This document shows, piece by piece, positions 1-64,000 of a stretch of DNA of 64,000 nt. The translations under genes were made by a program, and so were the position numbers. The stretch is taken from contig NC_052152.1 in NCBI RefSeq assembly GCF_902713615.1, positions 209,801,046 through 209,865,045 of the forward strand. The letters are read 5' to 3'. The DNA comes from Scyliorhinus canicula. Taxonomy: Eukaryota. The notes beneath the pieces were generated by a model that was not told where the DNA came from, made no database searches, and saw only the letters and a program-made list of their open reading frames with translations. Each line of letters begins with the position of its first letter. Positions within the stretch are counted from its first letter, which is position 1.

Positions 1-328
1 CGTGTTACAGCACCTGTACAGAAACAGTCAGCACGCGTGTTACAGCACCTGTACAGAAACAATCAGCACGCGTGTTACAGTACCTGCACAGTAAACAGTC
101 AGCACGCGTGTTACAGCACCTCCACAGAAACTGTCAGCACGTGTTACAGTACCTGGTACAGAAACTGTCAGCACGCGTGTTACAGCACCTGTACAGAAAC
201 AGTCAGCACGCGTGTTACAGCACCTGTACAGAAACAGTCAGCACGCATGTTACAGCACCTGATACAGAAACAGTCAGCACGCGTGTTACAGCACCTGTAC
301 AGAAACAGTCAGCACGCGTGTTACAGCA
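1..328 (-). repeat. 35-bp minisatellite (about 9 copies, runs off the window) made of an ERGIC3 splice acceptor plus exon start
   Basis: Minus-strand unit cgtgctgactgtttctgtacag|GTGCTGTAACACG. Confidence 0.9.
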
Positions 329-654
329 GATAATCACAAGGACAGTGCACCATATTTGCAATAACAGACGGGAGTCTCTGCAGGTCAGTCGCCAGCTGGA
401 ATGGACAAACTTTGGGAGTTTCTCCAAACCGTGTGGAGTACATTCTGGAACATTACCCTGGAACACTCTGGAACATTACTCGGGAACACGCTGGAACATT
501 ACTCGGGAACATTACTCCGAGGATCACTCTGCATCTGTCTTCACAAAGGAAGTAACAGATGTGGTTGGCCAACATACAGGGTTGGTGCTGTATATTTGGA
601 TTCACAAAAGGAATTTGATAGACTTATGTGGAAGATCAAAGCACATAGGACTAG

Positions 655-935
655 CACGAGCAGTATGGTGGCACAGTGGTTAGCACTGCTGCCTCAACGT
701 GCCAGGGATCTGGATTCAATACCAGCCTCGTGTGACTGTGCAGAGTCTGCAAGTTCTCCCCGTGTCTGCGTGGGTTTCCTCTGGTTTCCTCCCACAGTCC
801 GAAGATGTGCAGATTAGATGGGGCTGTGGGAACAGGGTGGGGGATGGGCTGAGGTGGTATGCTCTTTCAGAGGGTTGGTGCAGACACGATGGGCCCAATG
901 GCCTCCTTCCAATGGCACTGTAGGGATTCTATGGA
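655..935 (+). mobile_element. tRNA-derived V-SINE/HE1-type SINE
   Basis: A/B boxes, ttctccccgtgtctgcgtgggtttcctc core, CR1-like tail. Confidence 0.85.
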
Positions 936-1456
936 TTAATTGGACAAGGGTAACTTGGAACAAAAAAAGAGATAGGATCACGGTGAACAAATATTTATCT
1001 GCCTTGTGGAATGCATGTAGTAGGTCCAAAGGTCAGTATTAGGATTGTTGTTTTGTGATATATAAATGATATAGGAAATAGGGAGCACAGCACAGGGAAC
1101 ACAGCACAGGGAACAATACTAAACTTTGCCCTGCAGTAAATAGTGAGGAGAATAATTGCAGACTTCAGGGGACTTTTACAGTCTGTTAAGTGGGCAGACT
1201 GGGTAAAGTATAATGTGGATGAGTTTGACGTGATGTACTTGAGGAGAAATAATCTGGTGTTGGTCAGGTAGGCACGAGATGATTATAGATTTTTAAAAAC
1301 CTAGTTGCTCTCTTTGGAAGGAACACTGTTGATCTTTCTGATGTCTTCCATGGGTCACCTGACCAGAAATCCCAGTAGTCTGGGTGACCATTTGTGCAAG
1401 AGCTGCATCTGGCTGGAGCAACTCGAGCTCGGGGTTTTGGAGCCAGGGGGGCATTA

Positions 1457-4260
1457 TAACAAAAGTACAGCACAGGAACAGGCCCTTCGGCCCTCCAAGC
1501 CCGTGCTGCCCGTCTAAACTAAAATCTTCTACACTTCCGGGGTCCGTATCCCAATATTCCCATCCTATTCATGTATTTGTCAAGATGCCCCTTAAATGTC
1601 ACTATCGTCCCTGCTTCCACCACCTCCTCCGGCAGCGAGTTCCAGGCACCCATTACCCTCGGTGTAAAAAAACTTGCCTCGTACATCTCCTCTAAACCTT
1701 GCCCCTCACACCGTAAACCTATGAACACTATACTCCAAGTGTGGCCTAACTAAGGTTCTATACAGCTGCAACATGACTTGCCAATTCTTCTACTCAATGC
1801 CCCGGCCAATAAAGGCAAGCATGCCGTCTGCCTTCTTGACTACCTTCTCCACCTGTGTAACCCCTTTCAGTGACCTGTGGGCCTATACACCTAGATCTCT
1901 CTGACTGTCAATACTCTTGAGGGTTCTACCATTCACTGTATATTCCCTATCTGTATTAGACCTTCCAAATACATTACCTCACATTTGTCCAGATTAAACT
2001 CCATCTGCCATCTCTCCGCCCAAGTCTCCAAACGATCTAAATCCTGCTGTATCCTCTGACAGTCCTCATCGCTATCCGCAATTCCACCAACCTTTGTGTC
2101 GTCTGCAAACTTACTAATCAGACCATCAGTTACATTTTCCTCCAAATCATTTATATATACTACGAACAGCAAAGGTCCCAGCACTGATCCCTGCGGAACA
2201 CCACTAGTCACAGCCCTCCAATTAGAAAAGCACCCTTCCATTGCTACTCTCTGCCTTCTATGAGCTAACCAGTTCTGTATCCACCTTGCCAGCTCACCTC
2301 TGATCCCGTGTGACTTTCCCGTCTGTACCAGTCTGCCATGAGACCTTGTCAAAGGCCTTACTGAAGTCCATAGAGACAACATCCACTGCCCTACCTGCAT
2401 CAATCATCTTTGTGATCTCCTCGAAAAAGTCCATCAAGTTAGTGAGACACGACCTCCCCTTCACAAAACCATGCTGCCTCTCACTAATACGTCCATTTGC
2501 TTCCAAATGGGAAAGATCCTGTTTCTTAAGTAGGTTCCCTACCATAGACGCAAGGTTCGCCAGCCTGTAGTTCCCTGGATTATCCTTGCTACCCTTCTTA
2601 AACAAAGGAACAACATTGGCTATTCTCCAGTCCTCCGGGACATCACCTGAAGACAGTGAGGATCCAAAGATTTCTGTCAAGACCTCAGCAATTTCCTCTC
2701 TAGTTTCCTTCAGTATTCTGGGGTAGATCCCATCAGGCCCTGGGGACTTATCTACCGTAATATTTTTCAAGACGCCCAACACCTCGTCTTTTTGGATCTC
2801 AATGTGACCCATCTATCTACACACCCCGCTCCAGACTCAACATCCACCAATTCCTTCTCTTTGGTGAATACTGATGCAAAGTACTCATTTAGTACCTCTC
2901 CCATTTGCTCTGGCTCCACACATAGATTCCCTCCCCTGTCCTTCAGTGGGCCAACCCTTTCCCTGGCTACCCTCTTGCTTTTTATGTACGTGTAAAAAGC
3001 CTTGGGATTTTCCTTAACCCTATTTTCCAACGACTTTTCGTGACCCCTTCTAGCCCTCCTGACTCCTTGCTTAAGTTCCTTCCTACTTTCCTTATATTGC
3101 ACACAGGCTTCGTCTGTTCCCAGCCTTCTAGCCCTGACAAATGCCTCCTTTTTCCTTTTGACGTGGCCTACAATATCTCTCGTTATCCAAGGTTCCCGAA
3201 ATTTGCCGTATTTATCCTTCTTCCGCACAGGAACATGCCGATCCTGAATTCCTTTCAACTGACATTTGAAAGCCTCCCACATGTCAGATGTTGATTTACC
3301 CTCAAACATCTGCCCCCAATCTAGGTTCTTCAGTTCCTGCCTAATATTGTTATAATTAGCCTTCCCCCAATTTAGCACATTCACCCTAGGACCATTCTTA
3401 TCCTTGTCCACCAGCACTTTAAAACTTACTGAATTGTGGTCACTGTTCCCGAAATGCTCCCCGACTGAAACTTCTACCACCTGGCCAAGCTCATTCCCCA
3501 ATACCAGGTCCAGTACAGCCCCTTCCCTAGTTGGACTGTCTACATATTGTTTTAAGAAGCCCTCCTGGATGCTCCTTACAAACTCTGCCCTGTCCAAGCC
3601 CCTCGCACTAAGTGAGTCCCAGTCAATATTGGGGATGTTGAAGTCTCCCATCACAACAACCCTGTTGCTTTTACTCCTTTCCAAAATCTGTCTACCTATC
3701 TGCTCCTCTATCTCCCGCTGGCTGTTGGGAGGCCTGTAGTAAACCCCCAACATTGTGACTGCACCCTTCTTATTCCTGATCTCTACTCACATAGCCTCGC
3801 TGCCCTCTGAGGGGTCCTCCCGCAGTACAGCTGTGATATTCTCCCTAACCAGTAGCGCAACTCTGCCGCCCCTTTTACATCCCCCTCTATCCCGCCTGAA
3901 ACATCTAAATCCTGGAATGTTTAGCTGCCAATCCTGTCCTTCCCCAACCTGGTCTCTGTAATGGCAACAACATCATAGTTCCAAGTACTAATCCAAGCTC
4001 TAAGTTCATCTGCCTTACCCGTAATGCTTCTTGCATTAAAACATGTGCACTTCAGGCCACCAGACCCGCTGTGTTCAGCATCATCTCCCTGTCTGCTCTG
4101 CCTCACAGCCATACTGGCCCTATTCCCTAATTCTCCCTCAATGCTTTCACCTTCTGACCTATTGCTCCGGTACCCACCCCCCTGCCATACTAGTTTAAAC
4201 CCTCCCGTGTGACACTAGCAAACCTCACGGCCAGGATATTTATGCCTCTCCAGTTTAGAT
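1457..4260 (-). mobile_element. CR1-type LINE (endonuclease + RT), frameshifted and internally deleted
   Basis: ORFs 3921-4112 (FNARSI), 2767-3753 (GVYYRPP, GDFN, SDH), 2294-2812 (KSPGPDG, DFSKAFD), 1933-2403 ([15 protein letters not shown]), plus 3' tail. Confidence 0.93.
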
Positions 4261-4326
4261 GGTCCCTTTGCGAGGTTGAGGGGCGTTTGGATAGTACTTT
4301 CAGGGCAGGGTCACCCTGCAGCCCGA

Positions 4327-6347
4327 GGGAGATCAGGCAGAGAGGGAATGGGAGATCAGGCAGAGGGAGAATGGGAGATCAGGCAGAGAGGGAATGGGAG
4401 ATCAGGCAGAGAGGCAATGGGAGATCAGGCAGAGAGGGAATGGGAGATCAGGCAGAGAGGGAATGGGAGATCAGGCAGAGAGGGAATGGGTGATCAGGCA
4501 GAAAGGGAATGAGAGATCACGCAGAGAGGGAATGGGAGATCAGGCAGAGAGGGAATGGGAGATCAGGCAGAGAGGGAATGGGAGATCAGGCAGAGAGGGA
4601 ATGGGAGATCAGGCAGAGAGGGAATGGGAGATCAGGCAGAGAGGGAATGGGAGATCAGGCAGAGAGGGAATGGGAGATCAGGCAGAGAGGGAACGGGAGA
4701 TCAGGCAGAGAGGGAACGGGAGATCAGGCAGAGAGGGAATGGGAGATCAGGCAGAGAGGGAATGGGAGATCAGGCAGAGAGGGAATGGGAGATCAGGCAG
4801 AGAGGGAATGGGAGATCAGGCAGAGAGGGAATGGGAGATCAGGCAGAGCGGGAAAGGGAGATCAGGCAGAGAGGGAATGGGTGATCAGGCAGAAAGGGAA
4901 TGAGAGATCACGCAGAGAGGGAATGGGAAATCAGGCAGAGAGGGAATGGGAGATCAGGCAGAGAGGGAATGGGAGATCAGGCAGAGAGGGAATGGGAGAT
5001 CAGGCAGAGAGGGAATGGGAGATCAGGCAGAGAGGGAATGGGAGATCAGGCAGAGAGGGAATGGGAGATCAGGCAGAGAGGGAATGAGAGATCAGGCAGA
5101 GAGGGAATGGGTGATCAGGCAGAGAGGGAATGGGAGATCAGGCAGAGAGGGAATGGGTGATCGAGCAGAGAGGGAATGGGAGATCAGGCAGAGAGGGAAT
5201 GGGAGATCAGGCAGAGAGGGAATGGGTGATCGAGCAGAGAGGGAATGGGTGATCGAGCAGAGGGGGAATGGGTGATCAGGCAGAGAGGGAATGGGAGATC
5301 AGGCAGAGAGGGAATGGGAGATCAGGCAGAGAGGGAATGGGAGATCAGGCAGAGAGGGAATGGGAGATCAGGCAGAGAGGGAATGGGTGATCAGGCAGAG
5401 AGGGAATGGGAGATCAGGCAGAGAGGGAATGGGAGATCAGGCAGAGAGGGAATGGGAGATCAGGCAGAGAGGGAATGGGTGATCGAGCAGAGAGGGAATG
5501 GGTGATCGAGCAGAGAGGGAATGGGTGATCGAGCAGAGAGGGAATGGGAGATCAGGCAGAGAGGGAATGGGTGATCAGGCAGAGAGGGAATGGGAGATCA
5601 GGCAGAGAGGGAATGGGTGATCAGGCAGAGAGGGAATGGGTGATCAGGCAGAGAGGGAATGGGTGATCAGGCAGAGAGGGAATGGGAGATCAGGCAGAGA
5701 GGGAATGGGAGATCAGGCAGAGAGGGAATGGGAGATCAGGCAGAGAGGGAATGGGAGATCAGGCAGAGGGAATGGGTGATCAGGCAGAGAGGGAATGGGA
5801 GATCAGGCAGAGAGGGAATGGGAGATCAGGCAGAGAGGGAATGGGTGATCAGGCAGAGAGGGAATGGGTGATCAGGCAGAGAGGGAATGGGTGATCAGGC
5901 AGAGAGGGAATGGGAGATCAGGCAGAGAGGGAATGGGAGATCAGGCAGAGAGGGAATGGGAGATCAGGCAGAGAGGGAATGGGAGATCAGGCAGAGGGAA
6001 TGGGTGATCAGGCAGAGAGGGAATGGGAGATCAGGCAGAGAGGGAATGGGAGATCAGGCAGAGAGGGAATGGGAGATCAGGCAGAGAGGGAATGGGAGAT
6101 CAGGCAGAGAGGGAATGGGAGATCAGGCAGAGAGGGAATGGGAGATCAGGCAAAGAGGGAATGGGAGATCAGGCAGAGAGGGAATGGGAGATCAGGCAGA
6201 GAGGGAATGGGAGATCAGGCAGAGGGAATGGGAGATCAGGCAGAGAGGGAATGGGAGATCAGGCAGAGGGAATGGGAGATCAGGCAGAGAGGGAATGGGA
6301 GATCAGGCAGAGAGGGAATGGGAGATCAGGCAGAGAGGGAATGGGTG
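4327..6347 (+). repeat. 23-bp minisatellite (gggagatcaggcagagagggaat) inside a CR1 ORF1 relic
   Basis: Tandem units run directly into AEREWVTARLRKGERQVVRESP. Confidence 0.95.
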
Positions 6348-6419
6348 ACTGCCAGACTGAGGAAGGGGGAGAGGCAGGTTGTGAGGGAATCCCCCGAGGG
6401 ACAGTCCCTCTGTGGAGTG

Positions 6420-8410
6420 GGGTCTGGAACACTCCTTGTTCTGGTCCTACTCACACCCTCTCCCACAATTCCGTTACACCGGTGACTATATCACAGCCGC
6501 TTCGCGCTCTCGTCTGAACCTGGAAAAGTTATTCAATTTCCACCCCCCTCTCTCACCTTCACATCGTCCATCTCCGACACTCCCTTCCCACCCCCCTCTC
6601 TCACCTTCACATCGTCCATCTCCGACACTCCCTTCCCGGACCTCTCTCTCCTTCACATCGTCCATCTCCGACACTCCCTTCCCTGACCTCTCTCTCCTTC
6701 ACATCGTCCATCTCCGACACTCCCTTCCCTGACCTCTCTCTCCTTCACATCGTCCATCTCCGACACTCCCTTCCCTGACCGCTCACCTTCACATCGTCCA
6801 TCTCCGACACTCCCTTCCCTGACCTCTCTCTCCTTCACATCGTCCATCTCCGACACTCCCTTCCCTGACCGCTCACCTTCACATCGTCCATCTCCGACAC
6901 TCCCTTCCCTGACCTCTCTCTCCTTCACATCGTCCATCTCAGACACTCCCTTCCCTGACCCCTCTCTCCTTCACATCGTCCATCTCTGACACTCCCTTCC
7001 CTGACCCCTCTCTCCTTCACATCGTCCATCTCTGACACTCCCTTCCCTGACCCCTCTCTCCTTCACATCGTCCATCTCCGACACTCCCTTCCCTGACCTC
7101 TCTCTCCTTCACATCGTCCATCTCTGACACTCCCTTCCCTGACCCCTCTCTCCTTCACATCGTCCATCTCCGACACTCCCTTCCCTGACCCCTCTCTCCT
7201 TCACATCGTCCATCTCTGACACTCCCTTCCCTGACCCCTCTCTCCTTCACATCGTCCATCTCTGACACTCCCTTCCCTGACCTCTCTCACCTTCACATCG
7301 TCCATCTCCGACACTCCCTTCCCTGACCGCTCACCTTCACATCGTCCATCTCCAACAGTCCCTTCCCTGACCGCTCACCTTCACATCGTCCATCTCCGAC
7401 ACTCCCTTCCCTGACCTCTCTCCTTCACATCGTCCATCTCCGACACTCCCTTCCCTGACCTCTCTCTCCTTCACATCGTCCATCTCCGACACTCCCTTCC
7501 CTGATCTCTCTCACCTTCACATCGTCCATCTCCGACACTCCCTTCCCTGACCTCTCTCCTTCACATCGTCCATCTCTGACACTCCCTTCCCTGACCTCTC
7601 TCTCCTTCACATCGTCCATCTCCGACACTCCCTTCCCTGACCTCTCTCTCCTTCACATCGTCCATCTCCGACACTCCCTTCCCTGACCTCTGTCTCCATA
7701 TCTGGTGACAGACTGACCACCAATATCCATTACAAACCCACCGACTCCCACAGCTACATCGATTACAGCTCAACCCATTTCTGCAAGGACTCCATCCAAT
7801 TCTCCCAGTTTCTCAGTCTCCACCACATCGGTTCCGATGATGCCACCTTTCAAACCGTGCTTTAGACATGTCTGCCTTTTCCTTAACCAAAGTTCACCTT
7901 TCACCCCATCAGTCTCCAAATTCAAAAGATCATCCACTGGAACTTCCATGATGCCACCACAAAACACATCTTCCCCTCACCTCCCCTGCCAACATTCTGT
8001 CGGGATTGCTCCGTCCATCACCCCCAACCCTTCATCCCCATCCCAAGCAATCGCTGACGGTGCAACACCCTTCACTTCTTCCCTCCTCACTGGCCTGAGG
8101 CGCAAACACTCCTTTCTGGTGAAGCAGTGATTCACTTGCATCTCCTATAATTTGGTCGACTGTATTTGCTGCTCCCAATGGGGTTTCTTCAACACTGGGA
8201 GACAAAATGAAGACAGGGTGACCACTTTCCAGGACACCTTCACTCCGTCAGCAAGCACAGCCCCAACCTTTTCTGTTGCTGGTCATTTCAACTGAGCGTC
8301 TTGCTCTCGCGTCCACATGTCCATCCTCAGCCTGCTGCAATGTTCCAGTGAAGCCCAGCGCAAACTGGAATGACAGCACCTCATCTTCCAATTAGGCACG
8401 TTACATTCTT
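6420..8410 (+). mobile_element. Penelope-like element relic (RT + GIY-YIG endonuclease)
   Basis: EHSLF..LPQFRYTGDYI (degenerate YIDD), FNFHP, LSVSISGDRLTTNIHYKPTDSHSY, HFN, KLE*QHLIFQLGTL. Confidence 0.8.
6545..7690 (+). repeat. 44-46-bp minisatellite inside a Penelope RT relic
   Basis: Unit tccatctccgacactcccttccctgacctctctctccttcacatcg. Confidence 0.95.
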
Positions 8411-8461
8411 CCGAACGCAACTTGCAGATAAAACTGTGTCAGAGGGTGGGAGGTCTTCAAG

Positions 8462-10538
8462 GAGGAGATAGCGAGAGTACAAGGCCAGAGGAGACAGCCA
8501 GAGTACAGGGGCAGAGGAGACAGCGAGAGTACAGGGCCAGAGGAGACAGCGAGAGTACAGGGCCAGAGGAGACAGCCAGAGTACAGGGGCAGAGGAGACA
8601 GCCAGAGTACAGGGCCAGAGGAGACAGCGAGAGTACAGGGCCAGAGGAGACAGCCAGAGTACAGGGGCAGAGGAGACAGCGAGAGTACAGGGCCAGAGGA
8701 GACAGCAAGAGTACAGGGCCAGAAGAGACAGCGAGAGTACAGGGCCAGAGGAGACAGCGAGAGTACAGGGCCAGAGGAGACAGCCAGAGTACAGGGCCAG
8801 AGGAGACAGCGAGAGTACAGGGCCAGAGGAGACAGCGAGAGTACAGGGCCAGAGGAGACAGCGAGAGTACAGGGCCAGAGGAGACAGCGAGAGTACGAGG
8901 CCAGAGGAGACAGCGAGAGTACGAGGCCAGAGGAGACAGCGAGAGTACGAGGCCAGAGGAGACAGCGAGAGTACAGGGCCAGAGGAGACAGCGAGAGTAC
9001 AGGGCCAGAGGAGACAGCGAGAGTAAAAGGCCAGAGGAGACAGCAAGAGTACAGGGCCAGAGGAGACAGCGAGAGTACGAGGCCAGAGGAGACAGCGAGA
9101 GTACGCGGCCAGAGGAGACAGCGAGAGTACGCGGCCAGAGGAGACAGCGAGAGTACGCGGCCAGAGGAGACAGCGAGAGTACGCGGCCAGAGGAGACAGC
9201 GAGAGTACGCGGCCAGAGGAGACAGCGAGAGTACGCGGCCAGAGGATACCAGCGAGAGTACAGGGCCAGAGGAGACAGCGAGAGTACAGGGCCAGAGGAT
9301 GACAGCGAGAGGTACAGGGCCAGAGGAGACAGCGAGAGTACAGGGCCAGAGGAGACAGCGAGAGTACAGGGCCAGAGGAGACAGCGAGAGTACAGGGCCA
9401 GAGGAGACAGCGAGAGTACAGGGCCAGAGGAGACAGCGAGAGTACAGGGCCAGAGGAGACAGCGAGAGCACAGGGCCAGAGGAGACAGCGAGAGCACAGG
9501 GCCAGAGGAGACAGCGAGAATACAGGGCCAGAGGAGACAGCGAGAGTACAAGGCCAGAGGAGACAGCGAGAGTACGAGGCCAGAGGAGACAGCGAGAGTA
9601 CAGGGCCAGAGGAGACAGCGAGAGTACAGGGCCAGAGGAGACAGCGAGAGTACAGGGCCAGAGGAGACAGCGAGAGTACGAGGCCAGAGGAGACAGCGAG
9701 AGTACGCGGCCAGAGGAGACAGCGAGAGTACGCGGCCAGAGGAGACAGCGAGAGTACGCGGCCAGAGGAGACAGCGAGAGTACGCGGCCAGAGGAGACAG
9801 CGAGAGTACGCGGCCAGAGGAGACAGCGAGAGTACGCGGCCAGAGGAGACAACGAGAGTACAGGGCCAGAGGAGACAGCGAGAGTACGAGGCCAGAGGAG
9901 ACAGCGAGAGTACAGGGCCAGAGGAGACAGCGAGAGTACAGGGCCAGAGGAGACAGCGAGAGTACAGGGCCAGAGGAGACAGCGAGAGTACAGGGCCAGA
10001 GGAGACAGCGAGAGTACAGGGCCAGAGGAGACAGCGAGAGTACAGGGCCAGAGGAGACAGCGAGAGTACAGGGCCAGAAGAGACAGCGAGAGTACAGGGC
10101 CAGAGGAGACAGCGAGAGTACAGGGCCAGAGGAGACAGCGAGAGTACAGGGCCAGAGGAGACAGCGAGAGTACAGGGCCAGAGGAGACAGCGAGAGTACA
10201 GGGCCAGAGGAGACAGCGAGAGTACAGGGCCAGAGGAGACAGCGAGAGTACAGGGCCAGAGGAGACAGCGAGAGTACAGGGCCAGAGGAGACAGCGAGAG
10301 TACAGGGCCAGAAGAGACAGCGAGAGTACAGGGCCAGAGGAGACAGCGAGAGTACAGGGCCAGAGGAGACAGCGAGAGTACAGGGCCAGAGGAGACAGCG
10401 AGAGTACAGGGCCAGAGGAGACAGCGAGAGTACAGGGCCAGAGGAGACAACGAGAGTACAGGGCCAGAGGAGACAGCGACAGTACAGGGCCAGAGGAGAC
10501 AACGAGAGTACAGGGCCAGAGGAGACAGCGAGGGTACA
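8462..10538 (+). repeat. 26-bp minisatellite (cagcgagagtacagggccagaggaga)
   Basis: About 80 tandem copies; begins in CR1-like text LADKTVSEGWEVFKEEIARVQGQ. Confidence 0.95.
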
Positions 10539-10542
10539 ATTT

Positions 10543-10848
10543 AAGAACATACAGTGCAGAAGGAGGCCACTCGCCCATCGAGTCTGCACCGACCCACTTC
10601 AGCCCTCACTCCCACCCTATCCCCATAACCTCTCCCAACCTTTTTGGTCACTAAGGGCAATTTCTCATGGCCAATCCACCTAACCTGCACGTCGTTGGAC
10701 TGTGGGAGGAAACCGGAGCTCCCGGAGGAAACCCACGCAGACATGGGGAGAACTTGCAGACTTCACATAGACAGTGACCCAAGCCGGAATCGAACCTGGG
10801 ACCCTGATGCTGTAAAGCAACAGTGCTAACCACCATGCTACTGTGCTA
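10543..10848 (-). mobile_element. V-SINE/HE1-type SINE
   Basis: Reverse complement of the same consensus. Confidence 0.9.
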
Positions 10849-10849
10849 C

Positions 10850-13010
10850 CCATGGTAAATTGGACAAGAAATTAAGGTCCCATGTGATGCAAGGAAAAGT
10901 GTCATAGAGGAACCAGAATGAGCCGAGAGGCAGGAAGCAGAGGGCGAAGGTAGAGGGATTTTCCTGTGACAGGAAATCTGTTTCCAGTGGGATTCGCAGG
11001 GCTCGATGCTGGGCTCCTTCTTATTTGTGCTGCACATTAATCATCTGCACTTAAATGTAAGAGGGAGGAGCACAGACTGCGGGGGGATAGCCACAGACTG
11101 CGGGGGGGATAGCCACAGACTGCGGGGGGGATAGCCACAGACTGCGGGGGGGATAGCCACAGACTGCGGGGGGGATAGCCACAGACTGCGGGGGGATAGC
11201 CACAGACTGCGGGGGGATAGCCACAGACTGCGGGGGGATAGCCACAGACTGCGGGGGGATAGCCACAGACTGCGGGGGGATAGCCACAGACTGCGGGGGG
11301 ATAGCCACAGACTGCGGGGGGATAGCCACAGACTGCGGGGGGATAGCCACAGACTGCGGGGGGATAGCCACAGACTGCGGGGGGGATAGCCACAGACAGA
11401 GGGATAGCCACAGACTGCGGGGGGATAGCCACAGACTGCGGGATAGCCACAGACTGCGGGGGGATAGCCACAGACTGCGGGGGGATAGCCACAGACTGCG
11501 GGGGGGATAGCCACAGACTGCGGGGGGGATAGCCACAGACTGCGGGGGGATAGCCACAGACTGCGGGGGGATAGCCACAGACTGCGGGGGGGATAGCCAC
11601 AGACTGCGGGATAGCCACAGACTGCGGGGGGATAGCCACAGACTGCGGGATAGCCACAGACTGCGGGATAGCCACAGACTGCGGGATAGCCACAGACTGC
11701 GGGGGGATAGCCACAGACTGCGGGATAGCCACAGACTGCGGGGGGATAGCCACAGACTGTGGGGGGATAGCCACAGACTGCGGGGGGATAGCCACAGACT
11801 GCGGGGGGGATAGCCACAGACTGCGGGGGGGATAGCCACAGACTGCGGGGGGATAGCCACAGACTGCGGGATAGCCACAGACTGCGGGGGGATAGCCACA
11901 GACTGCGGGGGGATAGCCACAGACTGCGGGGGGATAGCCACAGACTGTGGGGGGATAGCCACAGACTGCGGGATAGCCACAGACTGCGGGATAGCCACAG
12001 ATTGCGGGGGGATAGCCACAGACTGCGGGGTAGCCACAGACTGCGGGGGGATAGCCACAGACTGCGGGATAGCCACAGACTGTGGGGGGATAGCCACAGA
12101 CTGTGGGGGGATAGCCACAGACTGCGGGATAGCCACAGACTGCGGGGGGATAGCCACAGACTGCGGGATAGCCACAGACTGCGGGGGGATAGCCACAGAC
12201 TGCGGGATAGCCACAGACTGCGGGGGGATAGCCACAGACTGCGGAGTAGCCACAGACTGCGGGGGGATAGCCACAGACTGCGGGATAGCCACAGACTGCG
12301 GGATAGCCACAGACTGCGGGATAGCCACAGACTGCGGGATAGCCACAGACTGCGGGATAGCCACAGACTGCGGGGGGATAGCCACAGACTGCGGGGGGAT
12401 AGCCACAGACTGCGGGGGGATAGCCACAGACTGCGGGATAGCCACAGACTGCGGGGGGATAGCCACAGACTGCGGGATAGCCACAGACTGCGGGATAGCC
12501 ACAGACTGCGGGGGGATAGCCACAGACTGCGGGGGGATAGCCACAGACTGCGGGGGGATAGCCACAGACTGCGGGGGGGATAGCCACAGACTGCGGGGGG
12601 ATAGCCACAGACTGCGGGGGGATAGCCACAGACTGCGGGATAGCCACAGACTGCGGGATAGCCACAGACTGCGGGATAGCCACAGACTGCGGGATAGCCA
12701 CAGACTGCGGGAGGGTAGCCACAGACTGCGGGGGGATAGCCACAGACTGCGGGATAGCCACAGACTGCGGGATAGCCACAGACTGCGGGATAGCCACAGA
12801 CTGCGGGGGGATAGCCACAGACTGCGGGGGGATAGCCACAGACTGCGGGGGGATAGCCACAGACTGTGGGGGGATATGAATGGACTGGTCAGGTGGACAG
12901 AGCAGTGGAAAATGGAATTCTATCCGAAAAAGTGTGAGGTAATGCACTTGGGGAGGACAGCAAGGTCAAGGATTACACTATGAATGGTAGGACTGTGGAA
13001 AGTATCGGAG
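10850..13010 (+). mobile_element. Degenerate CR1 RT fragment hosting the 11070-12876 array
   Basis: HG..GK..RKQR..SG..QGS.LG motifs before the array; WKMEF..KKCEVMHLG after it. Confidence 0.75.
11070..12876 (+). repeat. 18-22-bp minisatellite ((g)n-atagccacagactgc) inside a CR1 RT relic
   Basis: Variable G-run; exits into RLWGDMNGLVRWTEQWKMEFYPKKCEVMHLGR. Confidence 0.95.
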
Positions 13011-13485
13011 TGAATATCTCAGTTGTTCCCATCCTGTGTACCAGGGCACAGGAATGTGTAAATGTCCGGCAGTCTGCTGCAGAATGGCTCGGTGTCTGCA
13101 GTCCTGGCAGCAGGGACTGGAAAGGAGAGTAGGCCCTGGTCTGGGAGTCCAGCTTCGGAATCCCTGCGGGTATGAGAGGCAGGTACATCAAATAAAAATA
13201 AACCATGACCCAGATTGGTCTCCCACCTCCAAATGGTTCAAACAATTGATCCAAGTGCGTGGAGGCCACAGAGTCAAACACACACACAAATGTTTGTCTT
13301 TACCCAGGAGCCCCTTCACTGGTCAGTGTTGACCGTGAGGGAAATGGTGGGACTCCGGTTTGAAGCCAGTACTGCTCCTCAGGTTTCGGTTAACCTGCCA
13401 CATGAAATTCCAACATCTCCGCTCACATTTCACATTTTCATCCAACAGTTCAGCAATGGGATATTTTTTTTAAAAGCATCATAAT

Positions 13486-13700
13486 GGGCAGCACGATGGC
13501 GCAGTGGTTAGCACTGCTGCTTCACAGCAACGGGGACCCGGCTCAATCCCGGCTCTGGGTCACTGTCCGTGTGGAGTTTGCACATTCTCCCCGTGTCTGC
13601 GTGGGTCTCACCCCCACAACCCAAAGATGTGCAGGGTCGGTGGATTGGACATATCTTTTTATTAAAACAGTAAAAAAGAATTGGGCACTGAAATTTATTT
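13486..13700 (+). mobile_element. V-SINE, short subfamily
   Basis: gggcagcacg..tggttagcac head and V core. Confidence 0.85.
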
Positions 13701-13714
13701 TAGAAAAGTAATTC

Positions 13715-14382
13715 CACGGGTTTCTAGGCCGTTTCCACCTCATTCTACTGAACTCCAGCGAATACAATCCGAACCAATTCAATCTCTCCTCATACGTCAG
13801 TCCCGCCATCCCTGGAATCAGTCTGGTAAACCTTTGCTCCCACTGCAGCAAGAACATCCTTCCTCAGAAAAGACGACTAAAACTGCACACACTCGTCCTG
13901 GTGTGGCCTCACCAACGCCCTGTATAATTGCAGCAAGACATCGCTACTCCTGCACTCGACTCCTCTCGCCATGAAGGCTAACATACAGTGGTTAGCACTG
14001 CTGCCTCATGGTGCTGAGAACCCGGCTTCGATCTCAGCTCCGGATCTCTGTCTGTGTGGAGTTTGCACATTCTCCCTGTGCCTGAGTAGGCGCACCCCCA
14101 CAACCCAAAGGTGTGCAGGGTAGCTGAATTGGCCACGCTAAATTGCTCCTTAATTGGAAAAGATTTTAAAAGGCCAACATACCATTTGCCTTCTTTACCG
14201 CCTGTTGTAGCTGCATGTTTGTGACTGGTGGACAAGGACACCCAGGTCTCGTTGCACATTCCCCTCTCCTAATTTATGGCCATTCAGATAATAGTCTGCC
14301 TTCTTGTTTTTGCTACCAAAGTGGATAACCTCACATTTCTCCACATTATACTGCATCTGCCATTCATTTGCCCACTCACTCA
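13715..14382 (-). mobile_element. CR1 RT fragment interrupted by a SINE (13987-14169) with 13-bp TSD
   Basis: ORFs 14195-14383 and 13543-13857; aaggc(t/c)aacatac duplicated at 13974-13986 and 14170-14182. Confidence 0.85.
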
Positions 14383-14601
14383 CAGCAAAAACACAGCAAA
14401 GCGCAGTCCTGGTCTCATATCAAGGACGAGAGGACGTTAACCAGGAATGAGAGTTTGTCAGTTAATCCTCCTCGCCAGCCTGAGTGTAGTTCACCCCAGG
14501 GTTTGGACATAAGATCCCCCTTGACCCCAGCATGAAGAGGATTTCTTTCACTCACTCACTCTCTCTTCCTCAAGTCACAAGAAGCGATCAGTAACACTCA
14601 C

Positions 14602-14692
14602 TTCATGTCCTCGGACTCTGCCCCATAGCAGCTCTCGCACCGGTCTGGGTCCAGTCTCGTGGAATTGAAAACTTCTTCCTGTTTTCCCAATA
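14602..14692 (-). CDS. ERGIC3: ER-Golgi intermediate compartment protein 3, internal exon
   Basis: ctttctctctgtttcag acceptor, AA|gtgagt donor; 91 nt, phase 1 to 2; reads LGKQEEVFNSTRLDPDRCESCYGAESEDM(K), matching the ERGIC3/Erv46 motif LDPDRCESCYGAE..DxK-CCNTC. Confidence 0.92.
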
Positions 14693-14779
14693 CTGAAACA
14701 GAGAGAAAGAACATCATATATGGAGAGGGGTTGGGTGGGGTGCGAGCCAGACAGGAGTGAGATAGACAGAGAGAAAATC

Positions 14780-15395
14780 AACACACGGAACATTGACCCA
14801 GAGAGACAGAACACACGGAACATTGACCCAGAGAGACAGAACACACGGAACATTGACCCAGAGAGACAGAACACACGGAACATGGACCCAGAGAGACAGA
14901 ACACACGGAACATGGACCCAGAGAGACAGAACACACGGAACATTGACCCAGAGAGACAGAACACACGGAACATTGACCCAGAGAGACAGAACACACGGAA
15001 CATGGACCCAGAGAGACAGAACACACGGAACATTGACCCAGAGAGACAGAACACACGGAACATGGACCCAGAGAGACAGAACACACGGAACATTGACCCA
15101 GAGAGACAGAACACACGGAACATGGACCCAGAGAGACAGAACACACGGAACATGGACCCAGAGAGACAGAACACACGGAACATTGACCCAGAGAGACAGA
15201 ACACACGGAACATGGACCCAGAGAGACAGAACACACGGAACATGGACCCAGAGAGACAGAACACACGGAACATGGACCCAGAGAGACAGAACACACGGAA
15301 CATTGACCCAGAGAGACAGAACACACGGAACATGGACCCAGAGAGACAGAACATGGACCCAGAGAAACAGAACACACGAAACATGGACCCAGAGA
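14780..15395 (+). repeat. 30-bp minisatellite (acacacggaacat(t/g)gacccagagagacaga) in an ERGIC3 intron
   Basis: About 20 near-perfect copies with a single T/G polymorphic site. Confidence 0.95.
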
Positions 15396-15925
15396 AAAAA
15401 TCAGTTTCTGCCTCATGATCCATGTATTGATTCACTGGCTGGGTTTATATTCCGGGTGGCTCTGTCCATTAGTGCATAGAAAGCTGTTGCCATTAGATAA
15501 TGGCACAGGGACTGAGAGATACAGATTTATGAATTTGGGCAAGAGATGCTGCTGGGGTGTGGGATGAATTCTTTAACACAGCGGCTGTAATAACCAGGAA
15601 CTCTCTGCCTGCAAGGACAATAGAAGTTGAGACGAATGATGTCAGAAAGAAATTGCATGGGCACTTGGATGTAAATAAACCTGCAGTGATACAGGGATCG
15701 AACGAGCAAATGGAACCGACCCTCTAAGAGCTCTCCACCAGGCCCACCTCCCCACAACCCCGTAACATCTGAGATGGCAACAAAGAGTCTAACATGAGTT
15801 TGAGAGTCAAACAAAACGAATATTTACACAGCACCAGCACTTCGCTGCTGCTTTTCACTCCAGCCACACCTAACTGGCTGGCTCTAATTATACAACAGAA
15901 GGGCTCAACGATTATCACGCCCTCT

Positions 15926-16089
15926 GGGCGGCATTGTAGCACAGTGGTTAGCTCTATTGCTTCACAGCTCCAGGGTCCCAGGTTCGATTCCCGGCTTGGG
16001 TCATTGTCTGTGCAGAGTTTGCACGTTCTCCCTTTGTCTACATGGGTTTCCTCCGGGTCCCGAAAGACGTGCTGTTAGGTGAATTGGAC
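15926..16089 (+). mobile_element. V-SINE truncated by the gap
   Basis: Head and core present up to the N run. Confidence 0.85.
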
Positions 16090-16589
16090 NNNNNNNNNNN
16101 NNNNNNNNNNNNNNNNNNNNNNNNNNNNNNNNNNNNNNNNNNNNNNNNNNNNNNNNNNNNNNNNNNNNNNNNNNNNNNNNNNNNNNNNNNNNNNNNNNNN
16201 NNNNNNNNNNNNNNNNNNNNNNNNNNNNNNNNNNNNNNNNNNNNNNNNNNNNNNNNNNNNNNNNNNNNNNNNNNNNNNNNNNNNNNNNNNNNNNNNNNNN
16301 NNNNNNNNNNNNNNNNNNNNNNNNNNNNNNNNNNNNNNNNNNNNNNNNNNNNNNNNNNNNNNNNNNNNNNNNNNNNNNNNNNNNNNNNNNNNNNNNNNNN
16401 NNNNNNNNNNNNNNNNNNNNNNNNNNNNNNNNNNNNNNNNNNNNNNNNNNNNNNNNNNNNNNNNNNNNNNNNNNNNNNNNNNNNNNNNNNNNNNNNNNNN
16501 NNNNNNNNNNNNNNNNNNNNNNNNNNNNNNNNNNNNNNNNNNNNNNNNNNNNNNNNNNNNNNNNNNNNNNNNNNNNNNNNNNNNNNNNN
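16090..16589. other. Assembly gap (500 N)
   Basis: Exactly 500 N, a round placeholder size; truncates a SINE on the left and a minisatellite on the right. Confidence 0.99.
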
Positions 16590-16808
16590 CCCTCCCGCAG
16601 TGACCTCCCCCTCCCCCTCCCGCAGTGACCTCCCCCTTTCCCCCCCGCAGTGACCTCTCTCCCCCCCTCCCGCAGTGACCTCCCCCCCCCCTCCCGCAGT
16701 GACCTCCCCCCCCCTCCCGCAGTGACCTCCCCCCCCCCTCCCGCAGTGACCTCCCCCCCCCTCCCGCAGTGACCCCCCCCCCCCCCCCCCCCCTCCCCCG
16801 CAGTGACC
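16590..16808 (+). repeat. C-rich ~21-bp minisatellite (ccccctcccgcagtgacctc)
   Basis: Tandem copies at the contig edge; G-runs on the minus strand. Confidence 0.9.
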
Positions 16809-17566
16809 ATCCTCTCTCAGTGTTGTTGGTTATTTGTATCCTCCAAGTGCACAGAGGCCAGCTCACTCGGGATGAGGCACTGAGCAGGTACGGCTCAGTT
16901 GTAAACACTGAGCACTGGAACATTGGGGACATTCTTGTGTTTGGATTAAGATTTATTCTCTGCTCATTCACAGAACAGGCCATTCAGCCCATTGAGCCCG
17001 TCCTGCCATTCACCATCACGGTTCATCAATATCTTAACTCCATCCACCTCATCATTCCAAATCCTTTTTTATCCTCGTCTAGAAATACACCATCAATCTC
17101 AGATATAAAATGAATTAAACGAGCATCAATTGCATTTAGTTGCCAAGAGTTTCATACTGTTACCACCCTTTGTTTGAAGAATTATTTCCTAACTTCTCTA
17201 CTGAACAGATTAACTCTGATTTTAAGGTTATTTTCTTTGCACCTACCCATCAAATCCATTCAAAATTCCAAAAACCTCAATCAAATCAACTCTTCAACCG
17301 TTGATATTACTGGGATACTAGCCGAGTTCATGCAATCTCCCCTCATCAGCTTTTCTTGGGAATCCTGGTAACATTCTGGTCAACTGCGGTGCCCTCCTTC
17401 CGAGGCCATTATCTCATTCTCAGCTGTAGAGCCCAGGCTGTACCAGTGCTCCAGCTGTGGATCGAGCAGGGTTTTGAACGCTTTCAATGGAATGGATCAA
17501 AGAGAGCACCAGAGCAAAAAGGTCAGAACGTGCAGCCACATCAGGAATACAAGATCCAAGTCTTAC

Positions 17567-17727
17567 CATCCTCAAACTCAACGGCTTCATCATAGATGGG
17601 AGGGGCCATCCCAATGGCCTGACCAGAGAAGTAGGGGTTGTAGTATAATCCTTCCCGGAGAGACATGCCAGCAGGAGGCTCACAGTAACCAGTGAGGAGG
17701 GTGAAGATATAACTCTCACCACCATGT
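17567..17727 (-). CDS. CYC1: Cytochrome c1 exon 5 (axial Met ligand)
   Basis: [53 protein letters not shown](G); gcag acceptor, G|gtaag donor; 161 nt, phase 2 to 1. Confidence 0.97.
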
Positions 17728-17973
17728 CTGCACACAACCAAAGCAGAACAATCAGTCCACATGTCTTACAGGCAAGATAAACATTTCAGCAGGAGTTTTT
17801 GAAAGAATGAAGTTTTACAGAAGATCCTGCCTCCTGCAGATTCTGTATCAATTCCTTCTCTTGGCAAAGACTATGGCAAAGGTTTTTGAACCCAAAGTGA
17901 GGTGTTATCATTCTAGATTTTTTTAGAACAATCAATTTTACAGCACAGCCCATTTGCCCCATTTGTGTCAAAT

Positions 17974-19350
17974 AATCCCACTGACCTCCTCTCTCCCCAT
18001 AGCCCTGTATCAATCCCCAAACTAATCCCACTGCCCCGCTCTCTCCCCATAGCCCTGTATCAATCACCAAACTAATCCCACTGCCCCGCTCTCTCCCCAT
18101 AGCCCTGTATCAATCCCAAACTAATCCCACTGCCCCGCTCTCTCCCCATAGCCCTGTATCAGTCCCAAACTAATCCCACTGCCCCACTCTCTCCCCATAG
18201 CCCTGTATCAATCCCCAAACTAATCCCACTGTCCCACTCTCTCCCCATAGCCCTGTATCAATCCCCAAACTAATCCCACTGCCCCACTCTCCCCATAGCC
18301 CTGTATCAATCCCAAACTAATCCCACTTTCCCACTCTCTCCCCATAGCCCTGTATCAAACCCAAACTAATCCCACTGCCCCGCTCTCTCCCCATAGCCCT
18401 GTTATCAGTCCCAAACTAATCCCACTGCCCCGCTCTCTCCCCATAGACCTGTATCAATCCCCAAAATAATCCCACTGCCCCGCTCTCTCCCCATAGCCCT
18501 GTATCAATCCACAAACTAATCCCACTGCCCCACTCTCTCCCCATAGCCCTGTATCAATCCCCAAACTAATCCCACTGCCCCACTCCCTCCCCATAGCCCT
18601 GTATCAATCCCCAAACTAATCCCACTGCCCCGCTCTCCCCATAGCCCTGTATCAATCCCCAAAATAATCCCACTGCCCCACTCTCTCCCCATAGCCCTGT
18701 ATCAATCCACAAACTAATCCCACTGCCCCACTCTCTCCCCATAGCCCTGTATCAATCCCAAACTAATCCCACTGCCCCACTCTCCCCATAGCCCTGTATC
18801 AATCCCAAACTAATCCCACTGCCCCACTCTCTCCCCATAGCCCAGTATCAATCCCCAAACTAATCCCACTGCCCCACTCTCTCCCCATAGCCCTGTATCA
18901 ATCCCAAACTAATCCCACTGCCCCACTCTCCCCATAGCCCTGTATCAATCCCAAACTAATCCCACTGCCCCACTCTCTCCCCATAGCCCTGTATCAATCC
19001 CCAAACTAATCCCACTGCCCCACTCCCTCCCCATAGCCCTGTATCAATCCCCAAACTAATCCCACTGCCCCGCTCTCCCCATAGCCCTGTATCAATCCCA
19101 AACTAATCCCACTGCCCCACTCCCTCCCCATAGCCCTGTATCAATCCCAAACTAATCCCACTGCCCCACTCTCTCCCCATTGCCCTGTATCAATCCCCAA
19201 ACTAATCCCACTGCCCCACTCTCTCCCCATAACCCTGTATCAATCCCCAAACTAATCCCACTGCCCCACTCTCTCCCCATAGCCCTGTATCAATTCCAAT
19301 CTAATCCCACTCTCACCCCATAGCACTGTATTAATCCCAAATAAATCTCA
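17974..19350 (-). repeat. 47-50-bp minisatellite derived from the CR1 ORF2 C-terminus / 3' end
   Basis: Unit aatcccactgccccgctctctccccatagccctgtatcaatccccaaact; minus strand reads QGYGERxGQWD, like the CR1 ends KGIRGYGEKAREWG and GYGVRAGKWS elsewhere in the window. Confidence 0.9.
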
Positions 19351-19707
19351 CTGTCCTGGACACTTCTCATTGCCCCGATCTCTTCCTCGGTTTCAAACAT
19401 TTATTCAATTTTTCCATAAACGATTTAATAGTCTCTGTCTCGAAGATCACCTGAAGGGAGAGTATCCTTTATACCAAGAGCAAAAAGAAAATGCTGCAAA
19501 ATCTCAGCAGGTCTGGCAGCATCTGTAGGGAGAGAAAAGAGCTAATGTTTTGAGTCCAAAGGCTCTTTGTCAAAGCTAACAGACAGACAAAGTGGGAAAT
19601 ATTTATACTGTGGAGTGAGAATGAAAGATGAGTCATAGCCACAGAAACCCAGGGAAACCGGGTGCTAATGGCAGTCCCCAGAGAGAACAAATGGGGAGAG
19701 TAGGTCA

Positions 19708-21405
19708 ACTACAGTGCGGTGTAGGGGAATGCCTATATACAACTGCCTATATACAACTACACTGCGATGAGGGCAATACCTATACAACTGCCAATATACA
19801 ACTACACTGCGATGTAGGGGAATACCTATACAACTGCCAATATACAACTACACTGTGATGTAGGGGAATGCCTATACAACTGCCAATATACAACTACACT
19901 GTGATGTAGGGGAATGCCTATACAACTGCCAATATACAACTACACTGTGATGTAGGGGAATGCCTATACAACTGCCAATATACAACTACACTGTGATGTA
20001 GGGGAATGCCTATACAACTGCCAATATACAACTACACTGTGATGTAGGGGAATGCCTATACAACTGCCAATATACAACTACACTGCGATGTAGGGGAATG
20101 CCTATACAACTGCCAATATACAACTACACTGTGATGTAGGGGAATGCCTATACAACTGCCTATATACAACTGCCTATATACAACTACACTGCGATGTAGG
20201 GGAATGCCTATACAACTGCCTATATACAACTACACTGTGATGTAGGGGAATGCCTATACAACTGCCAATATACAACTACACTGTGATGTAGGGGAATGCC
20301 TATACAACTGTCAATATACAACTACACTGTGATGTAGGGGAATGCCTATACAACTGCCAATATACAACTACACTGTGATGTAGGGGAATGCCTATACAAC
20401 TGCCAATATACAACTACACTGCGATGTAGGGGAATGCCTATACAACTGCCAATATACAACTACACTGTGATGTAGGGGAATGCCTATACAACTGCCTATA
20501 TACAACTGCCTATATACAACTACACTGCGATGTAGGGGAATGCCTATACAACTGCCTATATACAACTACACTGTGATGTAGGGGAATGCCTATACAACTG
20601 CCAATATACAACTACACTGTGATGTAGGGGAATGCCTATACAACTGTCAATATACAACTACACTGTGATGTAGGGGAATGCCTATACAACTGCCAATATA
20701 CAACTACACTGTGATGTAGGGGAATGCCTATACAACTGTCAATATACAACTACACTGCGATGTAGGGGAATGCCTATACAACTGCCAATATACAACTACA
20801 CTGCGATGTAGGGGAATACCTATACAACTGCCTATATACAACTGCCTATATACAACTGCCTATATACAACTACACTGCGATGTAGGGGAATGCCTATACA
20901 ACTGCCTATATACAACTACACTGCGATGTAGGGGAATGCCTATACAACTGCCTATATACAACTACACTGCGATGTAGGGGAATGCCTATACAACTGCCTA
21001 TATACAACTACACTGCGATGTAGGGGAATGCCTATACAACTGCCTATATACAACTACACTGCGATGTAGGGGAATGCCTATACAACTGCCTATATACAAC
21101 TACACTGTGATGTAGGGGAATGCCTATACAACTGCCTATATACAACTACACTGTGATGTAGGGGAATGCCTATACAACTGCCTATATACAACTACACTGC
21201 GATGTAGGGGAATGCCTATACAACTGCCTATATACAACTACACTGCGATGTAGGGGAATGCCTATACAACTGCCTATATACAACTACACTGCGATGAGGG
21301 CAATACCTATACAACTGCCTATATACAACTACACTGCGATGTAGGGGAATGCCTATACAACTGCCTATATACAACTACACTGCGATGTAGGGGAATACCT
21401 ATATA
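19708..21405 (+). repeat. 46-bp minisatellite (cactgtgatgtaggggaatgcctatacaactgccaatatacaacta)
   Basis: About 36 copies with an internal 12-14-bp subrepeat. Confidence 0.95.
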
Positions 21406-24400
21406 TCACTCGTATCTTCATTGTTCTTGCTTCCATCAGCATGCATGTAACCATAGGTTAGATCAACATTTGGGGATTCTAAAACATTTACCAATTTTCT
21501 TTGCTACTGGGACAAAGGACTATCCTCTCTTTTCTAGAAGGATAATTGTGTTATCGACAGTGTCATAAGCAGCACTTGCACAGCACTGACCTGCTCACGG
21601 ACACTCAGTTTGGCTTTTGCCAGAGCCACTTGGCCCCTGACCTCATTACAGCCTTGGTCCAAAAGAGCTGAACTTCAGAGACGAGATGGGATTGACTGCC
21701 CTGGACAGTAAGGCAGCATTGAGTGCCCTGGACAGTAAGGCAGCATTGAGTGCCCTGGATAGTAAGGCAGCATTGAGTGCCCTGGACAGTAAGGCAGCAT
21801 TGACTGCCCTGGACAGTAAGGCATTGAGTGCCCTGGACAGTAAGGCAGCATTGACTGCCCTGGACAGTGAGGCAGCATTGACTGCCCTGGACAGTGAGGC
21901 AGCATTGACTGCCCTGGACAGTAAGGCAGCATTGACTGCCCTGGACAGTGAGGCATTGACTGCCCTGGACAGTAAGGCAGCATTGACTCCCCTGGACAGT
22001 AAGGCAGCATTGACGGCCCTGGACAGTAAGGCAGCATTGAGTGCCCTGGACAGTAAGGCAGCATTGACTGCCCTGGACAGTAAGGCATTGAGTGCCCTGG
22101 ACAGTAAGGCAGCATTGACTGCCCTGGACAGTAAGGCAGCATTGACTGCCCCGGACAGTAAGGCAGCATTGACTGCCCTGGACAGTAAGGCAGCATTGAC
22201 TGCCCTGGACAGTAAGGCATTGACGGCCCTGGACGGTAAGGCAGCATTGACTGCCCTGGACAGTGAAGCAGCATTGACGGCGGCCCTGGACAGTGAGGCA
22301 GCATTGAGTGAGCATTGACGGCCCTGGACAGTAAGGCAGCATTGACTGCCCTGGACAGTGAGGCAGCATTGACTGCCCTGGACAGTAAGGCAGCATTGAG
22401 TGCCCTGGACAGTAAGGCAGCATTGACTGCCCTGGACAGTAAGGCAGCATTGACTGCCCTGGACAGTAAGGCAGCATTGAGTGCCCTGGACAGTAAGGCA
22501 GCATTGAGTGCCCTGGACAGTAAGGCAGCATTGAGTGCCCTGGACAGTAAGGCATTGACTGCCCTGGACAGTGAGGCATTGACGGCCCTGGACAGTAAGG
22601 CATTGACTGCCCTGGACAGTAAGGCATTGAGTGCCCTGGACAGTGAGGCATTGACGGCCCTGGACAGTAAGGCATTGACGGCCCTGGACAGTAAGGCATT
22701 GACGGCCCTGGACAGTAAGGCAGCATTGAGTGCCCTGGACAGTAAGGCAGCATTGAGTGCCCTGGACAGTAAGGCAGCATTGACTGCCCTGGACAGTAAG
22801 GCAGCATTGACTGCCCTGGACAGTAAGGCAGCATTGACTGCCCTGGACAGTAAGGCAGCATTGACTGCCCTGGACAGTAAGGCAGCATTGACTGCCCTGG
22901 ACAGTAAGGCAGCATTGACTGCCCTGGACAGTAAGGCATTGAGTGCCCTGGACAGTAAGGCAACATTGACTGCCCTGGACAGTGAGGCAGCATTGACTGC
23001 CCTGGACAGTAAGGCAGCATTGAGTGCCCTGGACAGTAAGGCAGCATTGACTGCCCTGGACAGTAAGGCAGCATTGACGGCCCTGGACAGTAAGGCAGCA
23101 TTGACTGCCCTGGACAGTAAGGCAGCATTGAGTGCCCTGGACAGTAAGGCAGCATTGAGTGCCCTGGACAGTAAGGCATTGACTGCCCTGGACAGTAAGG
23201 CATTGACTGCCCTGGACAGTAAGGCAGCATTGACTGCCCCGGAGAGTAAGGCATTGAGTGCCCTGGACAGTAAGGCATTGAGTGCCCTGAACAGTAAGGC
23301 AGCATTGACTGCCCTGGACAGTAAGGCAGCATTGACTGCCCTGGACAGTAAGGTAGCATTGACTGCCCTGGACAGTAAGGCAGCATTGAGTGCCCTGGAC
23401 AGTAAGGCAGCATTGACTGCCCTGGACAGTAAGGCAGCATTGACTGCCCTGGACAGTAAGGCATTGACTGCCCTGGACAGTAAGGCAGCATTGAGTGCCC
23501 CGGACAGTAAGGCAGCATTGACTGCCCCGGACAGTAAGGCAGCATTGAGTGCCCTGGACAGTAAGGCATTGAGTGCCCTGGACAGTAAGGCAGCATTGAC
23601 TGCCCCGGACAGTAAGGCAGCATTGAGTGCCCTGGACAGTAAGGCATTGAGTGCCCTGGACAGTAAGGCATTGACTGCCCTGGACAGTAAGGCAGCATTG
23701 ACTGCCCTGGACAGTAAGGCAGCATTGACTGCCCTGGACAGTAAGGCAGCATTGACTGCCCTGGACAGTAAGGCAGCATTGACTGCCCTGGACAGTAAGG
23801 CAGCATTGACTGCCCTGGACAGTAAGGCAGCATTGACTGCCCTGGACAGTAAGGCGGCATTGACTGCCCTGGACAGTAAGGCGGCATTGACTGCCCTGGA
23901 CAGTAAGGCAGCATTGACTGCCCTGGACAGTAAGGCAGCATTGACTGCCCTGGACAGTAAGGCATTGACTGCCCTGGACAGTAAGGCAGCATTGACTGCC
24001 CTGGACAGTAAGGCAGCATTGAGTGCCCCGGACAGGAAGGCAGCATTGACGGCCCTGGACAGTAAGGCAGCATTGAGTGCCCTGGACAGTAAGGCAGCAT
24101 TGAGTGCCCTGGACAGTAAGGAAGCATTGACTGCCCTGGACAGTAAGGCAGCATTGACTGCCCTGGACAGTAAGGCATTGACTGCCCTGGACAGTAAGGC
24201 AGCATTGACTGCCCTGGACAGTAAGGCAGCATTGACTGCCCTGGACAGTAAGGCAGCATTGACTGCCCTGGACAGTAAGGCATTGACTGCCCTGGACAGT
24301 AAGGCAGCATTGAGTGCCCTGGACAGTAAGGCAGCATTGACTGCCCTGGACAGTAAGGCAGCATTGACTGCCCTGGACAGTAAGGCAGCATTGACTGCCC

Positions 24401-24533
24401 TGGGCAGTAAGGCAGCATTGAGTGCCCTGGGCAGTAAGGCAGCATTGACGGCCCTGGACAGTAAGGCAGCATTGACGGCCCTGGACAGTAAGGCAGCATT
24501 GACTGCCCTGGACAGTAAGGCAGCATTGAGTGC

Positions 24534-26333
24534 TGTTTTTGAAAATACAGAAAAATGTGTCATTTGAAACATGGAAGTCTGGCAATATCTGGTCTGAGAG
24601 GATACAGGGAAAGATTCCACAAAAGGTTAATAGCAGCTGCAAAGAGCAGGATTATAAAATGCAGATTCTTGCTCACAAGCAGGCTTATCAAACACACAGG
24701 TTTCATGTGGTAAGCTAAAACAATGGCTCACACCTTCATGTAATGTAACTATCTCAGGAAGTATCTGGAAAGGCATGGATGAGTTTCAATTGACGAATGT
24801 TTAAAACAGGCAGGTCTTTCAAGTCATAACCAAGTTAAATTTTAGCATACAGCTAAAAGCAAAGTCTCACACCTTAATTGAAATAAACTCTTAGTAAACA
24901 GCTGGAAAGGATGGAAGATGCTCAGTCGAATTTGGTGTCAATTCTAAGGTGTAAAATTCTACGAACATCAAGTCAATTAAAAGAAAATTGGAGACGACCT
25001 GTCTACGGGAGACACAATTTAAAGTCAAAATCAAAGGCAAAGTTATGAGCTGGGGACAATTGGAAAATTAAGCGATTCGAAAGCACAGAAGTGGAAGTAA
25101 CACCTATTGAAACCAAAGGAACTTTGAACATCACAAAGGATAATGTAATCAGATCTGAGGTGACGTTATGCCCAAAATGAATAATTAGTTGTATTCAAAT
25201 GTTTACATCAAAGGGGCAGCAGGGTAGCATAGTGGTTAGCATAAATGCTTCACAGCTCCAGGGTCCCAGGTTCGATTCCCGGCTGGGTCACTGTCTGTGT
25301 GGAGTCTGCACGTCCTCCCCCTGTGTGCGTGGGTTTCCTCCGGGTGCTCCGGTTTCCTCCCACAGTCCAAAGATGTGCGGGTTAGGTGGATTGGCCATGC
25401 TAAATTGCCCGTAGTGTCCTAATAAAAGTAAGGTTAAGGGGAGGGTTGTTGGGTTACGGGTATAGGGTGGATACGTGGGTTTGAGTAGGGTGATCATGGC
25501 TCGGCACAACATTGAGGGCCGAAGGGCCTGCTCTGTGCTGTACTGTTCTATGTTCTATGATACTTTTTAACAATCAACGGGAAATAAGTTAATTTACAAT
25601 AAGGCTCAAAAACTTAATAATTGTTAGAAAGAGAATATAAACCCAGGGAGCAGCAGCAACAATTACAGAGCACAGAGAAACAGCAACAGGAGAGATGGGG
25701 AGAACTCAGGGAGAGAGAGAGTGAGCTCGGTCATGGGAAAGACAAGGCAAGCAGCCGAGTTTAAACAGTTATACATCTACGGAAGACTAGAATTTAAACA
25801 GGAGTCAGAGTCAGTTTAGAGATAGCTAGCAGTTAGCTCTTATAGCTCAGTACATGGATCAACAAGACACAGCAACAGAGCTAACCAGCGAATACATCCC
25901 AAAATGACCATATTTTTAAAAAGATTGAGTGTCAAGGTGGGCCTGAAGGTCCCTTCAACCAACAGGAAGGATCCAGAAGCAAGATCTTTTTACCTTTCTG
26001 TAAAGAAAGTGTTTGCAGCTTTTTTAAAAAAAAAATATAATAATAAAATAACTTTACTTAACCTGAAAAAGTGGTTTATTCCTGAAAGTCTACGTTACTT
26101 ACTTAGCAATGCAGAACCCAGGACATCGATGCTACTAAGTGGTAAGTAGATAAAATCTTCGGTGAAGGTATGGGTTATACCGGGGGATAACTTGAAAATA
26201 TAGTTCGACCTGAATGGCACCCACCGAAGCCTGCATCGGAGTCAGGGAGTGAGAACCCCTGTTCACCATTTAGAATACTGGCCCTTTTTGGTACAGGGGA
26301 AATTCTAAGAATAGTGGTGAGTTTTCAAAAAGA
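24534..26333. mobile_element. Solo LTR-like insertion (1.8 kb including a nested SINE) with 4-bp TSD
   Basis: Ends TGTTTTTGAAAA...TTTTCAAAAAGA (12-bp inverted repeat, 1 mismatch); GTGC duplicated at 24530-24533 and 26334-26337. Confidence 0.75.
25213..25559 (+). mobile_element. Full-length HE1-type SINE nested in an LTR
   Basis: Head, core and (tgttcta)n tail. Confidence 0.92.
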
Positions 26334-27309
26334 GTGCCCTGGACAGTAAGGCAGCATTGAGTGCCCTGGACAGTAAGGCGGCATCGAGTGCCCTGGACAG
26401 TAAGGCAGCATTGAGTGCCCTGGACAGTAAGGCAGCATTGAGTGCCCTGGACAGTAAGGCAGCATTGAGTGCCCTGGACAGTAAGGCAGCATTGAGTGCC
26501 CTGGACAGTAAGGCAGCATTGAGTGCCCTGGACAGTAAGGCATTGAGTGCCCTGGACAGTAAGGCAGCATTGACTGCCCTGGACAGTAAGGCAGCATTGA
26601 CGGCCCTGGACAGTAAGGCAGCACTGACTGCCCTGGACAGTAAGGCAGCATTGACTGCCCTGGACAGTGAGGCATTGACTGCCCTGGACAGTGAGGCATT
26701 GACTGCCCTGGACAGTAAGGTGGCATTGAGTGCCCTGGACAGTAAGGCAGCATTGACTGCCCTGGACAGTAAGGCAGCATTGACTGCCCTGGACAGTAAG
26801 GCATTGACTGCCCTGGACAGTGAGGCATTGACTGCCCTGGACAGTAAGGCAGCATTGACTGCCCTGGACAGTGAGGCATTGACTGCCCTGGACAGTAAGG
26901 TGGCATTGAGTGCCCTGGACAGTAAGGCAGCATTGACTGCCCTGGACAGTAAGGTAGCATTTGACCAAGTGTGGCATCAAGGAGCCCCCTCAGAATTGAA
27001 GTCAATGGGAACCAGAGGTAAGGCTCCACTGGCCAAAGACTGAAGTCGACCAGCTATATAAATATGGTGGCTACAAGAGCAGGTCAGAGGCCAGGAATCC
27101 TGCGGCGAGTAATTCAGCTCCTGACTCACTAAAGTCTGTCCACCGTCTACAAGGCACAAGACAGGAATGTAATGGAATACTCTCCACTTGCCTGGATTAG
27201 TGCAGCCCCAACTACACTCAAGAAGTTCATCACCATCCAGGACAAAGCTTCCCACCCACTAACATTCACCCCCTCCACCACCGATGCACAGTGGCAGCCG
27301 TGTGTACCA

Positions 27310-29151
27310 GGAGAACCAGGGGGCAGAGGTGAGTGCAGTGACCATTACTAAGGAGAAGGTTCTGGGGAAACTGAAAGGTCTGATGGTGGATTAAATCACC
27401 TGCCGGTCCGGATGGACGACACCCCAGGTTCTAAAAGAGATAGCTCATTGCTCATGAGATTGTGGAGGCATTAGTGATGATCTTTCAGGAATCACTGGAG
27501 GCAGGAAGGATCCCAGAGGACTGGAAAGTGGCTAATGTAACACCACTGTTTAAGAAGGGAGGGAGGCAGATGATGGGAAATTATAGGCCGGTTAGCCTGA
27601 CTTCGGTTATCGGTAAGATTTTAGAGTCAGCTATTAAAGATGAGATCGCGGAGTACTTGGAAGTGCATGGTAAAATAGGACTGAGTCAACACGGCTTCGT
27701 CAAAGGAAGGTCGTGTCTGACAAATCTGTTAAGAGTTCTTTGAGGAAGTGATAAGGAAGTTAGACAAGGAGAACCAGTGGATATGATTTATTTCGATTTC
27801 CTGAAGTGGGGATAGAGGTGTCTTTTTCAGGATGGCAGCCGGCGATTAGTGGTGTGTCTCAGGGGTCAGTGCTGGGGCCACAACTTTTCACAATATACAT
27901 TAATGACCTGGAGGAAGGAACTGAAGGCACTGTTACTAAGTTTGCAGATGATACAAAAGACCTGTAGAGGGGCAGACAGTATTGAGGAAGCAGGCGGGCT
28001 TCGACAGGCTAGGAGAGTGGGCAATGAAGTGTCGGATGGAATACAATGTGGAAAAGTGTGAGGTTATGCACTTTGGAAGGAGGAATGGAGGCATAGACTA
28101 TTTTCTAAATGGGGAGATGCTTAGGAAATCATAAGCACAAAGGGACTTGGGAGTCCTTGTTCACAATTCTCTTAAGGTTAATGCGCAGGTTCAGTCGGCA
28201 GTTAGGAAGGCAAATGCAACGTTAGCATTCATGTCAAGAGGGCTGGAATACAAGACAAGGATGTACTTCTGAGGCTGTATAAGGCTCTGGTCAGACGCCA
28301 TTTGGAGCATTGTGAGCAGTTTTGGGCCCTGTATCTAGGAAGGATGTGCTGGCCTTGGAAAGGATCCAGAGGAGGTTCACAAGAATGATCCCTTGAATAA
28401 AGAGCTTGTCGTATGAGGAACCGTTGAGGACTCGGTCTGTACCCGTTGAAGTTTACAAGGATGAGGAAGGATCTTATTGAAACTTACAGGATACTGAGAG
28501 GCCTGGATAGAACAAAAATAGAACATTGCAGAAGGAGGCCATTCGGCCTATCGAGTCTGCACCGACCCACTTAACCCCTCACTTCTACCCTATCCCCGTA
28601 ACCCAATAACCCCTCCTAACCTTTTTGGTCACTAAGGGCAATTTATCATGGCCAATCCACCTAACCTGCACGTCTTTGGACTGTGGGAGGAAACCCACGC
28701 AGACACAGGGAGAACGTGCAGACTCTGCACAGAGTGACCCAGTGGGGAATTGAACCCGAGACCCTGGCACTGTGAAGCCACAGTGCTATCCACTTGTGCT
28801 ACCGTGCTGCCCGTAGAGTGGACGTGGAGAGGATGCTTCCACTTGTAGGAAAAACTAGAAGCAGAGGACACCATCTCAGACGAAAGGGACGATCCTTTAA
28901 AACAGAGATGAGGAGCAATTTCTTCAGCCAGAGGGTGGTGAATCTGTGGAACTCTTTGCCGCAGAAGGCTGTGGAGGCCAAATCACTGAGTGCCTTTAAG
29001 ACAGAGATAGATAGGTTCTTGATTAATAAGGGGATCAGGGGTTATGGGGAGAAGGCACGAGAATGGGGATGAGAAAAATATCAGCAATGATTATGGCAGA
29101 GCAGACTCAATGGGCCGAGTGGCCTAATTTTGCTCCTATGTCTTATAGTCT
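27310..29151 (+). mobile_element. 5'-truncated CR1 LINE, TSD TACCA, interrupted by a SINE
   Basis: ORFs 27462-27743 and 28794-29072; tacca at 27305-27309 and 29152-29156. Confidence 0.88.
28510..28812 (-). mobile_element. SINE nested in CR1
   Basis: Splits the CR1 text ggcctggatag/agtggacgtgg. Confidence 0.9.
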
Positions 29152-29609
29152 TACCATCTACAAGATGCACTGCAGCCAAGGTTCCTTTGACAGCACCCTC
29201 TAAATCCACAATCCCTGCCACCTAAAAGGACAAGGGCAACAGATGCATAGCACCTACAAGTTCCCTTCCAAGCCAGACTCCTTCTGCTTGGGATTATATT
29301 GCTGTTTCCTTCACTGCCACTGAATCAAAATCCTGGAACCCACTAACAGTGCCAGCTGGACGACAACAGATCAGTGGAAGCTCAGTATCCACATTCTCAA
29401 CTGCAATTAGGGATGGGCAACACATGCTGGCCTAGCCATCAATGCTCACACGCCATGAAAGTTTTAAAAAAGTTTCAGATGGGAAGCAAACTACCATCGC
29501 AGAAATGAATGAGCAGATTTCACCCCTTGAAATTTCACAATTCAAGCAAAAGAAATCTTCCCTGAGAGACAGTAATTACAGCATCAGTCACTGAGCGTGA
29601 GGAAGGTAC

Positions 29610-29767
29610 CTGGCATTTGCAATGTACGTGAGATCAGGTGGAAGAGATCCATTATTCGCTGCTCTTGCTGCCTCAGAATTGGGATACGGTTGAGGGAAAT
29701 AGTCAGAGAGTTTTCCAGGGCGAGTGAACATTTCTCCATTTTCATCTGGTCCATCCACAATTTCAAC
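29610..29767 (-). CDS. CYC1: Cytochrome c1 exon 4
   Basis: Manual translation (frame absent from ORF track): [52 protein letters not shown](R), including the PPDL motif; ctag acceptor, AG|gtacc donor; 158 nt, phase 0 to 2. Confidence 0.97.
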
Positions 29768-30087
29768 CTAGAGGCAGTAAGGAGAGAGAGCGAGATGGTA
29801 AGAAACAGCAGGCATTGGGTAATTCCTGCTTTTCTGGAGGGCAACTGCTGATCAATACCAAAGAAACTGTGAAGTTAGCTTTCAGCTTTGTACACACAGT
29901 TATTAGATGTCAGCTTGGCCCAGTTCAGAGCTGGGGGTCAGAATCAATTCATTAGAAAACAACATGGAAACTTCACACAAGTAGCATTATAATCCCACAT
30001 CAGCACCCTGATCCCATATATTCTTCCATACCTTTAGCCATCTAATCTCAGACCCAGATTTGGATATATACTCCTGCCTGCTCATAT

Positions 30088-30692
30088 TGTCATTTGAGAG
30101 TACCTTTAAGAAATGGGTGTGTATATCTGTAGCGAGTGTACCTTTAAGAAGTGGGTGTTTATTATCAGTGATGTCAGCGTGTGGGTGGAGCTGGGCTGTC
30201 TGTCAGCTTTTTACTTTCGTTTTGAGCAGGATGCGTTTTAGTTTCATTTTCAGAGCTGGATAGCTGCAGTCACACACAGACACCTTCTGTCAGAGAGAGA
30301 GAAAATCTCTCTCTGTAATCTAAAGACTGTAAATCGAACCTGGTGATTTAAAACTAATAACAGTAGTGACTTTAACCTGATGTGCTTCTGGTAAAAGGTG
30401 TTTTAAGTCGTATGGATGTTAAAAAGGAAAGCTTAAAGGATTACTTAGTGTTGAAATCTTTGAGGGGTGTATTTGAATTAATGGTTGCTAAGATGTTCAC
30501 TGTATGTTTTAAAAAGGTTAATTTGAGTTCATAGAATAAACATTGTTTTGCTTTAAAAAATACTTTTCCATTTCTGCTGTACCACACCTGTAGAGTGGGC
30601 CGTGTGCTCCCCACACCGCAATCTAGTAAAAGTTGTGGGTCAGGTGAACTCCATGATACACTTTGGGGCTCTCTAAACCCTGGCCCATAACA
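30088..30692. mobile_element. Solo LTR (605 bp, Gypsy-like)
   Basis: TGTCAT...ATAACA termini; ATAT duplicated at 30084-30087 and 30693-30696; internal AATAAA. Confidence 0.85.
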
Positions 30693-31214
30693 ATATCGAT
30701 GTTAAAACCGTGTACTATTATTCAGAGATTCAGGCTAATGTTCACCATGAGGAGTCAAAAAACAGAACAAATCAACTGATTGTTCACCTTGCTATTTTGA
30801 GGGTAATTCATTCAACTCAATGTTTGTGGTGGGAAAACATTTAGAGACCTTAATCCGAGAGAAATGATTTGTCATTTGGAAAAATTAAGGGTTAATAAAT
30901 GAAAGTCAGCACAAATTTGCTGATAGCAGAATGTGTTTGTCTAACTTGAGTTCTTTGATGCAGTTGCAGAGAATGGGTGAGGGTAGTACAATTGTGTACA
31001 TGGACATTCAAAAGGTGATTGAGAGCCACTTAATAAGACTTGCAAAAATGAAGCCAGTGGGATTAGAGATAGTAGCAGCATGGATACAAAATAGGCTACG
31101 GGACAAAAATCTGAAAGTAATGGTGACTGGTTGCCCTTCCAATTTTCCTCTTCCATGGGATGTGGCAGGGTCAGTATAAGGAAACTGGAGCACAATGAGG
31201 CTAATTTTAAAATT

Positions 31215-31960
31215 CATTTAAGGGATGTAGGCATCGCTGGTTAGGCCAGCATTTATTGCCCATCCCGAGTTGCCCTTTAGAAGGTGATGGGCGAATTACC
31301 TTCTTGAACCGCTGCAGTCCTTGAGGTGTAGGTGCACCCACTATGGTTAGGGATGTTGCTCAATGACAGCGAAGGAACAACGACATATTTCCAAGTCAGG
31401 TTTGTGAGTGACTTGGAGGGGAACCTCCAGGTGGTGAGGTTCCCAAGTATTTGCGGTTCTTGTCCTTCTAGATGGTAGTGGTCGTGGGCTGGGAAGGTGC
31501 TGTCTAAGGAACCTTAGTGAGTTACTCAGCGCATCGTGTAAATGGTACACACGGCTGCTACTGTGCATCGGTGGCGGAGGGAGTAAATGTTTGTGGATGG
31601 GGTGCCAATCAAGCGGGGCTGCTTTGTCCTGGATGGTGTCGAGCTCCTGGAGTGTTGTTGGAGCTGCACTCATCCAGGCAAGTGCAGAGTATTCCATCAC
31701 ACTCCTGACTTGTGCCTTGGAGAGGGTGGACAGGCTTTGGGGATGGGGTCAGGAGGTGAGTCACTCGTCGTAGGTTTCGTAACCTTTGACCTGCCCTGAT
31801 AGCCACAGTATTAATGTGGCTAGTCCAGTTCAGTTTCTGATCAATAGTAGCCCCAGGATTGTGGGGGATTCAGCGATGGGAATGCCATTGAATGTCAAGG
31901 CGATGGTTAGATCATCTCTTGTAGGAGATGTTCACTGCCTGGCACTCGTGTGCTGTGAAT
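31215..31960 (-). mobile_element. 3' fragment of the second LINE family
   Basis: MEYSALAWMSAAPTTLQELDTIQDKAA; tail matches 29400-29460 in reverse. Confidence 0.8.
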
Positions 31961-32295
31961 GTACTTCAGCCCCTTGAGCTTGCTCTGTCATTCAACTAGA
32001 TCACAGCTGATGCTTTACCTCAACACCATTTTCCTGCATGAATCCCATATCCATCGATGTTTTTAATCTGGAGAAATCGATAAAACTCTTGGCTTGAACA
32101 AAATCAACAACTGAGCCTCCTCTGGGCAGAGAATTCAAATCCACCCTCTGACGGAGGACATTCCTCTTTATCTCGGTTCGAAATGGCATATCTCCAACTC
32201 TGAAACTGTGTCCTTTGGTTTTAGATCCCCCTCAGCCATCCTTCTTGCATCTAACCCATTCAGTTCTGTAGGAATTTTATTGCCTCAATGAGGTC

Positions 32296-34522
32296 CATAA
32301 GACCATAAGACATAGGAGTGGAAGTAAGGCCATTCGGCCCATCGAGTCCACTCCGCCATTCAATCATGGCTGATGGGCATTTCAACTCCACCTACCAGCA
32401 TTCTCCCCGTAGCCCTTAATTCCTCGTGACATCAAGAATTTATCTATCTCTGCCTTGAAGCCATTTAGCGTCCCGGCCTCCACTGCACTCCGCGGCAATG
32501 AATTCCACAGGCCCACCACTCTCTGGCTGAAGAAATGTCTCCGCATTTCTGTTCTGAATTTACCCCCTCTAATTCTACGGCTGTGCCCACGGGTCCTAAC
32601 GGAAACAGTTTCTTTGCGTCCACCCTTTCTAAGCCATGTATTATCTTGTAAGTTTCTATTAGATCTCCCCTTAACCTTCTAAACTCCAATGAATACAATC
32701 CCAGGATCCTCAGCCGTTCATCATATGTTAGACCCGCCATTCCAGGGATCATCCGTGTGAATCTCTGCTGGACACGCTCCAGTGCCAGTATGTCCTTCCT
32801 GAGATGTGGGGCCCAAAACTGGACACAGTACTCCAAAGGGGGCCTAACCAGAGCCTTATAAAGGCTCAGTAGCACATCGCTGCTTTTATATTCCAACCCT
32901 CTTGAGATAAATGACAACATTGCATTCGCTTTCTTAATCACAGATTCAACCTGCATGTTTACCTTTAGGGAATCCTCGACTAGCACTCCCAGATCCCTTT
33001 GTACTTTGGCATTATGAATTTTCTCACCGTTTAGAAAGTAGTCTATGCTTGGATTCTTTTTTCCAAAGTGAAAGACCTCACATTTTCTCACGTTGAATTG
33101 CATCAGCCATTTCCTGCACCACTCTCCCAAACTGTCTAGATCCTTCTGCAGCCTCCCCACTTCCTCAGCACTACCTGCCTGACCACCTAACTTTGTATCA
33201 TCGGCAAACTTCGCTAGAATGCCCCAGTCCCTTCATCCAGATCATTAATATATATGGTGAACAGCTGCGGCCCCAACACTGAACCCTGTGGGACACCGCT
33301 GGTCACCGGCTGCCATTCCGAAAAAGAACCTTTTATCCCAACTCTCTGCCTTCTGTCAGACAGCCAATCCTCAACCCATGCCAGTAGCTCACCTCGAACA
33401 CCATGGGCCCTCACCTTACTCAGCAGCCTCCTGTGTGGCACCTTATCAAAGGCCTTTTGGAAATCCAGATAGACCACATCCACTGGGTTTCCCTGGTCTA
33501 ACCTACTTGTCACCTCCTCAAAGAATTCTAACAGGTTCGTCAGGCACGACCTCCCCTTACTAAATCCATGTTGACTTGTTCTAATCTGACCCTGCTCTTC
33601 CAAGAATTTAGAAATCTCATCCTTAACGATTGATTCTAGAATTTTACCAACAACCGAGGTTAGGCTAATTGGCCTATAATTTTCCATCTTTTGTCTTGAT
33701 CCTTTCTTGAACAAGGGGGTTACAACAGCGATCTTCCAATCGTCCGGGACTTTCCCTGACTCCAGTGATTTTTGAAAGATCTCAACCAACGCTTCCGCTA
33801 TTTCTTCAGCCACCTCTCTCAGAACTCTAGGGTGTAGCCCATCGGGGCCAGGAGATTTGTCAATTTTAAGATCTTTTAGCTTTTTTAGCACCATCTCTTT
33901 TGTAATGGCAACCATACTCAACTCAGCCCCCTGACCCTCTATAATTTTTGGGATATTACTAATGTCTTCCACTGTGAAGACAGACGCAAAGTACTTATTA
34001 AGTTCTCCAGCCATTTCCTCGTCTCCCATCACTAGCCTTCCGGAATCAGTTTGAATTGGCCCAATGTCTACTTTGGCCTGTCGTTTGTTTCTTATGTATT
34101 GAAAGAAACTTTTACTATCATTTCTTATATTACTGGCTAGCCTGCCTTCATATTTGATCCTCTCCTTCCTTATTTGTCTCTTTGTTAACCTCTGTTTGTT
34201 TTTGTAGCCTTCCCAATCTTCTGATTTCCCAGTGCTTTTGGCCACTTTATAGGATCTCTCTTTTTCTTTGATACATTTCCTGACCTCCTGTGTCAGCCAT
34301 GGCTGTCTAATCCCTCCCCGGATAATCTTTCTTTTCTTGGGGATGAACCTCTGTACAGTGTCCTCAATTATGCATACAAACTCCTGCCATTTTTGCTCTG
34401 CTGTCTTCCCCACTAGGGTCTGCTTCCAGTCGATTTTCGCCAGTTCCTCTCTCATGCCCTCGTAATTACCTTTATTTAACTGTAACACCATTACATCCGA
34501 TTTTGCCTTCTCTCTTTCAAAC
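32296..34522 (-). mobile_element. 5'-truncated CR1 LINE, relatively young
   Basis: ORFs 33214-34539 and 32465-33160 with RT motifs; one frameshift near KFADD; cataagac tail. Confidence 0.95.
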
Positions 34523-34897
34523 AACCTCTCACCTCTCATTTGTTTAAACTATAGAGAATACAGGCTGAGTTTCCTTCATCGATCCTCAGAGAACAATCCC
34601 ATTATCCCAGGATTGAGTCTGGTGAAGATTTGTTGCAATCTTTGTGGTCAGTAAATCCTTCCACAGGTAAGGAGATCAAAACTGTACAATATTTAAAGAG
34701 TTCAAAATTACACAAGGAAAAAAATCACACAAGCTGCTAAATTATAAAAGACAAAAAACAATGAGAAACCAGTTGCTTCAGCTCAGACTGCCAACAGATT
34801 AAAGGATCATTGCAATATTAATTACAGGGAGGCTGTAGTTACACAGCTTACATACAAATATTCAATTGATCATTATACAGTTGCAGGACATGTATGT

Positions 34898-35248
34898 CCA
34901 CTGTGCCCGGGGGCACGCCCACTGTGCCCGGGGGCACGCCCACTGTGCCCGGGGGCACGCCCACTGTGCCCGGGGGCACGCCCACTGTGCCCGGGGGCAC
35001 GCCCACTGCGCCCGGGGGCACGCCCACTGCGCCCGGGGGCACGCCCACTGCGCCCGGGGGCACGCCCACTGCGCCCGGGGGCACGCCCACTGCGCCCGGG
35101 GGCACGCCCACTGCGCCCGGGGGCACGCCCACTGCGCCCGGGGGCACGCCCACTGCGCCCGGGGGCACGCCCACTGCGCCCGGGGGCACGCCCACTGCAC
35201 CCGGGGGCACGCCCACTGCACCCGGGGGCACGCCCACTGCACCCGGGG
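34898..35248 (+). repeat. GC-rich 21-bp minisatellite (ccactgcgcccgggggcacgc), about 17 copies
   Basis: Tandem units with ordered variants 5 x tgtg, 9 x tgcg, 3 x tgca. Confidence 0.95.
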
Positions 35249-35689
35249 ACAATGAGAAAGGAGTATGGTACATCACTGGTTTGGCACATTTTTCTCTTAT
35301 TGATGTCTAGCAGTTAATGGAGAAGTCGAGACAAACTGGTGCTTGGTGATATTATAATTAAGTATATGTGCCCAAAATATGATTGGTTAATTATACTCGT
35401 ACGTTATACATTATGCAATCCTAATTACTAGTTGTGAATGGATACAGATAATTTCTACACAAAATGTATTCTTCGATTGGTACATGATAATTACTTGGAA
35501 GATAAGCAAACGGTGTAACTTCTGTATTTTCCTTGTCCGGCGAGCCTGCAAACCACATGGTAAATGTTTAGCTCCCCTGCTATAGCTTGAATTAAGTTTT
35601 TTGACCTGAAACGTAATGCCGTCTGGTCCGCTGGAGTGAGGAACACTATAGTCGAATAGTTGGGAAACTCCTGCAACAATAATACTCCA

Positions 35690-36605
35690 ATTGCAATCTC
35701 ATCAAGGCTCTACACAATTGCAGCAAGACTTCTTTACTCCTGTACTCAAATCATCTCGCGATAAAGACCATGATAGTCTATGGAATTACTTGCTACACCT
35801 GCATGCTAGCTTTCAGTAACTCACGAACAGCCAGGACTCTTTGCACATCAACATTTCCCAGTCTCACCATTTAAGAAATACTCTTGCATTTCTGTTTTTC
35901 CTAAAAAGAGGATAACTTCACATTTTTCCAGATTATATTCCATCTGCCATGTTCCTGTCCGCTTACTTAGTCTGTCAAAAATCACCTTGAAGCCTCTTTG
36001 CACTCTTCTCAACTCACAAACAAACCTAGTTTGTTGTCAACTTCAAATATTACATTTGGCCCCCACATCCAAATCATTGATAGATTCTGTACACCTGGGG
36101 CCAAAGCACTGATCCTTGCAGCCTCCGTATCTCTACCACATTTTTTTCTGTTTGTTAACCAATGGTGAATCTATGCCAGTTTATTACCTTCAATCCCATG
36201 AGCTCTAATGTTGCTTACAAACCTTCTGTGTGGGACCTTATTGAAAGCCTTCTGGAGATCTAAATACACCACGTCCACTGGTTCCCCTTATCTAGCCTAC
36301 TTACATCCTCTAAAAACTCCAATAGGTTTGTCAAACAAGATTCTACTTTCATAAATTCACGTCGAGTCTGCCCAATCCGATCATTATTTTCTACCTGTCC
36401 ACTTATCACATCCTTTATAATAGATTCAAGCATTTTCCTAGTACCTTTGTCAGGTTAACAGATCTGTAGCTCCCGTTTTCTCTCTCACTCCTTTCTTGAA
36501 TAATAGAATTATATTTGCTACCTTCCGATCTGCAGGCACCATTCCAGAATCTATAGAATTTTGGATTAGATGACCACCAACGCATCCACCATCTACAGCT
36601 ACCTC
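35690..36605 (-). mobile_element. Old CR1 RT relic
   Basis: Degenerate YRSVNLT, LDLQKAF, GSVL motifs. Confidence 0.7.
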
Positions 36606-37452
36606 TTAACATTGAGATAGGAATAGTGTACCATCTGTCACTAGTTCCACTATTCCTCAGGTCACAACATAGTTAAACGATTTCTCCAGCTAGCTATATG
36701 GACAAATCTGTGATTTACTCGTGAATCTCAGACAGACTACTCAATGTCCATGTTTCTTCTCTAAACAACAAAATTATTAGTTTATTATAGTAACAAACCT
36801 GCGCAGAGAAAGGTGAAGCTTATTAACATACAGTATGAAATATTTCCTAACTCTCTCTCACACATTAAAAAAATAATTTAAATAGAGTAATTCTGCCAAA
36901 GTTAATGATTCGAGGGAAAAGGATAGATGGAGTCTGTGACATGGTGTCTGGGTTATACAGTTGGTCCACCAGCACTGTTTATGAAATAACCGATGGTGCT
37001 TGCACTACTTTTCAAGAGGACTTTGCGGGAAACTTGACGTCAGTCAATTTCAGAAATTAGAACGACTTCAGAGCAATATCTGTTCACTTTTTGCTTTCGA
37101 CTGGGTCTGGAGCTTCAGGAGCTATTGTCTTTAATCAAGTAATTGATCCTTCTTGTTTTCTCCCCAAAGCAAAACACCGTACCAGATTTTAAACATACTT
37201 TTTCAAAGCATGTTTTCCCCCCAAAGCCATAGAGCACCAGGGTCAAGAGGTTCCTGGCTTCTTCAATACTGCTTAATTACCTTTTCTTGCAAAATGCTGT
37301 CTTTTCCAGAAACAGCAGCAACTGGAGTCACAGAAACCATAGTAAATTTATGGCATCTTTTTCAGATGAAAAAGAAAAAAATAAGAAAATGAGCTGCCCA
37401 TTCTAATCCCACCTTCCAGCATCCAGCCCATAGCTTTGCAGGTTACCTCACT

Positions 37453-37950
37453 TTGATTTTGATTTGATTTATTGTCACATGTACCGAAGTACAGTGAAAA
37501 GTATTTTTCTGCGGCCAAGGGAACGTACACAGAACGTACATAGTAGACAAAAGAATAATCAACAGAGAACATTGACAAATGGTACATTGGCAAACAGTGA
37601 TTGGTTACAGTGCGGAACAAGGGGCCAAACAAAGCAAATACATGAGCAAGAGCAGCATAGGGCGTCGTGAATAGTGTTCTTACAGGGAACAGATCAGTCC
37701 GAGGGGGAGTCGTTGAAGAGTCTAGTAGCTGTGGGGAAGCTGTTGTTATGTCCGGATGTGGGGTCTTCAGATTTCTGTACCTTCTGCCTGATGGAAGGGT
37801 CTGGAAGAGGGCAAAGTCTGGGTGGGAGGGGTCTCTGATAATGCTGTCTGCCTTCCTGAGGCAGCGGGAGGTGTAGACAGAATCAATGTGGGGGTGGCAA
37901 GCTTGTGTGATGCGTTGGACTGAGTTCACCACACTCTGCAGTTTCTTGCA
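37453..37950 (-). mobile_element. Rex1/Babar-type LINE 3' end
   Basis: RCLRKADSIIRDPSHP..LFQTLPSGRRYR; (gattt)n tail. Confidence 0.75.
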
Positions 37951-39411
37951 CTTTAGGTACAAATTCAGGTACTTTTAAATGAGAGGGTTTCTACCTCCAC
38001 CACTTAACTAGGTAGTAAATTCCAAACACCCACCGCCCTCGAGGCAAAGTTTTATCTCGTGTCCTCTTTAATTCGTCAGAGTGGCCTTAAAATCTCACAA
38101 ACCTGAAAATCACTTCAGATATCTTTCTGGCCTTTTCAACTCTGACTTTACTGAACAGTTCTCGGTTCTAGTACCTCTGACTTTACTGAACAGTTCTCGG
38201 TTCTAGTACCTTTAACCTCAGACCTCTAGGAATCTTCGCTTCATTTCTCTAGTTTCCTTAACTTGCTACTCTTCAGATCTCCACACTTGCTTTCTTAACC
38301 ATTCATCCATAGTCTGGCTTTTCTTCCAGCAAAGCTGAGAGATGTTCCCTCTCTAGCTTTCTAAACCCACTGCTTCCAGCAGAGATGAGAGCTGCCTTCT
38401 CTCTCACTACGTATCTCCAAGTGCCCATAAATGCACTCAAAGTTCTATACCTTACAAGGCCTCAGCTGCTAGGCAATACCCACGTGCTAATGCCTTTTAT
38501 TTATTCTTCACGCTGTAGCCCTCTCTAAGCACAATAGAAACATAGTTTCCCAGCATGAATCCAATTGTAGGCACAGAACCAATAAAATAAACGCACTGAA
38601 AACTGTACCTTATTACTAATGTTTACCAATGCAAATATATATCCCTTAAAAGTTCCATTATTTTCCCAACAGGGTCAGAATTCTGGAACTCCCTTCCAAC
38701 ATTGACTGCAGCAGTTCAAGATGGCAGCTCAGCACCTCCAGGGTAGTTAGGGATTGGCAATAACTGCTGATCAAGCCAGTGAGACCAACATGCCATGAAG
38801 AAATTGTCTTACTCCTGTTTTCCCTTCCTGAAGAGCAGCTTGAGTTGAAATAACTATGGAATAAGTGGCTGGATCTCAGAGTTTATGAGAAAGCAGATAA
38901 GACACAGAAATTCAAAAGGGGCAGTGTAAAACCAGGACTGGTTTCACTGTTAAAAGTGGAATGGAAGCTTTGTTTAAAAGTATCATTTGCAAAACCAGGC
39001 CTGGATTTCAGAATGCAAACCGCTAAGGGAAAGCATGGTTATGTGAGAAGATTTTTAAGCTTGTTTTTGGGAATTGAGTTTGGAAACGCTCATGTGATCA
39101 TCATCTGGAGATTCTGAGGTAAAAATCCCCAGACACGAACTTGTGTTCAGAGCATGTGTGCATATTTAACCCCAGCCAATCATTCTGCTTACAAGGAACT
39201 GTGTGTTAATGGGATCTTTGTAACTTAAGAAAAGTTGTCATCAGTGTTAATCATTAAATCTGTGAATAGTTGTGAAGCTTGGGGGAAGGGAGGATATTGT
39301 ATTATCCAATTTTTTCATGTTAAATAAAAAAAATTTGTATTGAAGAATGTAAAAATTGTTGTATATTATATTTCATATTTGTTGCAGTGATATTATTAAA
39401 AACCCTGGTTT

Positions 39412-40587
39412 AGAACATAGAACGATACAGCGCAGTACAGGCCCTTCGGCCCACGATGTTGCACCGACATGGGAAGTCAAAAACTAAAGGCCATCTAACC
39501 TACACTATGCCATTATCATCCATATGCTTATCCAATAAACTTTTAAATGCCCTCAATGTTGGCGAGTTCACTACTGTTGCAGGTAGGGCATTCCACGGCC
39601 TCACCACTCTTTGCGTAAAAAACCTACCTCTGACCTCTGTCCTATTAACCCTCAATTTAAGGCTATGTCCCCTCGTGCTAGCCACCTCCACCCTATCTAA
39701 CCCTCTGATCATTTTGTATGCCTATTAAGTCACCTCTTAACCTTCTTCTTTCTAACGAAAACAACCTCAAGTCCATCAGCCTTTCCTCATAAGATTTTCC
39801 ATCCATACCAGGCAACATCCTGGTAAATCTCCTCTGCACCCGTTCCAAAGCTTCCACGTCCTTCCTATAATGAGGCAACCAGAACTGTACGCAATACTCC
39901 AAATGCGGCCGTACCAGAGTTTTGTACAGTTGCAACATGACCTCACGGCTCCGGAACTCAATCCCTCTAGCAATAAAGGCCAACACACCATAGGCCTTCT
40001 TCACAACCCTATCAACCTGGGTGGCAACTTTCAGGGATCTATGTACATGGACACCGAGATCCCTCTGCTCATCCACACTACCAAGAATTTTACCATTAGC
40101 CAAATATTCCGCATTCCTGTTATTCTTTCCAAAGTGAATCACCTCACACTTCTCTACATTAAACTCCATTTGCCACCTCTCAGCCCAGCTCTGCAGCTTA
40201 TCTATGTCCCTCTGTAACCTGCAACATCCTTCCACACTGTCTACAACTCCGCCGACTTTAGTGTCGTCTGCAAATTTACTCACCCAACCTTCTGTGCCCT
40301 CCTCTAGGTCATTTATAAAAATGACAAACAGCAACGGCCCCAGAATAGATCCTTGTGGTACGCCACTCGTAACTGAACTCCATTCTGAACATTTGCCATC
40401 AACCACCACCCTCTGTCTTCTTTCAACTAGCCAATTTCTGATCCACATCTCTAAATCACCCTCAATCCCCAGCCTCCATATTTTCTGCAATAGCCGACCG
40501 TGGGGAACCTTATCAAACGCTTTACTGAAATCCATATACACCACATCAACTGCTCTACCCTCGTCTACCTGTTCAGTCACCTTCTCA
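39412..40587 (-). mobile_element. 5'-truncated CR1 LINE
   Basis: ORF 39693-40580 (DFSKAFD, GVPQGS, KFADD); (tagaaca) tail. Confidence 0.93.
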
Positions 40588-40694
40588 TACAGACAGTATG
40601 TCTACTAAAACTTTATTTAAGGTACCATAAAAGAGTGAGGTAGTTATTCATTCCAACCACTCAACAGGTTACAGATAAAGGGGTGATGGGATGT

Positions 40695-43355
40695 TGTTAT
40701 GATTGCTGGAGATTCCCTGGAGAGAAGATAATTTATGAGGGATTAGATTTAGTCCTAGTTGAGCAGGTCATGGAGGTTAGTGGGATACAGATCATGTAAT
40801 AAATGAGAGGAGCCAGGTCCGTCTGTGGTTTTTCAGTCTGTTATAAGATTTTAAGTTGAACAGCAGTTTGCCATAGGATGAGTCTGACAAGACAGATGTG
40901 TATTGGATCTGCTCTTCAAAGTATCTCTCGTTAAGTATCAACACATATAATTAACCTGTTTGTTAACCTTAATTATAAGTGGCATTTGAACTGTATTGGG
41001 TTGCTTAATTGGAATTAGTAGCAGGTATAGATAGTAGGTTTACATTTTTCCTTTTATTTAAGAACTGTTTAACTGAGAACAGCAAGTAACCTTGATTGTT
41101 AACTTTATTTACAAGTGGATTTTGAACTGTAGTGGGTTGCTTTGTTGGAATATCTATATATATATATATATATATATATAGTGGTAGGTATAGATAGAGA
41201 GTTAAAGTTTGACCTTTTATTTTAAAACTGTTTAACGGTTCATTTTAAAACTATTTCTTTGATGTTAATGTGGTTGATACTGTGTTCAAATTAAAGTTTG
41301 TTCTCACAAAAAAGATACTTATTGGTCAGAGTCATCATTCCTGGGGTGAATTATCTTTTCCTTAGTTTTGCAAACAGAAATTTTTTTGGTGTTCTCGTTT
41401 GGTATCCTAACAGAAGTCGGGGTCTGTTTCATTATCATAACAAAATTGCAGACTCTTTACCAGGATTTAAACAGCATAAATCCTAGTTTGCTTTAGGATT
41501 ATTGAATTTAAAGACACTGTGTAGAACTGGTGCTTTCTTTCAGATGTTGATACTCTTGTCAGTTAAAATAGGTAGTGACTGGTAAAATGACTCTTTCAGT
41601 GGCTAAGAGTTTCCTGTGCGTTGAAGAGGTTGCTGTGGTTGGTTTGCAAAGTGTGGTTAAAACAAAGCTTTTGGAATTGGAGGTAAAGCTGCGTTGACTT
41701 TACCTGAATGGGTGAGGAAGATGGAGATAATTCAAGCCATAGCTTTGCACCCAAATTTGCCGGAGGCACAGTTCTGAATCATTGGAATTATCTAAAATTA
41801 AATTACAAATGAAACAATTGCGTCACGATAAAGAACTGAGATAGCTTGAATTGGAATTAAAGGCAAAGGAAAAAGGCAAGGAGCGGCAACGGCAGAGAAA
41901 AAGCAAAAAAATAGATTCTCTAAAGGCAATTAAAATGAGGAAATTTGAAGTGGAAATGGAAAGATTAGCAAGGGATGAAAAGAATCTGTTAGAGAGAGAG
42001 AGAGCATCACTTAAAATGTTGGTGTTAAAGCTAGAAGTTGAGGAAAGTTTAGAGGGAGGATAAAACCTTCTTAGTCAAAAGCCGAGTGGGGATATATTGA
42101 AGTATATTCAAGCACTGCCTTGGATGGACGAGAAAGATGTTGCAGCCTTTTTAAAAATCTAATTTAAGTAGCTAAACAATTGAAGTGACCAAAAAACATG
42201 TGGGTATTGTTGACTCAAACAAAGTTAGTACGTAGAGCTAGAAGTATTTGCATCATTATTTAGATGAGAAAAGCCATTTTAAGTGCTTATGAACTCGTGC
42301 CAGAAGCCGATAGACAGAAGTTTAGAAAAGTCAGGAACGAACCTGGTCAGACGTATATAGAATTTGGAAGAATTAAACAAACTAATTTTGATAGGTGGAT
42401 AAGAGCATTAAAAATAGACCAGACAAATGACGCTCCTAGGGAAACGGTTATTTTGGAAGTGTGTACCTGGGTTTGTGGGATGTGGCGGGTGTTATCTCTT
42501 TCCTTTCTGTTGTTTGCTTTTTTTTGTTTTCGAGTTAGTAGTTGTTTCTGTAGGGGGGTGGGTGGTGTTCTTCGGTTTTTACAATGGTTATTCTGTTAAT
42601 ATTGTTTTGTTGCTTATATTTTGTGAAAATCTTAATAAAAATTATTTTTAAAATAAATATCCATTCCAGCATTCGAGGAACCTTTTAGTAGGATTATAAT
42701 TTATTGCGTGGGACCCCTTCCCAAGATAAAAAGTGGGAATCAGATTTTGCTGACCATAATGGTTGTGTCTACCAGATGTCCAGAAGCCATTCCATTATGA
42801 AATATTACAGCTAAGAGGGTTGTAGAGGAGTTAACTACATTTCTTTTTACCAGATGAGGACTACCAAAAGAAATCTAATCAGATTAGGGATCCAATTTTA
42901 TGTTGAAGTTATTCAGGAAAGTTATGGATAACTTCAGGGATAAAAAAATTAAATCAACTACGTATCATCCAGAATCACGGAGTGTTAGAAAAGTGGCATT
43001 AAACTCTAAAGATCATGTTGAGGGCTATTGTCTGGATTATCCAGAGGATTGGAATAAAGGAATTCCATTTGTACTGTTTGCAATTAGGGATGTATCTAAT
43101 GAATCAACTAAATTCAGTCCATTCAAATTGATTTTTGGCTATGAGGTAAGAGGACCACTTAAATTGATCAGAGAAATTGGTGGGTCTGTGTTCTGAGACT
43201 ATCTTCTAAGACTGTATGTCAAACCTTAAGGAGAAATTAAATAGAGCTGGTGAGTTGGCTAGAAAGCATTAAAAATTGTCAGAGCACATGATAAAAAAAA
43301 ATAAGGTGGATAAGAAATCAAAACTCGTAGTTTTGCTAGTGGGGAGAAAGTATTA
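40695..43355 (+). mobile_element. Degenerate Gypsy (Gmr1-like) LTR retrotransposon: 5' LTR, gag, integrase
   Basis: LTR 40695-41442 with TGTTATGAT...ATCATAACA termini; gag RKAILSAYELVPEA.RQKFR; integrase VGPLPK, YHPES, PFVLFAIR..NESTKFSPF.LIFG.EVRGPL. Confidence 0.85.
41153..41180. repeat. (TA)n microsatellite
   Basis: Dinucleotide run within an LTR. Confidence 0.9.
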
Positions 43356-43359
43356 ATAT

Positions 43360-45310
43360 CATGCACGATGTGGGGCATCATGGACACTTCAAGGGTCCTT
43401 GAGGACTACGTGTTGAAAACGTCTTCAGCAAAAGCTCGCTGAATGCATGGATTGGTTAGAGCAGAAGCTGGAAGCACGGAGGAGCACACAATTAGCTGGA
43501 ATTGTGATGGATAATAGCTTCAGAGATGAGGTCACTCCTGAGGTACAGGAAGGTAGATGGGTGACCGCCAGATGGGGTAGGCAGACAGTGCAGGGGTCCC
43601 CCATGGATGTCCCCCTATCTAACAAGTATGCCGTTTTGGATACCTATGAGGGGGAAGGTCCATCACGGGACAGCAGCAGCAGTGAGCAGAGTGAAGGCAC
43701 CACGACTAGCCTTGCTGCACAGACAGGAGGTACAAGGCGTAGAAAAGCAATAGTGGTAGGGGATTCAATAATCAGGGGTACAGATAGGCACTTCTGTGCT
43801 GCGAAAGGGACTCCAGGATGGTAGTTTGCCTCCCTGGTGCCAGGGTCCTGGATGTCTCTGAGCGGGTACAAATCAGACAGAGGTCATTGTCCACGTTGGC
43901 ACGAATGACACAGGTAGAAAGAGTAGCGCAGTCCTGCAACGGCAATTTAAGGAGTTGGGTAGAAGATTAAAATGCAGGATCTCTGAGGTAGTAATATCAG
44001 GATTACTCCCCGTGCCACATGCTAGCAAGGCTAAGAACAGGGATATAGTGCAGTTCAACACGCGGCTAAAGAACTGATGCAGGAGGGAGGGCTTCAGCTT
44101 TTTGGATCACTGGGGTATCTTCCAGGGAAGGTGGGGCCTGTTCAAGAAGGACAGGTTACACCTGATCTTGAGGAACACCAACAACCTGGCTGGGAGGTTT
44201 GCTAGTATGGTTCAGGTGGGTTTAAACTAATGTGGCAGGGGGGTGGGAATCAGAACAGTAAGCCAGCAAGTGTAGAGACTGGGGATGAGCATGGTATCAG
44301 GGTCAGCCAGGGCAGGAAGGGAGAGGTCGAACTCAGTGTGCCTGGAGTGTATCTGTTTCAATGCACGGAGTATAACAGGTAAGACAGGTGAAGTTAAAGC
44401 CTTGATTCACGTGCGGAACCTGGATGTGGTTGCTGTAACGGAGAATTGGTTAAAAAAGGGATAGGACTGGCAGCTAAATATCCCAGGATATAGGTGTTTT
44501 AGGCGAGACAGGAAGGTAAAAGAGGTGGGGAGTTGCAATACTGATTAGAGAACATATTACAGCTGTACAGAGGGAGGACACCATGGAAGAGTCAAGTAAC
44601 GAGGCACTGTGGGTAGAACTCAGAAACAGGCAGGGGGCAGTCACTATGATGGGGGTGTACTACAGGCCTTCCAACAGCCCTCAGGAAGTTGAAGAACAGA
44701 TAGTAAGCAGATTCTGGATAGATGTAGAAATAATAGGGTTGTAGAGGGAGACTTTAATTTTCCTCATATTGACTGGAATTCCTTAGGGCTAGGGGTCCGG
44801 ATGGTGAGGAATTTGTTAAGTGTGTCCAAGAAGTATTTTGGAACAATATGCGGATAGTCCGACTAGAGGGAGCTATACTGGACCTAGTATTAGGGAACGA
44901 GCCCGGCCAGGTCATCAAAGTTGCAGTGGGAGAACATGTGGCAAACAGTGAGCACAATTCCGTAAACTTTCGGGTACTCATGGAAAAGGCAGAGTGTTGT
45001 CCGAGGGTTAAGGTGCTAAATTGGGGGAAGGCTAACTACAACCAGATTAGGCAGGATTTGGAGGCTGTTTGAGGGTAAATCCACATTTGTCATGTGGGAG
45101 TCTTTTAAATAGCAGTTGATAGGAGGGCAGGTCAGGCATGTGCCGGTAAAAAGGAAGGACAGGAACCATGGATAACCATCTAAATTGTGAAAATTGTCAA
45201 AAAGAAAAAAAAAGCAGACGTGAGGTACAGGCAACTAAAACAAGATGAAACACTTGAGTAATATAAGGAAAGTAGAAAAGAGCTCAAGCAGGGACTTAGG
45301 AGGGCAAAAA
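43360..45310 (+). mobile_element. CR1 5' portion (ORF1 esterase-like + endonuclease), degenerate
   Basis: AIVVGDSIIRG, VHVGTND, FNARSI, LDLVLGNEPGQV. Confidence 0.85.
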
Positions 45311-45505
45311 CGGGCAGCACGGTAGCATAATGGTTAGCACTGTTGCTTCACAGCTCCAGGGTCCCAGGTTCGATTCCCGGCTTGGGTCACTGTGCGGAGT
45401 CTGAACCCAGAGCATTAGCCTCTGGATTGTTGGTCCAGTGACATGATCTCAATGCCGCTGTATTCCTGCGAGTAGCTGCAATTCCACAGATTTAGATTGT
45501 TTTTC

Positions 45506-45849
45506 ATAGAATTTACAGTGCAGAAGGAGGCCATTCAGCCCATCGAGTCTGCACTGGCTCTTGGAAAGAGCACCCTACCCAAGCCCATACCTCCACCCTG
45601 TCCCCATAACCCAGTAACCCCACCTAACACTAAGGGCAATTTGGACCCTGAGGGCAATTTAGCCTGGCCAATTCACCTAACCTGCACATCTTTGGACTGT
45701 GGGAGGAAACCGGAGCACCCGGAGGAAACCCACGCACACACGGGGAGGACGTGCAGATTCCACACAGACAGTGACCCAAGCCGGGATTCGAACCTGGGAC
45801 CCTGGAGCTGTGAAGCATTTGTGCTATCCACAATGCTACCGTGCTGCCC
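45506..45849 (-). mobile_element. HE1-type SINE
   Basis: Full consensus; a plus-strand head fragment lies at 45312-45404. Confidence 0.9.
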
Positions 45850-46636
45850 AATTATATTGTGTTCTGGTTTGAATTTAAATACATACAACCCAGCTATAAT
45901 TTACTCCCTGCATTCAATATTCTGATAAATGGGCTCTACATCTTCCACTCAAAAACCTTGCTCTGATGGGATTCATTATTTATCTTCCCTTTCCCCACCC
46001 ACTCCTGGATGCTCAGACTCAAGATATGGACCGAGTCACTCACTGGAAACTCACTTGTCACTGAAAGATCTGCAGCTTAGGAAGGGCATTCACCCTTCCA
46101 CAGCAGCAACGGTAGAAAAAAATACCGAAACATAAGCAAAAGCTACGGATTGAACCAAGGTTCTTAAGGTAGATATCCAGCACATGGTTTCCAACCATTG
46201 TTCCCTGTATGTTTTCACCCCTTTAAAATACTGTGCTACACACAGAATATTGAGGTATCGGACACGCCTATCAACAGGCTGCATTCAAAAACAATTTAAC
46301 AGGGAGACTGGTTCTAGCCAACTGAGACTAATGGTGTCACAGTTATCTGCTGTCCACAAAGTGAAATGTTTCTAGGCCAATATCAATCCACTTCAACAAG
46401 GGCAGGGGCCGCAATTCACAAACATGGGAAATGCCATGCTCGTCCTAGTGTTCCCAAGAACTCACTGCTGTGGCAAGGCACAGGAACTTCACCCTGCACC
46501 CAACTCATGCTGTCCCCCAGCACCGGGTGTTCAATGCTTCAAATACTGAATAGTGTTATCCCATAATGCAAAGCCAGTCATGCACACATCCCTCACCTCA
46601 ATGAGGCCGAAAGTAAAATGGAGTCTGTGCTCTCAC

Positions 46637-46763
46637 CTCCTCAGCTAGAGCCTTGGCCTCGTCCTGTGTGTGAGTTGCGTCAACCAGGTTTCGAAAGGCC
46701 ACGTATTCCATGCTGTGACAGGCTGCACAGACCTGCTTGTATACCTGATAACCGCGGCGAACA
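46637..46763 (-). CDS. CYC1: Cytochrome c1 exon 3 (heme-binding CxxCH)
   Basis: VRRGYQVYKQVCAACHSMEYVAFRNLVDATHTQDEAKALAEE; tttccag acceptor, GAG|gtgag donor; 127 nt, phase 2 to 0. Confidence 0.97.
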
Positions 46764-47399
46764 CTGGAAATAGAGCAAGACAGCAACTTCAAATCAATGC
46801 GCCTAACATCGCCCTCGAGGAGAAACAGAACCAGCGCTCCTCCACCACCCTCTCCTCCCAAGCAGGCTTCCTTCAAGAATTAGTGTCACTAATATACAGA
46901 ACCAACATTTTAAAACCACAAAACATTGGACTATGTCAAGCAGCAATTCCCATTGCTGCAGGAAGATTGAACTGCATTTTCATCCAAAATGAATGGTGCA
47001 AAATGCTGAATAAATATCTGGAAAGTGTAGTGTGACATTCATTGAAAAGAACCATATTTCTACAAGTCCCCTTGCATACATTAGATCAGAAATGTGATTA
47101 CTCTTTTCAGGTAGATTTGTGAGCTGATTTAATCCCTTCACGCATAGTTGGGACATAGCCGTCCATCATATTCTGTAAATTCTATGATAATCTATGATAT
47201 CTGCACACATGAACCTTCCCAGAGCTTCGCAGGGAGATTTGGGCAGACTAATCGATCTGTAGGCTGTTGTCAGCAGTTGGTCAATGGGTCGCGCACACTC
47301 CTCTGAATCAGAAGGTTGTGAGTTAAGTCTCACTCCAGGTTTTGGTATCCGAGGGGAGTTTCCCCCCCTTTTCCACGTACATCAGGTTGGGCTCAGAGA

Positions 47400-47756
47400 C
47401 ATAGAACATAGAACAGTACAGCACAGAACAGGCCCTTCGGCCCTCAATGTTGTGCCGAGCCATGATCACCCTACTCAAACCCACGTATCCACCCTATACC
47501 CATAACCCAACGAACCCCCCCCCCCCCCCCCTTAACCTTACATTTATTAGGCCACTACGGGCAATTTAGCATGGCCAATCCACCTAACCCGCACATTTTT
47601 GGACTGTGGGAGGAAACCGGAGCACCCGGAGGAAACCCTCGCACACAGGGGGAGGACGTGCAGACTCCACACAGACAGTGACCCAGCCGGGAATCGAACC
47701 TGGGACCCTGGAGCTGTGAAGCATTTATGCTAACCACCATGCTACCCTGCTGCCCC
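47400..47756 (-). mobile_element. HE1-type SINE
   Basis: Near-identical to 25213-25559 in reverse. Confidence 0.92.
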
Positions 47757-47759
47757 TGG

Positions 47760-49050
47760 AGGTTTGATTCTGCTCTCCTGGTAGACAGGAAATTCTCCGA
47801 GAATGTGACCTTGGTGATAAAGGACTATGTGGAGCTTAATCAGAACAGGGAGGTTTCTCCCTCCACGTTTTGGGAGGCACTGAAGGTACGAGGAGGCTAG
47901 TCGGCTGCTAGCAAATCAGTTGCCTTTTTTAAATTTAGAGTACCCGGGTCCTCAGTGCCGTGAGACAGCACGGTAGCATTGTGGATAGCACAATCGCTTC
48001 ACAGCTCCAGGGTCCCAGGTTCGATTCCAGCTTGGGTCACTATCTGTGTGGAGTCTGCACGTTCTCCCCGTGTCTGCGTGGGCTTCCTCCGGGCGCTCCG
48101 GTTTCCTCCCACAGTCCAAAGATGTGCAGGTTAGGTGGATTGGACATGATAAATTGCCCTTAGTGTCCAAAGTTGCCCTTAGTGTTGGGTGGGGTTACTG
48201 GGTTATGGGGATAGGGTGGAGGTGTTGACCTTGGGTAGGGTGCTCTTTCTGAGAGCCGGTGCAGACTCGATGGGCTGAATGGCCTCCTTCTGCACTGTAA
48301 ATTCTATGTAAATCTATGTCAAATCTAACCACTGCGCCGCCCTTGCCCATCAGTTGTGATGGCAGTCGGCTACATGGGAGATTGCGCAGGTGAGGGAGGA
48401 GGGTTGGTGACAACACCGGAAAACAATTGATGACATTCGAGTCCTTCTATCAGGGGCTGTATAGATCTGAGCCCGGGAGAGGAGGGGCAAGGCAGGGCAG
48501 GGGTGAGAGGGAGTGCATTGGTGTTCCCGGAGGTGGAGAGAGGGAAGGGACAGGTATTGGAGGCACCATTGGGGTTGCAGGAGATAATGGAGTGTGTTGG
48601 GTTGATGCAGTCAGGGAAGGCACCGGGGCCGAATGGCTTTCTGGTACAAATGTATGCACTGTTTTCCACAGATTTGGTGCTCCATCTCCTAGGGATTGGG
48701 CCTGATCCCAAAGAAGGATAAGGACCCGGCAAAGCTTATAGGCCCATCTCCCCGCTGAATACTGATGTGAAGGTGCTGGCAGGGAGGTTGGAGGGATATG
48801 TGCCAGAGGTGGTCTCGGAGGATCAGGTGGGGGTTGTTACGGGGTGGCAGTTTTTGAGCATCATCAGGAGGTTGTTGAATCTGTTAATCACTCCATCAAT
48901 GGGTAAAGCGGTAGTTGGACGTGGAGGAACCTACATTTCGACCATATAGAATGGAGGTAACTGTTTTCGTTTTGGACAGTTTGGGCCGAAGTTCACTTCA
49001 TGGGTGCATTTCCCGCCCCACAGCAAGTGTGAGGACAAATACGGTGGATT
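47760..49050 (+). mobile_element. L1/Tx1-clade LINE ORF2 relic
   Basis: ST.WEALK, FESFYQGLY, MQSGKAPGPNGF, YRPISPLNTDVKVLA, EDQVG. Confidence 0.75.
47963..48310 (+). mobile_element. HE1-type SINE
   Basis: Full consensus. Confidence 0.92.
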
Positions 49051-49527
49051 TGGGCAACACGGTAGCACAAGTGGATAGCACTGTGCCTTCACAGCACCAG
49101 GGTCCCAGTTTCGATTCCCCGCTGGGTCACTGTCTGTGCGGAGTCTGCACGTTCTCCCCGTGTCTGCGTGGGTTTCCTCCGGGTGCTCCGGTTTCCTCCC
49201 ACAGTCCAAAGACGTGCAGGTTAGGTGGATTGGCCATGATAAGAACATAAGAACTAGGAGCAGGAGTAGGCCATCTGGCCCCTCGAGCCTGCTCCGCCAT
49301 TCAATTAGATCATGGCTGATCTTTTGTGGACTCAGCTCCACTTTCTGGCCCAAACACCATAACCCTTAATCCCTTTATTCTTCAAAAAACTATAAATTGC
49401 CCCTTAGTGACTAAAAAGGTTAGGAGGGTTTATTGGGTTACGGGGATAGGGTGGAAGTGAGGGCTTAAGTGGGTTGGAGCAGACTCGATGGGCCAAATGG
49501 CCTCCTTTTGCACTGTATGTTCTATGA
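49051..49527 (+). mobile_element. SINE with a nested antisense CR1 3' end (about 49240-49392)
   Basis: Core breaks at ccatgataa and resumes at ataaattgccc. Confidence 0.85.
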
Positions 49528-49760
49528 TTACAAATCTGTCTGTTTCAGCCTTGAACATACTAAATGACCCAGCCTCGACAGCTCTCCACAGATTCACTAT
49601 TCTCAAAGATACGTCTACTCATCTCAATCGTAAATGGGTGACCCCTCACTCAGATTATGCCCTCTGGTCCTAGACTCTCCCACAAGAGAAAACAACCTCT
49701 CAGCATCTACCCAGTCCCGAGAATTCTATGTGTCTCAATAAGGCCACCTCCATTCTTCTT

Positions 49761-52700
49761 TGCTTTGCGCAATTCGAGAAGACACAGCTGGAGTGAGGCA
49801 CATCCAGAGTGGGAATTGCAACTTGGTAATTTGGTGCAGTGAGGTAATCAGGAAAGGGAGAGAACCAGAGAGCATCTGAGACCCTGGGTGAGTTCTCCCA
49901 GTGAGCCAGAGAAGACACAGCCAGAGTGAGGCACAACCAAGAGTGAGTTTGGGAATTCGAAGCTGGGTGGGGAGGAGGTGCTTTTTAACCCTGGTAAGTG
50001 ACTGGGAAATAGTTTTTCTTTTCATTGTCTAATTTGTTTCTTTTGAAATTGTAGTTGTATAAGTTTACCTACAGTTTAAGACATGGCAGGAGATCCCAGA
50101 CCCCTGTCATGCTCCTTGTGTGATGTGGGAGCTCAGGGACATGTCCACTGTCCCAGGCTCTTTCACGTGCAAGAAGCGTGTTCAGTTGCAGCTCCTGTTA
50201 GACCGCTGGAGCTGCGGATGGACTCACTTTGGAGCATCCGCGATGCTGAGGAGGTCGTGGATAGCACATTTAGCGAGTTGGTCACACTGCAGGTGAAGGT
50301 TACTGAGGGAGATAGAAAATGGGTGACCAAAAGACAGAGCAAGAGTAGGAAGGCAGTGCAGGTGTCCCCTGCGGTCATCTCCCTGTAAAACAGATATAGG
50401 TAAAAAACAGGATGAGGTCCTACAAGCTGAATTCAGCGAGTTAGGAGTTAAACTAAAAAGTAGGACCTCAAAGGTAGTAATCTCAGGATTGCTACCAGTG
50501 CCATGAGCTAGTCAGAGTAGGAATGTCAGGATAGATAGGATGAATGCGTGGCTCGAGAGATGGTGCAAGAGGGAGGGATTCAAATTCCTGGGGCATTGGG
50601 ACCGGTTCTGGGGGAGGTGGGACCAGTACAAACCGGACGGTCTGCACCTGGGCAGGACTGGAACCGATGTCCTGTGTTTGTTAGAGCTGTTGGGGAGGGT
50701 TTAAACTAATGTGGCAGGGGGATGGGAACCGATGCAGGAAGTTGGAAGGTAGTAAAACAGGGACAGAAGCAAAAGGAAGTTAGGGGGAAAGTGCAAGACA
50801 GAGAAGACATAGTCAAAAATCAAAAAGGGCGACAGTACAAGGTACAGTGACTGAGGGGAGCTCAGTGATTCGGCCCAGTAATACTAAAAGGAGTAAAACT
50901 GGATATGTTAAGATTCAAAACAGAGGTAAAAAAACCAACATAAGTGTACTTTACCTGAATGCTCGTAGTATTCGGAATAAAGTAAATGAGTTGATGGCAC
51001 AAATCATCGTAAATGACTATGATTTAGTGGCCATTACTGAACCATGGTTAAAGGATGGTCACGACTGGGAGTTAAATATCCGAGGGTATCAAACTATTCG
51101 GAAGGACAGAGTGGATGGTAAGGGAGGTGGTGTTGCTCTGTTATTTAAGGATGACATCCGGGCAATAGTAAGGGATGACATCGGTGCTATGGAGGATAAG
51201 GTTGAATCCATTTGGGTGGAAATCAGGAATAGTAAGGCGAAAAAGTCACCGATAGGAGTAGTCTATCGGCCACCAAATAGTAACGTTATGGTGGGGCAGG
51301 CAATAAACAAAGAAATAACTGATGCACGTAGAAATGGTACAGCAGTTATCATGGGGGATTTTAATCTACATGTCGATTGGTTTAACCAGGTCGGTCAAGG
51401 CAACCTTGAGGAGGAGTTTATAGAATGTATCCGCGATAGTTTCCTAGAACAGTATGTAATGGAACCTACGAGGGAACAAGCGGTCCTAGATCTTGTCCTG
51501 TGTAATGAGACAGGATTGATTCATGATCTCATAGTTAGGGATCCTCTCGGAAGGAGCGATCACAATATGGTGGAATTTAAAATACAGATGGAGGGTGAGA
51601 AAGTAAAATCAAATACTAGTGATTTGTGTTTAAATAAAGGAGATTACAAGGGGATGAGGGAAGAACTAGCTAAGGTAGACTGGGAGCAAAGACTTTATGG
51701 TGGAACAGTTGAGGAACAGTGGAGAACCTTCCAAGCGATTTTTCACAGTGCTCAGCAAAGGTTTATACCAACAAAAAGGAAGGACGGAAGAAAGAGGGAA
51801 AATCGACCGTGGATATCTAAGCAAATAAGGGAGAGTATCAAATTGAAGGAAAAAGCATATAAAGTGGCAAAGATTGCTGGGAGATTAGAGGACTGGGAAA
51901 TCTTTAGGAGGCAACAGAAAGCTACTAAAAAAGCTATAAAGAAGAGTAAGATAGAGTATGAGAGTAAACTTGCTCAGAATATAAAAACAGACAGTAAAAG
52001 TTTTTACAAATATATAAAACAAAAAAGAGTGGCTAAGGTAAATATTGGTCCTTTAGAGGATGAGAAGGGAGTTTTAATAATGGGAAATGAGGAAATGGCT
52101 GAGGAACTGAACAGGTTTTTTGGGTCGGTCTTCACAGTGGAAGGCACAAATAACATGCCAGCGACTGATAGAAATGAGGCTATGACAGGTGAGGACCTTG
52201 AGAGGATTGTTATCACTAAGGAGGTAGTGATGGGCAAGCTAATGGGGCTAACGGTAGACAAGTCTCCTGGCCCTGATGGAATGCATCCCAGAGTGCTAAA
52301 AGAGATGGCTAGGGAAATTGCAGATGCACTACTGATAATTTACCGAAATTCACTAGACTCTGGGGTGGTCCCGGTGGATTGGAAATTAGCAAACGTGACA
52401 CCACAGTTTAAAAAAGGAGGTAGGCAGAAAGCAGGAAATTATAGGCCAGTAAGCTTAACTTCGGTAGTAGGGAAGATGCTGGAATCTATCATCAAGGAAG
52501 AAATAGCGAGGCATCTGGATAGAAATTGTCCCATTGGGCAGACGCAGCATGGGTTCATAAAGGGCAGGTCATGCCTAACTAATTTAGTGGAATTTTTTGA
52601 GGACATTACCAGTGCAGTAGATAACGGGGAGCCAATGGATGTGGTATATCTGGATTTCCAGAAAGCCTTTGACAAGGTGCCACACAAAAGGTTGCTGCAT

Positions 52701-53733
52701 AAGATAAAGATGCATGGCATTAAGGGTAAAGTAGTAGCATGGATCGAGGATTGGTTAATTAATAGAAAGCAAAGAGTGGGCATTAATGGGTGATTCTCTG
52801 GTTGGCAATCAGTAGCTAATGGTGTCCCTCAGGGATCCGTGTTGGGCCCACAACTGTTCACAATTTACATAGATGATTTGGAGTTGGGGACCAAGGGCAA
52901 TGTGTCCAAGTTTGCAGATGACACTAAGATGAGTGGTAAAACGAAAAGTGCAGAGGACACTGGAAGTCTGCAGAGGGTTTTGGATAGGTTAAGTGAATGG
53001 GCTAGGGTCTGGCAGATGGAATACAATGTTGACAAATGTGAGGTTATCCATTTTGGTAGGAATAACAGCAAACGGGATTATTATTTAAACAATAAAATAT
53101 TAAAGCATGCCGCTGTGCAGAGAGACTTGGGTGTGCTAGTGCATGAGTCACAGAAGGTTGGTTTACAAGTGCAACAGGTGATTAAGAAGGCGAATGGAAT
53201 TTTGTCCTTCATTGCTGGAGGGATGGAGTTTAAGACTTGGGAGGTTATGTTGCAATTGTATAAGGTGTTAGTGAGGCCACACCTGGAGTATTGTGTTCAG
53301 TTTTGGGCTCCTTACTTGAGAAAGGACGTACTGGCACTGGAGGGTGTGCAGAGGAGATTCACTAGGTTAATCCCAGAGCTGAAGGGGTTGGATTATGAGG
53401 CAGGTTGTTTCCACTGGCGGGTGAAAGCAGAACTAGGGGACATAGCCTCAAAATAAGGGGAAGTAGATTTAGGACTGAGATTAGGAGGAACTTCTTCACC
53501 CAAAGGGTTGTGAATCTATGGAATTCCTTGCCCAGTGAAGCAGTTGAGGCTCCTTCATTACATGTTTTTAAGGTAAAGATAGATAGTTTTTTGAAGAATA
53601 AAGGGATTAAGGGTTATGGTGTTCGGGCCGGAAAGTGGAGCCGAGTCCACAAAAGATCAGCCATGATCTCATTGAATGGCGGAGCAGGCTCAAGGGGCCA
53701 GATGGCCTACTCCTGCTCCTAGTTCTTATGTTC
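49761..53733 (+). mobile_element. Near full-length CR1 LINE (5' UTR, deleted ORF1, ORF2 with a stop and a deletion)
   Basis: ORF 50847-52793 (648 aa, EN+RT) ends at an in-frame TGA and resumes at 52839; deletion near 53400; 3' tail. Confidence 0.95.
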
Positions 53734-53884
53734 CCCTCCGAGCCCCTCACCGTCCTGACTTGGAAATATATCGCCGTTCCTTCACTGTCGCTGAGTCAAA
53801 ACCCTGGAACTCCCTCCCTAACAGCAGAGTGGATGTACCTACACCACGTGGACTGCAGGAATACAGCTCATCATCACAGTTTCT

Positions 53885-54114
53885 TTTATTGTATATTTCT
53901 GTTAATTTAGAGTACCCAATTATTTTTCTTTTCCAATTAAGGGGCAATTTAGCGTGACCAATCCACCTGCCCTGCACATCTTTGGGTTGTGGGGCTGAGA
54001 CCCACGCAGGGAAAATGTGCAAACTCCACACGGAAGTGACCTGGGGCTGGGATCGACCCGGGTCCTCGGCGCCATGAGGCAGCAGTGCTAACCACTATGC
54101 CACCGTTCCGCCCC
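53885..54114 (-). mobile_element. V-SINE, short subfamily
   Basis: Reverse head and core. Confidence 0.8.
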
Positions 54115-54544
54115 GACACCATCACCATCTCAAAGGCAGTTAAGAACGGCAGATAAATACTGGCCTAGTCAGCCACGCCCAAATCCCATGAAAAATCCCA
54201 GTCCCTCAAGATTTCAAAAATATTCTGCTTTTCTATTTATCATGTCAAACTGGGTAAGAATTTTTTGTATATTTTCTATTCCAGCTGCCATGCTCTTACC
54301 CACTTATTCAACTTGGCCACATTCTTTTGTATCATTTTCTCACAGCTTTCGAACTTGGCATCATTAGCAAACTTCAATACATTAACAGTACAGATGAGAG
54401 ATGGAACCCAAGCACTTACTGTTCTGTTCACTCTCAAACGGACCCGTGATCTCACCAACCAAGGATGTCTCCGTCCATTTGATTAATTACCACCAAACCC
54501 AATACTTGCCCAATTGAACAGCATCTGGGTTGTAGTTCTCTCAC

Positions 54545-54732
54545 CTGGCATAATCGAGTGCAGATAAGTACCCCCCGTGATTCCAGGGGTAGCTGGGCGA
54601 ATGGAGTTCCAGATCCGCGTACACAGAGTGATGCAGTGTCAAGGCAAGCGCACTGCCCCCCGCAGCAAGGACACCTAGTGTAGATAACGCTATCTTCTTC
54701 CCACGGGACAGGTTAGCAAAGGACATCCTGGC
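54545..54732 (-). CDS. CYC1: Cytochrome c1 exon 2
   Basis: [62 protein letters not shown](S): hydrophobic sorting signal and mature N-terminus; ttgcag acceptor, AG|gtga donor; 188 nt, phase 0 to 2. Confidence 0.96.
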
Positions 54733-54801
54733 CTGCAAGACACAGAAAAATCAAAATTTAGTCCCACCAGTGAGCAGAAAGATGATCAGAATCCTTTTCT
54801 T

Positions 54802-55143
54802 TAGAACATAGAACAGTACAGCACAGAACAGGCCCTTCGGCCCTCGATGTTGTGCCGAACAATGATCACCCTACTCAAACCCACGTATCCACCCCATACC
54901 CGTAACCCAACAACCCCCCCCTTAACCTTACTTTTTAGGACACTACGGGCAATTTAGCATGGCCAATCCACCTAACCCGCACATCTTTGGACTGTGGGAG
55001 GAAACCGGAGCACCCGGACGAAACCCACGCACACACGGGGAGGATGTGCAGACTCCGCACAGACAGTGACCCAGCCGGGAATCGAACCTGGGACCCTGGA
55101 GCTGTGAAGCATTTATGCTAACCACCATGCTACCGTGCTGCCC
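54802..55143 (-). mobile_element. HE1-type SINE
   Basis: Full consensus, 70 nt upstream of the exon 2 acceptor. Confidence 0.92.
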
Positions 55144-55581
55144 ATGTCTTTCTGACATGACTGCTTCATAAACATTAAAAGGAAGACGCAGAGAAATGTC
55201 AAAGTTTTTCCTTCCTGATTCACACTCGTGGTGGCTCTGGCGTATTGCTGCTCCAGTATCTCCCCCCCCCCCCCAAGAATTCAACTCAAGGAACACTTCA
55301 TCTTTGAGTCTCGCTGCATGGGCTATCATAGTTGTATGTAATGCTGTATATTCGGACAGGAGGTGGCCAGTCAACTCTTCGGGCCTGTACCACAGCTGAT
55401 CTGTGTTTTAGCTCCATTTTACCCACTGTTGTTCTACCTACTTTACCCAACAAAACCTGTCCTGAAAGCTCCAATTCACCCCAGTATTGGGGGAGGGTGG
55501 AGCAAGAAAAGTGTTCCGCATATCCAGCCCTTCCTAATATCACCCGAGCAGCTGGATTTTAAGGTAGGTTCTGACCCCTTA

Positions 55582-55873
55582 TTATAATAATTATTATTGT
55601 CACAAGTTGGCTTACGTTAACACTGCAATGAAGTTACTGTGAAAAGCCCCTAGTCACCACACTCCGGCGCCTGTTCGGGTCACAGAGGGAGAATTCAGAA
55701 TGTTCAATTCACCCAACAGCACTTCTTTCAGGACTCGTGGGAGGAAACCGGAGCACCCGGAGGAAACTCACGCAGACACGGGGAGAACGTGCAGACTCCG
55801 CAGATGGGAATCTAACCTGGGATGCTGGCGCTGTGAAGCAACAGTGCTAACCACTGTACTACCCTGCCGCCCC
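55582..55873 (-). mobile_element. V-SINE with alternative tail (ttttcacagtaacttcattg)
   Basis: Same tail seen at 58170-58225 and 62370-62420. Confidence 0.8.
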
Positions 55874-56117
55874 AAAATAATGGAGCACCAATTTGCTAGG
55901 CCTAACCTTTGGTTTAATAACCTGGAGTATGTCAGAGGAAAGCATGATTGTTCTGGACTTATAAAATCCTAAAAGGCTTCAGATCTGAAACTCAAAGGCT
56001 CAACGAGAAGGGTGCGCCATCTGTGACTAAGTATGGTCTCAAAGTGAAGCAAAAGATATACGATGCTGCGAATATTCGTGGTGGACCAGAAGATGGAAGA
56101 ATTTAGAAACCAGCAAA

Positions 56118-56925
56118 TGTGAGATTATCCATTTTGGTAGGAATAACAGCAAACGGGATTATTATTTAAACAATAAAATATTAAAGCATGCCTCTGTTCA
56201 GAGAGACTTGGGTGTGCTAGTGCATGAGTCACAGAAGGTTGGTTTACAAGTGCAACAGGTGATTAAGAAGGCAAATGGAATTTTGTCCTTCATTGCTAGA
56301 GGGATGGAGTTTAAGACTAGGGAGGTTATGTTGCAATTGTATAAGGTGTTAGTGCGGCCACACCTGGAGTATTGTGTTCAGTTTTGGTCTCCTTACTTGA
56401 GAAAGGCCGTACTGGCACTGGAGGGTGTGCAGAGGAGATTCACTAGGTTAATCCCAGAGCTGAAGGGGTTGGATTACGAGGAGAGGTTGAGTAGACTGGG
56501 ACTGTACTCGTTGGAATTTAGAAGGATGAGGGGGGATCTTATAGAAACATTTAAAATTATGAAGGGAATACATAGGATAGATGCGGGCAGGTTGTTTCCA
56601 CTGGTGGGTGACAGCAGGACTAGGGGACATAGCCTCAAAATAAGGGGAAGTAGATTTAGGACTGAGTTTAGGAGGAACTTCTTCACCCAAAGGGTTGTGA
56701 ATCTATGGAATTCCTTGCCCAGTGAAGCAGTTGAGGCTCCTTCATTACATGTTTTTAAGGTAAAGATAGATAGTTTTTTGAAGAATAAAGGGATTAAGGG
56801 TTATGGTGTTCGGGCCGGAAAGTGGAGCCGAGTCCACAAAAGATCAGCCATGATCTCACTGAATGGCGGAGCAGGCTCGAGGGGCCAGATGGCCTACTCC
56901 TGCTCCTAGTTCTTATGTTCTTATG
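56118..56925 (+). mobile_element. CR1 3' fragment, same subfamily as 49761-53733
   Basis: Near-identical to 53037-53733 but retains the segment deleted there. Confidence 0.93.
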
Positions 56926-56929
56926 AATG

Positions 56930-57935
56930 ACCAAAAAAATAACAAGAGGGAACAATTTGAGCAGCAATATAAAGAGTGAAGGCTTCTACACGTATATAAA
57001 ATGGAAAAAAATAGCGAGAGTGAGGGTGGATCTGTTAAGAGAGTGAGAATGAGAACAAGGGGATGGCAAGGGTTTGAACAAGTATTCAGTATTTGTTTTC
57101 ACTGTTGAAGAGACAAAAAGCTTCCCAAGAATAGGAGAAAGTCAGGGGGCAAAAGGGCGACAGAAACTTAAAGAACAATCACAATTGAAGTACCAGGAAA
57201 ACGAATGGGACTAAAGGCTGGCAGGTCCCCTGGACCAGATGGCCGGCACCATAGGGTCTTAAAGGAAGTGGCTACAGAGATAGTGGGTGCCCTGATTATA
57301 ATCCTCCAAAATTTCCTCAATTGAGGAAAGGTCCCAGCAGATTGGAAAACCACAAATATAACATCAATTTTCAATAAAGGAGGGAGACTGATACTGGATG
57401 TCAGGTGATGTAACATTTGTCATTGGGAAAATGACAGAATGCATTATTAAAGACAATCAGACAGAATCAACATCATTTTATGAAATATAAGATTTCTTTG
57501 AGGATGTAACAAGGTGGATAATGGCAAATTGGTAGACAGTGGTTTGGAGTTTTTAAAAGGCATTTGATGAGGTGTTATACAAAGATTACTGCACAACTAA
57601 GAACTGCTGGTGTTGGGGATGATGTATCTGAATTAGCATGGAGAGTGGATCAGCAAACTTACAGAAAACAAAGTTGTGCTAAATGGATCACTTTTCAGGT
57701 TAGCAAATTGCAACAAATGGAGTGCTACAGGAATCAGTACTGTGGCCTCAACTATGATTGTCTATACATGAATGACTTGGATGGAGGAATGAACTGTATT
57801 GGAATCAAGTTTGCTGATGACACAAAGATGGAGAGGAAAGTCAGAGAACACAATCTGTAAAGAGATACAGGTCAGAGAGCAAATGTTTGGTAGGAGTATA
57901 TTGTGGGAAAATTTGACGTTGTCCAGTTTGGCAGG
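56930..57935 (+). mobile_element. Old CR1 ORF2 relic
   Basis: SPGPDG.H.RVLKEVA, KAFD, KFADDTK. Confidence 0.7.
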
Positions 57936-57939
57936 AGAT

Positions 57940-58228
57940 GGGCAGCATCGTGGTTAGCACTGTTGCTTCACAGTTCCAGGGACCCAGGTTTGACTCCCAG
58001 CTTGGGTCACTGTCTGTGTAGAGTCGGCACATTCTTCCCGTGTGCGCGTGGGTTTCCTCCGGGTGCCTCCGGTTCCCCCCACAAGACCTGAAAGATGTGC
58101 TTCTCAGGTGAATTGGACATTTTGAATTTTCCCTTTCGGTACCCGAAAAGGTGCCGGAATGTGGTGACTAGAGGATTTTCACAGTAACTTCATTGTAGTG
58201 TGCCTATTTGTGACACTAATAAAAGATT
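57940..58228 (+). mobile_element. V-SINE with alternative tail
   Basis: Head, core and tail. Confidence 0.8.
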
Positions 58229-58422
58229 AAGGAAGACTAGAAAAGCAGATGATCTGAATGGAAAGAGTCTGCAAAACAGAATGGTGCAGTACAGAGGGCC
58301 CTTGTAAATAAATCAAGGGTCCCTGGGGGTGTGTGTGTGTGAGAGAGAGAGGGGGGGTCCGGGGGGGGGGTTGTGTGGGTCCCAGAGGGCGGGGGGTGTA
58401 GAGGGACCCGGAGAGGGGGGTT

Positions 58423-59735
58423 AGAACATAGAACATTACAGCGCAGTACAGGCCCTTCAGCCCTCGATGTTGCACCGAACCATGAAACCATCTGAAGCCT
58501 ATCTGACCTACACTATTCCATTTTCATCCATATGTCTATCCAGTGACCACTTAAATGCCCGTAAATTTGGCGAGTCTACTACTGTTGCAGGCAGGGCGTT
58601 CCACACCCCTACTACTCAGAGTAAAGAAACTGCCTCTGACATCTGTCCTATATCTACCACCCCTTAATTTAAAGCTATGTCCCCTCGTGTTGGTCATCAC
58701 CATCTGAGGAAAAAGACGCTCACTGTCCACCCTAACTAACCCTCTGACTATCTTATATGTCTCTATTAAGTCACCTCTCAGCCTTCTCCTCTCTAACGAA
58801 AACAACCTCAAGTCCCTGAGTCTTTCCTCGTAAGACCTTCCCTCCATACCAGGCAACATCCTAGTAAATCTCCTCTCAACCCTTTCCAAAGCTTCCACAT
58901 CCTTCCTATAATGTGGTGACCAGAACTGCACGCAGTACTCCAGGAGCAGCCACACCAGAGTTATGTACAGCTGCAGCATGACCTTGTGGCTCCGAAACTC
59001 AATCCCCCTACTGATAAAGGCCAGCACACCATATGCCTTCTTAACAGCCCTATTAACCTGGGTGGCAACTTTCATGATTTATGTACCTGGATGCCGAGAT
59101 CTCTCTGTTCATCTACACTACCAAGAATCTTGCCAATAGCCCAGTACTCTGCATTCATGTTACTCCTTCCAAAGTGAACCACCTCACACTTTTCCGCATT
59201 AAGCTCCATCTGCCACCTCACAGCCCAGCTCTGCAGCTTATCTATGTCCCTCTGTAACCTATAACATCCTTCAGCACTATCCACAATTCCACCGACCTTC
59301 ATGTCATCTGTAAATTTACTAACCCATCCTTCTACACCCACTTCCAGGTCATTTATAAAAATGACAAACAGCAGTGGCCCCAAAACAGATCCTTGCGGTA
59401 CCCCACTAGTAACTGAACTCCAGGATGAACATTTGCCATCAACCGCCACTCTCCATCTTCTTTCAGCTAGCCAATTACTGATCCAAACCACTAAATCACC
59501 TTCAATCCCATACTTCCTTATTTTCTGCAATAGCCTACCGTGGGGAACCTTATCAAATGCCTTACTGAAATCCATATACACCACATCAACAGCTTTACCC
59601 TCATCCACCTGTTTGGTCACCTTCTCAAAAAACTCAATAAGGTTTGTGAGGCATGACCTACCCTTCACAAAACCGTGTTGACTATCGCTAATCAACTTGT
59701 TCTTTTCAAGATGATTATAAACCCTATCTCTTATA
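58423..59735 (-). mobile_element. 5'-truncated CR1 LINE
   Basis: ORFs 59072-59695 and 58551-59075. Confidence 0.93.
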
Positions 59736-59736
59736 A

Positions 59737-60390
59737 GAGGGTTAGAGGGTCCCAGAGGAGGTAGGGTTAGAGGGTCCCAGAGGAGGGGGGGTGAGGGGGT
59801 CCAGGGGGGGGGGGGGTCAGAGGGTGAGAGGGTCGGGGAGGGGGGGGTCTGAGGGTGTCTGGTGGTGAGGGGGTCCAGGGGTGAGTGTCCGGGGATGAGG
59901 GGGTCCGGGGGGGGGGGGGGGGGGGGGGTGAGGGGGTCCGGGGGGGTGAGGGGGTCGGGGGGGGGGGGGTGAGGGGGTCGGGGGGGGGGGGGTGAGGGGG
60001 TCGGGGGGGGGGGGCGAGGGGGGTCGGGGGGGGGGGGGTGAGGGGGGGGGGTGAGGGGGTCGGGGGGGGGGGGTGGAGAGAGTCCGGGTGAGGGGGGGGG
60101 TGAGGGGGGGGGTGAGGGGGTCCGGGGGGGGGGGGGTGGAGAGAGTCCGGGTGAGGGGGGGGGTGAGGGGGGGGGTGAGGGGGGGGGGGGGGGGGGGGAG
60201 GGGGGGGGGGGGGGAGGGGGGTGAGGGGGGGGGGTGGGGGGGGGGGTGTGGGGGGGGGGGGGGGGGGGGTGGGGGGTGAGGGGGTCCGGGGGGGGGGGGG
60301 TGGAGAGAGTCCGGGGGGGGGGGGAAGAAGAGAGTCCGGGGGTCCCGGGGAGGGGGGTCGGGGGTGAGAGGGTCCGACGGGGGGGGAGGG
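59737..60390 (+). repeat. G-rich low-complexity repeat (gtgagggggtcc(g)n) in CYC1 intron 1
   Basis: Long G runs; probable G-quadruplex former; homopolymer lengths unreliable. Confidence 0.85.
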
Positions 60391-60571
60391 TGTTCGGGCC
60401 GCGATTCCGGGGCTCCGCCCGCCTTCCGCAGCCGCTCCGCCACTGGGCCCCGGGGTGACCTTGAGGGGAGGGAGGCTCTGGCAGTGATTTCCTGGCCTCG
60501 CTGTGGGTCTGCAGCCCGGGCCCGGCCGGGACTCAGCTGCCAGCGCCGCCCAGCCGCTCCGCCGCCCTCAC

Positions 60572-60652
60572 CTTGCACAAGTGGAAGGTTTTCTGCCGCG
60601 TGTGGAGGAGGCGTCCGCTCCCCGCCGCCGCTGCCGCCCGCAACGCCGCCAT
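60572..60652 (-). CDS. CYC1: Cytochrome c1 exon 1 (N-terminal mitochondrial presequence)
   Basis: AAG ATG GCG GCG context; encodes MAALRAAAAAGSGRLLHTRQKTFHLCK (81 nt, Arg/Ala-rich, no acidic residues); donor AAG|gtgagg; phase 0 matches exon 2; lies in a CpG-rich region. Confidence 0.85.
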
Positions 60653-60664
60653 CTTGAGGAACTC

Positions 60665-60960
60665 GCCCTCACTCCCACTGTGCACCGCGCCGCCATCCTG
60701 ACTGCCCGCCCTCACTCCCACTGTGCACCGCGCCGCCATCCTGACTGCCCGCCCTCACTCCCACTGTGCACCGCGCCGCCATCCTGACTGCCCGCCCTTA
60801 CTCCCACTGTGCACCGCGCCGCCATCCTGACTGCCCGCCCTCACTCCCACTGTGCACCGCGCCGCCATCCTGACTGCCCGCCCTCACTCCCACTGTGCAC
60901 CGCGCCGCCATCCTGACTGCCCGCCCTCACTCCCACTGTGCACGGCGCTGCCATCCTGAC
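60665..60960 (-). repeat. 43-bp minisatellite, 7 copies, immediately upstream of the CYC1 ATG
   Basis: Minus-strand unit gggcagtcaggATGGCGGCGCGGTGCACAGTGGGAgtgagggc; ATGs at 60696, 60739, 60782, 60825, 60868, 60911, 60954. Confidence 0.95.
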
Positions 60961-61739
60961 CCTCTGACAGTGCGGCACTCCCTCAGTACTGACCCTCTGA
61001 CAGTGCAGCACTCCCTCAGTACTGACCCTCTGACAGTGCGGCACTCCCTCAGTACTGACCCTCTGACAGTGCGGCACTCCCTCAGTACTGACCCTCTGAC
61101 AGTGCGGCTCTCCCTCAGTACTGACCCTCTGACAGTGCAGCACTCCCTCAGTACTGACCCTCTGACAGTGCGGCACTCCCTCAGTACTGACCCTCTGACA
61201 GTGCGGCTCTCCCTCAGTACTGACCCCCTGACAGTGCGGCACTCCCTCAGTACTGACCCTCTGACAGTGCGGCACTCCCTCAGTACTGACCCTCTGACAG
61301 TGCAGCACTCCCTCAGTACTGACCCTCTGACAGTGCAGCACTCCCTCAGTACTGACCCTCTGACAGTGCGGCACTCCCTCAGTACTGACCCTCTGACAGT
61401 GCGGCACTCCCTCAGTACTGACCCTCTGACAGTGCGGCACTCCCTCAGTACTGACCCTCTGACAGTGCAGCACTCCCTCAGTACTGACCCTCTGACAGTG
61501 CGGCACTCCCTCAGTACTGACCCTCTGACAGTGCAGCACTCCCTCAGTACTGACCCTCTGACAGTGCGGCACTCCCTCAGTACTGACCCTCTGGCAGTGC
61601 AGCACTCCCTCAGTACTGACCCTCTGACAGTGCGGCTCTCCCTCAGTACTGACCCTCTGACAGTGCGGCACTCCCTCAGTACTGACCCTCTGACAGTGCA
61701 GCACTCCCTCAGTACTGACCCTCTGACAGTGCGGCACTC
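60957..61739 (+). repeat. 33-bp minisatellite (cactccctcagtactgaccctctgacagtgcgg), about 24 copies
   Basis: Tandem units; resembles the gtactgagggagtgctgcactgtc core of Deu-domain SINEs (recalled similarity, not aligned). Confidence 0.9.
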
Positions 61740-62251
61740 ACGATTTTGAAACTCAGCTGGGAATGTCTGCACTGCCTCACCTTGAGGCCTGTGCTCAGCA
61801 GCACTCCCCTCCTGTTCCCCCTCTCTCTCCCGGCTCCTTCAGGATAAACAACAGGCCACGCAGCATGACCCTCACCGTATGGAGGCGCGAGCTCCCGCCA
61901 GGGACAGCGCTCTCTCTATTGCAGCAACCTCCTTGTCCACCTCCATCCCTCCATAAACTCACCCACAACTCCTGGAATTGGGCCTTGGCAACCTGAACCT
62001 CACAGGTTAACAGGGCCGGGCTCCCCCTTGACAAGGAGCCGAGATCTTCTGCCAGAACGGCTCCTTCACTGGCAGCCGTTATCCGTCGCTGCCCATCGCA
62101 CTGTCAGGGCGAGAGCTGCTCATTAACAACTGTGTCACTAAAGGCCGGGCCTCACCCCAAACTCCTTCCAGCCACCACAATAAAGCGAGGATTTGAACAT
62201 TCTAACCCGGCTCCATCCTGTACAAACAGGGACCAACAATTCTCAGGACAT

Positions 62252-62440
62252 GGGGGCTGGTTTAGCACACTGGGCTAAATCGATGGCTTTTAAATAAGAC
62301 CCAGGCAGGCCAGCAGCACGGTTCAATTCCCATACCAGCCTCCCCGAACAGGCGCTGGAATGTGGCGACTAGGGGCTTTTCACAGTAACTTCATTGAAGC
62401 CTACTCGTGACAATAAGCAATTTTCATTTTTCATTTCATT
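62252..62440 (+). mobile_element. Short tRNA-derived SINE
   Basis: tggtttagcac A box, ggttcaattcc B box, shared tail, (tttca)n end. Confidence 0.75.
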
Positions 62441-62681
62441 GATGTAAACCAAGAAAAGACAAAAAAATCAATGTGCACATGGATGAAAAACGGAATAAAA
62501 GGTAAGCAGAGGCAGAGTTCAGGAAAACAATGTAATTCCCGCGCTCATATCACTTGACCCCCGTGGACATGCAGTTTAAGAAAGGCTTTGACAAGGTCAC
62601 TCACTCCTGAAGATGATGAGCTTTGGAATGAGGAGGGGACAGTAAACCTGATTAAAAATGGCTTAGAAGAGATAAAACAGT

Positions 62682-62885
62682 GGGCAGCACGGTGGCACAG
62701 TGGTTAGCACTGCTGCCTCACGGCACTGAGCTCCCAGGTTTGATCCCGGCCCGGGATCAAAATTAATATGCACATTCTTTCTGTGTTTGCGTGGGTCTCA
62801 CACAAAGACACGCAGGCTAGGTGGATTGGCCACGCTAAATTGCCCCTTAATTGGATAAAAAATAATTGGGTACTCTAAATTTAAA
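62682..62885 (+). mobile_element. V-SINE, short subfamily
   Basis: Head and partial core. Confidence 0.8.
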
Positions 62886-63043
62886 AATGAAAAAAAACAG
62901 ACCTTAGCAGAGTATGAACTTCCCCTGTTTCTGTAGCTCTTGGGGCTAAAGGGATCAAGGGAAAGGCGGGATTGAACCTGATGATCAGCCATGATCATAA
63001 TGAATGGCGGAGGAGACTCGAAGGGCTGAATGGCCTGCTTCTA

Positions 63044-63500
63044 TGTTAACAGGGCGGGCTCCCCCTTGACAAGGGGACCCTGTCTAGTATTAAGGCTTAA
63101 GTGAAGGTCAGGGTGGGAGAACCTTTTGGGGAGGGGAGTAGAGTAACTGTATGCTTCAGTGACCTTGTGGTCACTCTGCTCGGACCCAACATTGGCGATG
63201 AGCATCAAGTGGAGCTGCCGACAGCGCCAATTTCTAAGAACTTGGAGCAGTTTTCAATGGCTCTGGAGGCCACTTCTCAGCCATCAGACATGCCACATAT
63301 TGGGAAACTGGAACCGTTCGAAGCAGGCACAGGAGATTGGGGCCAATATGTGGAGCGTATGCAATAGTTTTTAAAACAAGTCCCATAATTGGAGACGAAC
63401 AGCAGACAGCCTACGGACGGCTTGTAGAGGCGCCATATACAGCATTATCAAAAGCCCCACCTACCGCAATGTCCCAGATACAAGGGACTGGATTTGCTGA
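63044..63500 (+). mobile_element. Gypsy relic: short LTR, PBS-like TGGCGATGAG, gag start
   Basis: TG...ACA then ttggcgatgag at about 63192; MPHIGKLEPFEAGTGDWGQYVERMQ*FF resembles a Gypsy gag N-terminus. Confidence 0.6.
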
Positions 63501-63509
63501 TTTGGAGAC

Positions 63510-64000
63510 TATGTCCCCACGCCGGCGTGGGAACGGTGGCTGGAAAACTGGCGGAAAACGGCCACCAATTCCCCGTTTTGCTGCGGATTAGCAGGGAAGC
63601 AGCGTGGAGCACCCGGCTCTAGCCGCCGATACGCCCCAGAGAATTGACGGGTCCGTGGCCGCACATGTGCACGGCGGTGGCCTCCAGCGGCCACACGCGC
63701 TTCATGGCAGTTCCCGCTCGCGGACCCAGTCCGCGAGATAGTCCCACCCTTCGACCGGTTTGCGCGTGCCGGACTGCTTTACCACAGTGCCCCCAACCCC
63801 GAATAATGTCCTCCCTAACCACGGATTGGCCGTCTCCCGACTGTGGTGCCGCAGGACTGAGTCCGGAGCCACCACGCTCAGTTCCCGACGGGTGAGACCA
63901 TGAGACACCCACGCCGTCGGGAACCCGGCCGGTCGGGGACGGAGTATCGGGGGGTGGGCCTCAGGCAATGGCCTGATACGTGGCGCGGCGTACTCTGCGA
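63510..64000. mobile_element. GC/CpG-rich interspersed repeat, class unknown
   Basis: Abrupt composition shift that interrupts the gag relic; no credible ORF. Confidence 0.4.

Follow-up and report, generated by a model that had tools for sequence, protein, structure and literature searches.

The window analysed here is a stretch of 64,000 nucleotides from the shark Scyliorhinus canicula, to whose first base all positions refer. It contains a single exon of the gene ERGIC3, exon 5, on the minus strand, followed on that strand by the visible part of intron 5 and then by a 35-bp minisatellite that reaches the window edge. Each unit of this minisatellite carries the end of an intron and the beginning of an exon, and it corresponds to the junction between intron 5 and exon 6 of the host gene. 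The features discussed below are collected in Table 1; a slash in sequences and motifs marks the exon boundary.

Table 1. Features of the window and their positions
Feature	Position	Strand	Basis or remark
35-bp minisatellite	1-328	-	At least 9.3 copies; Tandem Repeats Finder, unit alignment, match to outgroup exon 6
Nine acceptor-like AG/G sites, spacing approximately 35 nt	14-296	-	AG at 296-295, 260-259, 225-224, 190-189, 154-153, 121-120 (GAG), 85-84, 50-49, 15-14
First exon-like copy on the gene strand	308-329	-	Without an acceptor in front (...gtgattatc); match of at least 17/22 starting at 329
Visible ERGIC3 intron 5	329-14601	-	Tandem repeats and a broken LINE copy; no exon 6 body by tblastn
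Non-LTR (LINE) fragment	1936-3786	-	Pfam
Minisatellite, 23 bp x 88	4327-6345		
Minisatellite, 26 bp x 80	8462-10538		
Minisatellite, 21 bp x 90	11071-12876		
Intron-5 donor GTGAGT	14596-14601	-	Read from sequence
ERGIC3 exon 5, 91 nt	14602-14692	-	Ends ATG AA; protein matches
Stretch of 500 N	16090-16589		1.4 kb upstream of exon 5; abuts a 24-bp array at 16590-16789
Minisatellite, 27 bp x 107	21691-24533		
Non-LTR (LINE) fragment	33217-34539	-	Pfam
Non-LTR (LINE) fragment	39696-40580	-	Pfam
Non-LTR (LINE) fragment	50847-53453	+	Pfam

ERGIC3 exon 5 and its surroundings

Exon 5 was assigned to ERGIC3 in a scan of 1.8 billion proteins, with ERGIC3 of Carcharodon carcharias as the best match (93% identity, E = 7e-14, tblastn), whereas a Pfam search of the 30-residue exon-5 piece alone gave no match to the ERGIC3 families (ERGIC_N and COPIIcoated_ERV) or any other. 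It translates as LGKQEEVFNSTRLDPDRCESCYGAESEDM and its acceptor flank reads ...tctctgtttcag (...tttcag). The GTGAGT donor and the identity to the Carcharodon protein bear out the initial annotation, which had read this exon as a part of ERGIC3 ending in ATG AA. Because of this ending, one further base, G or A, is needed to complete a Lys codon. The continuation K-C-C-N-T-C given there likewise proved correct, as K/CCNTCADV was found in every chondrichthyan ERGIC3 protein retrieved; these proteins read ...SEDMK/CCNTCADVREAYRRKGW, and the positions are invariant in an alignment of 11 sequences. Compared to exon 5 of Callorhinchus, the exon shows 13 synonymous and three replacement changes, counted by eye from the alignment. 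At its start it has TA (14691-14692, minus strand) where Callorhinchus has AG, which completes a Glu codon; with any preceding base TA gives Val, Leu, or Ile, and Glu is present in 11/11 of the aligned chondrichthyan ERGIC3 sequences.

Searches with tblastn using three ERGIC3 proteins detected no exon 6 body in positions 1-14601, and exons 1-4 were not detected by tblastn in 14693-64000, which leaves exon 5 as the only ERGIC3 exon in the window. With a run of 500 N a short distance upstream of exon 5, the lack of exons 1-4 in the window may have a technical rather than a biological cause, namely a gap in the sequence or a faulty scaffold join at this point; the alternative is an upstream intron of more than 47 kb. 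When the exon-6 peptide was searched among short contigs, only non-chondrichthyan fragments were recovered, all of the CDDVREAYRRRGW type. In Scyliorhinus torazame, a partial protein starts with NTCADV at base 92 of a 43-kb contig. Such a contig start would be consistent with an assembly that broke at a repeat immediately before exon 6; we take this as a weak hint, and the two species may differ.

In Callorhinchus, the whole ERGIC3 gene takes up 12.7 kb; it covers 30.8 kb in the skate and 42 kb in Mobula, and in three sharks it reaches 52-56 kb. That of S. canicula is much more stretched than in any of these species. This fits the report that genome growth in elasmobranchs accompanies intron elongation and the appearance of tandem-repeat-dominated regions (bioRxiv 10.1101/2025.06.08.657570). 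Tandem repeats account for 51% of positions 1-14601 (14.6 kb, the 35-bp array included) and for 27% of the whole window, in which approximately 20 arrays with units of 21-50 bp were found. Large minisatellites unrelated to the 35-bp array lie at 4327-12876 and 14780-26961, with units in the same range of 21-50 bp and individual lengths of up to 2.8 kb. The non-repeat remainder of the window consists largely of broken LINE copies with Pfam matches to endonuclease and reverse transcriptase domains.

Structure of the 35-bp array

For positions 1-328, Tandem Repeats Finder reported a period of 35, 9.3 copies, 91% matches, and a score of 552. With head-to-tail copies of a unit between 10 and 100 bp, the array is a minisatellite in the usual sense, and because its reported start coincides with base 1 it is cut by the window edge. 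Within the window the full 35-mer is confined to 1-328, where it has six matches at up to three mismatches, versus 0.00 expected. The period and the nine full units with AG/G agree with the tandem array of acceptor-bearing units that the initial annotation had described here.

On the gene strand (minus), the unit is composed of 13 nt corresponding to the end of intron 5, tgtttctgtacag, and 22 nt corresponding to the start of exon 6, G TGC TGT AAC ACG CGT GCT GAC. The exon-like part encodes C-C-N-T-R-A-D, whereas the protein has C-C-N-T-C-A-D at this point; after GAC the unit reverts to tgtttctg, where the real exon reads GTG CGG. CCNT is encoded in seven of the ten exon-like copies, YCNT in two, and CCNM in one. 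At the position of the invariant Cys every visible copy has CGT (Arg), so that an authentic copy must differ from all nine of them. At the 5' boundary of the array, the exon-like copy at 308-329 stands without an acceptor. The copies depart from their own consensus by approximately 13 events in 315 nt, several of the variants being common to neighbouring units, and the array is therefore either young or homogenised.

In the minus-strand alignment of the nine full units, 27 of 35 columns are invariant, and AG/G is present in all nine (YAG/G in eight and GAG/G in one, at 121-120). The earlier observation that all full copies keep AG/G is thus accurate, but as a signal of selection the retention carries no weight because so many columns are invariant (P of approximately 0.45 for three given columns). 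Selection on AG/G was considered and rejected as unsupported; the variable unit positions in fact crowd at -3 to -5, directly beside it. The CTGAC that had been described as branch-point-like has to be read differently as well: given that the unit joins an intron end to an exon start coding CCNT-R-AD, CTGAC belongs to the Ala-Asp codons GCT GAC of the exon and was duplicated together with them; it could nonetheless serve the next copy as a branch site.

No Rfam or tRNA match was obtained in a scan of the whole window, and the plus-strand open frames running through the array (110 and 226 aa) matched no family; as genes they were rejected, since they are by-products of a unit that is free of stops in those frames. 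For the array RNA, a single extended, imperfect hairpin is predicted (MFE -134 kcal/mol, versus -119.7 +/- 5.4 for shuffled sequences; z = -2.6), and 3 of 100 shuffles fold equally well. Such a hairpin could hide the acceptor copies, which, the predicted signal being modest, is an idea rather than a finding. The unit also contains two palindromes of 8 nt, CACGCGTG, which crosses the unit boundary, and CTGTACAG, which crosses the AG (window 1-345, minus strand). The change of T to C that replaces Cys by Arg, the only base departing from the real exon, completes the palindrome CACGCGTG.

Origin of the repeat unit

The ERGIC3 loci of Callorhinchus (elephant fish) and the skate Rhinoraja were compared as outgroups. 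Intron 5 is approximately 110 bp long in Callorhinchus, where exon 6 starts ...tgtgtgcag/A TGC TGT AAC ACG TGT GCA GAT GTG, and approximately 365 bp long in Rhinoraja, where it starts ...gccgctgcag/G TGC TGC AAC ACC TGC GCT GAC GTG. The exon-like 22 nt of the unit agree with each of the two at 18/22 positions, while the outgroups agree with each other at 16/22, and a base present in neither outgroup occurs only at unit position 14, the C that makes the Cys codon Arg. In terms of residues, the unit matches CCNTCAD at 6/7. The origin from the ERGIC3 junction that had been suggested for the unit is strengthened by these comparisons, because the match extends over 22 exon nucleotides and seven codons instead of 13 nucleotides and four codons.

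A match of at least 6/7 to CCNTCAD occurred in 0/300 simulated 64-kb strands, and a match of 18/22 nt to either outgroup exon start, on either strand, in 2/200 simulated windows; neither count takes into account that strand, phase, and side of exon 5 must also be correct and that an AG must precede. In the window, the strand of the array is that of the gene, its position is downstream of exon 5, and its phase is the one that completes AA+G. The unit thus holds both intron and exon sequence of a real junction of its host gene, as does the repeat unit in intron 7 of human F7. Judged from these matches, it derives from the intron-5/exon-6 junction of ERGIC3, and chance is excluded.

No junction-derived array was found in intron 5 of Callorhinchus or Rhinoraja, so that the array is lineage-specific. 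Its absence from both outgroups also means that it is not a conserved regulatory device, and the proposal of the initial annotation that copy number tunes productive versus NMD splicing finds no support. Intron 5 of Rhinoraja is itself filled with G-rich low-complexity repeats of the GAGG and GGGGGA types (locus 7332-7620), which end approximately 50 bp before the exon-6 acceptor.

Repeat copies as candidate splice acceptors

The base at -3 of the nine acceptor-like sites is C in eight and G in one. The share of pyrimidines at -19 to -3 is 0.59-0.65 in the copies. It is 0.71 and 0.53 in the exon-6 acceptors of the two outgroups, so that the unit value of 0.65 falls within their range, and a higher 0.89 in the exon-5 acceptor. 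The A of the branch-like CTGAC is located at -15, at the short end of the usual range (about 15-40 nt), and a TGTAAC motif was read by eye farther upstream of it. With the preceding AG as far away as -37, no other AG intervenes between a site and its own candidate branch sites. As far as such motifs can indicate, each copy is a plausible pseudo-acceptor. The copies read CAG/GTGCTG or CAG/GTACTG, which, in a check by eye for recursive sites, have the GT of a donor with positions +4 to +6 off the consensus.

When exon 5 is joined to the copies in silico, translation stops after 6-61 codons at seven of the nine sites, and the last two frames run off the window. The expectation that use of a decoy would frameshift or stop the protein is borne out by these stops, and a premature stop resulting from alternative site choice, one mark of AS-NMD, is found at the same seven sites. 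Its other mark, conservation across related lineages, is not seen in Callorhinchus and Rhinoraja. The annotated isoforms of other shark species show no variation at the exon 5/6 junction.

Formation of the array and alternative explanations

In our view, the array is probably a lineage-specific minisatellite that arose by duplication of the junction, whose last copy would be the authentic acceptor and whose remaining copies would be a neutral or mildly harmful by-product. A 35-bp segment that spans the intron-5/exon-6 junction was probably duplicated in place and in tandem, through replication slippage or unequal exchange, and then expanded, in a setting of elasmobranch introns heavily colonised by minisatellites, where such repeats would form readily. 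As a copy carries the last 13 bases of the intron and the first 22 of the exon, it constitutes a pseudo 3' splice site, equipped with CTGAC or TGTAAC resembling a branch site, with a pyrimidine tract of modest quality, and with YAG/G. The authentic acceptor would most likely be that of the last copy, just outside the window, its exon-like part continuing ...CADVREAYRR; the last unit would then run in frame into CADVREAYRRKGW... This site would be preferred under exon definition, since only that copy has the rest of exon 6 and its donor behind it, and pairing between copies may favour it as well. Transcripts spliced to any other copy would gain a premature stop and be removed by nonsense-mediated decay. 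A regulatory function for the array is considered less likely than a by-product that is neutral or slightly deleterious.

Two observations do not follow from this simple model. On the gene strand, the first element of the array is an exon-like copy without an acceptor (308-329), which a one-step duplication does not predict, so that a later deletion at the boundary has to be assumed; and all visible copies have Arg in place of the invariant Cys. It seems fairly unlikely that the array lies directly before exon 6 with the spliceosome skipping at least nine near-identical upstream acceptors, or that a substantial fraction of ERGIC3 transcripts is lost to the copies in a manner dependent on copy number.

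The same two irregularities, the Arg codon in all copies and the uneven 5' boundary, would be accommodated if the array had been seeded by the junction but no longer lay beside exon 6, either separated from it by insertions or displaced as a partial copy, and were now an inert deep-intronic repeat. No exon 6 body is present in the window, and insertions and expansions are abundant in the intron, which would be in keeping with such an orphaned array. However, separation would require an additional event exactly at the boundary between array and exon, and since the expansion of a minisatellite takes place locally, on the sequence already present, the junction that seeded it must have lain at this site. 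We assign this explanation a low probability.

Regulated unproductive splicing, in which the copies act as decoy acceptors whose number sets the share of transcripts entering NMD, or in which a dedicated mechanism silences them, appears distinctly improbable. Each copy is acceptor-like, with an apparent strength equal to that of the presumed authentic site, the use of a copy gives premature stops, and the predicted hairpin would pair the CUGUACAG motifs that hold the AGs, which offers a possible masking mechanism. But the arrangement is absent from both outgroups and hence not conserved, AG/G is retained no more than expected, and the array is one among many unrelated minisatellites; moreover, no variation at the exon 5/6 junction appears in annotated isoforms of sharks (other species), and the z-score of the fold is modest, with 3 of 100 shuffles equal to it.

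There is a comparably small chance that the ERGIC3 copy in the window is decaying or misassembled: it may be partial or pseudogenised, or a scaffold may have been misjoined, with exon 6 overrun by the repeat. One ERGIC3 exon in 64 kb contrasts with whole genes of 52-56 kb in three other sharks, the 500-N join lies 1.4 kb upstream of exon 5, and the TA start of exon 5 loses a Glu that is invariant in 11 chondrichthyan sequences. Nevertheless, the reading frame of exon 5 is intact, its splice sites are canonical, and most of its differences from Callorhinchus are synonymous; the look-ups made returned one ERGIC3 locus per species, and very long introns occur in sharks with large genomes. Finally, it is scarcely credible that an unrelated minisatellite resembles the exon start by chance, for although YAG/G is common in random 35-mers (by estimate, roughly 1 in 4 per strand) and approximately 20 arrays are present, the agreement at 6/7 residues and at 18/22 nt with two outgroups, on the right strand, in the right phase, and on the right side of exon 5, speaks against it, and the simulations (0/300 and 2/200) effectively refute it.

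Comparison with known systems and significance

The closest counterpart is found in intron 7 of human F7, a VNTR of 37 bp in which the first unit spans the exon-7/intron-7 boundary and thus contains the authentic donor, with 5-9 identical pseudo-donors behind it (Borensztajn et al. 2006, PMC1557585). Although functional, the pseudo-donors normally stay silent, since the site farthest upstream is the one that wins (PMC1557585). The two repeats are alike in having a unit that contains a junction, in unit length (37 versus 35 bp), and in copy number. They differ in that F7 duplicates a donor, with the authentic site first in the transcript, whereas the shark array duplicates an acceptor, with the authentic site expected to be last. 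As this site would lie downstream of all pseudo-sites, a 5'-to-3' preference would work against it. For F7, both the junction unit and transcript usage were demonstrated, whereas the shark array is known from sequence and its authentic unit would lie outside the window. By analogy, the shark array would be an acceptor-side mirror image of the F7 VNTR.

Competition of identical tandem 3' splice sites for one donor is also a feature of engineered acceptor duplications in G-gamma-globin, for which, as summarised in PMC1557585, outcomes conflict, with reports of splicing at the proximal copy only, in the classic constructs, and of opposite results. If the proximal copy is used in this way, upstream copies would be heavily used and dangerous competitors, which is hard to square with a working housekeeping gene and tells against the simple model. 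According to that summary, the globin constructs are artificial and have two copies; the shark array is natural, with at least nine copies at a spacing of 35 nt and 22 exon nucleotides in each. Expanded CAG repeats act as splice acceptors and yield aberrant transcripts (bioRxiv 10.1101/2023.10.16.562581), and in that case, too, a long series of AG acceptors comes from a tandem repeat. The CAG repeat, however, is a trinucleotide that does not derive from a junction and causes a pathogenic gain of acceptors, while the shark unit copies a genuine acceptor together with the start of its exon. In C. elegans, intronic minisatellites are statistically linked to splicing choices (PMC4039745).

The array would further share closely spaced alternative acceptors, and frameshifting choices coupled to NMD, with NAGNAG acceptors, poison exons, and AS-NMD. 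NAGNAG acceptors are 3 nt apart and keep the frame, and AS-NMD sites are usually conserved, whereas the shark array is absent from both outgroups. An acceptor-side junction minisatellite was not found described in the literature searched, and examples may exist elsewhere.

If the last unit is a working acceptor, the locus represents a natural experiment in the choice of a 3' splice site among near-identical neighbours, a question that the human F7 VNTR has answered for donors only. Should the copies be skipped in favour of the last acceptor, this would contradict the simple rule that the first suitable AG after the branch point is taken, from 5' to 3'. The locus also illustrates a cost of the expanding minisatellites that inflate elasmobranch introns: a repeat can seed on a splice junction of a housekeeping gene and so multiply cryptic sites. 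If exon 6 is not adjacent or the copies are never used, it is a tidy curiosity about the origin of a repeat and nothing more.

Other features of the locus

The domains of the LINE copy at 1936-3786 are distributed over three overlapping open pieces in different frames, which implies at least two frame changes and a broken copy; the plus-strand LINE at 50847-53453 is split into at least two pieces. No gene was recognised in the region 59737-61739, which comprises a very G-rich block (59907-60300 being scored as a degenerate run of G) followed by clean arrays of 43 bp x 6.9 and 33 bp x 23.8. Romo1 lies antisense within a downstream intron of ERGIC3 in Callorhinchus (locus 8349-9700), Rhinoraja (24372-26598), Hemiscyllium, Mobula, Carcharodon, and Heterodontus, and the position of Romo1 within ERGIC3 is a conserved nested-gene arrangement.

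What the first reader, a model, noticed from the sequence alone, without database searches (positions are those of the whole stretch)
60665..60960. Seven miniature exon-1 mimics directly upstream of the CYC1 start codon
Seen: real exon 1 is aagATGGCGGCG...TGCAAG|gtgagggcgg. The 43-bp unit is aggATGGCGGCGCGGTGCACAGTGGGA|gtgagggcgg: the same first 9 coding nt and the same 10 nt as the real donor, exactly 8 codons after the ATG (phase 0, compatible with exon 2); the two end copies differ slightly. The ATG at 60739 is in frame and open into CYC1 (+29 aa); the one at 60696 is out of frame. Most units also carry a GC box and a near-YY1 site (GCCATCCT versus GCCATCTT). Inference: the array may be a collapsed, amplified duplicate of exon 1. 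It could act as a VNTR promoter, a uORF array, or alternative micro first exons (MAARCTVG) lacking most of the matrix-targeting sequence.
Basis: partly seen in the sequence, partly recalled or inferred. Interest (0 to 1): 0.75.

Follow-up and report, generated by a model that had tools for sequence, protein, structure and literature searches.

The report
Tandemly amplified CYC1 core-promoter cassette
The seven "mini exon 1" copies upstream of the catshark cytochrome c1 gene are tandem copies of its 43-base core promoter, which contains the start codon, and RNA data put nearly all transcript starts after the last copy, so they are promoter DNA and not extra exons.

Summary
A 43-bp unit is repeated 6.9 times at 60664-60960, on the minus strand, directly upstream of the CYC1 ATG at 60652. 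Each unit has ATGGCGGCG, then GTGAGGGCGG 24 nt later.

The proposed origin, a collapsed duplicate of exon 1, is not supported. The unit is the conserved CYC1 core-promoter cassette. It has three parts:
- an 18-bp ZNF143-type site (SBS1-like);
- a GC box;
- a TISU/YY1 element that includes the start codon.

In five cartilaginous fishes the SBS-like site starts exactly 37 nt before the real ATG, and all five carry extra upstream cassette copies. A sturgeon and a lamprey have a single TISU-type start and no such site. The 10-nt match to the donor is only weakly significant and is absent in skate and chimaera.

RNA places the dominant 5' ends 15-41 nt upstream of the ATG, inside the last cassette:
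- Repeat words have depth 2-4, against 122-575 for the mRNA contig.
- No splicing from a mimic donor was seen in four runs.

The best reading is a recently expanded promoter minisatellite that multiplies activator sites, with rare upstream initiation. Its effect on expression and any copy-number variation were not tested. I rate it a new variant of a known kind, of moderate interest.

The parts
60664..60960 (-). 43-bp tandem array, 6.9 copies. Each copy is the core-promoter cassette: SBS1-like site, GC box and TISU-like ATG.
   Evidence: TRF; pattern search; motif scan.
60645..60656 (-). Perfect TISU consensus CAAGATGGCGGC containing the real CYC1 start codon (ATG 60652-60650).
   Evidence: TISU definition from PMC2518114. 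The MAALR start is conserved in P0212, P0213, P0189 and P0016.
60672..60689 (-). Proximal SBS1-like (ZNF143-type) site CGCGGTGCACAGTGGGAG, starting 37 nt before the ATG. Its last G is the G of the proximal mimic donor.
   Evidence: 16/16 informative positions and 15/18 identical to the SBS1 probe of PMC3627581. The site has the same -37 position in 5 species.
60715..60947 (-). Six further SBS1-like sites, starting at 60732, 60775, 60818, 60861, 60904 and 60947. Each lies 36 nt upstream of a unit ATG (60696 to 60911). An orphan TISU-like ATGGCAGCG at 60954 abuts the 33-mer array.
   Evidence: Sites scoring at least 14/16 occur 7 times in the whole window, all of them here.
60572..60652 (-). Coding part of CYC1 exon 1 (27 codons). 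The donor GT is at 60571-60570, within GTGAGGGCGG.
   Evidence: RNA contigs are spliced at 60571 to exon 2.
60667..60693 (-). Zone of observed mRNA 5' ends, 15 to 41 nt upstream of the ATG and inside the last cassette.
   Evidence: The X2 contig (depth 575) ends at 60667. The X1 contig (depth 122) ends at 60693, which is the 31-mer uniqueness limit. Raw reads of X22 and X23 fade to 0 above 60672.
54547..54732 (-). CYC1 exon 2 (starts GCCAGGATG...), the splice partner of exon 1.
   Evidence: the loose end.
60956..61739 (-). 33-bp satellite array of 23.8 copies bounding the cassette array. It is CpG-poor, unrelated to the 43-mer, and a dispersed repeat with very high RNA depth on both strands.

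Best explanation
The array is a recent head-to-tail amplification of the CYC1 core-promoter cassette.

The cassette fills the whole 43-bp unit:
- an 18-bp ZNF143-type SBS1-like site;
- a GC box (GAGGGCGGGC);
- a TISU/YY1 element whose ATG is the start codon.

Because TISU overlaps the start codon, every copy carries ATGGCGGCG. Because the SBS end plus the GC box reads GTGAGGGCGG, every copy also looks like a donor.

What is shown:
- The cassette architecture, with the SBS-like site exactly 37 nt before the ATG, is conserved across cartilaginous fishes.
- All five examined carry extra upstream copies. The catshark has the most, seven cassettes in all, and the most uniform.
- The dominant mRNA 5' ends lie within the last cassette.
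- Exon 1 is spliced normally to exon 2.

What is inferred:
- The upstream copies act as a cluster of extra ZNF143, Sp1-type and YY1 sites in the proximal promoter. This would be a promoter minisatellite that sustains or tunes CYC1 transcription.
- Each copy keeps a weak ability to initiate. That would give rare transcripts with an out-of-frame uORF or a 29-aa extension.
- The duplication probably arose by slippage or unequal exchange between GGCGGCG-type microhomologies flanking the cassette, in a region very prone to minisatellites.
For: Anatomy:
- The real ATG lies in a 12/12 TISU consensus.
- Six units keep the TISU core ATGGCGGC. By PMC2518114 these positions, 5-12, are the ones needed for YY1 binding and transcription.
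- Seven SBS1-like sites score 15-16 of 16 informative positions and are 14-15/18 identical to a validated SBS1 probe.
- Sites scoring at least 14/16 occur nowhere else in the window.

Conservation:
- The SBS-like site starts at -37 in Scyliorhinus, Chiloscyllium, Rhincodon, Leucoraja and Callorhinchus.
- It is followed by GGGAGTGAGGGC and then CAAGATGGCGGCG.
- Extra upstream copies number 6 plus a partial copy, 2, 2, 2-3 and 1 in those five species.
- The distal copies of Chiloscyllium and Rhincodon are 88% alike. That is closer than either is to its own proximal copy (80% and 71%).
- Sturgeon and lamprey have one TISU-type start and no SBS-like site.

RNA:
- The mRNA contigs of X1 and X2 end at -41 and -15 and are spliced at the real donor.
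- The repeat unitig has depth 2.2 and 4, against 122 and 575 for the mRNA contigs.
- Raw reads are zero over 60673-60945.
- Only 3 RNA-type runs hold array words, while several runs of the same studies hold none.
- Skate RNA contigs carry template-switch oligo tails that mark 5' ends at -7 and -2.

Context:
- The array lies in the CpG island, with CpG o/e 0.83-0.87. The adjacent satellite has 0.2-0.3.
- Mouse Cyc1 falls on ZFP143 depletion (PMC11687419).
- Minisatellites cover about a quarter of the window.
Against: - No binding or expression data exist for the catshark. The ZNF143, YY1 and Sp1 assignments rest on motif matches.
- The unit's TISU differs from the consensus at one position (CAGG for CAAG).
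- Its SBS differs from the probe at 3 of 18 positions.
- RNA depth at exon 1 in the raw-read runs is only 3-9x and 3'-biased, so a minor upstream TSS share of up to about 10% cannot be excluded from those runs alone.
- Contig depths are means over whole contigs.
- The 98% identity of the copies fits a young, possibly neutral expansion.
- Copy-number polymorphism was not tested.
- NCBI models for Mustelus asterias and S. torazame start at an upstream cassette ATG, so upstream initiation may be more than noise in relatives.
Confidence: 0.72

Rival explanations
1. Same origin, no function. The array is a neutral, recent minisatellite expansion of promoter sequence in a region that makes minisatellites from whatever lies there. 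It has no measurable effect on CYC1 output.
For: About 15 arrays with periods of 21-50 bp fill roughly 26% of the window. The copies are 98-100% identical, so the expansion is young.
Against: Extra cassettes are present in all five cartilaginous fishes and keep their motif cores. One copy appears older than the split between the two orectolobiform families. The array remains CpG-rich, unlike the neighbouring satellite.
Confidence: 0.2
2. The units work at the RNA or protein level, in one of three ways: as alternative micro first exons (MAARCTVG spliced to exon 2), as TISU-driven uORFs, or as an in-frame 29-aa N-terminal extension. Upstream cassettes would fire in particular tissues or conditions.
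For: The frames and the donor arithmetic are correct. A low-depth repeat unitig exists in 3 RNA-type runs. NCBI models for Mustelus X1 (339 aa) and S. torazame (343 aa) begin at an upstream cassette ATG in frame.
Against: No loose end at any mimic donor was listed in 4 runs. The X1 mRNA contig reads through the proximal mimic donor unspliced. Repeat depth is about 1-2% of the mRNA contig depth, summed over about 6 copies. The exonic side of the mimic donor ends in A rather than the consensus G (sequence plus general knowledge).
Confidence: 0.06
3. One reading: the unit is a duplicate of exon 1 plus its donor that lost its middle 57 nt and was then amplified.
For: The unit and exon 1 share 9 nt at the start and 10 nt at the donor, in the same order. 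Two separate 9-mers occur in only 40 of 5000 local shuffles.
Against: The first match is explained by register. The real ATG sits one period (44 nt) after the last unit ATG and is simply the next copy. The unit's middle and its 3' part align with the conserved -37 to -1 promoter stretch of chimaera, skate and sharks, not with the exon body. The donor differs from the promoter element in skate and chimaera. The overall alignment has p=0.09.
Confidence: 0.03

Closest known systems
[quoted passage not shown]
   Same: The real CYC1 start matches the consensus 12/12. The 5'UTR is very short. The gene is a mitochondrial housekeeping gene, a class enriched for TISU. The units keep positions 5-12, which that paper found necessary for YY1 binding and transcription.
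   Different: TISU is described as a single, strictly positioned element downstream of the TSS. Here seven further TISU-type copies stand in tandem upstream of the TSS and are almost never used as starts.
ZNF143/Staf binding site SBS1 in housekeeping and mitochondrial gene promoters (PMC3627581; PMC11687419)
   Same: The 18-bp motif has the TGGGA...TGCA...CGC layout, lies close to the TSS in a CpG island, and often occurs in multiple copies per promoter. Mouse Cyc1 responds to ZFP143 loss.
   Different: Binding is untested in any cartilaginous fish. Here the multiplicity arises from exact tandem duplication of a whole cassette, not from scattered sites.
Promoter or 5'UTR minisatellites (VNTRs) that carry factor sites, such as the TYMS 28-bp repeats just upstream of the ATG or the MAOA uVNTR (recalled from general knowledge, not checked here)
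   Same: These are tandem units of tens of bp next to the start of a gene. Each unit brings a binding site, and copy number is expected to tune output.
   Different: Here the unit is the complete core promoter, start codon included. Polymorphism and a dosage effect have not been shown.
Minisatellite built from the ERGIC3 splice acceptor at 1-328 of the same window (earlier scan note s1-243460)
   Same: It is a local tandem duplication that captured a gene boundary signal and so produced a row of look-alike signals.
   Different: That array copies an intron-exon junction inside a gene. This one copies a promoter cassette that is multiplied in other species as well.

Membership tests
TISU element | Sequence SAASATGGCGGC | tested here: met
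   The real site CAAGATGGCGGC matches 12/12. The units read CAGGATGGCGGC (11/12), and the core at positions 5-12 is intact in 6 units.
TISU element | Lies a few to about 30 nt downstream of the TSS, giving a very short 5'UTR | tested here: met
   Met for the real site. Contig 5' ends are at -15 and -41, and raw reads fade by about -20. The skate orthologue has 5' ends at -7 and -2. Not met for the upstream units, which lie upstream of the bulk of 5' ends.
TISU element | Its ATG is the translation start | tested here: inconclusive
   For the real site this is inferred from the conserved MAALR N-terminus in orthologues. No ribosome or protein data are available. There is no evidence for the unit ATGs.
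TISU element | Bound by YY1 | not testable with these tools
   This needs EMSA or ChIP.
ZNF143 SBS1 site | 18-bp motif (probe TTCCCATTATGCACCGCG, read on the other strand) | tested here: met
   The unit site is 15/18 identical to the probe and matches 16/16 informative positions of the consensus as I recalled it. Such sites occur 7 times in the window, all in the array.
ZNF143 SBS1 site | Occupied by ZNF143 and activating | not testable with these tools
   The only support is indirect. Mouse Cyc1 falls on ZFP143 depletion, and the position is conserved at -37 in 5 species.
Promoter minisatellite / VNTR | Head-to-tail copies with a period of 10-100 bp in the promoter | tested here: met
   The array lies upstream of the main 5' ends and inside the CpG island.
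Promoter minisatellite / VNTR | Copy number varies among individuals and changes expression | not tested
DNA-type runs of two samples hold 0.71 and 0.57 of the array words, which does not settle copy number.
Alternative first exon | Reads that join the unit's donor to exon 2 | tested here: not met
   The only CYC1 loose end listed is at 60571. The contig reads through 60672 unspliced. This covers four runs, and 51 minor loose ends were not shown.
uORF | The upstream ATG is present in the mature mRNA | tested here: not met
   The bulk of mRNA starts downstream of 60696. Repeat words have depth 2-4 against 122-575 for the mRNA contigs.

The most novel reading that the evidence does not exclude
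Cartilaginous fishes may have evolved CYC1 promoters built from several complete, self-sufficient core-promoter cassettes (ZNF143 site, GC box and TISU start codon). The choice of firing cassette would be regulated. Upstream cassettes would then yield N-terminally extended or uORF-burdened CYC1 mRNAs in particular tissues or energy states, and the catshark array would be an expanded version of this switch. It would also be a natural test of why near-identical TISU cassettes stay silent while the last one fires.
Probability: 0.1. Interest if true: 0.6.

Novelty: new variant of a known kind. Interest (0 to 1): 0.4.

Why it matters
The finding resolves an apparent row of decoy first exons into ordinary promoter grammar. 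It also shows how a start codon and a splice-like word can be carried along when a TISU-type core promoter duplicates.

Two points go beyond the ordinary:
- One compact cassette, with the ZNF143-type site fixed 37 nt before the ATG, has been kept across cartilaginous fishes (chimaera, skate and sharks), and it is multiplied in all five examined.
- The catshark carries seven near-identical cassettes, yet almost all transcripts start at the last one. This gives a natural system for asking what fixes the start site in TISU promoters and whether cassette number tunes a respiratory-chain gene.

It is also a caution for annotation. Gene models in two relatives begin at an upstream cassette ATG.

Tried and rejected
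- **Relation of the 43-mer to the adjacent 33-mer satellite.** The best local alignment is 7 nt, with p=0.41 against shuffles. Rejected.
- **Bacterial promoter and terminator scan**. Irrelevant here, and it found nothing.
- **NRF1, ETS/GABP and TATA patterns.** None found near the start.
- **DNA for S. torazame, Mustelus asterias and Mobula birostris.** Their cassette copies are inferred only from the translated N-terminal extensions of the NCBI models.
- **Latimeria and Xenopus.** The products are not on record.
- **Amblyraja.** The model lacks the true exon 1, so it was not used.
- **Full-length catshark CYC1 from RNA assemblies.** A search made to obtain more 5' ends found none.
- **Paper searches.** Searches on shark minisatellites and on the CYC1 promoter gave nothing useful.
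- **Earlier scan notes.** None at this place or by this sequence.
- The N run at 16090-16589 was left as it is.

Full report
**What is there**

The gene lies on the minus strand. Reading that strand, a 43-bp unit is repeated 6.9 times at 60664-60960 with 98% identity.

- The 34-nt core, ATGGCGGCG...GTGAGGGCGG, occurs seven times with at most two mismatches. It occurs nowhere else in the window.
- ATGGCGGCG is otherwise found only at the real start, 60652. GTGAGGGCGG is otherwise found only at the real donor, 60571.

The gene is CYC1:
- Exon 1 is 60652-60572.
- Exon 2 runs from 54732.
- Further exons lie at 46768-46634, 29767-29606 and 17753-17565.
- These exons match the Scyliorhinus canicula protein model P0242.

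**How strong is the exon-1 resemblance?**

I tested it against dinucleotide-preserving shuffles of the local sequence:
- The best local alignment of the unit to exon 1 plus flanks is not significant (p=0.09).
- A shared 10-mer has p=0.04.
- Two separate 9-mers occur in 40 of 5000 shuffles.

One of the two matches is explained by register. The real ATGGCGGCG sits 44 nt after the last unit ATG, so it is simply the next copy of that part of the repeat. Only the donor match is left to explain.

**What the unit is**

The real start codon lies in CAAGATGGCGGC. This is a 12/12 match to the TISU consensus. PMC2518114 describes TISU as follows:
- It is a YY1-binding element found just downstream of the TSS.
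- The genes that carry it have a median 5'UTR of 12 nt.
- It is enriched among mitochondrial genes.
- Positions 5-12 (ATGGCGGC) are required for transcription, YY1 binding and translation.

Six units keep that core.

The next 18 nt of the unit, CGCGGTGCACAGTGGGAG, read on the other strand as a ZNF143/Staf SBS1-type site. They are 15/18 identical to the SBS1 probe used in PMC3627581. Sites of this quality occur seven times in the window, all in the array.

A GC box lies between the two elements. Together the three elements fill all 43 bp. The "micro-exon" is therefore the TISU core plus the SBS, and the "donor" is the last base of the SBS plus the GC box.

**Relatives**

Starting from the exon 2 translation I reached CYC1 proteins of other cartilaginous fishes. 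I then fetched five usable loci.

In Chiloscyllium punctatum, Rhincodon typus, Leucoraja erinacea and Callorhinchus milii, as in the window:
- The SBS-like site starts exactly 37 nt before the real ATG.
- It is followed by GGGAGTGAGGGC (GGGAGTGGGGGC in the chimaera).
- A TISU start comes next.

Every species also has extra upstream cassette copies:

| Species | Extra copies |
|---|---|
| Chiloscyllium | 2 |
| Rhincodon | 2 |
| Leucoraja (skate) | 2-3 |
| Callorhinchus (chimaera) | 1, about 240 nt upstream |

Further points from the comparison:
- The duplication boundaries differ between lineages. The skate copies include the first five or six codons. This points to recurrent duplication or turnover.
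- The distal copies of the two orectolobiform sharks are more alike (88%) than either is to its own proximal copy (80% and 71%). That copy therefore seems older than their split.
- NCBI models for Mustelus asterias and S. torazame begin with N-terminal extensions. These translate two further cassette copies.
- A sturgeon and a lamprey have a single TISU-type start, no SBS-like site and no copies.
- The donor reads GTGAGGCGGG in the skate and GTGAGGCCCG in the chimaera.

The 10-nt identity between donor and promoter element is thus confined to sharks. It is most simply a consensus GTGAGG followed by GC-rich sequence. The unit is an amplified core-promoter cassette and not a collapsed exon 1.

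**RNA evidence**

Two runs kept as assembled contigs are spliced, so they are RNA.

| Measure | X1 | X2 |
|---|---|---|
| mRNA contig length | 1417 nt | 1489 nt |
| Mean depth of mRNA contig | 122 | 575 |
| Upstream end of contig | 60693 (-41) | 60667 (-15) |
| Depth of the 73-nt repeat unitig | 2.2 | 4 |

- Both mRNA contigs cover exon 1 and continue at 60571 into exon 2 sequence.
- The X1 end at 60693 is exactly where 31-mers stop being unique.
- The repeat unitig sums over about six copies.
- Two raw-read oligo-dT runs give 3-9x on exon 1. Depth fades to zero above 60672, and there are no reads over 60673-60945 or in the intron.
- The only CYC1 loose end listed is at the real donor.
- The X1 contig reads through the proximal mimic donor unspliced.
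- An array-only word search found array words in just three RNA-type runs. Several other runs of the same studies had none.
- In the skate, two RNA contigs carry template-switch oligo tails directly before TCCCAAGATGG and AGATGG. These mark capped 5' ends at -7 and -2.

The dominant TSS therefore lies in the last cassette, as expected for a TISU gene. Initiation from the upstream cassettes is of the order of one or two percent.

These data have limits. Exon 1 depth in the raw reads is low and 3'-biased. Contig depths are means over whole contigs. Fifty-one minor loose ends were not displayed.

**Context**

- The array lies inside the CpG island (CpG o/e 0.83-0.87).
- It abuts a CpG-poor 33-bp satellite. 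That satellite is unrelated to the unit (p=0.41) and is a dispersed, highly represented repeat.
- About 15 minisatellite arrays cover roughly a quarter of the window.
- An earlier scan note reports one array built from an ERGIC3 splice acceptor at 1-328.

The region is evidently prone to tandem duplication of whatever lies there.

**Mechanism**

Shown:
- the composition and conservation of the cassette;
- its multiplication in all five cartilaginous fishes examined;
- the position of the main 5' ends;
- normal splicing.

Inferred:
- The extra cassettes act as additional ZNF143, Sp1-type and YY1 sites in the proximal promoter. Mouse Cyc1 is a ZFP143-dependent gene (PMC11687419).
- Each cassette retains weak initiator activity.
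- The duplications arise through the GGCGGCG-type microhomology at both cassette ends.

The main rival is that the expansion is neutral.

**Verdict**

I rate it a new variant of known kinds (a TISU promoter, clustered SBS sites and a promoter minisatellite), of moderate interest.

Noticed in passing
window 1-64000: At least 15 distinct minisatellite arrays with periods of 21-50 bp, some 2-3 kb long, cover roughly a quarter of the window. Most lie inside CYC1 introns, and the gene spans more than 43 kb here, against 7-22 kb in the other cartilaginous fishes fetched.
   Followed up: partly
window 328-17565, including the N run at 16090-16589: The last ~67 residues of CYC1, which include the membrane anchor, were not found by tblastn anywhere in the window. 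The public S. canicula model P0242 is truncated at 246 aa. The missing exons probably fall in the assembly gap. The gap was left untouched.
   Followed up: partly
window 60956-61739: The 33-bp satellite has very high RNA depth on both strands in all four runs, with many variant copies. It is a dispersed, transcribed repeat family of this genome.
   Followed up: no
window 54724-54732; proteins P0233 and P0246: Exon 2 begins GCCAGGATG, with an in-frame ATG. NCBI X2 isoforms in Mustelus and Rhinoraja (277 aa) start at that Met and lack the first 28 residues. With 5'UTRs as short as 2-7 nt in the skate, leaky use of this second ATG is conceivable.
   Followed up: no
L002 12341-12670, L003 16055-16410, L006 22016-22186; window 1-328: ERGIC3 lies directly downstream of CYC1 on the same strand in chimaera, skate and whale shark. 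A salmonid UniRef entry (P0191) even merges the two genes.
   Followed up: partly
L001 2300-2750 and L006 2500-2740: In both orectolobiform sharks a different minisatellite of about 30-36 bp lies about 250 bp upstream of the CYC1 cassettes. This mirrors the satellite that abuts the catshark array.
   Followed up: no
window 59737-60392: Intron 1 starts with about 650 bp of G-rich (C-rich on the gene strand) degenerate 25-63-bp repeats inside the CpG island.
   Followed up: no
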